This document shows, in pieces, positions 1 to 47,835 of a stretch of DNA of 47,835 bases. Position numbers and translations under genes: made by a program. Below the pieces are notes generated by a model, which was given only the letters and a program-made list of their open reading frames with translations, was not told the origin of the DNA and did no database searches. This DNA comes from a virus (taxonomy: Duplodnaviria; Caudoviricetes). The stretch spans positions 1 through 47,835 of the IMG/VR virus record IMGVR_UViG_3300049436_000142; one strand, 5' to 3'. Positions within the stretch are counted from its first letter, which is position 1. Every line of letters starts with the position of its first letter.

Positions 1-1587
1 CTGGATCCTGGAGACCTTGTCACCGGTGTGGGTGATGTCCCGAAGCGGCAGGATCGACATCTCGTGCTGGCGGTAGCAGGCGATGATCTGGTCGTAGAGC
101 AGCGTTTGGAACTGGTTGGTCTCCACGCACATCCGCACGGGTTTGCGGTGAAGGTGATGCTGGGTGACGGCCTGGATGATGTCGGTGGGCTTGCGCCGGC
201 GGATGTCGGCGTCGATGACGTACATGATCCCGGTGCCCGGGTCCTTGATGACGCCGACGATCGCCGTGTCGTCCCCATCGCGGACGCCCTCCTTGCCCAG
301 GCTGGGGTCGCAGGCCATGTAGCACAGGCTCTCGGGTGGCAGGGCGGCCAGGAGGTCGGCCTCGGAGGCGAACTGGTCGTCCCAGAAGATCAGGTCAGAG
401 TCCAAGAAGATGGCATCGTGCTGACCGGTGGGAGAGTTCTGCTTCTCGGCGTCGAAGGACGCCCGGCCGTCGCGGAGCCGCATGTGCACCAGGTCGTAGT
501 AGCTCTCGCGCTCGGGCCAGAGGACGTGGGCCCCCTGGAGCATGGCGTCCTGGTTGGCCAGGAAGTACTCCCGGGCGGGCTGGGCGCCGGAGGCGCGCTG
601 TCGGGCCGCGCCCGGTCGGGTGGCGGGGGTGATGGTGGGGGCGGGGGTGATGGGGGTGGGGGGGGTCGGGGGGAACGTGCGCTGGCCGGTGTAGATGTCC
701 TGCCAGACTTCCCAGAGGTCCTGGCGAGTGGCGTACTCCTCGATGGCCCGGTACACCCGCCCGGTCCAGCCGGGGCAGAGCTTGTCGTTGACGAGGTTGG
801 CCAGGAGCGAGTCGTGATGCAGGATGGTCCCGACGACCACGATGTTGACCTCGGGCGTGCCCGCCTTGAGCACGGCCTTCTCGAAGAGGTCGCGGAGCTG
901 GTCGCGCTGCTCGGCGCTACGGACCAGCGCATCGCTCTCGACGTCATCGAGGATGATCAGGCCGGGGCGGTTCTCCCGGTGCTTGCGGCCGCGGGGCTTG
1001 CAGTCCATGCCGATGGCGGAGATCCGCATGCCCGATCCGGTGATGAGATCGTCCTTGCGCCACTTAGCCTGCCGCTGCGGCGCCGGCGGAATGATGCAGG
1101 CGGCGGGGAAGTCCTCCCGGAGGAGGGGGTTGGACTCGAGTTCGCTGCGAATCTCGCTCAGGCGCTGCATGGCCTGCTGAGAGGTCTCGCTGAGGATCAT
1201 GACGTAGGGCACCTTGGCGTAGAGCATGCACCAGAGGGTGTAGCCCAGGGTGACCACGGTGCTCTTGGCGTGGCCGCGGGGCGCGGCGATGGCGATACGG
1301 GCCGAGCGGACCCGGTCGGCCTGTTCGAGGAGGTCGATGACCTCGAGGTGCATGCGAGAGAACTCGAGGACGCAGTGCTTGCCGAGGTAGATGCGGAGGA
1401 AGTCGCGAAGGCTCTTGGCCCCGCACTCGCGGCGCATGCCCGAGAGCGTCGCCGACAGGGTGGCCAGAGCGCTGGGAATCGACCAGGGCGAGGGCTGAAT
1501 CACCCCGTCGCCAGGGTCGCACCCCGCGCGTGCAGGAGCATCGGTGACGGACGGCAGAGGGGCAGAGGAAAGGGCGAAGTCGGCCAT
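1..1587 (-). CDS. Phage terminase large subunit, partial (3' end beyond the window edge)
   Basis: Hand translation of the minus strand in register with the antisense ORF 28..1602 shows no stop to the edge. It contains Walker A-like IAAPRGHAKST, Walker B LIILDDVE, VVVGTILHHDSLL, and nuclease motifs MACDPSLG and GDDTAIV. Start ATG at 1587 (GGAG 6 nt upstream) or 1593. Confidence 0.88.
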   Translation of the reverse strand, partial: MADFALSSAPLPSVTDAPARAGCDPGDGVIQPSPWSIPSALATLSATLSGMRRECGAKSLRDFLRIYLGKHCVLEFSRMHLEVIDLLEQADRVRSARIAIAAPRGHAKSTVVTLGYTLWCMLYAKVPYVMILSETSQQAMQRLSEIRSELESNPLLREDFPAACIIPPAPQRQAKWRKDDLITGSGMRISAIGMDCKPRGRKHRENRPGLIILDDVESDALVRSAEQRDQLRDLFEKAVLKAGTPEVNIVVVGTILHHDSLLANLVNDKLCPGWTGRVYRAIEEYATRQDLWEVWQDIYTGQRTFPPTPPTPITPAPTITPATRPGAARQRASGAQPAREYFLANQDAMLQGAHVLWPERESYYDLVHMRLRDGRASFDAEKQNSPTGQHDAIFLDSDLIFWDDQFASEADLLAALPPESLCYMACDPSLGKEGVRDGDDTAIVGVIKDPGTGIMYVIDADIRRRKPTDIIQAVTQHHLHRKPVRMCVETNQFQTLLYDQIIACYRQHEMSILPLRDITHTGDKVSRIQ

Positions 1588-1672
1588 TGGCATCTCCGGT
1601 GATGAGTCGTGGTGGCGGCGGCTTGGGGAGGGCGCGGGGGGCGGCGATGGGACGTGGATGAACCGTGCCGGA

Positions 1673-2776
1673 TCACCCCGGGGGCCCGGATGGCCCGGGG
1701 GGCCCGGGGGGCACAGGTGGCCCGGCGGCATGTGCGTCCCGGCCTCCGGCCAAACTCGCCTTGATGACATCAACCTGCACGGCGACCTGGACAGTCGCGA
1801 TGGTGGCGCGGAGGAGGCGAAGCTGGGCCACGGCGGGGCTGGCGGCAGCGCCCGTGCCGGCGCCTCCCATGCAGGTGAGGAGCCTGTCGATCTCCGCCAG
1901 GACGTCCGATGGCGCCGGGCCAGCGGCTCCCTCCACGCCGCCTGCCACGGCCAGTGGAAGCACGCCCAGCTTCTGGAGTGTTTGGGCGGCCCCGAGGACG
2001 ACATCGAAGGACTTCGCCTCCGCGTCGACCTGCACGTTGGGAGGGCTCTTGGGGTCCCGCGACAAGCGCAGCAGCCTGGCCGAGCTGGCCTCGGCACGGC
2101 GGTACACCCACCCGGCGAGCTCCCGGGTAAAGGCAGGGTCCGGGTGCAGGGCGTTGGCGTCGCGCAGGGCGCGAAGATCCCGGTACACCGTCCGCTCGGT
2201 CATGCGGAGGATCTCGGCGATCTCGGGGGCCGTCATGCCCTGGGCCACAAGGTGGGCTACGCAGGAGCGTCGGTCCTCGATCGTGATGGCGTCGATGCCG
2301 ATGGCCCCCTGCTTGAGGTCTTGCAGCAGGGACAGCACCGACCGGTAGCGGCCGGTCACGGACCCGGCCGGGAGGCCATCTCGGTCATCCGGACAACACT
2401 GGCCTAGTGCCGTCCCGGTCGCCGCGGCTGTGGCGGGCGCTGCTCTTGGTCTGGACTCCGATCCAGACGCCGGGCTGGATTCCGCACCAGGCGCAGGCCC
2501 AGACTCAGGCGTGGGCGCCGGCGCGGATCTGGACGTCCGAGCGCGCTTCGGGCGAACGGTGGCTGCAGTGGGTGAGGGCGTCGGAACTTTGTTGGAGGTG
2601 GGCATGACCGCAACCGTGCCGGATGGGTCAAGACCGCCATGCACATCGGCCTCCAAAGGCGCACCATCACGGCCCGAATCCGTCACCGGATCCTCCGCCC
2701 GGCGAGGAGAGGATTCTGATCCTCGAACACCCCGGGCGGCGCCGTTGCCATTGGCCTTGTGTGGGGTGGTGCTCAT
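1673..2776 (-). CDS. HTH protein, probable terminase small subunit, with a long low-complexity N-terminus
   Basis: HTH motif GMTAPEIAEILRMTERTVYRDLRALR followed by helices. Lies between the MTase and large terminase genes, with an ATGA overlap to the MTase stop. Confidence 0.6.
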   Translation of the reverse strand: MSTTPHKANGNGAARGVRGSESSPRRAEDPVTDSGRDGAPLEADVHGGLDPSGTVAVMPTSNKVPTPSPTAATVRPKRARTSRSAPAPTPESGPAPGAESSPASGSESRPRAAPATAAATGTALGQCCPDDRDGLPAGSVTGRYRSVLSLLQDLKQGAIGIDAITIEDRRSCVAHLVAQGMTAPEIAEILRMTERTVYRDLRALRDANALHPDPAFTRELAGWVYRRAEASSARLLRLSRDPKSPPNVQVDAEAKSFDVVLGAAQTLQKLGVLPLAVAGGVEGAAGPAPSDVLAEIDRLLTCMGGAGTGAAASPAVAQLRLLRATIATVQVAVQVDVIKASLAGGRDAHAAGPPVPPGPPGPSGPPG

Positions 2777-4659
2777 GCGCCACCCCCGATCGCGCCGCGG
2801 CCACGACGACCGGCGTTCTGGCCGGTGCGAGCACCGTCACGCACCCGGTACTTGGCGGCCAGAGCCGGTTCCACGGCCTGCTCACCGGCATAGGCCATAA
2901 ACCGCCGCACGATCACATCGCAGTACACCGGGCTGAGCTCGATGCCAAAGCAACGCCTCCCCGTCCGCTGGGCCGCGATGATCTGGGTGCCCGAACCCGC
3001 GAACGGCTCGTAGCAGATCTCGCCGGGCTGGGTGTGCTGCCGCATGGGGATCTCGAAGAGCTCTAGCGGCTTGGGCGTGGGGTGGTCTGGGCGCTCGTCA
3101 CGGCTCAGGCCCTCGATGGTCCAGACGGTCGAGAGCACGGCACGCTCGACCCGGGGAGGCTTGTGGCCCTGGAGCCATCCGAACAGGCACGGCTCATGCT
3201 GCCAGGTGTACCAGGACCGGTTGAGCACGGGCCGGGTCTTGGCCCAGATGATCTGCTGGTGCAGAAGCACGCCGTGCTTGGCCCAAGCCGCCTCGACGAG
3301 CGCCTGCCGCTTGGAGGCGTGCCAGCAGTAGAACGCGGCGTCGGGCTTGATGGCCTCGGCGATCGCCACGCCCACGAACTGGTTGTAGAGCTCGGGGTTG
3401 GCGTCCGGGTCGTCCCAGGACGTGCCGTCGGCGCCGGCGCAGTACGTGCCGGACCAGTCCTTGTTGAGGCTCTTGCGGGCCTTGGACGCGGCCGTGCCCG
3501 GGTGGTTGGTGCCGTCATAGCCGACCAGGTACGGCGGGTCGGTAGCAAAGAGCGCCGCACGCAGGCACGGGCTCCCGGCATGGCCCCCGTCATGGCCCGC
3601 GGGCATGCCCGCCGTGCCGGCGCCGCGCGCGGCCGCAACAGTGCCGCGAGCCTCGGAATCGTGCCTGTCGGTTGCGCGGGCATCGCGCGAGCCTTCACGA
3701 CGCACCGACCGACGCGCGCGGCTGGCTTCAGTCGAGGCTTCACGGGCTTCAGTCGGGGCTTCAGTGGGCGCGTCATGGGCTTCAGGGGCTTCAGTTGTGC
3801 TCGCGGCGTGCTGGCTTGACGCGCGCGTGCCAGGCTTCAGCATCACGCCCAGTTGCGCGTCCATGGACATGCGCGTCGCGCAGCGCGTCGCGCGACCGGC
3901 GGCGCGCGCGTCGCGCCCGGCGCGCACGAGCGGGATCACGTTGACGGCCATGAGGCGGCGCACCTGCACCGGGTCGGTCGAGTCCCCGCAGAGCAGGCGA
4001 TGCTGGGTGCGCTCGTCGCGCCCCAGCAGGATCAGGTCACCAGGCTTGGTCACGGGCGGGCCGAGCGCCGCGGCACGGTCGAGTTCGGCCTGCAGGTCGA
4101 AGCTCTCGGGCCGGTCATCACCGCCCAGTGCCGCCGCGATGATCGAGTCGATCTCAGGCGGGTCAAAGCCGGTGATGCCGACGTCAAAGTCCGGCGTCTT
4201 GGTGAGGTCCTCCAGCAGCGTCGCCAGCTTGCCCTGGTCCCATCCCCCGGTGATCTTGTTGAGGGCGAGGTTGAGCGCCTTCTCGCGCTCCAGGGGCAGG
4301 TCCACCACACTCACCTGCGCGGCCGTGTCACCCCGGGCGACAAGGACCTTCAGGCGCTGATGGCCACCCACGAGGTTGCCGGTGCGCACGTTCCAGACCA
4401 GGGGTTCAACCAGGCCGAACTCATGCACCGACCGGGCCAGCCGCTCGTACTCCGGATCGCCGGGCTGGAGATCCAGGCGCGGGTTGTACGCCGCTGGGTT
4501 GAGCTTGCCGACCGGCACCGTGCGGATGTCGAGAGCGGGGGTTGAGGGGGCGGGTGCGGGTGGGCGTGCGGGGCGTGGGGGCGTCGGGGGGGTGAGGTGG
4601 GGTGTCGGGGTGGAGACGCGGCGGGTGGCTTTGACGGGGGAGTGACGCGTGCGAGGCAT
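2773..4659 (-). CDS. ParB-N domain fused to an N4/N6 DNA methyltransferase (phage type), with a ~128-aa in-frame insertion
   Basis: ParB-N: LNPAAYNPR...FGLVEPLVWN...LVGGHQRL. MTase: HRLLCGDST, catalytic TDPPY, HPTPKP, SAM-binding EPFAGSGT, GIELSPVYCDVIVRR. ATG 4659 has AGGA upstream; the ORF is open to 4803. Confidence 0.9.
   Translation of the reverse strand: MPRTRHSPVKATRRVSTPTPHLTPPTPPRPARPPAPAPSTPALDIRTVPVGKLNPAAYNPRLDLQPGDPEYERLARSVHEFGLVEPLVWNVRTGNLVGGHQRLKVLVARGDTAAQVSVVDLPLEREKALNLALNKITGGWDQGKLATLLEDLTKTPDFDVGITGFDPPEIDSIIAAALGGDDRPESFDLQAELDRAAALGPPVTKPGDLILLGRDERTQHRLLCGDSTDPVQVRRLMAVNVIPLVRAGRDARAAGRATRCATRMSMDAQLGVMLKPGTRASSQHAASTTEAPEAHDAPTEAPTEAREASTEASRARRSVRREGSRDARATDRHDSEARGTVAAARGAGTAGMPAGHDGGHAGSPCLRAALFATDPPYLVGYDGTNHPGTAASKARKSLNKDWSGTYCAGADGTSWDDPDANPELYNQFVGVAIAEAIKPDAAFYCWHASKRQALVEAAWAKHGVLLHQQIIWAKTRPVLNRSWYTWQHEPCLFGWLQGHKPPRVERAVLSTVWTIEGLSRDERPDHPTPKPLELFEIPMRQHTQPGEICYEPFAGSGTQIIAAQRTGRRCFGIELSPVYCDVIVRRFMAYAGEQAVEPALAAKYRVRDGARTGQNAGRRGRGAIGGGA
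3724..3793 (+). repeat. Degenerate GGCTTCA tandem repeat (9/12-bp spacing) inside the MTase insertion
   Basis: GGCTTCA at 3724, 3736, 3745, 3757, 3778 and 3787, plus 3833. Encodes TEAP/EA repeats on the minus strand. Confidence 0.75.
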
Positions 4660-4952
4660 GGGTGGGTTCCTGTGGGCGGTATTGCCCACGCCAACCGTGC
4701 CGTCTCGCGCCCGAGGCCTGGGTGCATCAAGTCCACTGGGCTCGCACGACGCCCTCCAAGGGCCTGCTGGCATGCCGCGTTCAGCGCTGGGCGCATCGTC
4801 CACTCAGGGCGCGTTTGGGAACGGGGGCGAGACGGCATGGCGTGCTCGCCGGCGCCGCGGCGTGGGCCCGGGAGCGCAGCATGCTCAACAGCCTGGGAGA
4901 AGATCCCGGGAGGCGGTCTGGTCCCTTGGGCGTGTGGAGATCCCGGAGGGAT

Positions 4953-5259
4953 TTACTCCTGAATGAACTCGATGAAGTCCTCGACGTTGGGGGTCCCGCC
5001 GGGCAGGGTGTTTGGGCGATCGACCCGCACCCAGACTTCGGCGCTTTCCTGGGCCAGCCACCGGCGCATGTAGCCCACCAGATACTCCTGGCCGGGAAAG
5101 CGCACGAGCACGTGCTTTCCGGTTCGAAGCACCTGCACGACGGTGCCGAGTGCGCCGTGATAGCTGCGTACCTGCCACCCAGGTTGTGGGTCCTCGGCCT
5201 GCACGGCCAGAGCGTACTCGCGGCGGGGGGGGAGGGGGTGTGCTTGGCCCCTTCGACAT
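4953..5259 (-). pseudogene. Small beta-rich (SH3-like) protein, apparently frameshifted at a G8 run
   Basis: The C-terminal frame RREYALAVQAEDPQPGWQVRSYHGALGTVVQV...VLVRFPG looks coding but has no convincing start. ATG 5259 (MSKGPSTPPP) joins it in frame if the G8 at 5225-5232 is G7. Confidence 0.35.
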
Positions 5260-5334
5260 TGGAAGGCAGAGTCCCAATCATCGTCCGTGGCGCACCAATG
5301 AGGGGATAGGCAGGGTCTGCCAGGAGCGAACCGC

Positions 5335-5823
5335 ATGTCACGTCCGCATCCTGTAGAGCTCCAGCTTGCCGCCCTTGCCCACCGCCTTTGGTGTGATCGC
5401 ATGCGGGCGTCGGGGTGGACGCACGGCCGGGAGTTCGACCCTGCGGCCCATACCCACGATGCGATCGTGCCATTCGAGGAGCTGTTACCAGCGGACCAGC
5501 ACAGCGTGGTCTCCGAGGTGATGACCGGAGATCTCTTGGAATCCCTGACCACGCTCCCGCAGTACGGCCGCGGGCATGAACGGGAGTTGACGGCGAGCGA
5601 TGTCCGTGTCGGAACGCGCGTGGTGTACCGGGACGAGGTCGCCGAGAAAGGCACGATCGTCAATCTCCAACTTGACCCGAACTGGCCGGGGTGCCTTGAG
5701 GCGATCACCGTCCGCTGGGACAGCGGCGAGACCCACGACTATGCACCGGGCGATGGCGAGCTGTGCGTGGAGACGGCCGATAAGTCTGGTGTCGGTCGCG
5801 GGTCTTGGAGATTTGAAACATAA
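5335..5823 (+). CDS. RyR (ryanodine receptor repeat) domain protein with a C-terminal SH3-like domain, copy 1
   Basis: LAALAHRLWCDRMRASGWTHGREFDPAAHTHDAIVPFEEL fits the RyR pattern LA..H..W......GW.YG..D....HP.LVP(Y/F).EL. C-terminal VGTRV...KGTIV...VRWDSG. AGGAG RBS upstream. Confidence 0.8.
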   Translation: MSRPHPVELQLAALAHRLWCDRMRASGWTHGREFDPAAHTHDAIVPFEELLPADQHSVVSEVMTGDLLESLTTLPQYGRGHERELTASDVRVGTRVVYRDEVAEKGTIVNLQLDPNWPGCLEAITVRWDSGETHDYAPGDGELCVETADKSGVGRGSWRFET

Positions 5824-6126
5824 CCCACCGCGATGTGGCTTAGGGATCATCGCCCGTAGTCAGGTGCCTTAATGGCTGCCGCGCTTCGTGGAAGTTCGGG
5901 GAATGGTTTGGCCGACCGACCAGCAGTTCCGTTTTCGTCCACTACTTCCAAGTTTGGTCAAATGACCGACCCTGCGCCCATGGCCCTTGCCGTCTCGGCG
6001 GTCCCGGTCAAGGATCGGCCTGCTCGAGAGGTTGGTGGTCCTGGTCGGCGAACGGTCAGCATGGCTTCTCGATGCAGAAGTATGCCGCACTTTTCGTCGA
6101 GCAGACGCAAAACGGTAGGACAGGCA

Positions 6127-6597
6127 ATGCCAATTCCTCACACAATCGAGCTTGAGTTGGCCTCGATGGCCCACCGTCTGTGGTGCGATCGGATGACCTC
6201 GGAGGGCTGGAGTGCCGGGGCGGTGCACGACCCCGCTGCCCGCACTCACGATGCACTGGTGCCGTTCGAGCGTCTGCGTCCGGTTGATCGTCGCCATACG
6301 ACGCTGGGCGTCATGGCCGAGGAGGTGATGCGGGTGCTAGCGGACATCCCGGAATACGCGCGGACACCGTGTCCGGAACTCGGGGAAGATGACCTGCGCT
6401 TGGGCATGCGAGTGACGTTCATGGGCGACGTGGCGCAGCAAGGATCGGTGACGGGATGGGACATCGACCCCGATTGGCCGGGATGCGTGGTCGTGATTCG
6501 GGTGCGGTGGGACAGCGGCGAAAATCATGAGTATGCGGCGGCCGAGCGGGAGCTTTACCCGCTCCCGGTGGGTTCCGCACCGAAGGCCACGAAATAG
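6127..6597 (+). CDS. RyR domain protein with a C-terminal SH3-like domain, copy 2
   Basis: Full-length paralog of 5335..5823 (shared AHRLWCDRM, THDA.VPFE.L, WPGC, VRWDSGE.H.YA). Start set at ATG 6127 (MPIPH) by alignment and an AGGA RBS. Confidence 0.8.
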   Translation: MPIPHTIELELASMAHRLWCDRMTSEGWSAGAVHDPAARTHDALVPFERLRPVDRRHTTLGVMAEEVMRVLADIPEYARTPCPELGEDDLRLGMRVTFMGDVAQQGSVTGWDIDPDWPGCVVVIRVRWDSGENHEYAAAERELYPLPVGSAPKATK

Positions 6598-6636
6598 TGT
6601 GCGAGCGTCGGCCATCGCGTCACCGGCCGGCCGATC

Positions 6637-7086
6637 TCAGGGGCGGTGGGTCTTGGGTGCGTCGACGACGACCCGCACCTCACACGCCGTTGTCCCCTCC
6701 GGATTCGCGCCGGAGAGCGATGTGATGGACGCTACGAGCGCGTCGGAGAGCGACACGGACACCGTCACGCCCGGCCCCACGCCGATGCGCACCGTTCGCG
6801 TCTCGCGGGTCCGTTCAACTCTGACCCGACTGGAGAGGGACTGCACCCGGCGGTTCTTGTCCCGCGTGCATTCCACCAGGCCCCCATCGCGCAGTCGCTT
6901 GAGCTCCCGGCTGATGCTCGACAGGTCTCGGCCGCAGCAGGCAGCCAGCCTCGACACGACCATGGGGCCATCGACGAGGAGGATGAGAATCCTTAGGCGC
7001 ATCTCACAGCCGCAGGCATGCAAGCACCGGGCCGCGGCCTCGAGCGTCACGGCAGCGTCCTGCTGTTCGCGATCCCGGTGGTGCAT
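6637..7086 (-). CDS. ArsR/SmtB-family winged HTH regulator
   Basis: RLRILILLVDGPMVVSRLAACCGRDLSSISRELKRLRDGGLVECTRDKNRR; GGAG RBS. Confidence 0.8.
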   Translation of the reverse strand: MHHRDREQQDAAVTLEAAARCLHACGCEMRLRILILLVDGPMVVSRLAACCGRDLSSISRELKRLRDGGLVECTRDKNRRVQSLSSRVRVERTRETRTVRIGVGPGVTVSVSLSDALVASITSLSGANPEGTTACEVRVVVDAPKTHRP

Positions 7087-7249
7087 GCGAGATACTCCGG
7101 CGGAACCTGCCGAGGACGCCCGCGCAGGATGTACGTACCGCCCGCTGGGCTGATCAGGTTCCCTTTAGGAAGCGAAGCTGGAGGCGCGGGTGTGACGTGA
7201 AAAACGACAAAGCCGCGAGAATAGTCGAAGCCACAGTGGCTGGTTTCGC

Positions 7250-7777
7250 CTATCGGGGCTGGCCGGTCAGGTCACGGCCGGAGGAAGGAGTAAGTTCCTG
7301 GGTGCGGGGCACGCGGCCGGCGGCCTGGGCCCGGGAGAGGACGGCCCGGGTATCCGGGGGCGATTGCTCAAGCAGGGCGAAAGGCAGGGGGACTCCTCGC
7401 TCGGCGGCCAGGCGCCCCAACAGCTCTTGTGCCACGCACACCGAGAACCCCATCGTGTGTTTAGAGTCGAACAGTAACCACACCCGCCCTCTTCCCGGCA
7501 AGACTGTGACCCCAGAATGGAGTGAGTAGACATGGCGTCGCTTGTCCCGCAGACAGCTGAGGAGGCCGGCTCGCTTGAGCTGACAGAGCAGGCGGCTCAG
7601 GTGTGAGAGTTCTAGCCCGGTTGCCTTCGCGAGCGAGGTCACGTCGAGGGAGCCGACCGCCAGGTGGGTCAGGAGTTCCAAGCATACACGCCCGTCGCAG
7701 ACCCGCATGGCACGGTGCAGCTGTTCCGCCGACTGGGCGAGGTCTTGGCTCGCCGCGCCGCCAATCTCGGTGTGCAT
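7250..7777 (-). CDS. ArsR/SmtB-family winged HTH regulator (paralog)
   Basis: LELLTHLAVGSLDVTSLAKATGLELSHLSRLLCQLKRAGLLSCLRDKRRHVYSL; ATG 7777 preceded by TAGGA. Confidence 0.75.
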   Translation of the reverse strand: MHTEIGGAASQDLAQSAEQLHRAMRVCDGRVCLELLTHLAVGSLDVTSLAKATGLELSHLSRLLCQLKRAGLLSCLRDKRRHVYSLHSGVTVLPGRGRVWLLFDSKHTMGFSVCVAQELLGRLAAERGVPLPFALLEQSPPDTRAVLSRAQAAGRVPRTQELTPSSGRDLTGQPR

Positions 7778-7879
7778 AGGGAGTCCTAATACTGCGTGCG
7801 GGCCGCCAACCCTCGACGCGGGCAGTAGAACACATGTTTGATGAGCTGTCAAATCGCCCGCGTTGACTCGCAAATAGCA

Positions 7880-7899
7880 AGTTGTATAGAATTGCAACT
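7880..7899. promoter_or_regulatory. AT-rich dyad AGTTG-N10-CAACT upstream of the ArsR pair (possible operator)
   Basis: agttgtatagaattgcaact lies within a locally AT-rich intergenic patch. Confidence 0.3.
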
Positions 7900-8067
7900 A
7901 TCGGAGTTGTTCAGCAACGACAATGCATGTCTCGTGGAACGCTCTTGCCGCGGCCGCCATGCAGGGGTTGCGGGGCGGGCGTATGAGTCTGGATTGGGCA
8001 CACCATACAGTGGCATTAGGGAGCGATCGCCAAGGGCCTTGCCCGAGGGTCAGGGCCGGGGGAGCGG

Positions 8068-8664
8068 TCAGCGGGCGCTCGCCAACCGGGCCTTGGCCCA
8101 CTCTCGCCATGCTGGCGTATCACCTTCGAGGGCGATGGTCCGCAGGTACCCCTGCGTGTGGTCGTCCGAACGCCCATGCCGCTCTTGCAACCTCGCCAGC
8201 GCCTGCATGGTCGGCACATGCCCCGGGTACACCTCCAGCGCCGAGGCATACGTCCGCGCGGCCTCATCGATTCGGCCTGCCCTCTCGAGCGTGAGCGCCA
8301 GGTTCATCCGCGGGTCCGGATGACCGGGGAGAAGTTTTCGGGCAAACTCAAACTCCGACGCTGCCTCATACAACTTCCCCATCTTGAGATAGACCACCCC
8401 GAGATCGTTGTGGGCCGGGCCGTGGTAGAGATCGGCGGTGAGCGCGTCGCGTAGCAGCTGCTCGGCCTCGGTGAGATTGGTGGGCGATCGCTTGAGCAGC
8501 TCAGATGCGTTCATGGTTAGCCGCTGGGCCCCGAGCGGGTCGCGGCGGGACTCGGACTGGGCGGCGTAGGGCCCGGCACCCGCGCGGCACCCGCCCAGCG
8601 GCGCGAGCAAAGTGAGCGCGGCAAGCATGACCCACGCGAGATGGAGCGTTCGGGAACGAATCAA
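8068..8664 (-). CDS. TPR lipoprotein, probable secretin pilotin (PilF/PilW-like)
   Basis: Lipobox LAPLGG-C after a hydrophobic leader. TPRs AHNDLGVVYLKMGKLYEAASEF and PRMNLALTLERAGRIDEAARTY. Last gene of the secretin operon. Confidence 0.75.
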   Translation of the reverse strand: MIRSRTLHLAWVMLAALTLLAPLGGCRAGAGPYAAQSESRRDPLGAQRLTMNASELLKRSPTNLTEAEQLLRDALTADLYHGPAHNDLGVVYLKMGKLYEAASEFEFARKLLPGHPDPRMNLALTLERAGRIDEAARTYASALEVYPGHVPTMQALARLQERHGRSDDHTQGYLRTIALEGDTPAWREWAKARLASAR

Positions 8665-9377
8665 CGGGCACCTCTTGAACGACCCTTGGTAGGGGGCGGT
8701 GTGGTGGGCGGGGTGGGCGGGGACAAGTCGGATGCGGGACGGGCCGAGGCCGGCGCCGGACCAGAGCCGGTGGTCGGCCTTGGAGTGGCCTTGAGAGTGG
8801 ACGCGGCTTCAGGCGCGGCGCTGGTGGACGTGGGACGCTCGAGGGAGAGTGTCTCCAGCGAGACCACCGCGCGAAGCGGAAGGTCGCCACCGGTCTGGGC
8901 CTTGGCGGCGATGGCGCCGGCCTCGGGGGCCAGGTCGATGCTTGCGATAGTCCACCCGGGCTGGCGGGCCCGCCAGCGACCCAGAGCATCGCCGAGTTGC
9001 GGAAGGGTGATCGAGGCCAGCACGAGCGTGGCGCGGCGGGCGCGGACCTGCACCTGGCCGCCGCCGGGGCCGGCGAGGCTTCCCGTGTCGGGCTCGGCCG
9101 AGAGCGAGGCCATGGCCGAGGCCGGCAGGCCAGCGGCGGCAAGCGTCGCCGTGACTTCGGGGGCAAGCGCAGCGCTCTTGGGAAGGCGGGTCCACGTGGG
9201 CAGGTTGTCCTCGATCTCGCGGATCGTTGTTGCGGAGGCCGTGATCCGGGTGAGCCGCTGCACCTGGGCATGTTCGCGGGCGAGCGCCCGGCCCCACGCG
9301 ATGCCGCCGAAGCTCAACGCGGCGAGACTCACACCGAGGCTACACCACCAGAGGATTCGCGGGGGAGGCAGGTTCAC
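8661..9377 (-). CDS. Bitopic membrane protein, GspM/PilO-like by position and architecture
   Basis: GTG 9377 overlaps the upstream TGA and has a GGAGG RBS. N-terminal TM (ILWWCSLGVSLAALSFGGIAWG), coiled segment, alpha/beta region (ITLPQLGDALGRW...WTIASIDL), Pro/Thr tail. Confidence 0.55.
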   Translation of the reverse strand: MNLPPPRILWWCSLGVSLAALSFGGIAWGRALAREHAQVQRLTRITASATTIREIEDNLPTWTRLPKSAALAPEVTATLAAAGLPASAMASLSAEPDTGSLAGPGGGQVQVRARRATLVLASITLPQLGDALGRWRARQPGWTIASIDLAPEAGAIAAKAQTGGDLPLRAVVSLETLSLERPTSTSAAPEAASTLKATPRPTTGSGPAPASARPASDLSPPTPPTTPPPTKGRSRGAR

Positions 9378-10222
9378 TTGGCACCTCCGGCCGCGGGGCG
9401 CAGGTGGAGCGAGAGGCGGGTCACCGGACCGGCTGTAGCAATGCGGGGCTCGTCGAGCGTGAACCCGGCCGGGGTCACAAACGACGCAAGGAACGGGGCC
9501 GGATCCCCGTCGACCGTCACGCTCATGGAGATGCCGTCCGCGTTCACCGACAGATTCTGCGGCTTGGCCGCCAGCTGCGTGGGCCAGACTCTCAAGAGTT
9601 CCTGCAGCCCGGCCGCGGCGTCGGGCGCGGGCTTGGCCTTCCGAGTCGCCTCGGCGATGGCCCGCATGAGCTTGGTCTTCTCGGTGAGCGTGTCCTCCCT
9701 CTGTGGGGTGCCGGCATCCGTGAGGAGCGTGTCGGCGGCCTTGGCGGAGGCGAGGGCATCGGCGGTCGCTGCCTGGGCGCGGCGGAACAAGCCAACCGTG
9801 AGCAGAAGCGAGCACGCCAGGAGCGTGAGGGCCAGATGCGCGTGCCACGACCGGCGCGTTGCCCTGGCTGCGGGCGGCTCGCAGTCGCCAATGAGCAGGT
9901 TAAGACTGGCAAGATCAGCAGCGCAGGACAGCCCGTCGGGGACAGATGCGGGCCTGAGTTCGAGGATCGCCGGGTCAAGACCAGCGAGATCCGCGCGCGG
10001 GCAGGCGCAGATCAACACGCGGCCGCCTTCGACGGGGATGCCCACGGCCTGCAGGTCCTCGATCGGGAGGGGGAGTTCTTCGGCGAGTGCCAGGAGCAGG
10101 CCGGGCGGGAGCGGACCCGAGCCGCGCCACCCCATGGCGTCGATCTCGGCCCAGTAGAAACGCTGCGGCGGCCAAGTAGCGGCGATGGATGGGGATTCGC
10201 GGGAGTGGAGCGGGTCGCTCAT
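9374..10222 (-). CDS. GspL/PilN-like inner-membrane platform protein
   Basis: ATG 10222 (ATGA overlap, GGAGG RBS). Cytoplasmic part LAEELPLPIEDLQAV, then LNLL, a single TM (LALTLLACSLLLTVGLF) and a periplasmic part. Confidence 0.6.
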   Translation of the reverse strand: MSDPLHSRESPSIAATWPPQRFYWAEIDAMGWRGSGPLPPGLLLALAEELPLPIEDLQAVGIPVEGGRVLICACPRADLAGLDPAILELRPASVPDGLSCAADLASLNLLIGDCEPPAARATRRSWHAHLALTLLACSLLLTVGLFRRAQAATADALASAKAADTLLTDAGTPQREDTLTEKTKLMRAIAEATRKAKPAPDAAAGLQELLRVWPTQLAAKPQNLSVNADGISMSVTVDGDPAPFLASFVTPAGFTLDEPRIATAGPVTRLSLHLRPAAGGAK

Positions 10223-10725
10223 GGCGTCGCACCTCCGCTTCCTCCTGGCTGATCGGTCCGCAGCGAGAGGATGCGCTCTCCAGACTGATCGCGGATGTGC
10301 ACCCGCGCGTCGGTCACCTTCTCGATGCGGCGGCCCTGGAGGGTGTCCCCCTCGTGGACGGTGAAGAGCTTGTCCTGGTCGGGGTCGTAGAGCAGCGCGG
10401 CTGGGCGTTCGGCCCCGCCCGGGCCCGCCTGCTCCGTCACAATGGCGATGAGCTGGAGCTTCAGGGGCGGCGGTGGGGGGGGCGGCGCGGGTGGGGCGGG
10501 CGGCGGAGGGGGAACGACCCAGAGCGGCGCCTTGAACGCGACCAAGTCCAGTGGGGCGAGTGCCAGTGGCGTCGATGCAGCGGAGTTCCCCGCCGCTGTC
10601 GGCGTAACCCCGGCCCTCGTTCCCAGCGGCCACAGCGCCCAAACTAGGCACACGGCGATCGCACTCGCGCACCCGAGGCGAAGGGGCGTTAAGAGCATTC
10701 GGGAGGTATCGAGCCCTCGGGTCAT
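10219..10725 (-). CDS. GspC/PilP-like protein
   Basis: ATG 10725 overlaps the GspE stop. N-terminal TM, poly-Pro linker, then LKLQLIAIV...AALL...TVHEGDTLQGRRIEKV...V.I, the pattern of the GspC HR/PilP beta domain. Confidence 0.65.
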   Translation of the reverse strand: MTRGLDTSRMLLTPLRLGCASAIAVCLVWALWPLGTRAGVTPTAAGNSAASTPLALAPLDLVAFKAPLWVVPPPPPAPPAPPPPPPPLKLQLIAIVTEQAGPGGAERPAALLYDPDQDKLFTVHEGDTLQGRRIEKVTDARVHIRDQSGERILSLRTDQPGGSGGATP

Positions 10726-12449
10726 GTCTCGACCTCCTCGAGTGACTCGATGACCCTCGCCACCTCCGCGGCCGTGGTGAGACCCGCCTGCACCAGGGCC
10801 GCGCCGGCGTTTCGGAGGGAGACCATGCCCAGGCTCTCGGCCTTGGCCTTGATGTCCATGGCGTTGGCCCGCCGGATCACCATGTCGCGAAGTGGGGGGG
10901 ACAGCACCAGGAGCTCGAATACACCGGTGCGGCCCTTGAAGCCCGCGCCCAAACACCCCGTGCACCCCTCGCCCCGGCACTCGGGATGCACCTTCCGCAC
11001 CAGCCGCTGGGCCAGCACCGCGGCCAGGGACGAGGCGACCAGGAACGGCTCGACGTTCAGATCGATCAGCCGGACCACCGCCGCGGCTGCGTCGTTGGTG
11101 TGGAGTGTGGACAGAACGAGGTGGCCGGTGAGCGACGCCTGCACGGCGATGCGGGCGGTCTCCTCATCGCGGATCTCGCCGACCATGATTACGTCCGGAT
11201 CCTGGCGGAGGATGTGCCGAAGGCCGGTGGCGAACGTGACGTTCTTCTTGGGATCGACCTGGGTCTGGCTGATCGAGAGTCCTTGCCTGCCCGAGGCGCC
11301 GCCGTGCCCAATCCCCCCAATCGCTCCGCCGCCGGCAAGGTCGTACTCGACCGGGTCCTCGATGGTCATCATGTTGAGCTCACAGCCCCGCTGCGAGGTG
11401 GGAGCGACATGCCCGGCCGCCGTCTTCGAGGAAGACGCTTGCACCCCGCCCGAGCTGTTGGACTCGCTCAGCCACGAGAGCGTGGTGTAGAGCGTGGTCG
11501 TCTTGCCACTGCCGGTCGGGCCGGTGGAGAGCACGATGCCGGTGGTGCGGCTGACCTGGGTCAGGTACGTCGCCTCGAGGGCCGAGGGCATGCCCAGCGT
11601 GGAGAAGTTCAGGAGATACGCCGAGCGAACCGGATCCAGCAGCCGGAGCACGACCCGCTCGCCGTAGGTGGACGGGAGGGTGCTGACGCGCAGATCGATT
11701 CGGCGGGCCCGCCCATCGGAGCCCGCGCTCGAGCCTCCAATGCTCACCGCCGCCCGGCCATCCTGCGGGGCACGATGCTCGGCGACATCCAGCCGGGCCA
11801 TGATCTTGATGCGGCTGACAACCGCCGCTGCGAGGGAGCCGGGGAGTTCACGGACGGTGTGCAATGCCCCATCGAGCCGGTACCGCACCAGCGTCCGATC
11901 GCGAACGGGCTGGATGTGAACATCCGACGCGTCGCGATGCAGGGCCTCAAAGAGGATCAGGTCCACGAGGCGAATGCTGGGCGACTTGCCATCAAGGTTG
12001 AGCAGATCCTGCTCGACGTCCCGCACGGCCGCGGCGAGGTCGGCCTCCACGTTGGCCGAGGCCTCGATTATCTGCGTGGGGAGTTCAAGGCGGCTGGGAT
12101 TGGTCGGAGCGGCGGACGGTCCCTCCGCCGCGCGGGCGTACGCGGCGTCCACGGCCGAGGCCACCGACTCGGCCGGCGCGATGGTGGTGGCGATGCCGCG
12201 GCCGATGCGAACCCCGACGTTGAATATGGTCGCCGGTTTGCTGTGTTCCGCAACCAGAAGGTACTCGAGTCCGGCGCGGCATCCCTTGCTCAGGATGAGG
12301 TGGCGACGGGCGTAATCGTGGGGAATGAGTCGGAGAAACTCGGGCGAGGGCGCGCCTCCGGACGGATCGGCTCCTGACCCGGGTTCCGCATCCTCGATTG
12401 TCGGGTCATGGTTGACCGGGATCCTTGTCAACACGTCGGCAATGCTCAC
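10722..12449 (-). CDS. gspE: Type II secretion / type IV pilus assembly ATPase (GspE/PulE family)
   Basis: ASDVHIQP, RYRLDG, PQDGR, DLRVSTLP..GERVVLRLL, Walker A GPTGSGKTTT, TIEDPVEY, LRQDPDVIMVGEIRD, TGHLVLSTLHTND, AQRLVR. Confidence 0.95.
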   Translation of the reverse strand: MSIADVLTRIPVNHDPTIEDAEPGSGADPSGGAPSPEFLRLIPHDYARRHLILSKGCRAGLEYLLVAEHSKPATIFNVGVRIGRGIATTIAPAESVASAVDAAYARAAEGPSAAPTNPSRLELPTQIIEASANVEADLAAAVRDVEQDLLNLDGKSPSIRLVDLILFEALHRDASDVHIQPVRDRTLVRYRLDGALHTVRELPGSLAAAVVSRIKIMARLDVAEHRAPQDGRAAVSIGGSSAGSDGRARRIDLRVSTLPSTYGERVVLRLLDPVRSAYLLNFSTLGMPSALEATYLTQVSRTTGIVLSTGPTGSGKTTTLYTTLSWLSESNSSGGVQASSSKTAAGHVAPTSQRGCELNMMTIEDPVEYDLAGGGAIGGIGHGGASGRQGLSISQTQVDPKKNVTFATGLRHILRQDPDVIMVGEIRDEETARIAVQASLTGHLVLSTLHTNDAAAAVVRLIDLNVEPFLVASSLAAVLAQRLVRKVHPECRGEGCTGCLGAGFKGRTGVFELLVLSPPLRDMVIRRANAMDIKAKAESLGMVSLRNAGAALVQAGLTTAAEVARVIESLEEVET

Positions 12450-14827
12450 GGGCGGCCTCCGATCAGCCTCGGTTCAACAGCTGGCCATCCGTCGTCGATC
12501 CCTGCACTAGTGGATTGCCCATCTGAGAGGTGCTTCAGATCCTCGAAGTTGGTGGATCGCAGGATGCTCGCGCGAACGAATACGTAAAAACGAGTCCGGG
12601 AATGCGACACGCCACGGCTCTTGAACAGTTCGCCAATGAGCGGAATGCTGCCAAGGCCGGGGACTTGGCTGGCATCGTTGCCTTCGCTGGTGTTCTCAAG
12701 ACCTCCCACGACGACCGTGTATCCGTCGGGAATCGTTGCCACGCTCTGCACGGTGTTCTGCTGCCGGGGAGGAGGAAGGTTCGCGCTGGAGGCGACCCCG
12801 GTGAACGAGCTCAGTGCCACGCTGTAGGTCAAGGTTAGATGGTCCCCTTGGGCGATCTGTGGCTTGACTGAGATGGTTGTGCCGGCGTCCTGTGTGCCGC
12901 CGAAGGCGGTCGTTGCAACTGTCGTTGACGCGTTGGTCGTGGCGAAGGGCTGCTGCAAGACCGAGTTGAACGTCGCCTGCTGGTTGTTGGACACGAGCAG
13001 CTTTGGGCTCGAGAGGGCTCTGCCTTTGTTCAACGTCTCCAGGGCCTTGACCACCACGCTAAAGTCCCCGGGATTGAGCACCACGCCCGTGAAGCCAGTA
13101 GCGTCGCCCACCGCGCGTGTCGCCGCCGCCCCGCTCCCAGCTGCAGTGGAAAGGCCGAACAGGCTTGCCAGTCGGATGAACGTGTCCCCCGAGACCTGCA
13201 CCCGCTCGAGCTCGACGCCAAGGCTGAGCGTTTGGCTATCTGTGAGGCTCACCAGGAAGGCCTCGAGCATGACCTGGGACTGGCGAACGTCAAGCGTCGG
13301 TAGCAGTCGCTCGAGTTGGGAGAGCAGCCGCGGATCGCCCACGGCGATGAGTGTGCCGGTCGCCTCGTCGCATGTGAGCGTCAGCGCCGGCAGGCCCAGT
13401 CGGGCGCGAGCGCCGGGTAGCGAAGGCGGCGATCGAGTCGTTCCCAATGCTGTACCCTGCGGGGCCGTGGCATCGGCTGCGGTTGGCGTTCCCGGACTTG
13501 GGGATCCGGGCAGCAAGGATCCGCCGGGGGCAAAGGGGCGCGTTGTGGTTTGCGAGCCCAACGCACTGGAGGGGTTTGGTGGGTCGCCCTGGCCAGGACC
13601 AGGGGGGGCGTCCCCACCGTTGGCATCGAGTATTCCGGCGCGAAGCAACTCTTCCACGAGCTGCTGGATCTCGCGCACTGGACGGTTGTGAACGCTGAAC
13701 ATCTTCAGGGGACGACGTGCCTCGGCGGGAACGCGTGAGAGTCCGGCGAGCAGCTCCGAGATCTGGTCGTGCTGGGCCGGTAAGGCTGTAACGATGAGTG
13801 TGCCCGTCAGCTCATCGAGCACGAGCTTCCAACGATCGTCGGGGATGCCGGAGGGTGAACCCGGCGAACTCTGCGGGAACCCGGCGGGCGATGCGCCCGT
13901 TGTCCGTACCGTCTGCTCGATGAGGTTCGCGACTTCCTTGAGCCCGAACGCCCCCGTGGTATAGGTCCGCCGCTCGACGGGTTCGCGCTGATCGGCATCA
14001 GCGATGATCGACATCCATTGATCCAGCAGCGCGGGCGGGGCAATGAGCGTTACCGAGGTGCCGTTGCCCGAGGGAACGACGTCGCCCCGCAGTTCTCGTC
14101 CACCCACCGCCTTCCGCCGATCGGCCAGCTGCTTGGTCAGGGTCGCCAACCGCGTCGGATCGATGTTGCGGGCGGGAACATGTCTGACGACCGCTCCGCC
14201 CTCCGTCCCGTCGAGTTGCTCGACCAGCGCGAGTGCCGCGTTGAGCGAGGGCGTTAGGTCGGCGATCATGACCAGCCCCGCCTGTTCGGAGTCGGAGGCC
14301 ACCCCCCCTGGCTTGGAGAGCACGAGCTGTACCGCCGCGAGGATGTCCTTGCTGGCGGCTCTGCGAAGCGGGATCAGCACGCGTCGAAACCCCGCCTGAA
14401 CGCCCTTGTCGTCCCGCACATCCTCCACCCGTTCGACACGGGCCGCCTGCGCCGCGTTAACAACCTTGACAACCGCTAGGGTGGAATCATCGCCAGATCG
14501 AATTGTGGTCAGACCCTGATCGGCCAGGAGGCGATTGGTGAGTTGCCAGAGCTCGGCATCCGCGATGGGACGGTCTTGGCGGAGCGTCACCTTGGACTTC
14601 AGCGTGGCCTCGTCGTAGGTAACTCGAAGCCCGAGTTGCTCGGCCGAGAGATCCACCAATCGCGCTAGTTCAACCGACGAGGGAAGGGTTGTGTGGCCGC
14701 CCGGCGACGGAAGCTGGGCTGTATTCGCGGGCTGAGCGAGGACGGGGGACAAAGCGAACCACGCGAGTAGCCCCGCCGAGCGGATGCAGGTTCCTCTCCA
14801 CGCACGATCCGTTCGGTGGCCATCCAT
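12446..14827 (-). CDS. gspD: Secretin (GspD/PulD family)
   Basis: Signal peptide ending VLA-QP, N-domain repeats, secretin core LDVRQSQVMLEA...ALSSPKLLVSNNQQA...VKPQI...VVVGGL...VPGLGSIPLIGELF. Start 14827 preferred; the ORF is open to 14905. Confidence 0.93.
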   Translation of the reverse strand: MDGHRTDRAWRGTCIRSAGLLAWFALSPVLAQPANTAQLPSPGGHTTLPSSVELARLVDLSAEQLGLRVTYDEATLKSKVTLRQDRPIADAELWQLTNRLLADQGLTTIRSGDDSTLAVVKVVNAAQAARVERVEDVRDDKGVQAGFRRVLIPLRRAASKDILAAVQLVLSKPGGVASDSEQAGLVMIADLTPSLNAALALVEQLDGTEGGAVVRHVPARNIDPTRLATLTKQLADRRKAVGGRELRGDVVPSGNGTSVTLIAPPALLDQWMSIIADADQREPVERRTYTTGAFGLKEVANLIEQTVRTTGASPAGFPQSSPGSPSGIPDDRWKLVLDELTGTLIVTALPAQHDQISELLAGLSRVPAEARRPLKMFSVHNRPVREIQQLVEELLRAGILDANGGDAPPGPGQGDPPNPSSALGSQTTTRPFAPGGSLLPGSPSPGTPTAADATAPQGTALGTTRSPPSLPGARARLGLPALTLTCDEATGTLIAVGDPRLLSQLERLLPTLDVRQSQVMLEAFLVSLTDSQTLSLGVELERVQVSGDTFIRLASLFGLSTAAGSGAAATRAVGDATGFTGVVLNPGDFSVVVKALETLNKGRALSSPKLLVSNNQQATFNSVLQQPFATTNASTTVATTAFGGTQDAGTTISVKPQIAQGDHLTLTYSVALSSFTGVASSANLPPPRQQNTVQSVATIPDGYTVVVGGLENTSEGNDASQVPGLGSIPLIGELFKSRGVSHSRTRFYVFVRASILRSTNFEDLKHLSDGQSTSAGIDDGWPAVEPRLIGGRP

Positions 14828-14874
14828 GCCTGCAATCCTCGGACGTGATCTGAGCGAGCCGTACGTCGCGGTGT

Positions 14875-15642
14875 TCAAGGGGCTTGCCGAAGCATCTGAG
14901 TCCATAGGGCCTCGAGCTCACCTCGGTGGGCGGCGATTCGTGCGGCGGCAGACGCGGTGGCGAGTTCGGCGTTGGCGGCCTGGAGGACCGAATCGGTGTC
15001 GGCGGGCGAGGCCATTCCGGAGCGGGGCACGACCGGGTTGCGTGGATCAACCCTGGGCGTCCCGGCGTGCTGGAGGGCGACCCATTGTCTCGGCGTCCGG
15101 TCGCTCACGAGATACTGCGTGGGCACGCTCCATGGGCTGTTGCGGCGGATGGTCTGCAGCGTGAGCACCTGCTCGGCTGTGAGCCCCTCGGTCGCGGTCT
15201 GGAAGGCGTTCTCCAGGAGGTTCTGTCGGCTCGACGCCGAGGCCTGCCGGGCGTTCTGCAGAGTCGCCAACGTATTCTGCGCGTCCGCGGGTGGGTGCCC
15301 GGCAGCGATCGCCCGCTGGATGTCCGAGATGTTCCGGTCACTTTGCGCGATGGCATCGTCCTGCGCCATCAGCGCCCGCCCCTCGTTCATCCATACCTCC
15401 TTGGTGGCCGCGAGGCACGCCTGGAGCTGCTCGATGCTCACGCCGGCGGCCGCGAGCGATTCCGGCACGAGGCCGATCCGGGCGGCGAGCGCGGCGGCCC
15501 CGGCCGGCGGGGGCGTCGGAGGCTGTGAGCGCTTGGGCAGCCGGGCCGAGAACGACCACACCGCCATCGTGCCCAGGAACGTGACGCATATGAACACGAT
15601 GCCCGCGGTGAGGATCGAGCCACGCTTGGTACGAGCAGCCAT
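14875..15642 (-). CDS. Membrane-anchored helical periplasmic protein, first gene of the secretin operon
   Basis: ATG 15642 with AAGGAG RBS. N-terminal TM (ILTAGIVFICVTFLGTMAVWSF), coiled-coil-like body, GLTAEQ (LTxxQ-like) motif. Confidence 0.7.
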   Translation of the reverse strand: MAARTKRGSILTAGIVFICVTFLGTMAVWSFSARLPKRSQPPTPPPAGAAALAARIGLVPESLAAAGVSIEQLQACLAATKEVWMNEGRALMAQDDAIAQSDRNISDIQRAIAAGHPPADAQNTLATLQNARQASASSRQNLLENAFQTATEGLTAEQVLTLQTIRRNSPWSVPTQYLVSDRTPRQWVALQHAGTPRVDPRNPVVPRSGMASPADTDSVLQAANAELATASAAARIAAHRGELEALWTQMLRQAP

Positions 15643-15719
15643 ACGAGTCTCCTTGAGGCGGGAGCGACCATCGCTCGGACAGGCACAACATACCCCACCG
15701 TGGCCCGCGGGCGCGACGT

Positions 15720-15742
15720 TTGACGATTGCGGCAAGTGTCAA
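15720..15742. promoter_or_regulatory. Near-perfect 23-bp dyad in the divergent secretin-operon/Rhs intergenic region
   Basis: TTGAC-ga-TTGC-g-GCAA-gt-GTCAA, roughly midway between the starts at 15642 and 15822. Confidence 0.45.
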
Positions 15743-15821
15743 GCGTTGGTTTCGGTCGGCAACGCGATGGAGACTTGCCCACTTGGCGTTGCGTTCATCG
15801 CACGTCACCAGGAGCACGCCC

Positions 15822-18800
15822 ATGCGGTCTTTCACCCCATCAATCGGCTCGATGATCTCCTCGACCGCTCGCGGCCTCGGCTGGCGTGCAATCCTTGGAT
15901 CGCTGCTGCTCGTGTTCGCGGCATCGGTATCGAAGGGGTCCACCGTGACCTCCCCGCTGATGAACTGCCTTGCCAGCGACAGCAACGTCATCGGCGCGTG
16001 TTCGAGCGGCAACTGGAAAGACTTCATCGAGGCACTCGAGAAGTGCCTCGACCGTCGACTGACGCCGGAAGAACTCATAGGACTGATCGATTACTTCGAG
16101 GACCACTGCCTGCCGCCGCCAGTTCCCGCACCACCGCTTTGTCTTGAGTTGCGGGACTACCTCGACGGACGGACCGACCTGAGCTGCGACCAGAAAAATC
16201 AGGTGCTTAAGCAGCGCCGGTGCCCGTACCGGTTCCAGTGCGCCATCAAGGATCCTTCCCCGCCCACGCCACCGCCGTGCGGAGATTGCCCGGACAAGGG
16301 AATCGAGCCGCCGCCGTACCCGAGTCCCCAACCGCCCGTGTCGTGGAAGCTCGCGGTTTCCGAGAACCCATTCGGACGTCCGCACAGCATGCCTCCCAAG
16401 ATGGCGGGTGTCGACCTGAGCAACGGCTCGATCGATCGGACCGTTGTCGACCTGTCGTTGCCGTCGGCGGGGTTTCCGTGGACGATCGCGCGGAGCTACG
16501 GTGCCCGGCAACTCGATGAGACCGGCACACATCGGGACGTCAACAACTACCAGGGCTGGAACTGGATGCAGACGTCCGAGCCGCAGCTGTACTACCACTC
16601 GGTGGCCGAGCTCACCGGCGAGATCGAACGGGTGGACCTGCTGCTCGACGGCGAGACCCAGCTCTCTTTCGTCGAGGTCCAACCCCAGAGCGGCGTGTTC
16701 AAGGCCCACGGCAACGCGGCCGGAGTGGTATACCACGATCTTTCTGCGGGCACATGGATCTACTACGACCAGGCCGGCAACACCATGACCTTCATCGACA
16801 AGGGGGTGAACGGCTCGGGTGTCGGCGTCAACCGCTTCTGGAAGATGGAAGACCCCGCGGGGAACGTGGCGTACGTCGGGAGCTTGTCGAGCACCTCGGC
16901 CGCGGAGTCCGCGGGTTACGACGGCACGACCAACCACATCAAGCTCGCGTTTGACACTAATGGGCGGCAGTACGATTACGCTTATTCGGGCAGCACCATC
17001 GGCGGGGCGTATCGCCTCATGTCCGTCATCGTGACCCAGAGCACCGTCGAGATTGCGCGAGTCGAGTACGCCTACTACGGGGACGGCACGAACGACCCGA
17101 AGGATACCTCTACCGGCGCCGTGACCGGACTGGACGGGGATCTCAAGCTTGTCAGCGTGCGCATTCCGACCAGCGTGTCGGGCGACAGCATCACGCACAA
17201 GACGCACTACCGCTACTACGTCGACGATTCGACCACGACCACCGACAAGAAGGGATACAGGCACACGCTCAAGAGCATCGTCGGACCCGAGGGTGTGCGG
17301 CGGTACGAGATCGCCACGGCTCACTCGATCCTCGACCCGACCTATGCCTACGACAGCACGATCACCACCTATACATCCGAGTACATGGAATACCACCAGC
17401 CGTCGGCGGCAGCCTTCAACCCCGAGCGGTACGTCAAGGTCAAGTACAACAACGGGGAGTGCGGGTGCGGCGGGGGATCGCTCAATGGCAGCTACCAGTT
17501 CGACTACTCGTGGATGACGGCGATTGCCGAGTGGGGTGGCTCCCCCGCCTACTACGGCAGTCCGTCATTCCGGGCGGAGGTCACTCAGCCCGATGGTGTG
17601 CGTGTCAATCAATACACGGATGTGCAGGGACTCTCTACCGGCACGATCACCGTGGCCACGGACATCGCAGGTACGTATTACTGGATGACCTCTCTGGAGC
17701 GCGACGCCGACGACACGATCCTCGGTCATTCTGGAACGGGTTACGTGAACGCCGCGTACTCACCGGGGGCCGTGGATGCTTCCACGGGATTCAGCCTCGC
17801 CAACGGAACGATGACAACGCTCAGCACCGGCTTGGTGCAGCACTACGTGTACTACACAGACCCCACGCTCGCGGGATTCACACGCCACACCAAAATCAGC
17901 GACGGCAACGGTTCGGCCATCCAGACGCTCATGTCCACGACCGAGTATGTTGCCCAGACACGCGCGTGGACATACTCGGCCTCGCTCGGGACCGTGAACG
18001 TGTCAATTCGCCGGCCCTTCGTGCAGTATTCCTGGGCCTACGACGACGCCCAGACCACGGAGGCCGACTCATCCATTCCCACGTTTCCTACCGGCGCCCA
18101 TCGCACCCAGATGGACTACACGTTCTGGTCCACGACGGCGTCGGATGTGGAGTACATCGTTCCCCAGAGCATCACGACCACCCTGCCACGGGTCTCCGTT
18201 CACACCAATGGACGGGGCGATGGCGGATCGGACCCGGTGGTGTTCTCGTCGGCGTACTTCCGGCTCGATGGCACGGGCGCGTTCACGCGCGAGCTTGCCT
18301 ACGACGATCGGGCCGATGCCGTCTACACGTACACGCTCTACAGCGGCGGCCTGCCCGTGATGCGCAAGGTCGACCTCGACTCCGGCGACGGCGACATCGA
18401 CAGCGCGGACGACCCGCTGGGCGTGTTCGGGATCGCGGATATGGCCTCCTCGTCCTCGGGCCTACTGACCCAGAAGACAACCTTCACGTACGACCCGCAA
18501 GGCCGCTTGTCCAGCACCGATCTCTACGCCGAACTCTCCGGCGGCAGTGGAGATCGCGCCACACTGACGTACTACACCAAGCTCGCCGACGGTCGAGCGG
18601 CGGTTCTCTCGATCCCGAAGTACCTGGGTGGTGGCACGCCGACCTACTACGGGCCTGCGTCCTACAGCGTCGTGAACCAGGCGGGCCGCGGTGAGTTCTC
18701 GGGCACGATCGGCTTCGGTTCCTCGACGCCCTTCACGACCACCACTGCCATCAACACATGGATCAACACCGGCGCCACCGCTCCGATCGCGGCCGTCAGC

Positions 18801-21800
18801 GGATCGGGCTTGTCGTTAAGCCAATGCAGCGAGACCCTGTACGACAACACCGGCACCCGGGCGTTGTCGCGGCGATCGTACACGGACCTCTCAACGCCCA
18901 CCTACCTCCAAACGACGTTCGGGTACGATAACATGGGGCGACTGGTGCGAACGGTCGATCCGACGGGCACCATCAACAGGACAGGGCTCGATGGTCTTGG
19001 TCGTCCGGTGAACCACTCGGTGGGCACCGACGACACAGGCGAGATTGCCAGCACGCTCTCGGGCACTTCGAACATGTTCGTCACCGACAAGACCGCCTAT
19101 GACTCCGCGTCGATCGGCTCAATAATGCAGGGCGGAAACAGCTACGTGACGACCCGCGTGCTGTATCCGACCACGAGCTCCGGGGACGATCGAACGACCG
19201 AGTATCTCAACGACTTCCGCGGTCGCGCCGTGGTGGTCAAGAGCCCGGTATCGCCGCACACCCTCACCAAGTTCGACAATCGGCGGGCTGTGGCCGCGGG
19301 GTCGTACAGCTCATACTCCGGGCTCACCGCGCTCACGGACCCGACGACCACGTCCACCAACCGACTCGGACTGAGCGAGTCGTTCTTCGATGCCCGAGGG
19401 AAGGGATGGCGCCAGGTCCAGTGGGAGATCGATCAGTCCACCGGTGCCAAGACCGCCAGCGGCAGCCGGTTCTTGGAGTCTCGTATTGTGTTTGGACCCG
19501 GGGGAGAAATCTTGCAGTCCCGCAGTTCCGATGCGCACCGGTACAACTACGACCGCCTGCGCCGCCGCACCCATGACTGGAGCCTCGCGTACACCAGCGC
19601 GTGGCACACCAGCACGGGCGGGGGCGACACGGACCACGAGGTGTACGACGACCTATTCGACGCCACGACCAATACCACGCTGCTCTCCAGCAACACGTCC
19701 ACGGGCGACATTGTGCTCGAAGAGGGACGGACAGTGTACGACCCGAACCGGAACCTCGTGCTGGTGACGGCCATGGTCAGTCGCCATCACGACGACGAGA
19801 CCACGCACTATACGAGCACCACGACCACACGCGGTCCGCTCGACGGCACGAGCGGGACGAGCCCGGTCTTCGACGTCTCGGCCATCAACGGCCGTTTGCA
19901 CGGGATCACGGCGATGTACTACGATGAGCTGGACCGGGCCACGCTCACCGCGTCCTACGGCGACAACCGCAACACGACCGGGCTGATGGACTTCAGCTAC
20001 AACACCACCGCCCCGACCGCGAGCGCGACGGCCACTAGCACCACCGCGGCCGTGCTCACGAGCTGGCGTGACCACGACAAGTTCGGACGCACGCTTCGGG
20101 TCCACGACCCCAAGGACCTGAAGACGGAGTACATCTTTGACGATGCGGGGCGCATGACCAAGACCCGCACCAATGCCGTCGCCGGGAGCCCCGGAGAAGA
20201 CACTATGGACACGTACTTCACCTACGGCGCAACTGGCCTGCGCACGGAGATGTGGGTCGACAAGAACCTCAACGGGACGTACTCGGCCGCGTCGCCGGAC
20301 TTCGACCAGAAGACCGTGTATGGCTATGCGAACAACTCCAGCCCGGCCTCGGGTGATCCCGGCTCGGTCATAACGGTCGAGAACCTGCTCACGAGCGTGA
20401 CCTATCCGGACGGTGGCGTCGTGAAGTACGGGTACAACGCCCTGGGCCAGCAGAAGCAGATGAAGGACCAGGCCGGAAACTTCATCGACACGGCGTTCGA
20501 CGTCGGGGGGCGCGAGACGAGCCGGACCATGACCACCGTGGTGAGTCCCTTCGACTCGACGCTCCGCCGGATCAACACGACCTACGGCGATGCCCGGGGC
20601 ATAGTGACGCAGATCGCCCAGTATTCCGATACCAGCGCTTCCACCCTCCTCGACTCGGTCGGGTTCCACTACGACAACGCGGGGAATCTGGATCAGCGGA
20701 CCCAGACTGTGGACTCCCACGTCTGGACCACGACGCTCACGTATGATCTGCACATGCCCGATGGGTCGTCCAACCTCCGCACCAACTACGCGCTGGGCGA
20801 GCTGGGGTATCCCGACGGCACCCTCGTGGACTACGCGTACTCGAACTCGGGCTCCTGGGACAAAGCCGCCGAGCGAGTGAGCGCCGTGTCGGTCGATCGC
20901 GCCGACGACGGCGTCAGCGGGTTCACGCTGCTGGCAGGGTACTGGTACAACGGCCAGGCTGAACTGATCGAGAATCGCGAGTACTTCAGCACCGCCACGG
21001 GGATCACCGAGCGCTCGCTTGCCCAGTCGCTTGACGACGTCAACCCGTCGAACTACCGGCAGTACAACAACATCGACGCCTTCGATCGCGTCACCAACTC
21101 GTGGCTGCGCCGCGTGACCGTGACGACCACCCCGGCGACGTTCTACGCCACGTTCAACAAGACCAGCATGCTCACCAGCGCCCCTGCGCCCGGGTACGAC
21201 TTCGACTCCAACATTATCGGGCTCAAGGACGACCGGTGGGCGCTGTACTCCGCGGACTTCACCGTGGATGGTATGAACCGCCTCACGCAGCGGGCCAAGA
21301 CGACCGGCTCGGGCACCGGCCTTGTCGAGAGTTTTTCGATGGATCGGCTCGGGAACTTCATCGGCGCCTGCGGCGACACGCCCGCCGTGCCGGGAATCCT
21401 GACGGACTTCAACGGGGATGGGAACTACACGACCGGGGCGCTCAACACCAAGGACATGTTCGAGTGCCGGACGAGCAACACCTCCAACCAGATCACCCAG
21501 CGGTCGGGCACGACCCTTCCCGCCGCGCTGTCGCCAAGCTACGACATCGTCGGCAATCTGGTCGACGACGACACGACCATGAGCTCGACCACCGGCTACA
21601 CCTACACGTGGGACGCCATGGGTCGCCTCACAAGCGTGACGAGCAAGGCGACCAGCGCTCTCGTGGCCGAGTACCGCTACAGCGCCGATAACCACCGCAT
21701 AGCCTGGCGCTACGGCACGAGCAACCCCTGGTACTTCCCCGTGTACGACCACCGGTGGCGCATGATCGCCGTGTACAAGGCGGAGGTTGAGGCGGATCCG

Positions 21801-23243
21801 ACGCTGCAAGAGCGCTTCTACTACCACAATGCGGGGTTTGCCGGCGGCGGCGGCTCGATGTACATTGACAGCGTCATTGCTCGCGATGACGCTCGAACGA
21901 ACGTCGCACCTCCCGAGGAAGATCCTGTTTACCAGCTCATTCGCTGGATGTTCTACGCCCAGAACTGGCGCGGCGACGTTGTGGGCATGCTCAAATCCGA
22001 CGGCTCGCCCTACGAGCACGTCCGGTACACCTCCTACGGGAGGCCCATCGGCATGATCGCCAGCGAATGGGATGGGGACTTCGCCACGGGAACCAGTACC
22101 GACACGTCGACCTTTATCAGCGCTTGGTTCGCCGCCAACCCCTACTCGGACTTCAACATGGACGGGCAGCTGGCCACGCAGGACATCTTTGATTTCATCA
22201 ATGATGCGTTCGGACACTCATCAGGCGGATACGACGGGCTGGCGTCAGGATCTGCAAATCGCAAGGGGTATGCGGGCTACGAACACGACGTTGCAATTGC
22301 TTCGTTGCAACTGGCGAGAAGAAGATACTATCGAGCATCGTTCGCATCATGGCTGCGACGTGATCCTGCCGGAGCCGGCGTTGATGCAAATGCTTATACA
22401 TACGTTGATGATGATCCAATTGATGCAGTTGATCCATCCGGACTTATTTCCGAACAAGCGGGATCCTCCGGCTCATGCACTAGCTGCGGAAGCGTTGCCG
22501 CAATCGCTGGAGCTGTCAACGGTGCCCCGCCAGTGGCGATGATAGCGCCGCCCACAATGGGATTCCCGTGCGCGGACTACGATTTAATCCCTACGATACT
22601 TAAGCTCATGCAACAAAAGGGATGCAGAACGCCGACTGTATCGACGGCGCCACTTGGCGATCCGGTGTGCGCCGGGGGCGCTACGGCATATTACGATTGC
22701 ACCAACCATGCGATTGTTGTGTGTAAAGGCCCTCTGCCAAAAAAGGATCCTGGCATACAACTCTGGCCCGCCTCCACTGATCCGAGTGTTCAGCAAACAC
22801 CGCAACTCCCATGCATTGCCGTTCAGCACGAGCTTATTCATGCGCTAGATGTTTGCCAAGGAATCACCAGATGTGATATGGACCCCAATGGCGGAGGGCC
22901 GACCACTTGTCGTTCGCGAATTTGTACAGAGGCTAGAGCGTATTACTTTGGAAATACCAAGGCAAATGGTCTCAACAGTTGCTGCAAATCGGGCATGCTT
23001 GGCGGTTTCTTAGATTATAGTTGCATGCGATCATCGATTCGAAGATCGATTGGCGGGATGGGGTGCAATCCGAATGACGCGATGCTAGATGCAATAATCA
23101 AAGATTGTGTACCGACCACTGCATGCAAAGGAAAGGTCGTTCCCGGGGATCTTGCACCCGCCCGCACTGCGCCACCGTTTAAGTACCGTCCCCCGTTCGG
23201 CCCATCAGATCAGTTGCCGGGAACAGAACCATGGCGAATGTAG
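15822..23243 (+). CDS. Rhs/YD-repeat polymorphic toxin with Sec-type signal peptide, dockerin-like insert and HEXXH (M76/ATP23-like) C-terminal domain
   Basis: ATG 15822 with AGGAG RBS; leader WRAILGSLLLVFAASVSKG; DUF6531-like GVDLSNG...DLSLPSAGFPWTIARSY; many YD repeats (YDPQGRL, YDNMGRL, YDELDR, WDAMGRL); core end RYY...WLRRDP...NAYTYVDDDPIDAVDPSGL (DPSGL at 22431-22445); tip HELIH at 22827. Confidence 0.93.
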   Translation: MRSFTPSIGSMISSTARGLGWRAILGSLLLVFAASVSKGSTVTSPLMNCLASDSNVIGACSSGNWKDFIEALEKCLDRRLTPEELIGLIDYFEDHCLPPPVPAPPLCLELRDYLDGRTDLSCDQKNQVLKQRRCPYRFQCAIKDPSPPTPPPCGDCPDKGIEPPPYPSPQPPVSWKLAVSENPFGRPHSMPPKMAGVDLSNGSIDRTVVDLSLPSAGFPWTIARSYGARQLDETGTHRDVNNYQGWNWMQTSEPQLYYHSVAELTGEIERVDLLLDGETQLSFVEVQPQSGVFKAHGNAAGVVYHDLSAGTWIYYDQAGNTMTFIDKGVNGSGVGVNRFWKMEDPAGNVAYVGSLSSTSAAESAGYDGTTNHIKLAFDTNGRQYDYAYSGSTIGGAYRLMSVIVTQSTVEIARVEYAYYGDGTNDPKDTSTGAVTGLDGDLKLVSVRIPTSVSGDSITHKTHYRYYVDDSTTTTDKKGYRHTLKSIVGPEGVRRYEIATAHSILDPTYAYDSTITTYTSEYMEYHQPSAAAFNPERYVKVKYNNGECGCGGGSLNGSYQFDYSWMTAIAEWGGSPAYYGSPSFRAEVTQPDGVRVNQYTDVQGLSTGTITVATDIAGTYYWMTSLERDADDTILGHSGTGYVNAAYSPGAVDASTGFSLANGTMTTLSTGLVQHYVYYTDPTLAGFTRHTKISDGNGSAIQTLMSTTEYVAQTRAWTYSASLGTVNVSIRRPFVQYSWAYDDAQTTEADSSIPTFPTGAHRTQMDYTFWSTTASDVEYIVPQSITTTLPRVSVHTNGRGDGGSDPVVFSSAYFRLDGTGAFTRELAYDDRADAVYTYTLYSGGLPVMRKVDLDSGDGDIDSADDPLGVFGIADMASSSSGLLTQKTTFTYDPQGRLSSTDLYAELSGGSGDRATLTYYTKLADGRAAVLSIPKYLGGGTPTYYGPASYSVVNQAGRGEFSGTIGFGSSTPFTTTTAINTWINTGATAPIAAVSGSGLSLSQCSETLYDNTGTRALSRRSYTDLSTPTYLQTTFGYDNMGRLVRTVDPTGTINRTGLDGLGRPVNHSVGTDDTGEIASTLSGTSNMFVTDKTAYDSASIGSIMQGGNSYVTTRVLYPTTSSGDDRTTEYLNDFRGRAVVVKSPVSPHTLTKFDNRRAVAAGSYSSYSGLTALTDPTTTSTNRLGLSESFFDARGKGWRQVQWEIDQSTGAKTASGSRFLESRIVFGPGGEILQSRSSDAHRYNYDRLRRRTHDWSLAYTSAWHTSTGGGDTDHEVYDDLFDATTNTTLLSSNTSTGDIVLEEGRTVYDPNRNLVLVTAMVSRHHDDETTHYTSTTTTRGPLDGTSGTSPVFDVSAINGRLHGITAMYYDELDRATLTASYGDNRNTTGLMDFSYNTTAPTASATATSTTAAVLTSWRDHDKFGRTLRVHDPKDLKTEYIFDDAGRMTKTRTNAVAGSPGEDTMDTYFTYGATGLRTEMWVDKNLNGTYSAASPDFDQKTVYGYANNSSPASGDPGSVITVENLLTSVTYPDGGVVKYGYNALGQQKQMKDQAGNFIDTAFDVGGRETSRTMTTVVSPFDSTLRRINTTYGDARGIVTQIAQYSDTSASTLLDSVGFHYDNAGNLDQRTQTVDSHVWTTTLTYDLHMPDGSSNLRTNYALGELGYPDGTLVDYAYSNSGSWDKAAERVSAVSVDRADDGVSGFTLLAGYWYNGQAELIENREYFSTATGITERSLAQSLDDVNPSNYRQYNNIDAFDRVTNSWLRRVTVTTTPATFYATFNKTSMLTSAPAPGYDFDSNIIGLKDDRWALYSADFTVDGMNRLTQRAKTTGSGTGLVESFSMDRLGNFIGACGDTPAVPGILTDFNGDGNYTTGALNTKDMFECRTSNTSNQITQRSGTTLPAALSPSYDIVGNLVDDDTTMSSTTGYTYTWDAMGRLTSVTSKATSALVAEYRYSADNHRIAWRYGTSNPWYFPVYDHRWRMIAVYKAEVEADPTLQERFYYHNAGFAGGGGSMYIDSVIARDDARTNVAPPEEDPVYQLIRWMFYAQNWRGDVVGMLKSDGSPYEHVRYTSYGRPIGMIASEWDGDFATGTSTDTSTFISAWFAANPYSDFNMDGQLATQDIFDFINDAFGHSSGGYDGLASGSANRKGYAGYEHDVAIASLQLARRRYYRASFASWLRRDPAGAGVDANAYTYVDDDPIDAVDPSGLISEQAGSSGSCTSCGSVAAIAGAVNGAPPVAMIAPPTMGFPCADYDLIPTILKLMQQKGCRTPTVSTAPLGDPVCAGGATAYYDCTNHAIVVCKGPLPKKDPGIQLWPASTDPSVQQTPQLPCIAVQHELIHALDVCQGITRCDMDPNGGGPTTCRSRICTEARAYYFGNTKANGLNSCCKSGMLGGFLDYSCMRSSIRRSIGGMGCNPNDAMLDAIIKDCVPTTACKGKVVPGDLAPARTAPPFKYRPPFGPSDQLPGTEPWRM

Positions 23244-23770
23244 TACATCGAATTGGTTCCGGCGCCACAGTGGTCCGAACATGCGCGGGCGTGGGCTTGC
23301 TTATGAGTTTGGCGGCGATAACCCTAATGCTGGTAGTTGCCATGCAAGCAACGCTGAAACAGGGCGCGGGGGATGAAAAATCTTCGATTCAAAATCGAGA
23401 CGGGTCTCTATTTTATGAAGAAGTGCATGAATTTGGATGGCCGTTAGAGTGCATGTATTTCCGACTAACGAGGCGTGTGGGAGGTTTTGTGCCATCTGAC
23501 GGTTGGGAGATGAATGTGCAGGATGGGCTGGTTGTATCGGAATACGACTACCATCGATTGGGAGTCGTAATGCCGCTTGGAATATATTGGGGCCCAATGA
23601 CATACGATTTCATTATCTGGAGCATGCTGTGGGGCGTGGTCGGCCTGTTTGCGTTCCGCGGTTGGGTACGTTTGCGTAAAGGGACCGGTGCTAAATGTCG
23701 TTGGTGCCGATATCGTCTAGCCGGTTTGCCAACCGCACGCTGTCCAGAGTGCGGACAGATGAACCCCTAG
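23231..23770 (+). CDS. Putative immunity protein: two-TM membrane protein with C-terminal Zn ribbon
   Basis: Overlaps the Rhs stop by 13 nt and shares the AT-richer composition of the toxin tip. TM1, FGWP motif, TM2, then CRWCRY.L.GL...CPECG. Confidence 0.65.
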   Translation: MANVVHRIGSGATVVRTCAGVGLLMSLAAITLMLVVAMQATLKQGAGDEKSSIQNRDGSLFYEEVHEFGWPLECMYFRLTRRVGGFVPSDGWEMNVQDGLVVSEYDYHRLGVVMPLGIYWGPMTYDFIIWSMLWGVVGLFAFRGWVRLRKGTGAKCRWCRYRLAGLPTARCPECGQMNP

Positions 23771-23899
23771 TGTAGGACTATATTTGCTACTGAGCGCGGC
23801 ACAAATCCGCGACTCACGTGGTGACACCTGGGACGACCAGCGGGATGGCCCTGAAGAATGATCGCAGGAGCTTTTGATCGCTGGCAATGTCGGCCAGCG

Positions 23900-24413
23900 C
23901 GACGCCTGTTTCCAGCCGCAGGTCGTCGCCTCGTCCACGACAATCAGCGTGGCGCGGCGTCGCCTCGTTTTTTTTCGATGGCCGGGAACTCGACCTTCAG
24001 GAACCGCTTGATCGCCACCTCGTCGCGCTCGCGGGCCCGCCCCATGGGCCTCTGCACCGAGAGAGACCCAGCCCGCGCACGAAGCGGTTGAGATGATCCT
24101 CGTGGCACTTCACCCCGAACTGGCGCTCGATGTACTCGGCGATCATCGGCAGCGTCCAGAGCTCGCTCTCAAAGCCGCTGGCCGCGGGCGACTTGATGAT
24201 CAACCGCCTGACGGTCTTCCAGTGCTCGCGTTCGAGCTTGAGCGGCCGCCCGCTCTTGGGCACGCTCTTGGGCGCCTTGGTGCCGCCCAGCCTCGCCAGC
24301 TTGCCCCACATTTGCACGCAGTTGCGCGCCACCCCGAGGTCGGTCGCGACCACCACCGCGGACTCACCGGCCCGAAGCCGACGCACCACCTCCATCCGCC
24401 GCTCATCCCACAA
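23900..24413 (-). pseudogene. IS630-family transposase remnant
   Basis: HTH region (GRPLKL, WTLPMIAEYIERQFGV). After a frameshift it reads QRPMGRARERDEVAIKRF...EKK, then an A8 slippery run (23968-23975), then TLIVVDE. The rest of the DDE domain is not recognisable. Confidence 0.8.
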
Positions 24414-24862
24414 GTCTGCCGCGCGTTTGTGACCGCGCCAGGAATGAGTCAGGTATATTTACTATCACCCGCGAGTACTTGGAGGCTGGAAGCGACACCA
24501 ATCGGGAACCCGGGCCTTCCGAATGGCTGGACACGAGACAGATTTCCAGGAGAGTTTGCGACTCTGCGACCTTGGCAGGTTTGCCGCACGAGTGTTACCG
24601 CGATGTGGTATCACGCGGTTGGGTCCCTGATACCGCCCGCACTTGGGCGGGTACTCGCGACGAACCGCTGAAATGCCGCGCAATCTGTGTCAGGGTCTGT
24701 CGGTCCCGAAATTCCCAACCCTTTGACTGGTAGGCACTTAGGGTACGGCCGCCCTCGTCAAGGGGTGACAAAACCGCCAATTGCGTATCTCCGAAAGCCC
24801 GTATGAGGCCCCCGCTATTGCCCGGGTCGTCCAGAAACTGGCCGACCCACCCGTTAGAAGTG

Positions 24863-24890
24863 AACGCCCCGACCGCAAGGCCGGGGCGTT
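24863..24890. terminator. GC-rich hairpin, probable intrinsic terminator
   Basis: aacgccccg-acc-gcaa-ggc-cggggcgtt followed by tgcgtttc. Confidence 0.55.
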
Positions 24891-25240
24891 TGCGTTTCCG
24901 GGCCGCGTTTTGCCGAGTCTCTCGACATGCCCCACCGCGGGAAGTCTCACTGACTTGCGCCGTGAGACTCACGGGGCGCGGCATCTGGCCTGCGGGGACG
25001 CGTCCAAACCCCAAAAGTCTCAGAGTCTCTGCGTCTCACCCTGCACGCCGTTATAGCCGTGACCCGACAGCTCGTGGGTCGGCAACACATGGCGAGTTCG
25101 GCAGGGGCGACGGCGATTTCGAACGCAAACTCGGTTGGTGTGATGCCGACGCATCGGCTCGCTTCGCGTGGGCGTTCCAGCGAGCGTGCTGGCGAAGCTG
25201 CCACACGAATCGAAACCAGTTGTGCGTTCACATGCCCAGT

Positions 25241-25280
25241 GCGGACAGCCCGCCTCCGCGTGGCGTATGTAGCCGGGGAG
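25241..25280 (+). promoter_or_regulatory. Bipartite promoter-like motif, copy 1 (upstream of the recombinase operon)
   Basis: GCGGACAGC-N12-GGCGTATGTAGCCGGGGAG; both blocks and the spacer length are identical to 40769-40808. Confidence 0.7.
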
Positions 25281-25348
25281 AAGGCATGCCTTGCCTTCTC
25301 GCCCCCACGCCACCTCAATCGTCCGACGACGAGCCGGGAGCACCACCG

Positions 25349-25588
25349 ATGGTTGCCAATGACGATGACGCCAATCTGTCCGCCGACCAGCGCCGCCGCG
25401 AGGTAATCGCCATCCTCGCGACCGGCGCGATGCGATGGCACCGGCGTGCCAAGGCGACGGGCCTTGTTGTTGGCACGGTTGAAGCTGCCACACACGCCCC
25501 GACACCGCAGCATCAAGAAGAAGCGGACATCGAACTTGAACTGGGCGAGGAAGCCGGCCTCAGTGTGTCTGACCGTACCGCGCGTTAG
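25349..25588 (+). CDS. Small hypothetical protein preceding DUF2924
   Basis: ATG with GGGAG RBS; LSADQRRREVIAILATGAMR resembles the short ORFs that usually head DUF2924-LSR operons. Confidence 0.6.
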   Translation: MVANDDDANLSADQRRREVIAILATGAMRWHRRAKATGLVVGTVEAATHAPTPQHQEEADIELELGEEAGLSVSDRTAR

Positions 25589-25614
25589 CGGTGCGGGCAT
25601 CTGGAGACTTGCCC

Positions 25615-26103
25615 ATGACGATAACCGTTTCGAAGGATCTCGCGGCGCTGGAAAAGATGACGATCGGCGAATTGCACGATCGCTACGCCGAGCTCTTCGG
25701 CGAGCGGATTCAGAGCCGCCACCGCATCTACCTCGTCCGCCGCATCGCGTGGCGCATCCAGGCCAACGCCGAAGGTGGCTTGTCCGAACGAGCCCGTGTC
25801 CGAGCGGCCCAACTCGCCAACCCGACCGACGTGCGGCGTACGCCGCCCAAGTGGGCCACGCTCGGGGAGGCCCCCAAGGACGCCAAGAAGGTCGCCCTCG
25901 CCGCCACGGCGGACCCACGGCTACCACCCGCGGGAACGGCGATCGTCCGGGACTACCGGGGCCGGACGGTGCGGGTCGTGGTGCTGGCGGACGGGTTCGA
26001 GTTCGAGGGTGAGCGCTACCGCTCCCTGTCGGCGATCGCCAAAGCGGTCACCGGATCGCACGTCAACGGATTCCGGTTCTTCAACCTGGAGGGCCGTCGA
26101 TGA
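25615..26103 (+). CDS. DUF2924 domain protein
   Basis: LVRRIAWRIQANAEGGLS, GTAIVRDYRG, GFEFEGERYRSLSAIAKAVTGSHVNGFRFF; GGAG RBS. Confidence 0.9.
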   Translation: MTITVSKDLAALEKMTIGELHDRYAELFGERIQSRHRIYLVRRIAWRIQANAEGGLSERARVRAAQLANPTDVRRTPPKWATLGEAPKDAKKVALAATADPRLPPAGTAIVRDYRGRTVRVVVLADGFEFEGERYRSLSAIAKAVTGSHVNGFRFFNLEGRR

Positions 26104-27689
26104 GCAGAGGCACCCAGAACGGAAAGCACGCCGCCACTCCGCCTCCGCAATGTCGCTGCGCGATCTACACCCGAAAGTCGAGCGAGGAGGGGCTCAAGCA
26201 GGAGTTCAACTCCCTCGACGCCCAGCGTGAGGCGGCGGAGGCGTACGTCGCCAGCCAGCGGAACGAGGGATGGTCAGCGCTTCCCGATCGATACGACGAC
26301 GGCGGATTCTCGGGGGGCAACGTCGATCGGCCTGGCCTCAAGAGCCTGATGGCCGACATCGAGGCGGGCAAAATCGACTGCGTGGTGGTCTACAAGGTGG
26401 ACCGTCTGTCCCGGTCGCTGATGGACTTCGCGCGCCTCATGGAGGTCTTTGATCGCCACAAGGTTTCGTTCGTCTCGGTTACCCAGCACTTCAACACGAC
26501 CCATTCGATGGGCCGGCTCACGCTCAACATCCTCCTGTCGTTCGCCCAGTTCGAGCGTGAGATCATCGGCGAGCGCATCCGGGACAAGATCGCGGCGGCG
26601 AAGAAGCGGGGCAAATGGGGCGGCGGTCCGCCGCCGTTCGGGTACGACGTCGACCGCTCGAACGGAAGCCCACGCCTCGTCGTCAACCCGGCTGAGGCGT
26701 CGCGGGTTCGCCACATCTTTGAGCGGTACCTCGAGCTCGGGTCGTTGCTGTCGGTCGGTGAAGATCTCTGCAAACGCGGCTGGAAGACCAAATCGTGGCG
26801 AACGAAGGCGGGCGTGGTTCGCGGAGGCGTGGAATGGGACCGGCACTCGGTGTACTGCACGCTGACGAATCCGATCTACATGGGCAAGGTGGTCCACAAA
26901 GGCGAAACGTACCAGGGGCAGCACGAGGCCATCGTCGAGGAGGAGATGTTCCGGCGTGCTCACGTGCTGATGCAAAAGAACTCACGGACCCGCGGCAACG
27001 AACTGAGAAACCAGTTCGGGGCGCTCCTGCGCAAGCTGCTGTACTGCAAGGGTTGTGGCAGCGCGATGGTGCACACCTTCACCCGGCGCGGGAACAAGGC
27101 GTATCGGTACTACGTCTGCTGCAACGCCATCAAGAAGGGCCGCGCTCGTTGCCAGAGTGGTTCGCTGCCCGCCCTTGAGATCGAGAAGGCGGTCGTCGAA
27201 CAGATCCGGTGCGTCGGCCAGGACCAGAGCGTTCTGGAGGAGACGCTCTCGGTATCGCGGGCTCAAGCAGACGCCGCCATCGAGCAGTTGGACGCCGAGC
27301 TGCGCATCGTCAACCGTGGTCTGGGGCGCAATCACGCCGAGATCCGCCGCCTGGCAACCACCGAGCCAGCGTCCTCCGCGTCCGCGGGCCGCATCACCGA
27401 CCTCAACGACCAGATCCGCGAGGCGGAGCGGCGGGCCAGCGACATTGGGGCCGCCGTAGAACGCCACCGAGCGGAAGTGCTCTCAGCCGAAGACCTCCAC
27501 GCGGCGTTTGCCGACTTCGACAACGTCTGGACCGCGCTCGCGCCCCGAGAACAGGTCCGGATGCTCCAGTTGCTGATCAACAAGGTCGTCTACGACGCCC
27601 TCGACAGCAGCATCGAGGTGTCGTTCTACCCGTCGGGCGTGAAGGCGCTCGCGGGCGGGGCCGTGGAAGGACCGGAGGCCCAGGCATGA
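26100..27689 (+). CDS. Large serine recombinase (resolvase + recombinase + Zn ribbon)
   Basis: CAIYTRKSS (catalytic Ser), SLDAQ, DGGFSGGNVDRPGL, YKVDRLSRS, FAQFERE, NPIYMG, CKGCG...YYVC, coiled coil. Confidence 0.96.
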   Translation: MSRGTQNGKHAATPPPQCRCAIYTRKSSEEGLKQEFNSLDAQREAAEAYVASQRNEGWSALPDRYDDGGFSGGNVDRPGLKSLMADIEAGKIDCVVVYKVDRLSRSLMDFARLMEVFDRHKVSFVSVTQHFNTTHSMGRLTLNILLSFAQFEREIIGERIRDKIAAAKKRGKWGGGPPPFGYDVDRSNGSPRLVVNPAEASRVRHIFERYLELGSLLSVGEDLCKRGWKTKSWRTKAGVVRGGVEWDRHSVYCTLTNPIYMGKVVHKGETYQGQHEAIVEEEMFRRAHVLMQKNSRTRGNELRNQFGALLRKLLYCKGCGSAMVHTFTRRGNKAYRYYVCCNAIKKGRARCQSGSLPALEIEKAVVEQIRCVGQDQSVLEETLSVSRAQADAAIEQLDAELRIVNRGLGRNHAEIRRLATTEPASSASAGRITDLNDQIREAERRASDIGAAVERHRAEVLSAEDLHAAFADFDNVWTALAPREQVRMLQLLINKVVYDALDSSIEVSFYPSGVKALAGGAVEGPEAQA

Positions 27690-28081
27690 TCACCGTCAAG
27701 GCGAAGGTCTTCTTCAACCGCGCCGCACACGGGCGCAAGACGATCGACACGAAGCCCGCCGCGCGCGTGGCCGTGGACCCCGGCCGCGTGCCGCGGATCT
27801 CCCGCCTGATGGCGCTGGCCATCCACTTCGACGAGATGATCCGCGCCGGCAAGGTCGCCAACATCTCCGAGATCGCCCGGCTGACGCACGTCACCCAGCC
27901 TCGGATCACGCAGCTGATGAATCTCTGCCACCTCGCGCCGGATATTCAGGAGGAGATCCTGTTCCTGCCGCTGGTGATGAGTGGGCGCGATCCCATCCAC
28001 GAGCACATGCTGCGCGACGTGGCCTGCGTGATGGACTGGATGGAGCAACGGCGGCGGTGGGGATCGCTGCCGCGCCGCTGA
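27686..28081 (+). CDS. LSR-associated accessory HTH protein
   Basis: ATGA overlap with the LSR stop; PRISRLMALA...EIARLTHVTQPRITQLMNLCHLAPDIQEEIL. Confidence 0.8.
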   Translation: MITVKAKVFFNRAAHGRKTIDTKPAARVAVDPGRVPRISRLMALAIHFDEMIRAGKVANISEIARLTHVTQPRITQLMNLCHLAPDIQEEILFLPLVMSGRDPIHEHMLRDVACVMDWMEQRRRWGSLPRR

Positions 28082-28084
28082 CAA

Positions 28085-28243
28085 CTACTTCTTCTTGTTG
28101 TCGTAGCGCCCCGTGTCGCCGTTCCCCTTCTTGGGCATGACCTCGACCGACGACCCTCGGGGGTTGGCCTTAGCCTGATCGACGGACTTCAGGCGGCCCG
28201 TCTCGTTGTCCCGACCGATCTTGAATCCCTTGGACTTCGACAT
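28085..28243 (-). CDS. Small basic protein (52 aa)
   Basis: MSKSKGFKIGRDNETGRLKSVDQAKANPRGSSVEVMPKK...; GGAG RBS; codon usage looks coding. Confidence 0.6.
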   Translation of the reverse strand: MSKSKGFKIGRDNETGRLKSVDQAKANPRGSSVEVMPKKGNGDTGRYDNKKK

Positions 28244-28353
28244 GGCGTCTACTCCATTTTGACGCGGGCTGTCGGATCTACCCTGATCCGCTGGCTTTGA
28301 CCCGCTGGTTATGATACCCTGTCCACGTTCACTGAACATGGACGGAGTACAAA

Positions 28354-30084
28354 ATGGCCAAGCGGACCGCGAAGAAGCCGAAGGACGAAGCCCCGCAGAA
28401 CGGGACGGCACAGCTCATGAAGGAGCTGTGGCAGGCCGCCGTGAACCTGCGCGGCTCGATCGAGCCCGCCGACTATAAGCGGTACGTCTTGCCCATCATC
28501 TTTCTCCGGTTCCTCTCGCTGCGCTATGAGCGCCGCCGCGAGGAACTCGAGGGGTTGCTCGCGGACCCGAAGAGCGATTACTTCACCAAGGACGCGAAGG
28601 CCCGCGCCCGCATCCTGGCCGACGCGGACGAGTACCGCGCTGCGGGTGCTTTCATCGTCCCCGAGAAGTCGCGCTGGTCGTACATCCTCCAGCACGCCCA
28701 GGCGGACACGATCAAGAGCATCCTCGACGACGCACTCGAACTCCTGGAGAAGACCTACCCCGACAAGCTCCGCGGCCTGCTGCCCCGCATCTACGCCGGC
28801 TCGAACCTTGACCGCGAGGGCGTCACCGGGCTCATCAATCTGTTCTCGAAGGACATCTTCAAGCAGGACCACGGCGGCGAGGATCTGGTCGGCCGCGTCT
28901 ACGAGTACTTCATCGGCGAGTTCGCCAACAGCGAGGGCAAGCGCGGCGGCGAGTACTTCACGCCCGTCTCCATCGTCCGCACGCTCGTCGCCATGCTGGA
29001 GCCCACCGACGGCGTCGTGTACGACCCCTGCTGTGGCGCTGGCGGCATGTTCGTGCAGTCGGACGTGTTTACGAAGCACTCCGGCCGCCTGTCGTTCATC
29101 GGTCAGGAAAGCAAGGACTTCACGTACCGGCTGTGCCGGATGAACCTCTTCATCCACGGCATCGACGGCAACATCCAATTGGGCAGTTCGTACTTCAACG
29201 ACCTGCACGCCGACACGAAGGCCGACTACGTCATCGCCAATCCCCCCTTCAACGACGGCGCGAAGGGCGAGGACGGCTGGGGCGCTCACCGCATCACGAG
29301 CAAGGACCCACGGTTGGACTTCGCCAAGCGTGCTGGCGCGAACGGCCAGGGCCAGCCCATGCCTCTCTCGCCGCGCAACGCCAACACCATGTGGATGATG
29401 CACTTCCTGCATCACCTCCGTGACCCGACCCCCCCAACGGAAAGAAGCACGCGGGCGGCCCATCCCGGAGGAACCGCCGGGTTCGTCATGGCCACGGGCG
29501 AACTTTCCAACAGCGAGATCCACCGCCTCGAAGTCCGCAAGGCCCTCGTCGAGCACGGGTACGTGGACTGCATCGTGCAGCTCACGGGCCAGCTCTTCGC
29601 CAACACGCAGATCCCGTGCTGCCTCTGGTTCCTCTCGAAGAACCGTGGCGGTGTCGGCGGCTTCCGCGCTCGGAAGAACGAGATCCTCTTCATCGACGGC
29701 CGCAAGCTCGGCGTGCTCATCCCCGGCTCGCGGAAGCAGAAGCAGTTGTCTGCGGAAGAGGTCGAGAAGATCGCATCCGTCTACCGCGAGTTCAAGCGGA
29801 AGGGCACGCCCGCGGAGGTCGCGGGCTTCTGCAAGGCCGCGACGCTCGATGAGATCCGCGAGCATAACTACGCGCTAACGCCAGGCCGCTACGTCGGCGC
29901 GGCCGAGAGCGATGACCCCGACGAGCCGTTCGAGGACCGCTTCCCGCACCTGTGCGCGACCTTGGATGAGCAGTTCACGCAGTCGGCCGCGCTGGAGAAG
30001 CAGATCCGGCTGAGCCTGGCCGAGGTGGCGGCGGCGATGGGAAGCTCCGCCGTCGCGGCGGTCACAAACGGGAGGGCACGGTAA
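28354..30084 (+). CDS. hsdM: Type I restriction-modification methyltransferase subunit
   Basis: LWQAAVNLRG, GEYFTP, YDPCCGAGGM, catalytic NPPF, YALTPGRYVG. Confidence 0.96.
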   Translation: MAKRTAKKPKDEAPQNGTAQLMKELWQAAVNLRGSIEPADYKRYVLPIIFLRFLSLRYERRREELEGLLADPKSDYFTKDAKARARILADADEYRAAGAFIVPEKSRWSYILQHAQADTIKSILDDALELLEKTYPDKLRGLLPRIYAGSNLDREGVTGLINLFSKDIFKQDHGGEDLVGRVYEYFIGEFANSEGKRGGEYFTPVSIVRTLVAMLEPTDGVVYDPCCGAGGMFVQSDVFTKHSGRLSFIGQESKDFTYRLCRMNLFIHGIDGNIQLGSSYFNDLHADTKADYVIANPPFNDGAKGEDGWGAHRITSKDPRLDFAKRAGANGQGQPMPLSPRNANTMWMMHFLHHLRDPTPPTERSTRAAHPGGTAGFVMATGELSNSEIHRLEVRKALVEHGYVDCIVQLTGQLFANTQIPCCLWFLSKNRGGVGGFRARKNEILFIDGRKLGVLIPGSRKQKQLSAEEVEKIASVYREFKRKGTPAEVAGFCKAATLDEIREHNYALTPGRYVGAAESDDPDEPFEDRFPHLCATLDEQFTQSAALEKQIRLSLAEVAAAMGSSAVAAVTNGRAR

Positions 30085-31197
30085 ATGGCTGACAATCTCC
30101 CCGCCCCGCAGGAGCCCGTGCCGGGCCTCGTGCTCTACCAATCCCCCGACGGCACCACGCGATTCCAGGTCCGGCTGGATCAGGAAACCCTCTGGCTCAC
30201 CCAGCGGCAACTGGCCGACCTGTTCCAGAAGTCCGCCCCCACCATCAACGAGCACGTCTCCAACGTCTTTGCCGAGGGGGAGTTACCGCCAGAGGCAACT
30301 ATTCGGAAATTCCGAATAGTTCAAAATGAGGGCGGGCGGGAGGTCGAGCGGCTGGTCGATCACTACTCGCTGGACGTGGTCATCGCCGTGGGCTACCGGG
30401 TCCGGTCCACGCGGGGCACGCAGTTCCGCCAGTGGGCCACCGCCACGCTCCGGGAGTATCTGGTCAAGGGCTTCGCGCTCGACGACCAGCGGCTCAAAGA
30501 GGGGAAGCACTTCGGGACGGATTACTTCGACGAGCTGCTCGAACGCATCCGGGCGATCCGGGCCAGCGAGCGGCGGTTCTATCAGAAGATCACCGACATC
30601 TACGCGACGAGCGTGGACTACGACGCCAACGCCGCGCTCACGCAGGAGTTCTACGCCACGGTGCAGAACAAGCTGCACTGGGCGATCCACGGGCACACCG
30701 CCGCGGAAATCATCAAGGAGCGTGCCGACGCCCGCAAGCCCAACATGGGGCTGACGACCTGGAAGAACGCCCCCGGCGGCGCGATCCGCAAGGCGGATGT
30801 CGCCGTGGCGAAAAACTATCTCCAGAAGGACGAACTCGACGCCCTCAACCGCATCGTGACCATGTACCTCGACTTCGCCGAGGACCAGGCGCGGAACAAG
30901 CGGACCATGCACATGGCCGACTGGGTCAAGAAGCTCGACGCGTTCCTTCAGTTCACCGAGCGGAACATCCTGACGCACGCGGGCAAGGTCTCCAAGGAGA
31001 TGGGCCAGAGCCACGCCGAGCGCGAGTTCGAGAAGTATGAGGCGCAGGTGCGTTTGCGCGAGGCGACCGAGCCGACCAGCGACTTCGACAAGGCCGTCGA
31101 GAACATCAAGCGGCTGGAGGGCGAGGCGAAGAAGGCCAAGCCCGCGCCCGACCGCCCCGCGAAGAAACCCGGCAAGAAGAAGGGCGGGAAGCAGTGA
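30085..31197 (+). CDS. rhuM: RhuM-family protein
   Basis: ETLWLTQRQLADLF, YSLDVVIAVGYRVRS.RGTQFRQWAT, IRASERRFYQKITDIY, VAKNYL. Confidence 0.92.
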   Translation: MADNLPAPQEPVPGLVLYQSPDGTTRFQVRLDQETLWLTQRQLADLFQKSAPTINEHVSNVFAEGELPPEATIRKFRIVQNEGGREVERLVDHYSLDVVIAVGYRVRSTRGTQFRQWATATLREYLVKGFALDDQRLKEGKHFGTDYFDELLERIRAIRASERRFYQKITDIYATSVDYDANAALTQEFYATVQNKLHWAIHGHTAAEIIKERADARKPNMGLTTWKNAPGGAIRKADVAVAKNYLQKDELDALNRIVTMYLDFAEDQARNKRTMHMADWVKKLDAFLQFTERNILTHAGKVSKEMGQSHAEREFEKYEAQVRLREATEPTSDFDKAVENIKRLEGEAKKAKPAPDRPAKKPGKKKGGKQ

Positions 31198-31280
31198 CGC
31201 CCACACACCTGAACCACGCTCCCGCCGCGCAGATTTTGCCCTCCGGGCACCGTGCCCGCTGCGGCGGGGCCGCGCGCCAG

Positions 31281-31679
31281 GACGCGACAGGTCAGTTGTC
31301 GCACGCGACGGATGACCTGTCGCGTCCGCCGGGTCAGTTGGAGAACGCTCCGGGCGGGCTGGCGACCTCGCCGGGCGGGCCGGAACACGCGCCGGGTCGC
31401 CTGTCGCGTTGTCCGGGTCATCCGTCGCGTTCTCCGGGCGAGTCGGAGAACGCTCCGACTCATCCGGAGCGTCTTCCGAGTGAGCCGGAGGGAAGCGGCG
31501 CAGCGCGCCGCCCCCCCGCGGCGGCGCGCCGGGAGGGATTGGAAGCGCCCCGGAGGGGAATGGCGGCGCGCCGGAGGCCCGGGGCCGCGCCCCGGAGCCC
31601 AGCGGTGGCGCGCCGGGAGGGAGTGGCCGGCGCACGGACGGGATTGGATGGCCCTCGGAGGCCCGGCGCAGCGCGCCGG
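31281..31679 (+). repeat. Degenerate 21-bp tandem array (about 19 units in two sub-arrays)
   Basis: Units such as cacgcgccgggtcgcctgtcg / cgttgtccgggtcatccgtcg (31281-31490) and aggggaatggcggcgcgccgg / agcccagcggtggcgcgccgg (31491-31679) stay in continuous 21-bp register. Confidence 0.75.
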
Positions 31680-31710
31680 GGCGGCGGGGTTGTCGCACTG
31701 GCCCGCGCGG

Positions 31711-31984
31711 TCTTCGCCCCAGCGGTGCGACGGGCTGTAGCCACGGGTGGAGCGGAGGGCCGAAGGCCCGAGCGCAACCCGTGGACAGGGGCGGGGCATG
31801 CGCCCTCCGCCCCGGCGGGGCGGCGGAGTTTCGCGGGCTGTGCCAGCTCGCCTGTTGATGCGCCCTTCCTCTGCCCCTCCGGGGCAGGCGAGAACATGAA
31901 CGACGCTCTCCACGGGTTGCGTTCGCTCGAAGACTCGCTCACTCCACCCGTGGCTACACCCCTTGACCCCTCCGGGGTCGAAGA
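31711..31984. repeat. Long nested inverted repeat (REP/REPIN- or MITE-like element)
   Basis: Perfect 17-bp IR tgtagccacgggtggag (31736-31752) with 31942-31958; perfect 13-bp IR 31773-31785 with 31909-31921; four gcccc-N3-ggggc-type mini-hairpins; tcttcg/cgaaga at the ends. Confidence 0.8.
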
Positions 31985-32097
31985 CAGGAGACGCGCCCGC
32001 GCGGGTGGTCGTCTCTTCTCAGCCGGGGAGGTGCCGGAGGGGCGGCACGCCCCTCTGGCATCAGCGGACCTGCACGCGGGCGGATCGGGGGTGCGGC

Positions 32098-33537
32098 GTG
32101 GGTGATTCTCGCTCCGCGATGAAGGAGACGACGTTTCAGGCGTTGATCGACGCCGGTCTCATCGAGATCGGCGACGGCTACCGCGCGAAGAACAACGAAC
32201 TCGGCGGCACGGGGCCGATGTTCCTGCGGGCCGGGCACGTCTCCGACACGCACATCTCGTTCGATGGAGTTGAGCGATTCCACGCGCACCTCGCGGATGT
32301 GGTCGCGTCCAAGATGAGCAAGCCCGGCGATGTCGTGATTACGACGAAGGGAAACAGCACGGGGCGCACCGCGTTCGTCACGCCCGATCTGCCGCCCTTC
32401 GTGTACTCGCCGCACCTCTCGTACTGGCGCTCGAAGGATCACGCCGCGATCGTGCCGGGCTTCTTGCGCGCGTGGTCGAACGGTGCCGAGTTCACCGAGC
32501 AGTTGGACGGGATGAAACTCTCGACGGACATGGCCCCGTACCTCAGCCTCACCGACCAACGACGCCTGCATATCACGCTGCCGCCCCCCGCCGAGCAGCG
32601 CGCCATCGCGCGGGTGCTGGGGGGGCTGGATGACAAGATCGAGCTCAATCGGCGGATGAACCGGACGCTGGAGGACCTGGCGCGCGGGGTGTTCCGGTCG
32701 TGGTTCGTGGACTTTGACCCCGTGCTGCGGCCCGCCCCAGGCCCACGTTCGCGTCCACCTTCACCACCGCCTGTCCCCCCCGCCCGCCGCGGCGGCCCCG
32801 CCTCCCCCGCGCCCCGCTCGGCCCCCGCGGCCCCCGCCCCCCCACACGCCCCCTGGCCCACACGCCTCACCGATTCCCCCCTCGGCCCCATCCCCGAGGG
32901 GTGGAGGGTGGGGACGGTGTACGAGCACGCCGACGTGATCTACGGTGCGCCCTTCGCCTCCAGCAAGTTCAACACGGACGGGCGGGGATTGCCGTTGATC
33001 CGCATCCGCGATCTGGACAACCACGACCCCGAGGTCTTCACCGACGAGGAGCACCCGAAGGGCACCCGGATTCACGCAGGCGACATCGTGGTCGGGATGG
33101 ACGGCGAGTTCCGGGCGCACGTCTGGCGCGGCCCAGAGTGCTGGCTCAACCAGCGGATGTGCCAGTTCAAGCCCAAGCGTGCGGAAGACGCGGCCTTCGT
33201 GTTGTATGCGATCGAGCCGTTGCTCGCGGAAGTCGAGCGTTCCGAAGTCGGCACGACCGTGATTCACTTGGGCAAGGCCGACATGGACAAGTTCAAGGTC
33301 GTGGTCCCGCCCCGAGCGGTCATGGATGCGTTTGCCAAGATCGCGCGACCGATGCTCGATCAGATGGTGGCGAACGGCATCGAGTCACGGCGTCTCGCCG
33401 CGACCCGCGATGCGCTCCTGCCCGTCCTCCTGTCGGGCGAGGTGCGGCTCCGATCCACCGGGACATCCACACCACCCGAGCGGGCCGCTCGCCCGGGCGC
33501 GGGGACGGTTCACGCGGGCGCGAAAGGGAGGGCCTGA
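32098..33537 (+). CDS. hsdS: Type I R-M specificity subunit
   Basis: Two TRDs. Conserved regions PPPAEQRAIARVLGGLDDKIELNRRMNRTLE...FRSWFVDF, LGPIPEGW, LAATRDALLPVLLSGE. Start GTG 32098 or ATG 32119. Confidence 0.93.
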   Translation: MGDSRSAMKETTFQALIDAGLIEIGDGYRAKNNELGGTGPMFLRAGHVSDTHISFDGVERFHAHLADVVASKMSKPGDVVITTKGNSTGRTAFVTPDLPPFVYSPHLSYWRSKDHAAIVPGFLRAWSNGAEFTEQLDGMKLSTDMAPYLSLTDQRRLHITLPPPAEQRAIARVLGGLDDKIELNRRMNRTLEDLARGVFRSWFVDFDPVLRPAPGPRSRPPSPPPVPPARRGGPASPAPRSAPAAPAPPHAPWPTRLTDSPLGPIPEGWRVGTVYEHADVIYGAPFASSKFNTDGRGLPLIRIRDLDNHDPEVFTDEEHPKGTRIHAGDIVVGMDGEFRAHVWRGPECWLNQRMCQFKPKRAEDAAFVLYAIEPLLAEVERSEVGTTVIHLGKADMDKFKVVVPPRAVMDAFAKIARPMLDQMVANGIESRRLAATRDALLPVLLSGEVRLRSTGTSTPPERAARPGAGTVHAGAKGRA

Positions 33538-33540
33538 CGC

Positions 33541-36500
33541 ATGGGCTGGCACGGCTCCGAGTCTGAGTTCGAGTACACCACCATCGAGCGGCTCAAGGCC
33601 CTGGGCTACACCCATGTCCACGGGTCGGAACTGCTGGCGATGCGGGGCGGCGATGAGGCCGAGGTGGTGCTCAAGGACCGCCTGCGCGCGTTTTTGACGC
33701 GACGGTACGGACGGACAGTAACCCGACCGGACGGGCTGCCCGAGGCGGCCATCGAGTTGGCCGTCGCCAAGTTCGCACGGCCCGAGGGAGTGGACACGCT
33801 CCGCCGCAACGCCGCGCTGCACGCCATGCTGCGCGGGGGCGTGGAGATCGCGGTCGAAGAACCGGCGACAAAGACGACACCCGCGAGGAAGCGCATCGCG
33901 CACGTCTACGCTGTGGACTGGGAGCAGCCGGAGAACAACGAGTTCCTGGTTGTGAACCAGTTGCCCGTGCACGGGGTGCGCGAATCCGGCGGAGCCGGAA
34001 CTGGCAACGACCGTCGCCCGGATGTCATCGTGTACGTCAACGGGCTGCCGCTGGTCCTGTTCGAGTTGAAGAATCCGTACGACGACCAGCCAACCGTGGC
34101 GGACGCGATCAACCAGATCGGCCACTACCGCCACGAGATCCCGCAACTCTTCGACCACAACGCGCTGTGCATCGCCAGCGACGGCGTGACCACGCTGCAC
34201 GGCATGTGGACCGCGAACGAGGAGTGGTACGCGCCGTGGAAGAGCATTGATGGCACGAGCGTCGAGCGCGGCACTACTGGGAGCATGAAGACGTTGGTCG
34301 AGGGACTGCTGCCCAAGGACCGGCTCCTCGCGTACATCCGCGACTTTATTGTGTTCGAGGGAGCCACGGGCGGCGGTGCCGCGGGGGGCGCGTCGGGCGG
34401 GAAGATCATCAAGAAGGGCGGGAAGTATCACCAGTTCTTCGCGGTGCGGATCGGGGCGAGGAAGATCCTGGAGTCGGTCGCGGCGGGCAGCGCGGACAAG
34501 AGATTGGGCGTGATCTGGCACACCACCGGCTCGGGGAAGAGTTTGTCGATGTGCTTCCTGGTGGGGATGCTGCGGCGGGAGCCGTTGCTCAACAACCCGA
34601 CCTTCGTGATTCAGGTCGATCGGACGGACCTCGACCAGCAACTGCACGACCAGTTCGTCGCGGCGCGGTCGCTGGTGGGCGACGTCAAGCACGCCAAGAG
34701 CGTCGAGGACCTGCGCTCGCTGCTCCAGACGCAGGGCGGCGAGGTGATCTTCACCACCATCGAGAAGTTCGCGCTGCGTGAGGGCGAGGCCGAGCATCCG
34801 GTGCTCTCGACGCGAGACAATGTGATCGTGATCGCCGATGAGGCGCACCGAAGCCAGTACGGGTTCACCAAGGGCTTTGCACGCTGGCTCGGGGCGGCGC
34901 TGCCCAACGCGCGGCGGCTGGGGTTCACCGGCACGCCGGTTGCCTTCAGCGGGGCTGACACGGTGGAGGTCTTCGGCGACCTGGTCCACGTCTACGACAT
35001 CCGCCAGAGCCAGGACGACAAGGCGACGGTGCCGATCTTCTACGAGCCACGGCAGATCAAGCTTCATTTGAACAAGACGGACGTGGATGGGGCACTGGCG
35101 GAGATTGTCGAAGATGCGGAGGGGGGGGCGATCGACGAGTTGGAGAGAAAGAAGGGCCAATGGGCTGCGCTGGCCAAGGCGGCGGGCGCGAAGGAGCGGA
35201 TAGAACTACTCGCGGCCGACCTGCTCGCACACTTCAAGGACCGGACGGCGACGCTCAAGGGCAAGGCGATGGTCGTCTGCATGATCCGCGAGAACTGCGT
35301 GAGACTGTACGATGCGCTGAAGGCGCTGCCGGGGTGCCCCGAGATCAAGGTGGTGATGACCGGCGACCTGGGCAAGGACCCCGAGGCGTGGAGCAAGGCC
35401 GGACACCTGACGACCAAGCAGCAGCGCGAGGCGATCAAGAAACGGATGATCGACGCCGACGATCCGCTGTCGATGGTGATCGTCTGCGATATGTGGCTCA
35501 CGGGCACGGACATCCCTTGCCTGCACACGCTGTATGTGGACAAGCCCATGAAGGGCCACACGATGATCCAGGCGATCTCGCGTGTGAACCGCGTGTTCAG
35601 CGACAAGCCGCACGGACTGATCGTGGACTACATCGGCATTGGCGATGAGCTGCGGGCAGCCACCGCGAAGTACTCAGCGGGTGGAGAGGATCACGGGAAG
35701 CCCGCGGGCGGGCTGGATGAAGACGCCCGGCCGCTATTCGCGGCGGCGCTGGCCGAGGTGCGGTCGTTCCTCCCCGAAGGCGTGAATTACGGCGACTGGC
35801 GGCGGCTCTCGCCGATCGCGCTGGAGGACCGCTACGCGGCGGTTTATGGGCATCTGACCAGCGACGATGACCTGCGGGACCACTTCTTGGACGCCGAGCT
35901 GCGGCTGACGAGCGCATTCCTGCTCGTTAAACACCTGGATGACTGCCGCGCCAGCGCCGACGAGGTGATCTTCTGTCAGCGGGTGCGCAAGCAACTCCTC
36001 AAGACGATCCGCGGGCGTGGACCTACCAGAGACATCGAGAAGGCGGTGCGGGACCTGGTGGATGACACCGTCGAGAGCGAGGGCGTCGTTGACATCTTCA
36101 AGGCCGCGGGGATCACGCGGGCCGACATCTCGATCCTCGACGACAACTTCCTTCAGACGTTTAAGGATCGGCCGCTGCCGGACCTTCGGCTCAAGTTGCT
36201 CGAGAAACTGCTCGCCGACGAGATCCACATGCGGGCCAAGAAGAACTTGGCCAAGGCGAAGACGTTCCGTGAACTACTCGAAGCGACGCTCCAGAAGTAC
36301 CACAACCGGCTTATCGACGCGGCGGCCGTGATCCGCGCCATGATCGAGATCAAGAAGGACATGGAGGCATCGGATCAGCGGGCCGGGCAGTTGGGCTTGG
36401 CGGAGGATGAGCTTGCCTTCTATGACGCCGTCGCCATCAACTACGAGAACGTCTACGGCGTGGACTTCTTGAAGGGCCTGATCCACGACGTTGTGCAGAG

Positions 36501-36687
36501 CATCAAGCGAAACCTGAAGGTGGATTGGACCGAGCCGCACCGTGAGGATGTGAAGGCCGCTGTGAGAGCCGCGGTGCGACGTGTTCTGACGAAACAGGGC
36601 GTGAAGGCTGAGGACTTTGATCGGCTGATGCCCGTGCTGATGGCACAGGCGGAGGCGTTGTACGCGGAGTGGCCGATCGCGGCCTGA
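33541..36687 (+). CDS. hsdR: Type I R-M restriction subunit
   Basis: RRPD...NGLPLVLFELK, WHTTGSGKS, DEAHRSQYG, GFTGTP, QAISRVNR. Confidence 0.96.
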   Translation: MGWHGSESEFEYTTIERLKALGYTHVHGSELLAMRGGDEAEVVLKDRLRAFLTRRYGRTVTRPDGLPEAAIELAVAKFARPEGVDTLRRNAALHAMLRGGVEIAVEEPATKTTPARKRIAHVYAVDWEQPENNEFLVVNQLPVHGVRESGGAGTGNDRRPDVIVYVNGLPLVLFELKNPYDDQPTVADAINQIGHYRHEIPQLFDHNALCIASDGVTTLHGMWTANEEWYAPWKSIDGTSVERGTTGSMKTLVEGLLPKDRLLAYIRDFIVFEGATGGGAAGGASGGKIIKKGGKYHQFFAVRIGARKILESVAAGSADKRLGVIWHTTGSGKSLSMCFLVGMLRREPLLNNPTFVIQVDRTDLDQQLHDQFVAARSLVGDVKHAKSVEDLRSLLQTQGGEVIFTTIEKFALREGEAEHPVLSTRDNVIVIADEAHRSQYGFTKGFARWLGAALPNARRLGFTGTPVAFSGADTVEVFGDLVHVYDIRQSQDDKATVPIFYEPRQIKLHLNKTDVDGALAEIVEDAEGGAIDELERKKGQWAALAKAAGAKERIELLAADLLAHFKDRTATLKGKAMVVCMIRENCVRLYDALKALPGCPEIKVVMTGDLGKDPEAWSKAGHLTTKQQREAIKKRMIDADDPLSMVIVCDMWLTGTDIPCLHTLYVDKPMKGHTMIQAISRVNRVFSDKPHGLIVDYIGIGDELRAATAKYSAGGEDHGKPAGGLDEDARPLFAAALAEVRSFLPEGVNYGDWRRLSPIALEDRYAAVYGHLTSDDDLRDHFLDAELRLTSAFLLVKHLDDCRASADEVIFCQRVRKQLLKTIRGRGPTRDIEKAVRDLVDDTVESEGVVDIFKAAGITRADISILDDNFLQTFKDRPLPDLRLKLLEKLLADEIHMRAKKNLAKAKTFRELLEATLQKYHNRLIDAAAVIRAMIEIKKDMEASDQRAGQLGLAEDELAFYDAVAINYENVYGVDFLKGLIHDVVQSIKRNLKVDWTEPHREDVKAAVRAAVRRVLTKQGVKAEDFDRLMPVLMAQAEALYAEWPIAA

Positions 36688-36714
36688 GGAGTGATTTGTG
36701 AACGGACGCCAGAC

Positions 36715-37077
36715 ATGAGCAAGAAACAACCAGCCTTTGGCGAGCTCATCCGCGAGAAGCGGCTCGCGAAGGGTCACAGCCTGCGGAAGTTCGCGGAGCT
36801 CATCGACGTGAGCCCAACCTATCTCTCGCTCGTCGAGCAGGGAAAGGTGGAGAGCCCTCCGACCGCCGAGCGGGTGCGTCGGATGGCGGAGGTCCTCGGA
36901 GAGAACCCAGATGAGCTGATGTCATTGGCCGGCCGGATGCCGGAGGATCTTCGCGGAATCATCCAGAGCGAGCCGGAAGAGATGCCTCAGTTGTTGCGGG
37001 CGGCAAAGGGTTTGACGGCAGACCAGTTGAAGGCACTGTCGGCGCAGGCCAAGAAGATGCAGAAAGAGGAGCAATGA
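36715..37077 (+). CDS. XRE-family HTH repressor
   Basis: FGELIREKRLAKGHSLRKFAELIDVSPTYLSLVEQG. Confidence 0.92.
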   Translation: MSKKQPAFGELIREKRLAKGHSLRKFAELIDVSPTYLSLVEQGKVESPPTAERVRRMAEVLGENPDELMSLAGRMPEDLRGIIQSEPEEMPQLLRAAKGLTADQLKALSAQAKKMQKEEQ

Positions 37078-37784
37078 TGGGGCGACCGCCTGCCAAGACC
37101 GAACGTGTGCCGTGGTTGCGCGATGAGAACATCGAGGCCGAAGCCGAGACGCTCTTTGCGCTGTGGCAGAAGGCCCACGGCGAGGTCTCCGAACCCCCGG
37201 TTCCCGTCGATGAAATGATCGAGCTGCAGCTCAACCTGCGGTATGAAATAGATGACCTGCAGAAGCGATTCGGTCACGGCGATGTGCTGGGAGCGATCTG
37301 GTTCAAGGAGCAGCTTATCCGAGTCGACCGGAGCCTTGATCCCGTCGAGCATCCGCGCATGCTGGGACGCTACCGGTTCACGCTCGCCCATGAGATCGGC
37401 CACTGGCAGCTTCACCGGAAGGTCTTTCTCCGCGACGAGACACAGATGTCTCTGACATCCGCAGCGGATGCGCCCGCGTTCGTGTGCCGCTCGACCGATC
37501 AAGCGCGTGAAGAGGTGCAGGCGAACATGTTCGCGGCGTACCTGCTCATGCCGCGTGACCTCGTTCGCCGTGCGTGGATCAAGTGGCGTCGCGCCGATGA
37601 CGTGGTGTGTGTGCTTGACCTTGACGCGCCAACGTCCTCCGGAGGTGTGAAGGCACAGCAGGACGCTGCGATGCAACGCTTCTCGAAGCCATTCGCTGAG
37701 CAGTTCCATGTGTCTGCGGAGGCCATGAGCTACCGCCTGGAGGCGCTTGGGCTCCTCACTCGTGATCGATCCCTGTTTGGTTGA
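37074..37784 (+). CDS. ImmA/IrrE-family metallopeptidase
   Basis: RFTLAHEIGH, EVQANMFAAYLLMP, FHVSAEAMSYRL; coupled to the XRE gene. Confidence 0.93.
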   Translation: MMGRPPAKTERVPWLRDENIEAEAETLFALWQKAHGEVSEPPVPVDEMIELQLNLRYEIDDLQKRFGHGDVLGAIWFKEQLIRVDRSLDPVEHPRMLGRYRFTLAHEIGHWQLHRKVFLRDETQMSLTSAADAPAFVCRSTDQAREEVQANMFAAYLLMPRDLVRRAWIKWRRADDVVCVLDLDAPTSSGGVKAQQDAAMQRFSKPFAEQFHVSAEAMSYRLEALGLLTRDRSLFG

Positions 37785-37850
37785 ACCCCCAGTGTTCTTG
37801 TGCGCAGTGCGTTTACTGTTCACGGGACATGGACAATTGGAGGCCCTGAA

Positions 37851-39026
37851 ATGGCCAAAGACTTCGATCCGCGTCGCATCCTCCGCAAGATCTCCAACTC
37901 GCTCACCCGCGTGTGCTTCGAGCGCGCCGGCGTGGTCGAAGGCATCCCTTGGGATGACCTGGGCGAGACCCAGGTCGAGCCCATCTTCGCCGCGTGGCAG
38001 AAGATGCCCGACGACAAGCGCCGGCTCGTCCAGCTCGTGCTCCAGGACATCAACGAACTGGCGGACGAGCGCGGCGTGAAGGTGCTGGTTGAGGAGATCC
38101 AGCGCATTGCGCCCGATCGCCTCGCCGAGTTCGACGCGATTGTCGGCCAAGCCGACCGCGCGATGTGGACGTACCTCAACATCAAGATGGCATTCGTCGT
38201 CGCCGCCTATTTCGCACGGGCGGAGGCCCTCTCCACGGGCCGCTACTGGATCACGCGGAACAGCCTACCGAAAGAGGCGATCGCGGTGGATGATTCCCAC
38301 AGGGCGGCGCTGAAGGCGGCGCTGGCTGAGTTCTACTGGGATCGCCAGCTGCGCGGCAAGATCTGCGAGATCGAGCACTACACGAGGATCGGCGGCAGCG
38401 AGTACTTCTTTGCCTATCTCGATGACTACCCCGATGACCCGGTGGTCTTCGACGACACCGGGCATCTCGTGCGGAGCAAAGAGCGGCGCGTGTTCGACAA
38501 CGTCTTCGTGTTCAACCCCAGCGATGGGACGCTCGATGTGTACGCCAAGGGCGGGAAGAAGGTGTACGAGCCCCTCCAGCAGAAGTTCTGCAAAGCCGTG
38601 CTTGGCGTCGACATCGGGCCCGCGGACCCGAAGCGCCCCGCATACGCGCTTGATCACCTGCTCAAGCCGGGCCGGAAGCTGCCCACCGATCCCAAGGATC
38701 GCATCGTTGCAGTCACCATCACCCGCGTGCGGGTGGAGCCGATCGACCGGCCCGGCGAATACATCGAGCTCGGGCTCAACCCAGAGCGAGGCATTCACCG
38801 GATCGATCAGGCGATCGCCGAATACCTGAACACCCAGCGGCTGACGCCAGACCGGCTGCGGGTGAAGCAGATGTCGTTCGAGTTGCGCTTCTCAGCGGAT
38901 GCACGCCCGCGCCCGCTGAGGTTTAGCGTCAGCTGCCCCAACTCCTGCGACCTCAAGAGCAAGCCGGACGAGCTGCGCGCCATCGGCGAGCGATGCCTGC
39001 GGCTGTGGGAGGTGACCCATGGGTGA
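37851..39026 (+). CDS. Hypothetical protein of the element
   Basis: ATG 37851 with GGAGG RBS; 391 aa of ordinary globular composition; no family recognised. Confidence 0.8.
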   Translation: MAKDFDPRRILRKISNSLTRVCFERAGVVEGIPWDDLGETQVEPIFAAWQKMPDDKRRLVQLVLQDINELADERGVKVLVEEIQRIAPDRLAEFDAIVGQADRAMWTYLNIKMAFVVAAYFARAEALSTGRYWITRNSLPKEAIAVDDSHRAALKAALAEFYWDRQLRGKICEIEHYTRIGGSEYFFAYLDDYPDDPVVFDDTGHLVRSKERRVFDNVFVFNPSDGTLDVYAKGGKKVYEPLQQKFCKAVLGVDIGPADPKRPAYALDHLLKPGRKLPTDPKDRIVAVTITRVRVEPIDRPGEYIELGLNPERGIHRIDQAIAEYLNTQRLTPDRLRVKQMSFELRFSADARPRPLRFSVSCPNSCDLKSKPDELRAIGERCLRLWEVTHG

Positions 39027-39969
39027 TCTCCTCTCCCGCCTTTGGGCGTGCTTCGACAGCACCGAGCCGCTCTTCTCCGCCAGCGAGGTGGCATCATGGC
39101 CGGACGGGCAGGCCCAGTGGCTCCAGGAGCGTGGGGTGCTCTGCGCCACAACGTCCGCCTCGCGCACGGCGTGTTCGTGCTGCGCTTCGGAGCATGTCGA
39201 GGATGTGCTCGAGGTTCCCGACGCCGACCCGCCGCGATTTTTCATTGCGTGCCCGGAATCGGTCACGGTTGAGGTTGATCCTGAAGCCCTGCGGCAATGG
39301 ACGATCGACGGTGACGCTGTCGCGTCGCTCATCGCGGCGGCACTTGGTCTTCAGGGACGCCCCACTCCGATCGAGCCGGGCCGTGTGTGGCGGCTCGGCA
39401 CAACCCGATGGCAGCAGACTTCCCGTGAGGTGTTGCTGGCCCGGGGGCTCGGTGCCGATGATGCCGCCCGCATTGCAGCTCACGCGGGCCAGGCTGGTCG
39501 GCCCATCGTACTGGTCAGCGGCCAAGAACCCCCCTCGCACGTCTGGCCCGGTCGGCCACCGGCGTGCGTCGCGCTGTCGCGGGTGATGTCGCACGATGCG
39601 ACAGGACTGCAGGCGGATGTCGTCTTGCTGCACGACCTGGTTCAGAAGGCCGACGAGCTTCAGGCACAGTTGGAGCTCTTGCCGCTTGACCCAGCCGGCA
39701 AGAAGCGCCTTCTGCGCCGGCATGCCCAGGCTGCTGCAGCATCCAACCAGGAGGACGAGGTGCTGGTCGGCGCTTACCAGGCATGCCTTTCGTACCGCGA
39801 AGCAGCCAAGGTGCTCTCGGCACGCTTGAAGACGAAGATCACCAAGGACAAGGTCAAGCGCGCCGTGGACCGGGCCGGCGGCCCCGCCGTCGTGATCAAC
39901 GGAGCCAACAGCAACTCGGTGGTTCGGACTGTCGCGTCGCACCGACGCGACAAAGGCGGGAGATTCTGA
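39019..39969 (+). CDS. Hypothetical protein with a Cys cluster and probable C-terminal HTH
   Basis: Overlaps the upstream stop; CSCCASEH...FIACPE; C-terminal SYREAAKVLS...KDKVKRA. Confidence 0.75.
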   Translation: MGDLLSRLWACFDSTEPLFSASEVASWPDGQAQWLQERGVLCATTSASRTACSCCASEHVEDVLEVPDADPPRFFIACPESVTVEVDPEALRQWTIDGDAVASLIAAALGLQGRPTPIEPGRVWRLGTTRWQQTSREVLLARGLGADDAARIAAHAGQAGRPIVLVSGQEPPSHVWPGRPPACVALSRVMSHDATGLQADVVLLHDLVQKADELQAQLELLPLDPAGKKRLLRRHAQAAAASNQEDEVLVGAYQACLSYREAAKVLSARLKTKITKDKVKRAVDRAGGPAVVINGANSNSVVRTVASHRRDKGGRF

Positions 39970-40184
39970 AAATCGTGCAGGTGCCGTGAAAACAGGCCTC
40001 TGCGCGTTGTTCGACATCGATGGTGTGCGTCGCGGGGCGTTCAGAACCGCGACACCGGCCGGTGGGTCCGAGGGCCACGAGGGCCATAACCCGCCGGTCG
40101 CTACAAGCTCGTGAATGTCTGCGGCGTGCGCTGCGACGCGAGATTGGCACGGACGGGTGATGGCTCCGGCCCCGGAGGTCACCC

Positions 40185-40763
40185 GTGACCAACGGCGCAT
40201 CACTGAACGACCAATACATCCGCACACTCATCCTGATCAAGGCCCGCAGCCTGATGAAGTCCCCGGCCTTCCGGGGCGTCGAACGCGACGACGTTCTGCG
40301 TGACCTGACGCTCATCCTCGCCAAGCGGCTCGGCCAGTTCGATCCCGAGCGGGCCCAGCTTCGCACGTTCGTGTCCCGCGTTCTGGACTCAGCCGCGATC
40401 ACCCTGCTTCGGGCTCGCCAGCGTGAGAAGCGCTCCGGCGACCACGGCATGGCTTCTATCGAGAGGCTTCGGGAGAGCCAGACCACGGATCCGGTCACCG
40501 GCTCAGCAGCGGTCGGGGAGGCCGATGCGGCTCGCCGCCTTGGGCGTGAGGTCCGCTCCCCCATCGATGAGTTCCATCTCAATGACTCGATCCGCGAAAT
40601 CGTGGCGGCGCTGCCCCCAGATCTCGCCGACTTGTGCCGTGCGCTCCAGGAAGACTCCGCAGTGTCGACGGCTCGCGGCCTGGGCATTTCTCGTCGCCAG
40701 CTGCGCAAGCGCATCGCCGAGCTCCGCGTGCGGTTTGCCGCCGCGGGCTTCAAGCCAATGTGA
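40185..40763 (+). CDS. Sigma-70/ECF-like sigma factor
   Basis: Region 2-like DDVLRDL...FDPERAQLRTFVSRV; region 4 HTH TARGLGISRRQLRKRIAELR; GGAGG RBS before GTG. Confidence 0.75.
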   Translation: MTNGASLNDQYIRTLILIKARSLMKSPAFRGVERDDVLRDLTLILAKRLGQFDPERAQLRTFVSRVLDSAAITLLRARQREKRSGDHGMASIERLRESQTTDPVTGSAAVGEADAARRLGREVRSPIDEFHLNDSIREIVAALPPDLADLCRALQEDSAVSTARGLGISRRQLRKRIAELRVRFAAAGFKPM

Positions 40764-40768
40764 CCAAA

Positions 40769-40808
40769 GCGGACAGCGGCCCTGCGGACGGCGTATGTAG
40801 CCGGGGAG
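40769..40808 (+). promoter_or_regulatory. Bipartite promoter-like motif, copy 2 (upstream of the replication operon)
   Basis: GCGGACAGC-N12-GGCGTATGTAGCCGGGGAG, 5 nt after the sigma gene stop. Confidence 0.7.
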
Positions 40809-40839
40809 CAGCACCCCAGTTTGCAGCGAGGAGTTCACC

Positions 40840-41142
40840 ATGACCACCGGCGTGTACCGCTTTACCTTCGACAAGGACATTGCCCTCACCGACGCGGAAG
40901 CAACGCTGCACCTGGCGATGATCGCCGCCGAGGGGCTCTTCGGCAATGCCATCGTTCGAATGGACGTGAGCTTCGCGGCGGACCAGGCGGGTCGAAGCCT
41001 GAGCGTCGACGGCACAACGCCGGTGGGCGCAGCGGTCGTCCGAATGTTCACCTCGCTGATGCTCCGCGAGTTCGGCGAGGACGCCTTCACCGTCCGACGC
41101 GTGAAGGCGTCCTCGGCCGAGCCCACGGCGGCCGCCGCGTGA
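40840..41142 (+). CDS. Hypothetical protein, first gene of the replication operon
   Basis: GAGGAG RBS; 100 aa; REFGEDAFTVRRV. Confidence 0.8.
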   Translation: MTTGVYRFTFDKDIALTDAEATLHLAMIAAEGLFGNAIVRMDVSFAADQAGRSLSVDGTTPVGAAVVRMFTSLMLREFGEDAFTVRRVKASSAEPTAAAA

Positions 41143-41240
41143 TCACACCACTTCCGCTCGTCCGCCTCGGCCAAGGCGCATTCACCCGCGACATCTGGCC
41201 TGAGGACATCGATCCCACTTTCTGCAATCACGGAGATTCC

Positions 41241-42065
41241 ATGCCCACAACCGCAACCGCAACCCCCCACACCCTCATGAACCAGATCAGCAAGGGCCGC
41301 AAGGCCCGCCCCCGCCGCGTGATGCTGTACGGCACGCACGGCATCGGCAAGAGCACCTTTGGCGCGATGGCCGAGAAGCCCATCTTCGTTCCCACCGAAG
41401 ACGGCCTGGCCGACATCGACTGCGAGTCGTTCCCGCTGGCCCGCAGCCTCGGCGAGGTGATGGCGGCGCTCGAGTCCCTGTACTCGGGCGACCACGACTA
41501 CCGCACAGTCGTCATCGACAGCCTTGATTGGCTCGAACGCCTCATCTGGGGCGAAGTCTGCGCCGACGAGAGCGTCGAGAACATCGAGAAGATCGGGTAT
41601 GCGAAGGGCTTCGCCTTCGCAGTCGACAAATGGCGGGCCGTGCTCGGGGCGCTCGATGCGCTCCGCAGCGATCGCGGCATGACGGTCGTGCTGATCGCCC
41701 ACGCGAAGATCGAGAAGTTCGAGAACCCCGAGACCGTGCCGTACGACCGCTACTCGCCGCGCCTGCACAAGCTCGCGTCGGCGCTCGTGCAGGAGTGGGC
41801 CGACGAGGTGCTCTTCGCCACGTACAAGGTCCACACCATCAAGGTCGACGAAGGCTTCAACAAGGCCAAGCACAACGGCGTTTCCACCGGCGAGCGGATC
41901 ATCCGCACCGTCGAGCGGCCAGCGCACGTCGCCAAGAACCGCTTGGGTCTGCCTGAAGAGATCCCGCTGGATTACCGCGTCTTCGCGGCGCTCGTTCGCG
42001 GCGAGGACCCCTCCGCCGCCGTCGCCACACCTGCCCCCACCACCGACAACACCGCTGCGGCCTGA
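41241..42065 (+). CDS. AAA_24-family ATPase (Sak4-like phage recombination protein)
   Basis: YGTHGIGKST, TVVIDSLDWLE, LIAHA, EWADEVLF, AKNR. ATG 41241 with GGAG RBS; an in-frame GTG at 41139 is also possible. Confidence 0.88.
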   Translation: MPTTATATPHTLMNQISKGRKARPRRVMLYGTHGIGKSTFGAMAEKPIFVPTEDGLADIDCESFPLARSLGEVMAALESLYSGDHDYRTVVIDSLDWLERLIWGEVCADESVENIEKIGYAKGFAFAVDKWRAVLGALDALRSDRGMTVVLIAHAKIEKFENPETVPYDRYSPRLHKLASALVQEWADEVLFATYKVHTIKVDEGFNKAKHNGVSTGERIIRTVERPAHVAKNRLGLPEEIPLDYRVFAALVRGEDPSAAVATPAPTTDNTAAA

Positions 42066-42124
42066 GCGCCGTTGCCGTTGTCCATCCCTCATCCGTCCAT
42101 CACCAATCGCAAAGGAACTGACTC

Positions 42125-42595
42125 ATGGCCACGCTGAACAACTTTGATGCAAACCAAGTTGACCCGTCCGTCGCGCTCGATCCGCTCCCCGCGGGCAAGT
42201 ACCTCGCCGTTGTCTCTGAGTCGGAGCTCAAGCCGACCAAGACCGGCGGCGGCAAGTACCTGCAGCTGACCTTCCAGATCATCGACGGCGAGTTCAAGGG
42301 CCGCCTGGTCTGGGCCCGCCTCAACCTCGAGAACAAGAGCGAGATGACCGTCAAGATCGCTCGCGGCGAGCTCTCGGCCATCTGCCGCGCCATCGGCGTG
42401 ATGCAGCCCAAGGACTCGGTCGAGCTGCACAACGTCCCGCTGGAGATCAACGTCGGGCTGAAGAAGCGCGACGACAACGGCGAGTTCACCAACGTCATCA
42501 AGGGCTACGCCAAGAAGGGCGGCGGCGGTTCGCCGGTGAGCGCTCGCGCTCCCGTCGGCGTCGGCCCGGGGAGCACGCCGCCCTGGAAACGCTGA
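42125..42595 (+). CDS. DUF669 phage ssDNA-binding-like protein
   Basis: PLPAGKY...YLQLTFQIIDGEFKGRLVW, C-terminal PPWKR; AAGGA RBS. Confidence 0.88.
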   Translation: MATLNNFDANQVDPSVALDPLPAGKYLAVVSESELKPTKTGGGKYLQLTFQIIDGEFKGRLVWARLNLENKSEMTVKIARGELSAICRAIGVMQPKDSVELHNVPLEINVGLKKRDDNGEFTNVIKGYAKKGGGGSPVSARAPVGVGPGSTPPWKR

Positions 42596-42987
42596 GTCCA
42601 TCCGGTCGCGTCCTCGAGCTCCCGTACCCGCCCAGTGTGAACCACATCTGGCGACGGATGGGCTCCAGGACCGTGCTGAGCCGCGAGGGGCGGCGCTACC
42701 GCGCAAGCGTGTGCGCCGCCCTCGCGGTGATGCGTGTGGTGCGGATGAACGGTCGGCTGGAGGTGCGTGTCACCGTCTGCCCGCCCGACAACCGCCGGCG
42801 CGACCTGGACAACGTGCAGAAGGCCCTGCTCGATGCCCTTGCCAAGGGCGGGGCGTACCGCGACGACTCGCAGATCGATCGGCTGGTTGTTGAACGTGGC
42901 CCGGTGATGCCGGGCGGCAAAGTGCTGGTGGAGATCACGGAGATCAGCAGGAAATGGAAGACGCCCACGCCCAAGGCAGTTCAGTGA
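42592..42987 (+). CDS. rusA: RusA-family Holliday junction resolvase
   Basis: LELPYPPSVNHIWR, PPDNRRRDLDNVQKALLDAL, DDSQID. The conserved N-terminus lies upstream of GTG 42637, implying a start near CTG 42592. Confidence 0.88.
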   Translation: MSPSGRVLELPYPPSVNHIWRRMGSRTVLSREGRRYRASVCAALAVMRVVRMNGRLEVRVTVCPPDNRRRDLDNVQKALLDALAKGGAYRDDSQIDRLVVERGPVMPGGKVLVEITEISRKWKTPTPKAVQ

Positions 42988-43367
42988 CCGGCCTCACTCC
43001 GAAGGCGCGCCGCGATCGTGTTCTCATCGGGGAGCCCGCCTGCGTACATCCGGCAGCCCATGATGGGCGCAGTTGGAACGGGGAGCCCGAAGAGGTCACG
43101 CCCGTTCACGAGCGCCGTCGGCGTGGGATACCCACGACGTATGTCGTTCTGCGGCAACGACTCCTGATCAACGTATACGACCTGCACGCCATCCAGTTGG
43201 CCAGACGCGGATTGGACGCGCCGCAGGAACTCGGGCGTGTTCGGGCAATCAGCAAAGCCCAGCACCTCAACCTGAGTCATGGCACTTCCCGTTTCTGCTC
43301 GGTTGGGCGATTGGCACGCGGAGAGCAACGCTGCCGCGAGCGCCAGGATTGGGGTGATAGCTCGCAT
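42981..43367 (-). CDS. Thioredoxin-like lipoprotein (CPN ... PT.LVNG.D.F ... CR.Y pattern)
   Basis: Lipobox LLSA-C; VEVLGFADCPN, GYPTPTALVNGRDLF, GCRMYAGGLP. Confidence 0.7.
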   Translation of the reverse strand: MRAITPILALAAALLSACQSPNRAETGSAMTQVEVLGFADCPNTPEFLRRVQSASGQLDGVQVVYVDQESLPQNDIRRGYPTPTALVNGRDLFGLPVPTAPIMGCRMYAGGLPDENTIAARLRSEAGH

Positions 43368-43411
43368 CGTGGGATTGTAGAGGGTGGCGGCTTGCAAGGA
43401 AGGCAGGCCCG

Positions 43412-45103
43412 ATGAACCTTCGACCCTACCAATCTGAATCGATCGCTGCGGTGTACGAGCACCTGCGGACCCGCGACGACAACCCCTGCGTGGTCATTCC
43501 CACCGGCGGTGGCAAGACGCCCGTGATCGCCACGATCTGCCGCGATGCGGTTGGCCACTGGGGCGGCCGCGTCGTGCTGCTGGCGCACGTGAAGGAACTC
43601 CTCGAGCAGGCGGCCGACAAACTCCGCGTCATCGCGCCCGACGTGCCGATGGGCATCTACTCGGCGGGCCTCAAGCGCAAGGACCTCGGCTACGCCGTCA
43701 CGGTCGCGGGCATCCAGAGCATCTGGAAGAAGGCCTGCGACCTGGGGCCCGTCGATCTCATCATCGTCGATGAGGCGCACATGGTCCCCGCCGAGGACGA
43801 CGGCATGTACCGCCAGTTCATCGCCGACGCGAAGGTGGTGAACCCCAACGTCCGCATCATCGGGCTGACCGCCACGCCGTATCGCATGAAGTCCGGCTCG
43901 ATCTGCGCCGCGGAGAACATCCTCAACCACGTCTGCTACGAGGTCGGCGTCCGCGAGCTGATCGTGCAGGGCTTCCTGTCGCCACTCAAGACCAAGGCGG
44001 GGCTCCAGAAGATCAACACCGATGCCCTGCACGTCCGCGCTGGCGAGTTCGTCGCCAGCGAGGTCGAGGACCTCATGGACAAGGAGGGGCTCGTTGAGGG
44101 CGCGTGCGCTGAGATCGCCGAGCACACGAAGGACCGCAGCGCCACGCTGATCTTCTCCTCGGGCATCCGCCACGGGCAGCACATCGTCGATGTGCTCAAG
44201 ACCAAGCACGGGATCGAGTGCGGCTTCGTCACCGGCGATACGCCCGACGGCGCGCGTGCGGCGATCCTCGGCCGATTCCGTTCGGGCGAGCTCAAGTACC
44301 TGTGCAACGTGAACGTGCTGACGACCGGCTTCGACGCCCCGCACATCGACTGCGTGGCGCTGGTGCGGCCGACCATGTCGCCGGGCCTGTACTACCAGAT
44401 GGTGGGCCGGGGCTTTCGACTCCACCCGGGCAAGAACGACTGCCTCGTGCTGGACTTCGGCGGCAACGTGCTGCGTCACGGCCCAGTCGACGCGATCCGC
44501 ATCGCCACTGATGATCGCGGCGACGGCGAAGCGCCGGCGAAGGAGTGTCCGAACTGCCAGGCGCTCATCGCGGCGGGATACCAGACCTGCCCGCAGTGCG
44601 GCCACCAGTTCCCCGAGCCGAATCGACAGCAGCACGAGGCGAAGGCCAGCACCGAGGGCATCCTCAGCGGCCAAACCACGCGTGAGGAGCACCGCGTCAG
44701 CGAGACGACTTACCACGTGCACTACAAGCGCAGCGACCCCTCCGCGCCGCTGACCATGCGGGTTGAGTACCGCGTCGGCTTCAACCGCTTCTTCCGCGAG
44801 TGGGTCTGCTTCGACCACACCGGATACGCCCGCACGAAGGCGGAAGCTTGGTGGCGGGCTCGCTCGGTTGAGCCGGTGCCCGGAGGTACGGAGGAAGCGG
44901 TCGAGATGGCCAAGGCCGGGGCGCTCGCCCCGACGCTGTCCATCACCGTCGAGAAGAAGGCCGGCGACCAGTTCGAGCGCGTCACGCAGCATGTGCTCGG
45001 CGATAAGCCCCCGCGCCTGGACAGCGACGAAGGCTTGCCGGACCGTCCGCCGGAGCCCGCGGGCATGACGTACGGCATCCCCGAAGACGAAATCCCCTTC
45101 TGA
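43412..45103 (+). CDS. SF2 DEAD/DEAH helicase (RadD/YejH-like, phage type) with Zn finger
   Basis: LRPYQ, PTGGGKT, DEAH, GLTATP, TTGFDAP, QMVGRG, CPNC...CPQC. Confidence 0.93.
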   Translation: MNLRPYQSESIAAVYEHLRTRDDNPCVVIPTGGGKTPVIATICRDAVGHWGGRVVLLAHVKELLEQAADKLRVIAPDVPMGIYSAGLKRKDLGYAVTVAGIQSIWKKACDLGPVDLIIVDEAHMVPAEDDGMYRQFIADAKVVNPNVRIIGLTATPYRMKSGSICAAENILNHVCYEVGVRELIVQGFLSPLKTKAGLQKINTDALHVRAGEFVASEVEDLMDKEGLVEGACAEIAEHTKDRSATLIFSSGIRHGQHIVDVLKTKHGIECGFVTGDTPDGARAAILGRFRSGELKYLCNVNVLTTGFDAPHIDCVALVRPTMSPGLYYQMVGRGFRLHPGKNDCLVLDFGGNVLRHGPVDAIRIATDDRGDGEAPAKECPNCQALIAAGYQTCPQCGHQFPEPNRQQHEAKASTEGILSGQTTREEHRVSETTYHVHYKRSDPSAPLTMRVEYRVGFNRFFREWVCFDHTGYARTKAEAWWRARSVEPVPGGTEEAVEMAKAGALAPTLSITVEKKAGDQFERVTQHVLGDKPPRLDSDEGLPDRPPEPAGMTYGIPEDEIPF

Positions 45104-45117
45104 ACTAGGAGTACCGC

Positions 45118-45510
45118 ATGATCACGATCACGATCGAAGAGACCGACAAGGACGGGCAGTTGCTCGGATGCCACGTGGCCTCCGCGCCCATCGACAAGAA
45201 CGACACCAAGGGCATCGGCTCGCTGCTGGCTCGGAGCGTCGGCGGCCTGATGTACCACACCGAAGCCCGCGCGGAGATCCCGCTTCTGATCGCGGCCGCT
45301 GGCACGCACCGGGCCAGTTCATGCACGCGGGCGATCGGCCACGCGGCGGGCCTGGCCACCGGGACCTACGGCTTCGACCTGGCGATCAAGCCCGTGATCG
45401 AGATCGACCGCCTTCTGGACTACCGCGCCAGCAAGCGCGACCGCGAGACCGCAGCGCAGACGCTCAAGATCATGGGCGCCACCATCCGCCGCCGCGAGGA
45501 CAACGATTAA
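45118..45510 (+). CDS. Hypothetical protein
   Basis: AGGAG RBS; fills the gap between helicase and primase. Confidence 0.7.
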   Translation: MITITIEETDKDGQLLGCHVASAPIDKNDTKGIGSLLARSVGGLMYHTEARAEIPLLIAAAGTHRASSCTRAIGHAAGLATGTYGFDLAIKPVIEIDRLLDYRASKRDRETAAQTLKIMGATIRRREDND

Positions 45511-45513
45511 GCG

Positions 45514-47700
45514 ATGAGCGATGGCCCCTCCATTCTGCTCGAGTCGGCGCGCACGTACCTCGCCCGCGGGTACGCGGTGATCCCCGTGCCGGCGCGGAAG
45601 AAGATCCCCGTGCTCAAGGGGTGGACGGACCTGCGCCTTTCCGAGAGCGACTTGCCGTCGCACTTCAACGGCACCGGCAACATCGGCGTGCTGCTGGGCG
45701 AACCGAGCGGGTGGCTGGTGGATGTCGACCTCGACTGCGAGGAGGCGGTCGCGCTCGCGCCCAAGTTCCTGCCGCCGACCGGCGCGATGTCCGGTCGGCC
45801 GGGCAAGCCCGCGTCGCACTGGTGGTACGTGTGCGAGGGGATGAAGACCCGCAAGCACCAGGACCCGGTGTCGAAGAAGATGATCGTCGAGCTGCGGAGC
45901 ACCGGGGCGCAGACGGTCGTCGGCCCGAGCATCCACCCCAGCGGGGAGCCGTACGACCCGCTTGACGGCGAACCCGCTGTGGTCGACGCCGGGGAACTGG
46001 CAGCCGCCGTCGCCGCGCTTGCTGAGGCTGTGACCGAGGCCAGGCATGGGCGCAGAGAAGCGATCGTTTCACAACCGCCGTCACTACGAAGCGATCGCTT
46101 ACCAGCGGGCGACGCTGTGCTCCGCCGCGCCGCGGCATACCTGGACCGCATCCCACGAGCGATCTCCGGCTCGGGCGGGCACAGTCAGACCTACACGGCC
46201 GCGACGGCGATGGTGCACGGGTTCGCCCTCGATCCCGAGGCGGCGTTCTCGCTGCTGTGGGATCGGTACAACCCGCGGTGCGATCCGCCGTGGAGTGAAA
46301 AGGAACTGCGGCACAAGGTGACCGACGCCGCCAACAAGCCGCACGACCGTCCGATCGGCTGGCTCCGCGATGCGCAGAAGGCCGAGGATCTGGGCGGCGT
46401 GGACCTGTCGGGCTTCATGGCAGCGCCGGCGAAGGCGAGCGACGAAACGGCAGCCCCGGACGAGGACACGCCGGTCGATCCCGGCCCGCTTCCCGAGCGG
46501 TACCTCGCGGTGCCGGGGTTCATCTCCGAGGTCATGGCGTTCAACAAGGAAACGGCCCACCGCTGGCAGCCGATGCTCGCGCTCGCCGGCGCGATGTGCC
46601 TGCAGGCCGTGCTCGCAGGCCGCAAGGTCCGCGACGAGCGCGGCAACCGCACGAATCTGTACGTCGTGTGCCTTGCGGGCTCTGGCTCGGGCAAGGACAA
46701 CGCGCGCCTGATCAACAAGGCGGTGCTCTTCAAGGCCGGGCTCAACGGGCTCGAGGGCAACGAGGACCTCGCCAGCGACGCCGGGCTGGTCACCGCCGTC
46801 GAAGCCGAGCCCGCGATCCTCTTCCAGATCGACGAGTTCGGGCGCTGGCTCCGCACCATTGGCGACCCGAAGAAGGCCCCGCACCTGTTCAACGTCATCT
46901 CGACGCTCATGAAGATGTACTCGTCGGCGCGGAGCGTCTTCAAGGGCAAGGCCTACGCCGACGCCAAGCGGAACAAGGTCATCGACCAGCCGTGCGTGTC
47001 ACTCCTCGCGACGACCGCGCCCGAGCACTTCAAGCACGCGCTCACGCCCGACGCCATGAGCGACGGGTTTATGGCCCGGCTCATCGTGTTCGAGACCGGG
47101 GAGATGCCGCCGCGCGTATGGCAGCCCGAGAAGGACCCGCCGCAGGCGATCGTGGATGCGGCCACCTGGTGGGGCGCGTTCAACCCCGGCGGCAACCTCA
47201 GCCGCGAGCACCCCAAGCCGATGGTGGTTCCGACCACCGACGACGCCCGCGCCGTGTTCAACCGCCTCGCGGCGCTCGCCGACACCGAGATGGAGCGCCC
47301 GCGCGAGGACCTGCGGTCGATCTGGGCACGCGTCGAGGAGAAAGCCTGCCGCCTGGCGCTGATCTACGCCTGCTCCAAGAACCGCGAGAAGCCGGTCATC
47401 GACGCCGACGCAGCGGAATGGGCGTGCGGGCTGTCCGAGCACCTGACCCGTCGCGTGCTGTACCTCGCCCACGAGTATGTGTCGCAGGGCGAGTTCGACG
47501 CCAAGCAGAAGGCCGTCCTCCGCGCGATGCGGACGGCGGGCGGACGCATGACCCGGTCGCAGATGTGCCGCGTGACCCAGCACCTGACCCAGCGCGAGCG
47601 GGACGAGGTGCTTGAGAACCTCAAGGAGACCGGCCGCTTGAAAGAAGGAGTCGAGCCGACCGCTGGGCGGTCAAGGAGGGTGTATGAACTCCTGCCGTAG
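45514..47700 (+). CDS. Bifunctional primase-polymerase with PriCT-like and DUF3987-like domains
   Basis: GYAVIPV...NIGVLLG...VDVDLD...H.W, GPSIHPSGEPY; CDPPWSEKEL; NLYVVCLAGSGSGK, QIDEFG, DGFMAR. Confidence 0.9.
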   Translation: MSDGPSILLESARTYLARGYAVIPVPARKKIPVLKGWTDLRLSESDLPSHFNGTGNIGVLLGEPSGWLVDVDLDCEEAVALAPKFLPPTGAMSGRPGKPASHWWYVCEGMKTRKHQDPVSKKMIVELRSTGAQTVVGPSIHPSGEPYDPLDGEPAVVDAGELAAAVAALAEAVTEARHGRREAIVSQPPSLRSDRLPAGDAVLRRAAAYLDRIPRAISGSGGHSQTYTAATAMVHGFALDPEAAFSLLWDRYNPRCDPPWSEKELRHKVTDAANKPHDRPIGWLRDAQKAEDLGGVDLSGFMAAPAKASDETAAPDEDTPVDPGPLPERYLAVPGFISEVMAFNKETAHRWQPMLALAGAMCLQAVLAGRKVRDERGNRTNLYVVCLAGSGSGKDNARLINKAVLFKAGLNGLEGNEDLASDAGLVTAVEAEPAILFQIDEFGRWLRTIGDPKKAPHLFNVISTLMKMYSSARSVFKGKAYADAKRNKVIDQPCVSLLATTAPEHFKHALTPDAMSDGFMARLIVFETGEMPPRVWQPEKDPPQAIVDAATWWGAFNPGGNLSREHPKPMVVPTTDDARAVFNRLAALADTEMERPREDLRSIWARVEEKACRLALIYACSKNREKPVIDADAAEWACGLSEHLTRRVLYLAHEYVSQGEFDAKQKAVLRAMRTAGGRMTRSQMCRVTQHLTQRERDEVLENLKETGRLKEGVEPTAGRSRRVYELLP

Positions 47701-47733
47701 CAGGCCAGAAACGCGGGTCGGACGAGGCCAGAC

Positions 47734-47826
47734 CCTTCTTTCACATTCTTCACGCGCGATCTCTCGGGGCGGGGGGGCGGGCGGGAAGGGAGCAGAGAAG
47801 GAGGGGTTGAAGAAAGTGAAAGAAGG
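47734..47826. repeat. 19-bp inverted repeat flanking a G-rich spacer downstream of the primase
   Basis: ccttctttcacattcttca (47734-47752) pairs with tgaagaaagtgaaagaagg (47808-47826), one mismatch. Confidence 0.7.
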
Positions 47827-47835
47827 TATCTCTCT

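Follow-up and report, generated by a model that had tools for sequence, protein, structure and literature searches.

A divergent M76/Atp23-like domain as the putative exchangeable toxin tip of a bacterial Rhs protein

The C-terminal tip of an Rhs (YD-repeat) protein encoded in the 47,835-nucleotide stretch of DNA analyzed here (the window) is, judging from its sequence, very probably homologous to the M76/Atp23 peptidases. Atp23 (M76, PF09768) is a protease of the mitochondrial intermembrane space and an ATP synthase assembly factor. With fair confidence, we favor the reading that the tip is a divergent M76/Atp23 relative carried as an exchangeable Rhs tip, and that it is likely an exported antibacterial protease active outside the cytoplasm.

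The Rhs gene occupies positions 15720..23243 of the plus strand as its longest frame (2,507 codons), with Met35 (15822) or Met45 (15852) more likely to be the real start than the beginning of the frame. Residues 57-71 (15888..15932, +) form a signal-peptide-like hydrophobic stretch preceded by basic residues, the sole such segment within the whole protein by hydrophobicity, and this N-terminus suggests that the protein is exported. RHS repeats (PF05593, 33.7 bits) are recognized in the frame, and the Rhs-associated core domain (TIGR03696; 22233..22445, +) matches at 46 bits against a cut-off of 32.5, its last residue falling exactly at 2242. The protein is of planctomycete type, and its core ends in DPSGL (22431-22445, +), a predicted self-cleavage site that we take to be the point of cleavage from the behavior of DPxG in the Rhs family. 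The tip that follows (22446..23243, +) comprises 265 residues, 18 of them cysteines, up to the stop at 23243; the G+C content is ~0.55 across 22001-24000, the region of the tip, versus 0.62-0.65 in the Rhs core. The M76/Atp23-like zincin domain spans 22566..23129 (+; residues 1-188 of the modelled piece), with an intact HExxH motif, HELIH, predicted to be zinc-binding and catalytic, at 22827-22841 (+), and the Glu of the CxE in CTEARA, likely the third zinc ligand, at 22929-22931 (+).

The initial annotation had likened the tip to ATP23 through a series of motifs, all of which are present in 22446-23243, in frame and in the right order, and the likeness itself was borne out by the best Pfam hit, by ESM Atlas features, by bridging bacterial tips and by a profile-profile match. 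Among 24,736 Pfam families, PF09768 was the sole family reported for the 265-residue tip (E 0.056); M76 is therefore its best family, at a score below the gathering cut-off of 25.2 (13.7 bits for the full tip and 14.9 bits trimmed), so that we class the tip as M76-like and not as an M76 member. No other zincin family scored better, since M91 gave 11.4 bits against a cut-off of 25 (E 0.42) and no Tox-MPTase family was reported in the Pfam scan at E ≤ 10. A profile of 112 stand-alone ATP23-like proteins scored the window tip at 25.3 bits, a value reached by 0 of 2,000 shuffles in which HELIH was kept (maximum, 14.9), and three profiles from which the window tip was left out, made of 11, 8, and 5 tips, scored it at 50.3, 40.8, and 31.6 bits, compared with 19.7, 17.3, and 14.8 bits for the best of 2,000 such shuffles. 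When aligned with canonical ATP23 by hhalign, profile to profile, the tip matched with a probability of 98.7 and a pairwise E of 2e-16 over 126 columns. In the ESM Atlas, M76 made up the three top-ranked clusters and 18 of 30 matches, with scores of 0.90-0.91 and a feature overlap of 151-157 of 256, below the 170 typical for same-family matches; with the M76 clusters removed, no score exceeded 0.85 (M91, 0.82; DUF6782, 0.81). Direct searches with the tip found no close relatives, some returning only its own protein, and searches of PDB sequences gave chance matches only and no ATP23 structure.

Stronger M76 matches were identified in related bacterial tips. M76 domains above the cut-off, at up to 111 bits, form the C-terminus of Rhs proteins in 5 of 401 genomes from the host's class and 5 of 151 Verrucomicrobiota genomes, and were found in none of 685 genomes sampled across five other groups, Alphaproteobacteria (0 of 201) among them. 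The PF09768 scores of homologous Rhs tips were 111.2 (L081), 60.7 (L082), 39.6 (L085), 37.4 (L083), and 30.2 bits (L092), and those of further Rhs tips were 58.2 (L107), 52.4 (L112), 41.7 (L109), 37.5 (L110), and 35.7 bits (L111). Two genomes, G121 and G297, were left out of one survey with 11 matching genomes for want of an HExxH frame, and 9 of the 12 matches of another were left out as not being HExxH Rhs tips. Profiles of the tips above the cut-off match the window tip at 32-50 bits, compared with up to 20 for controls. The 111-bit tip, from genome G093, lies on a 130-kb contig in frame with its Rhs core, and on account of this shared reading frame we rejected eukaryotic contamination as the source of the match. 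A search with this tip gave 724 matches at E ≤ 1e-3; among the 150 listed, 112 are stand-alone proteins, 29 have an upstream Rhs core, and 9 are short and ambiguous. The best tip retrieved named ATP23 proteins at E ~1e-17, with bird, yeast, sedge, and Dictyostelium ATP23 among the named matches.

The active-site residues of the tip agree with those of the stand-alone set, in which CTEARA falls on columns of C (100%), E (98%), R (100%), and A (98%). The Glu of CxE is unchanged in all 22 aligned tips (invariant positions E89, H92, and E122), and a relative tip, L136, has lost the first His (DELSH). M76 is left unassigned in PMC7804941. The correspondence of HELIH and the downstream Glu proposed at the outset was thus upheld, whereas the cysteine scaffold proposed with it is weaker evidence than claimed. 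Of 12 columns that the ATP23-like set conserves, the window tip has Cys at 11 in a joint alignment and at 10 when re-aligned, but 5 of 60 shuffles with HELIH kept, and 1 of 23 unrelated tips, also came to 10 or more, and the cysteine content of 6.8% compares with a control-tip median of 7.5%. Cysteine richness is generic in this lineage, and we dropped both it and the column counts as evidence.

A generic cysteine-rich zincin of the M91, DUF6782, SprT or Tox-MPTase type, likened to M76 through HExxH and many cysteines, would fit the score below the M76 cut-off, the weak M91 score, the cysteine columns matched by shuffles, and the long branch of the window tip (1.64), which has no starred placement in the tree. 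We nevertheless regard it as very improbable, as the tip outscores all 2,000 same-composition shuffles in each of the four profile tests, hhalign matches it to canonical ATP23 at 98.7%, the Atlas scores fall once M76 is removed, and M76 ranks first among Pfam families for 11 of the first 12 tips scanned. A structural model from a 12-tip alignment (pLDDT 77.5, pTM 0.78) predicts a low-confidence insert of ~20 residues ahead of the active-site helix of the window tip. Foldseek returned zincins as the top rows for this model, none of them significant, and a wide fold search ranked winged-helix domains above zincins, with a best Z of 6.4 and no significant match; fold searches with a single-sequence model (pLDDT 50) were uninformative.

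The tip stands in a polymorphic setting. This Rhs core type is present in 34 of 121 genomes, and the 31 complete tips read from 30 loci with related cores are mostly unrelated. M76-like tips are common in the arsenal of this lineage (5 of the 31), where the same core type also carries PLA2G12-like (3), AMOP, Ntox16-like, and lipase-like tips, PLA2G12 and AMOP scoring 55.8 and 49.9 bits in sister tips, both above cut-off. The M76 tips of G072, G086, and G975 are carried on tandem short cassettes; no orphan cassette lies behind the Rhs gene within the window. YD repeats with a core ending in DPxG, varied tips on one core, and orphan cassettes in relatives are all features of Rhs polymorphic toxins, and we consider it probable that the tip serves as a toxin.

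Overlapping the Rhs stop by 13 nucleotides is a 179-residue gene (23231..23770, +) for a candidate immunity protein, which contains an N-terminal membrane segment (18-36), a loop, a second hydrophobic stretch discerned by eye, and a C-terminal CxxC...CxxC, and which matched no known immunity family in a profile scan. Hydrophobicity exceeds the threshold in 17 of the 21 genes behind M76-like tips, the other 4 having signal- or lipoprotein-like starts by eye. Among the genes that follow other tips, 16 of 23 are hydrophobic as well, and membrane-type neighbors are a general trait of this lineage. The neighbor genes of M76 tips are of unrelated types, and the type found in the window also follows unrelated tips (L133, L150). 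Among full-length carriers, L115 and L116 have signal-like N-terminal stretches by eye, and L114 and L117 are without a clear signal peptide. Judging from sequence features, action of the tip outside the cytoplasm is likely. A fixed link to the neighboring GspD/GspE genes was not supported: neither gene occurs in any of the 12 regions surrounding other M76-like tips, and L001, which has the two genes, shows no large Rhs frame within 6.9 kb upstream. A phage role for the Rhs protein was rejected despite the viral label of the record, since secretion genes adjoin it and it lies between two mobile-element-like blocks. No tRNA or terminal repeat was found, and viral contigs gave no match for the Rhs core or the L081 tip.

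We propose that the Rhs protein would be exported by Sec, that the disulfides of the tip would form in the periplasm, and that the core would cut itself at DPSGL and free the tip. The freed tip would bind zinc via two His and one Glu and could cut proteins of the envelope, or membrane proteins that face the periplasm, in a neighbor cell, while the protein encoded downstream would be anchored in the inner membrane and protect the producer. The closest working analogy for such a tip and its cognate gene is VgrG2b/PA0261 of Pseudomonas, in which, according to the accessible text of PMC6899460, the C-terminal zinc metallopeptidase is a periplasmic toxin blocked by PA0261 immunity. We claim no homology between the two, and VgrG2b is delivered by the T6SS on VgrG, a protein not found in any of 5 carrier genomes tested (incomplete assemblies; the E. 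coli control was positive).

It is unlikely that the Rhs protein is instead a surface or secreted scaffold whose tip is a non-toxic exoenzyme or a recognition module for feeding, adhesion, or kin recognition, with some copies of the tip perhaps non-catalytic given the additional chaperone role of Atp23. The chaperone function is described as separate from proteolysis in the part of PMC12315970 consulted, L136 lacks the first His, and direct evidence of toxicity is stated to be lacking for Akkermansia Rhs proteins (PMC11923206, excerpt), all of which would suit a scaffold; against it, polymorphic toxin loci likewise show orphan cassettes, turnover of tips, and a downstream partner gene, and E89, H92, and E122 are kept in every aligned tip. 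Quite unlikely, too, is a tip aimed at eukaryotes such as grazing protists, algae, or fungi and not at rival bacteria. PLA2G12 and AMOP in the sister tips are families known mostly from secreted eukaryotic proteins, and VgrG2b strikes both bacterial and eukaryotic cells (PMC6899460, same text), but there is no evident entry route into eukaryotic cells, and each tip is followed by an overlapping, variable gene, the usual sign of self-protection, which an effector directed only at eukaryotes would not need.

Like Atp23, the window tip has HELIH followed by D-x-C and CxExRA, a length of ~170-190 residues, and, at a level that some shuffles also reach, most of the cysteine positions, and it would also fold in an oxidizing compartment, as shown for yeast Atp23, a ten-cysteine Mia40 substrate (PMC4951193, in the part available). 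Unlike Atp23, it is bacterial, fused to Rhs, and exchangeable; the LSGDC...E..RG segment found in canonical ATP23 is missing from it, and there is no sign that it takes part in assembling ATP synthase. The zincin toxin tips of Zhang et al. 2012 (Tox-MPTase1-5, HopH1/NleD-like M91, ALF-MPTase; PMC3482391) resemble it in having HExxH at an Rhs C-terminus and a downstream candidate immunity gene, but the Pfam results for Tox-MPTase and M91 place it in a different family, and M76, ATP23, KUB3, and Ku70 are not named in the first 300,000 of the 357,715 characters of that main text. An antibacterial Rhs M91 tip is on record (PMC13556075, partial text).

According to a 2014 table based on MEROPS, M76 occurs in 21 eukaryotic phyla and in 0 bacterial and 0 archaeal phyla (PMC3890501, as excerpted). 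No paper linking M76 to bacteria or Rhs toxins was found in the open-access literature, and InterPro or the current MEROPS may list bacterial matches automatically; an 'Atp23' match in PMC8242063 proved to be a citation mark, not the gene. In our tree, the canonical ATP23 clade (33 rows, support 99/95) contains no Rhs tip. The initial annotation had considered the tip possibly informative on the origin of the family; the tree places the Rhs tips outside canonical ATP23 and, being unrooted, gives no direction of origin. We tentatively raise the possibility, less likely than not, that Atp23 descends from an exported, disulfide-bonded bacterial Rhs tip of the Planctomycetota/Verrucomicrobiota type, not from Alphaproteobacteria, captured before LECA. 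The captured tip would then have become an intermembrane-space processing protease and chaperone, and a second group of M76 proteins in eukaryotes (Mucoromycota, Heterolobosea) would represent either an old paralogue or another capture. The greater divergence of the bacterial tips, the nesting of none within canonical ATP23, and their absence from the alphaproteobacterial sample speak for such an origin; as toxin tips change rapidly and the tree is unrooted, M76 may instead have passed from eukaryotes to bacteria in an ancient transfer.

The arsenal of polymorphic toxins would gain a peptidase family from these tips, and Atp23, the substrates of which are given as unknown in mammals and plants (PMC8847149, in part), would gain bacterial relatives outside the Alphaproteobacteria sampled, making its origin testable. 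The tips would also offer small soluble homologues of a family for which we found no structure in the PDB.

The window, a complete 47,835-base record labelled viral, encodes an Rhs protein of 2,507 codons (15720-23243, + strand) that contains RHS repeats as well as an Rhs core domain ending at DPSGL; a single hydrophobic segment lies near its N-terminal start. The motifs listed after DPSGL in the initial annotation were all found within the 265-residue tip (22446-23243, +). G+C content is 0.62-0.65 in the Rhs core versus approximately 0.55 across the tip and the next gene, a drop as expected for an exchanged cassette. Within the core, at about 22066-22220 (+), is an insert with DxDxDG/DFNxDG loops, present also in relatives (e.g., the sampled loci L086, L095, and L097), which we take to resemble a dockerin or EF-hand module.

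PF09768 (peptidase M76, the mitochondrial ATP23 family) was the sole Pfam family reported for the window tip (E 0.056), and the trimmed domain gave an additional, weaker match to M91 (E 0.42). In ESM Atlas features, M76 clusters ranked first (0.90-0.91) and made up 18 of 30 matches, with a feature overlap below the same-family norm. No close relative of the tip was found in the collections searched, and these direct matches point weakly to M76 identity.

Among 401 genomes of the host class, 11 matched PF09768 at E ≤ 0.01, five of them above the cut-off; nine of the 11 matches, including all five above the cut-off, were C-terminal tips behind an Rhs core. When the window tip was used as the query against 301 genomes, 12 matches were obtained, three of which were HExxH Rhs tips, one shared with the Pfam matches. 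Profiles built from 11, 8, and 5 tips with the window sequence excluded (the last from the above-cut-off tips alone) scored the window tip at 50.3, 40.8, and 31.6 bits, respectively, versus maxima of 19.7, 17.3, and 14.8 bits among 2,000 shuffles that kept HELIH. The best tip, from the sampled genome G093, reached 111 bits on PF09768 and had 724 matches among 1.84 billion proteins; the 150 listed were classed by motif and by eye as 112 stand-alone, 29 Rhs-linked, and 9 ambiguous. Thirty of these 150 were looked up. Among the names are ATP23 of bird, yeast, sedge, and Dictyostelium, fungal peptidase M76, proteins of Willaertia and Percolomonas, and a pair of Rhs proteins, one of them from a Sumerlaeia bacterium; many looked-up rows are nameless, so "stand-alone" is not proven to mean eukaryotic row by row. 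A profile of the 112 stand-alone rows scored the window tip at 25.3 bits, a score that none of 2,000 controls reached, and hhalign matched seven window-near tips to 22 canonical ATP23 sequences with a probability of 98.7. The window tip is tied to M76 by its relatives' profiles, and its own Pfam score, at 13.7 bits, is under the cut-off of 25.2. The bacterial M76 and M76-like Rhs tips form a real family beyond one gene, of which the window copy is a divergent example. The M76-like tip at L136:874-1497 (-) has DELSH in place of HExxH and is possibly inactive or changed in its metal site. P0085, among the G093-tip matches, is an M76 protein of 199 aa that lacks an Rhs core and whose start resembles a signal peptide; it is possibly a bacterial M76 secreted in free form.

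The cysteine scaffold, proposed as further evidence for M76, is weak alone because Cys-rich tips are common on related cores (median 7.5% Cys) and because the window tip's number of conserved Cys columns is equalled by 5 of 60 shuffles. An AlphaFold2 model from a 12-tip alignment (pLDDT 77.5, pTM 0.78) is ordered as helix, three strands, HExxH helix, and CxE helix. A Foldseek search placed zincins (ArdC, selecase, IrrE-like) on top, with none at E ≤ 0.001; a wide fold search returned full-length zincins at Z 4.3-5.6, with winged-helix domains ranking above them, and no ATP23 structure was found in the PDB. The modeled structure therefore fits a zincin without deciding the family.

In a FastTree phylogeny of all 172 domains, from a match set biased to one query (the G093 tip), 111 of the 112 stand-alone rows fell on one side (92), joined there by 6 Rhs tips on long branches and by 3 ambiguous rows. 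IQ-TREE analysis of 82 rows, after removal of 71 stand-alone and 19 bacterial-type rows as very long-branched or near-duplicate, recovered a canonical ATP23 clade of 33 rows (99/95) with no Rhs tip within it; the Rhs tips were thus not acquired recently from the canonical ATP23 proteins sampled. The backbone lacks resolution, with bootstrap still unsettled, and a constraint uniting all 41 stand-alone rows with P0070, a row added after tree inspection, was not rejected (p-AU 0.40). Six other stand-alone rows, including Mucoromycota and Heterolobosea, group separately (84/85). This second stand-alone M76 group (P0040, P0072, P0135, P0034, P0038, and P0055, including Halteromyces/Absidia, Willaertia, and Percolomonas) falls outside canonical ATP23 and, unlike it, has no E..RG segment; its layout is nearer to that of the bacterial tips.

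Above-cut-off M76 was found in 5 of 151 Verrucomicrobiota (six loci, each behind an Rhs core) and in 1 of 111 Planctomycetota-wide genomes (three loci behind Rhs cores). Five further groups, named from the titles of their centre records, gave no PF09768 match at E ≤ 0.001: Alphaproteobacteria (201 genomes), Acidobacteriota (151), Gammaproteobacteria (131), Myxococcota (101), and Bacteroidota (101). All of these samples are small, exclusively bacterial, and made up of incomplete genomes, and the PF09768 model misses divergent tips. Because three Planctomycetota records (one Phycisphaeraceae) share 64-67% identity with the window GspE, against ≤47% for the remaining 77 of 80 loci, and the class sample centred on the best GspE match contains a Sedimentisphaerales genome, we infer a host in the Phycisphaerae.

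Among 121 genomes from the order, 34 carry the window core type, frequently in multiple copies. Thirty fetched core loci yielded 31 complete tips, comprising five that are M76-like by the bacterial profile, three PLA2G12-like, one AMOP, one Ntox16-like, one lipase-like, and a remainder without assignment. The tip at L148:2191-2817 (+) contains AMOP, a domain of animal extracellular proteins, at 49.9 bits (Pfam cut-off 25). Those at L149:2461-3081, L137:2407-3144, and L147:2263-2781 (all +) resemble group XII secretory phospholipase A2, one at 55.8 bits, above the cut-off of 34, and two more weakly. The gene downstream of the window Rhs (23231-23770, +) overlaps the Rhs stop; its product is a membrane protein that shows a zinc-ribbon pattern at the C-terminus, of a type that also occurs behind unrelated tips. 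Behind M76-like tips, almost every gene encodes a membrane or signal-bearing protein (17 of 21 by threshold), a trait of the whole system since 16 of 23 genes behind other tips do likewise. Directly after the window's candidate immunity gene, the one that overlaps the Rhs stop, is a helix-turn-helix fragment (23997-24413, -), presumably an IS630-type transposase remnant.

Divergent from the Rhs gene, 8068-15735 (-) encodes a TPR protein, two proteins without known function, a GspE-type ATPase, a GspD-type secretin, and a 286-aa membrane-anchored protein also without known function. GspD/GspE adjacency to M76-like tips is not conserved, and a search of five carrier genomes detected no VgrG. Two mobile-element-like blocks probably explain the viral label of the record: one at 25591-47700 (+), with DUF2924, a large serine recombinase, type I restriction-modification with RhuM, an HTH and IrrE-like pair, AAA_24, DUF669, a helicase, and Prim-Pol/DUF3987, and a second at 1673-7897, with an N6/N4 methylase. 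Between rhuM and hsdS, 31282-31977 is G+C-rich and contains degenerate repeats with a 21-nt period, along with nested inverted repeats whose arms are 36 and 25 nt long.

Judged from sequence, the window Rhs is most likely an exported polymorphic toxin. It would be exported by Sec, its tip would fold oxidatively after export, and self-cleavage at DPSGL, presumed from known Rhs-protein behaviour, would release a zinc protease able to cleave the envelope proteins of neighbouring cells, with the membrane-anchored downstream protein protecting the producer. The tip might instead be an anti-eukaryote effector or a non-toxic exoenzyme, or its M76 likeness might be due to chance. For the exported toxin, VgrG2b (PMC6899460) and an Rhs M91 tip (PMC13556075) offer two precedents. 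Inhibitory Akkermansia vesicles are reported to be enriched in Rhs proteins, without direct proof (PMC11923206).

A 2014 MEROPS-based table confines M76 to eukaryotes (PMC3890501), and the text examined of a 2012 polymorphic-toxin survey does not name it (PMC3482391). In the open literature searched, M76 came up in plant and fungal inventories only, and we found nothing on bacterial M76 or on Atp23 linked to polymorphic toxins or Rhs. Rhs systems with M76, AMOP, and PLA2G12 tips may have a number of disulfide-rich domains in common with eukaryotes.
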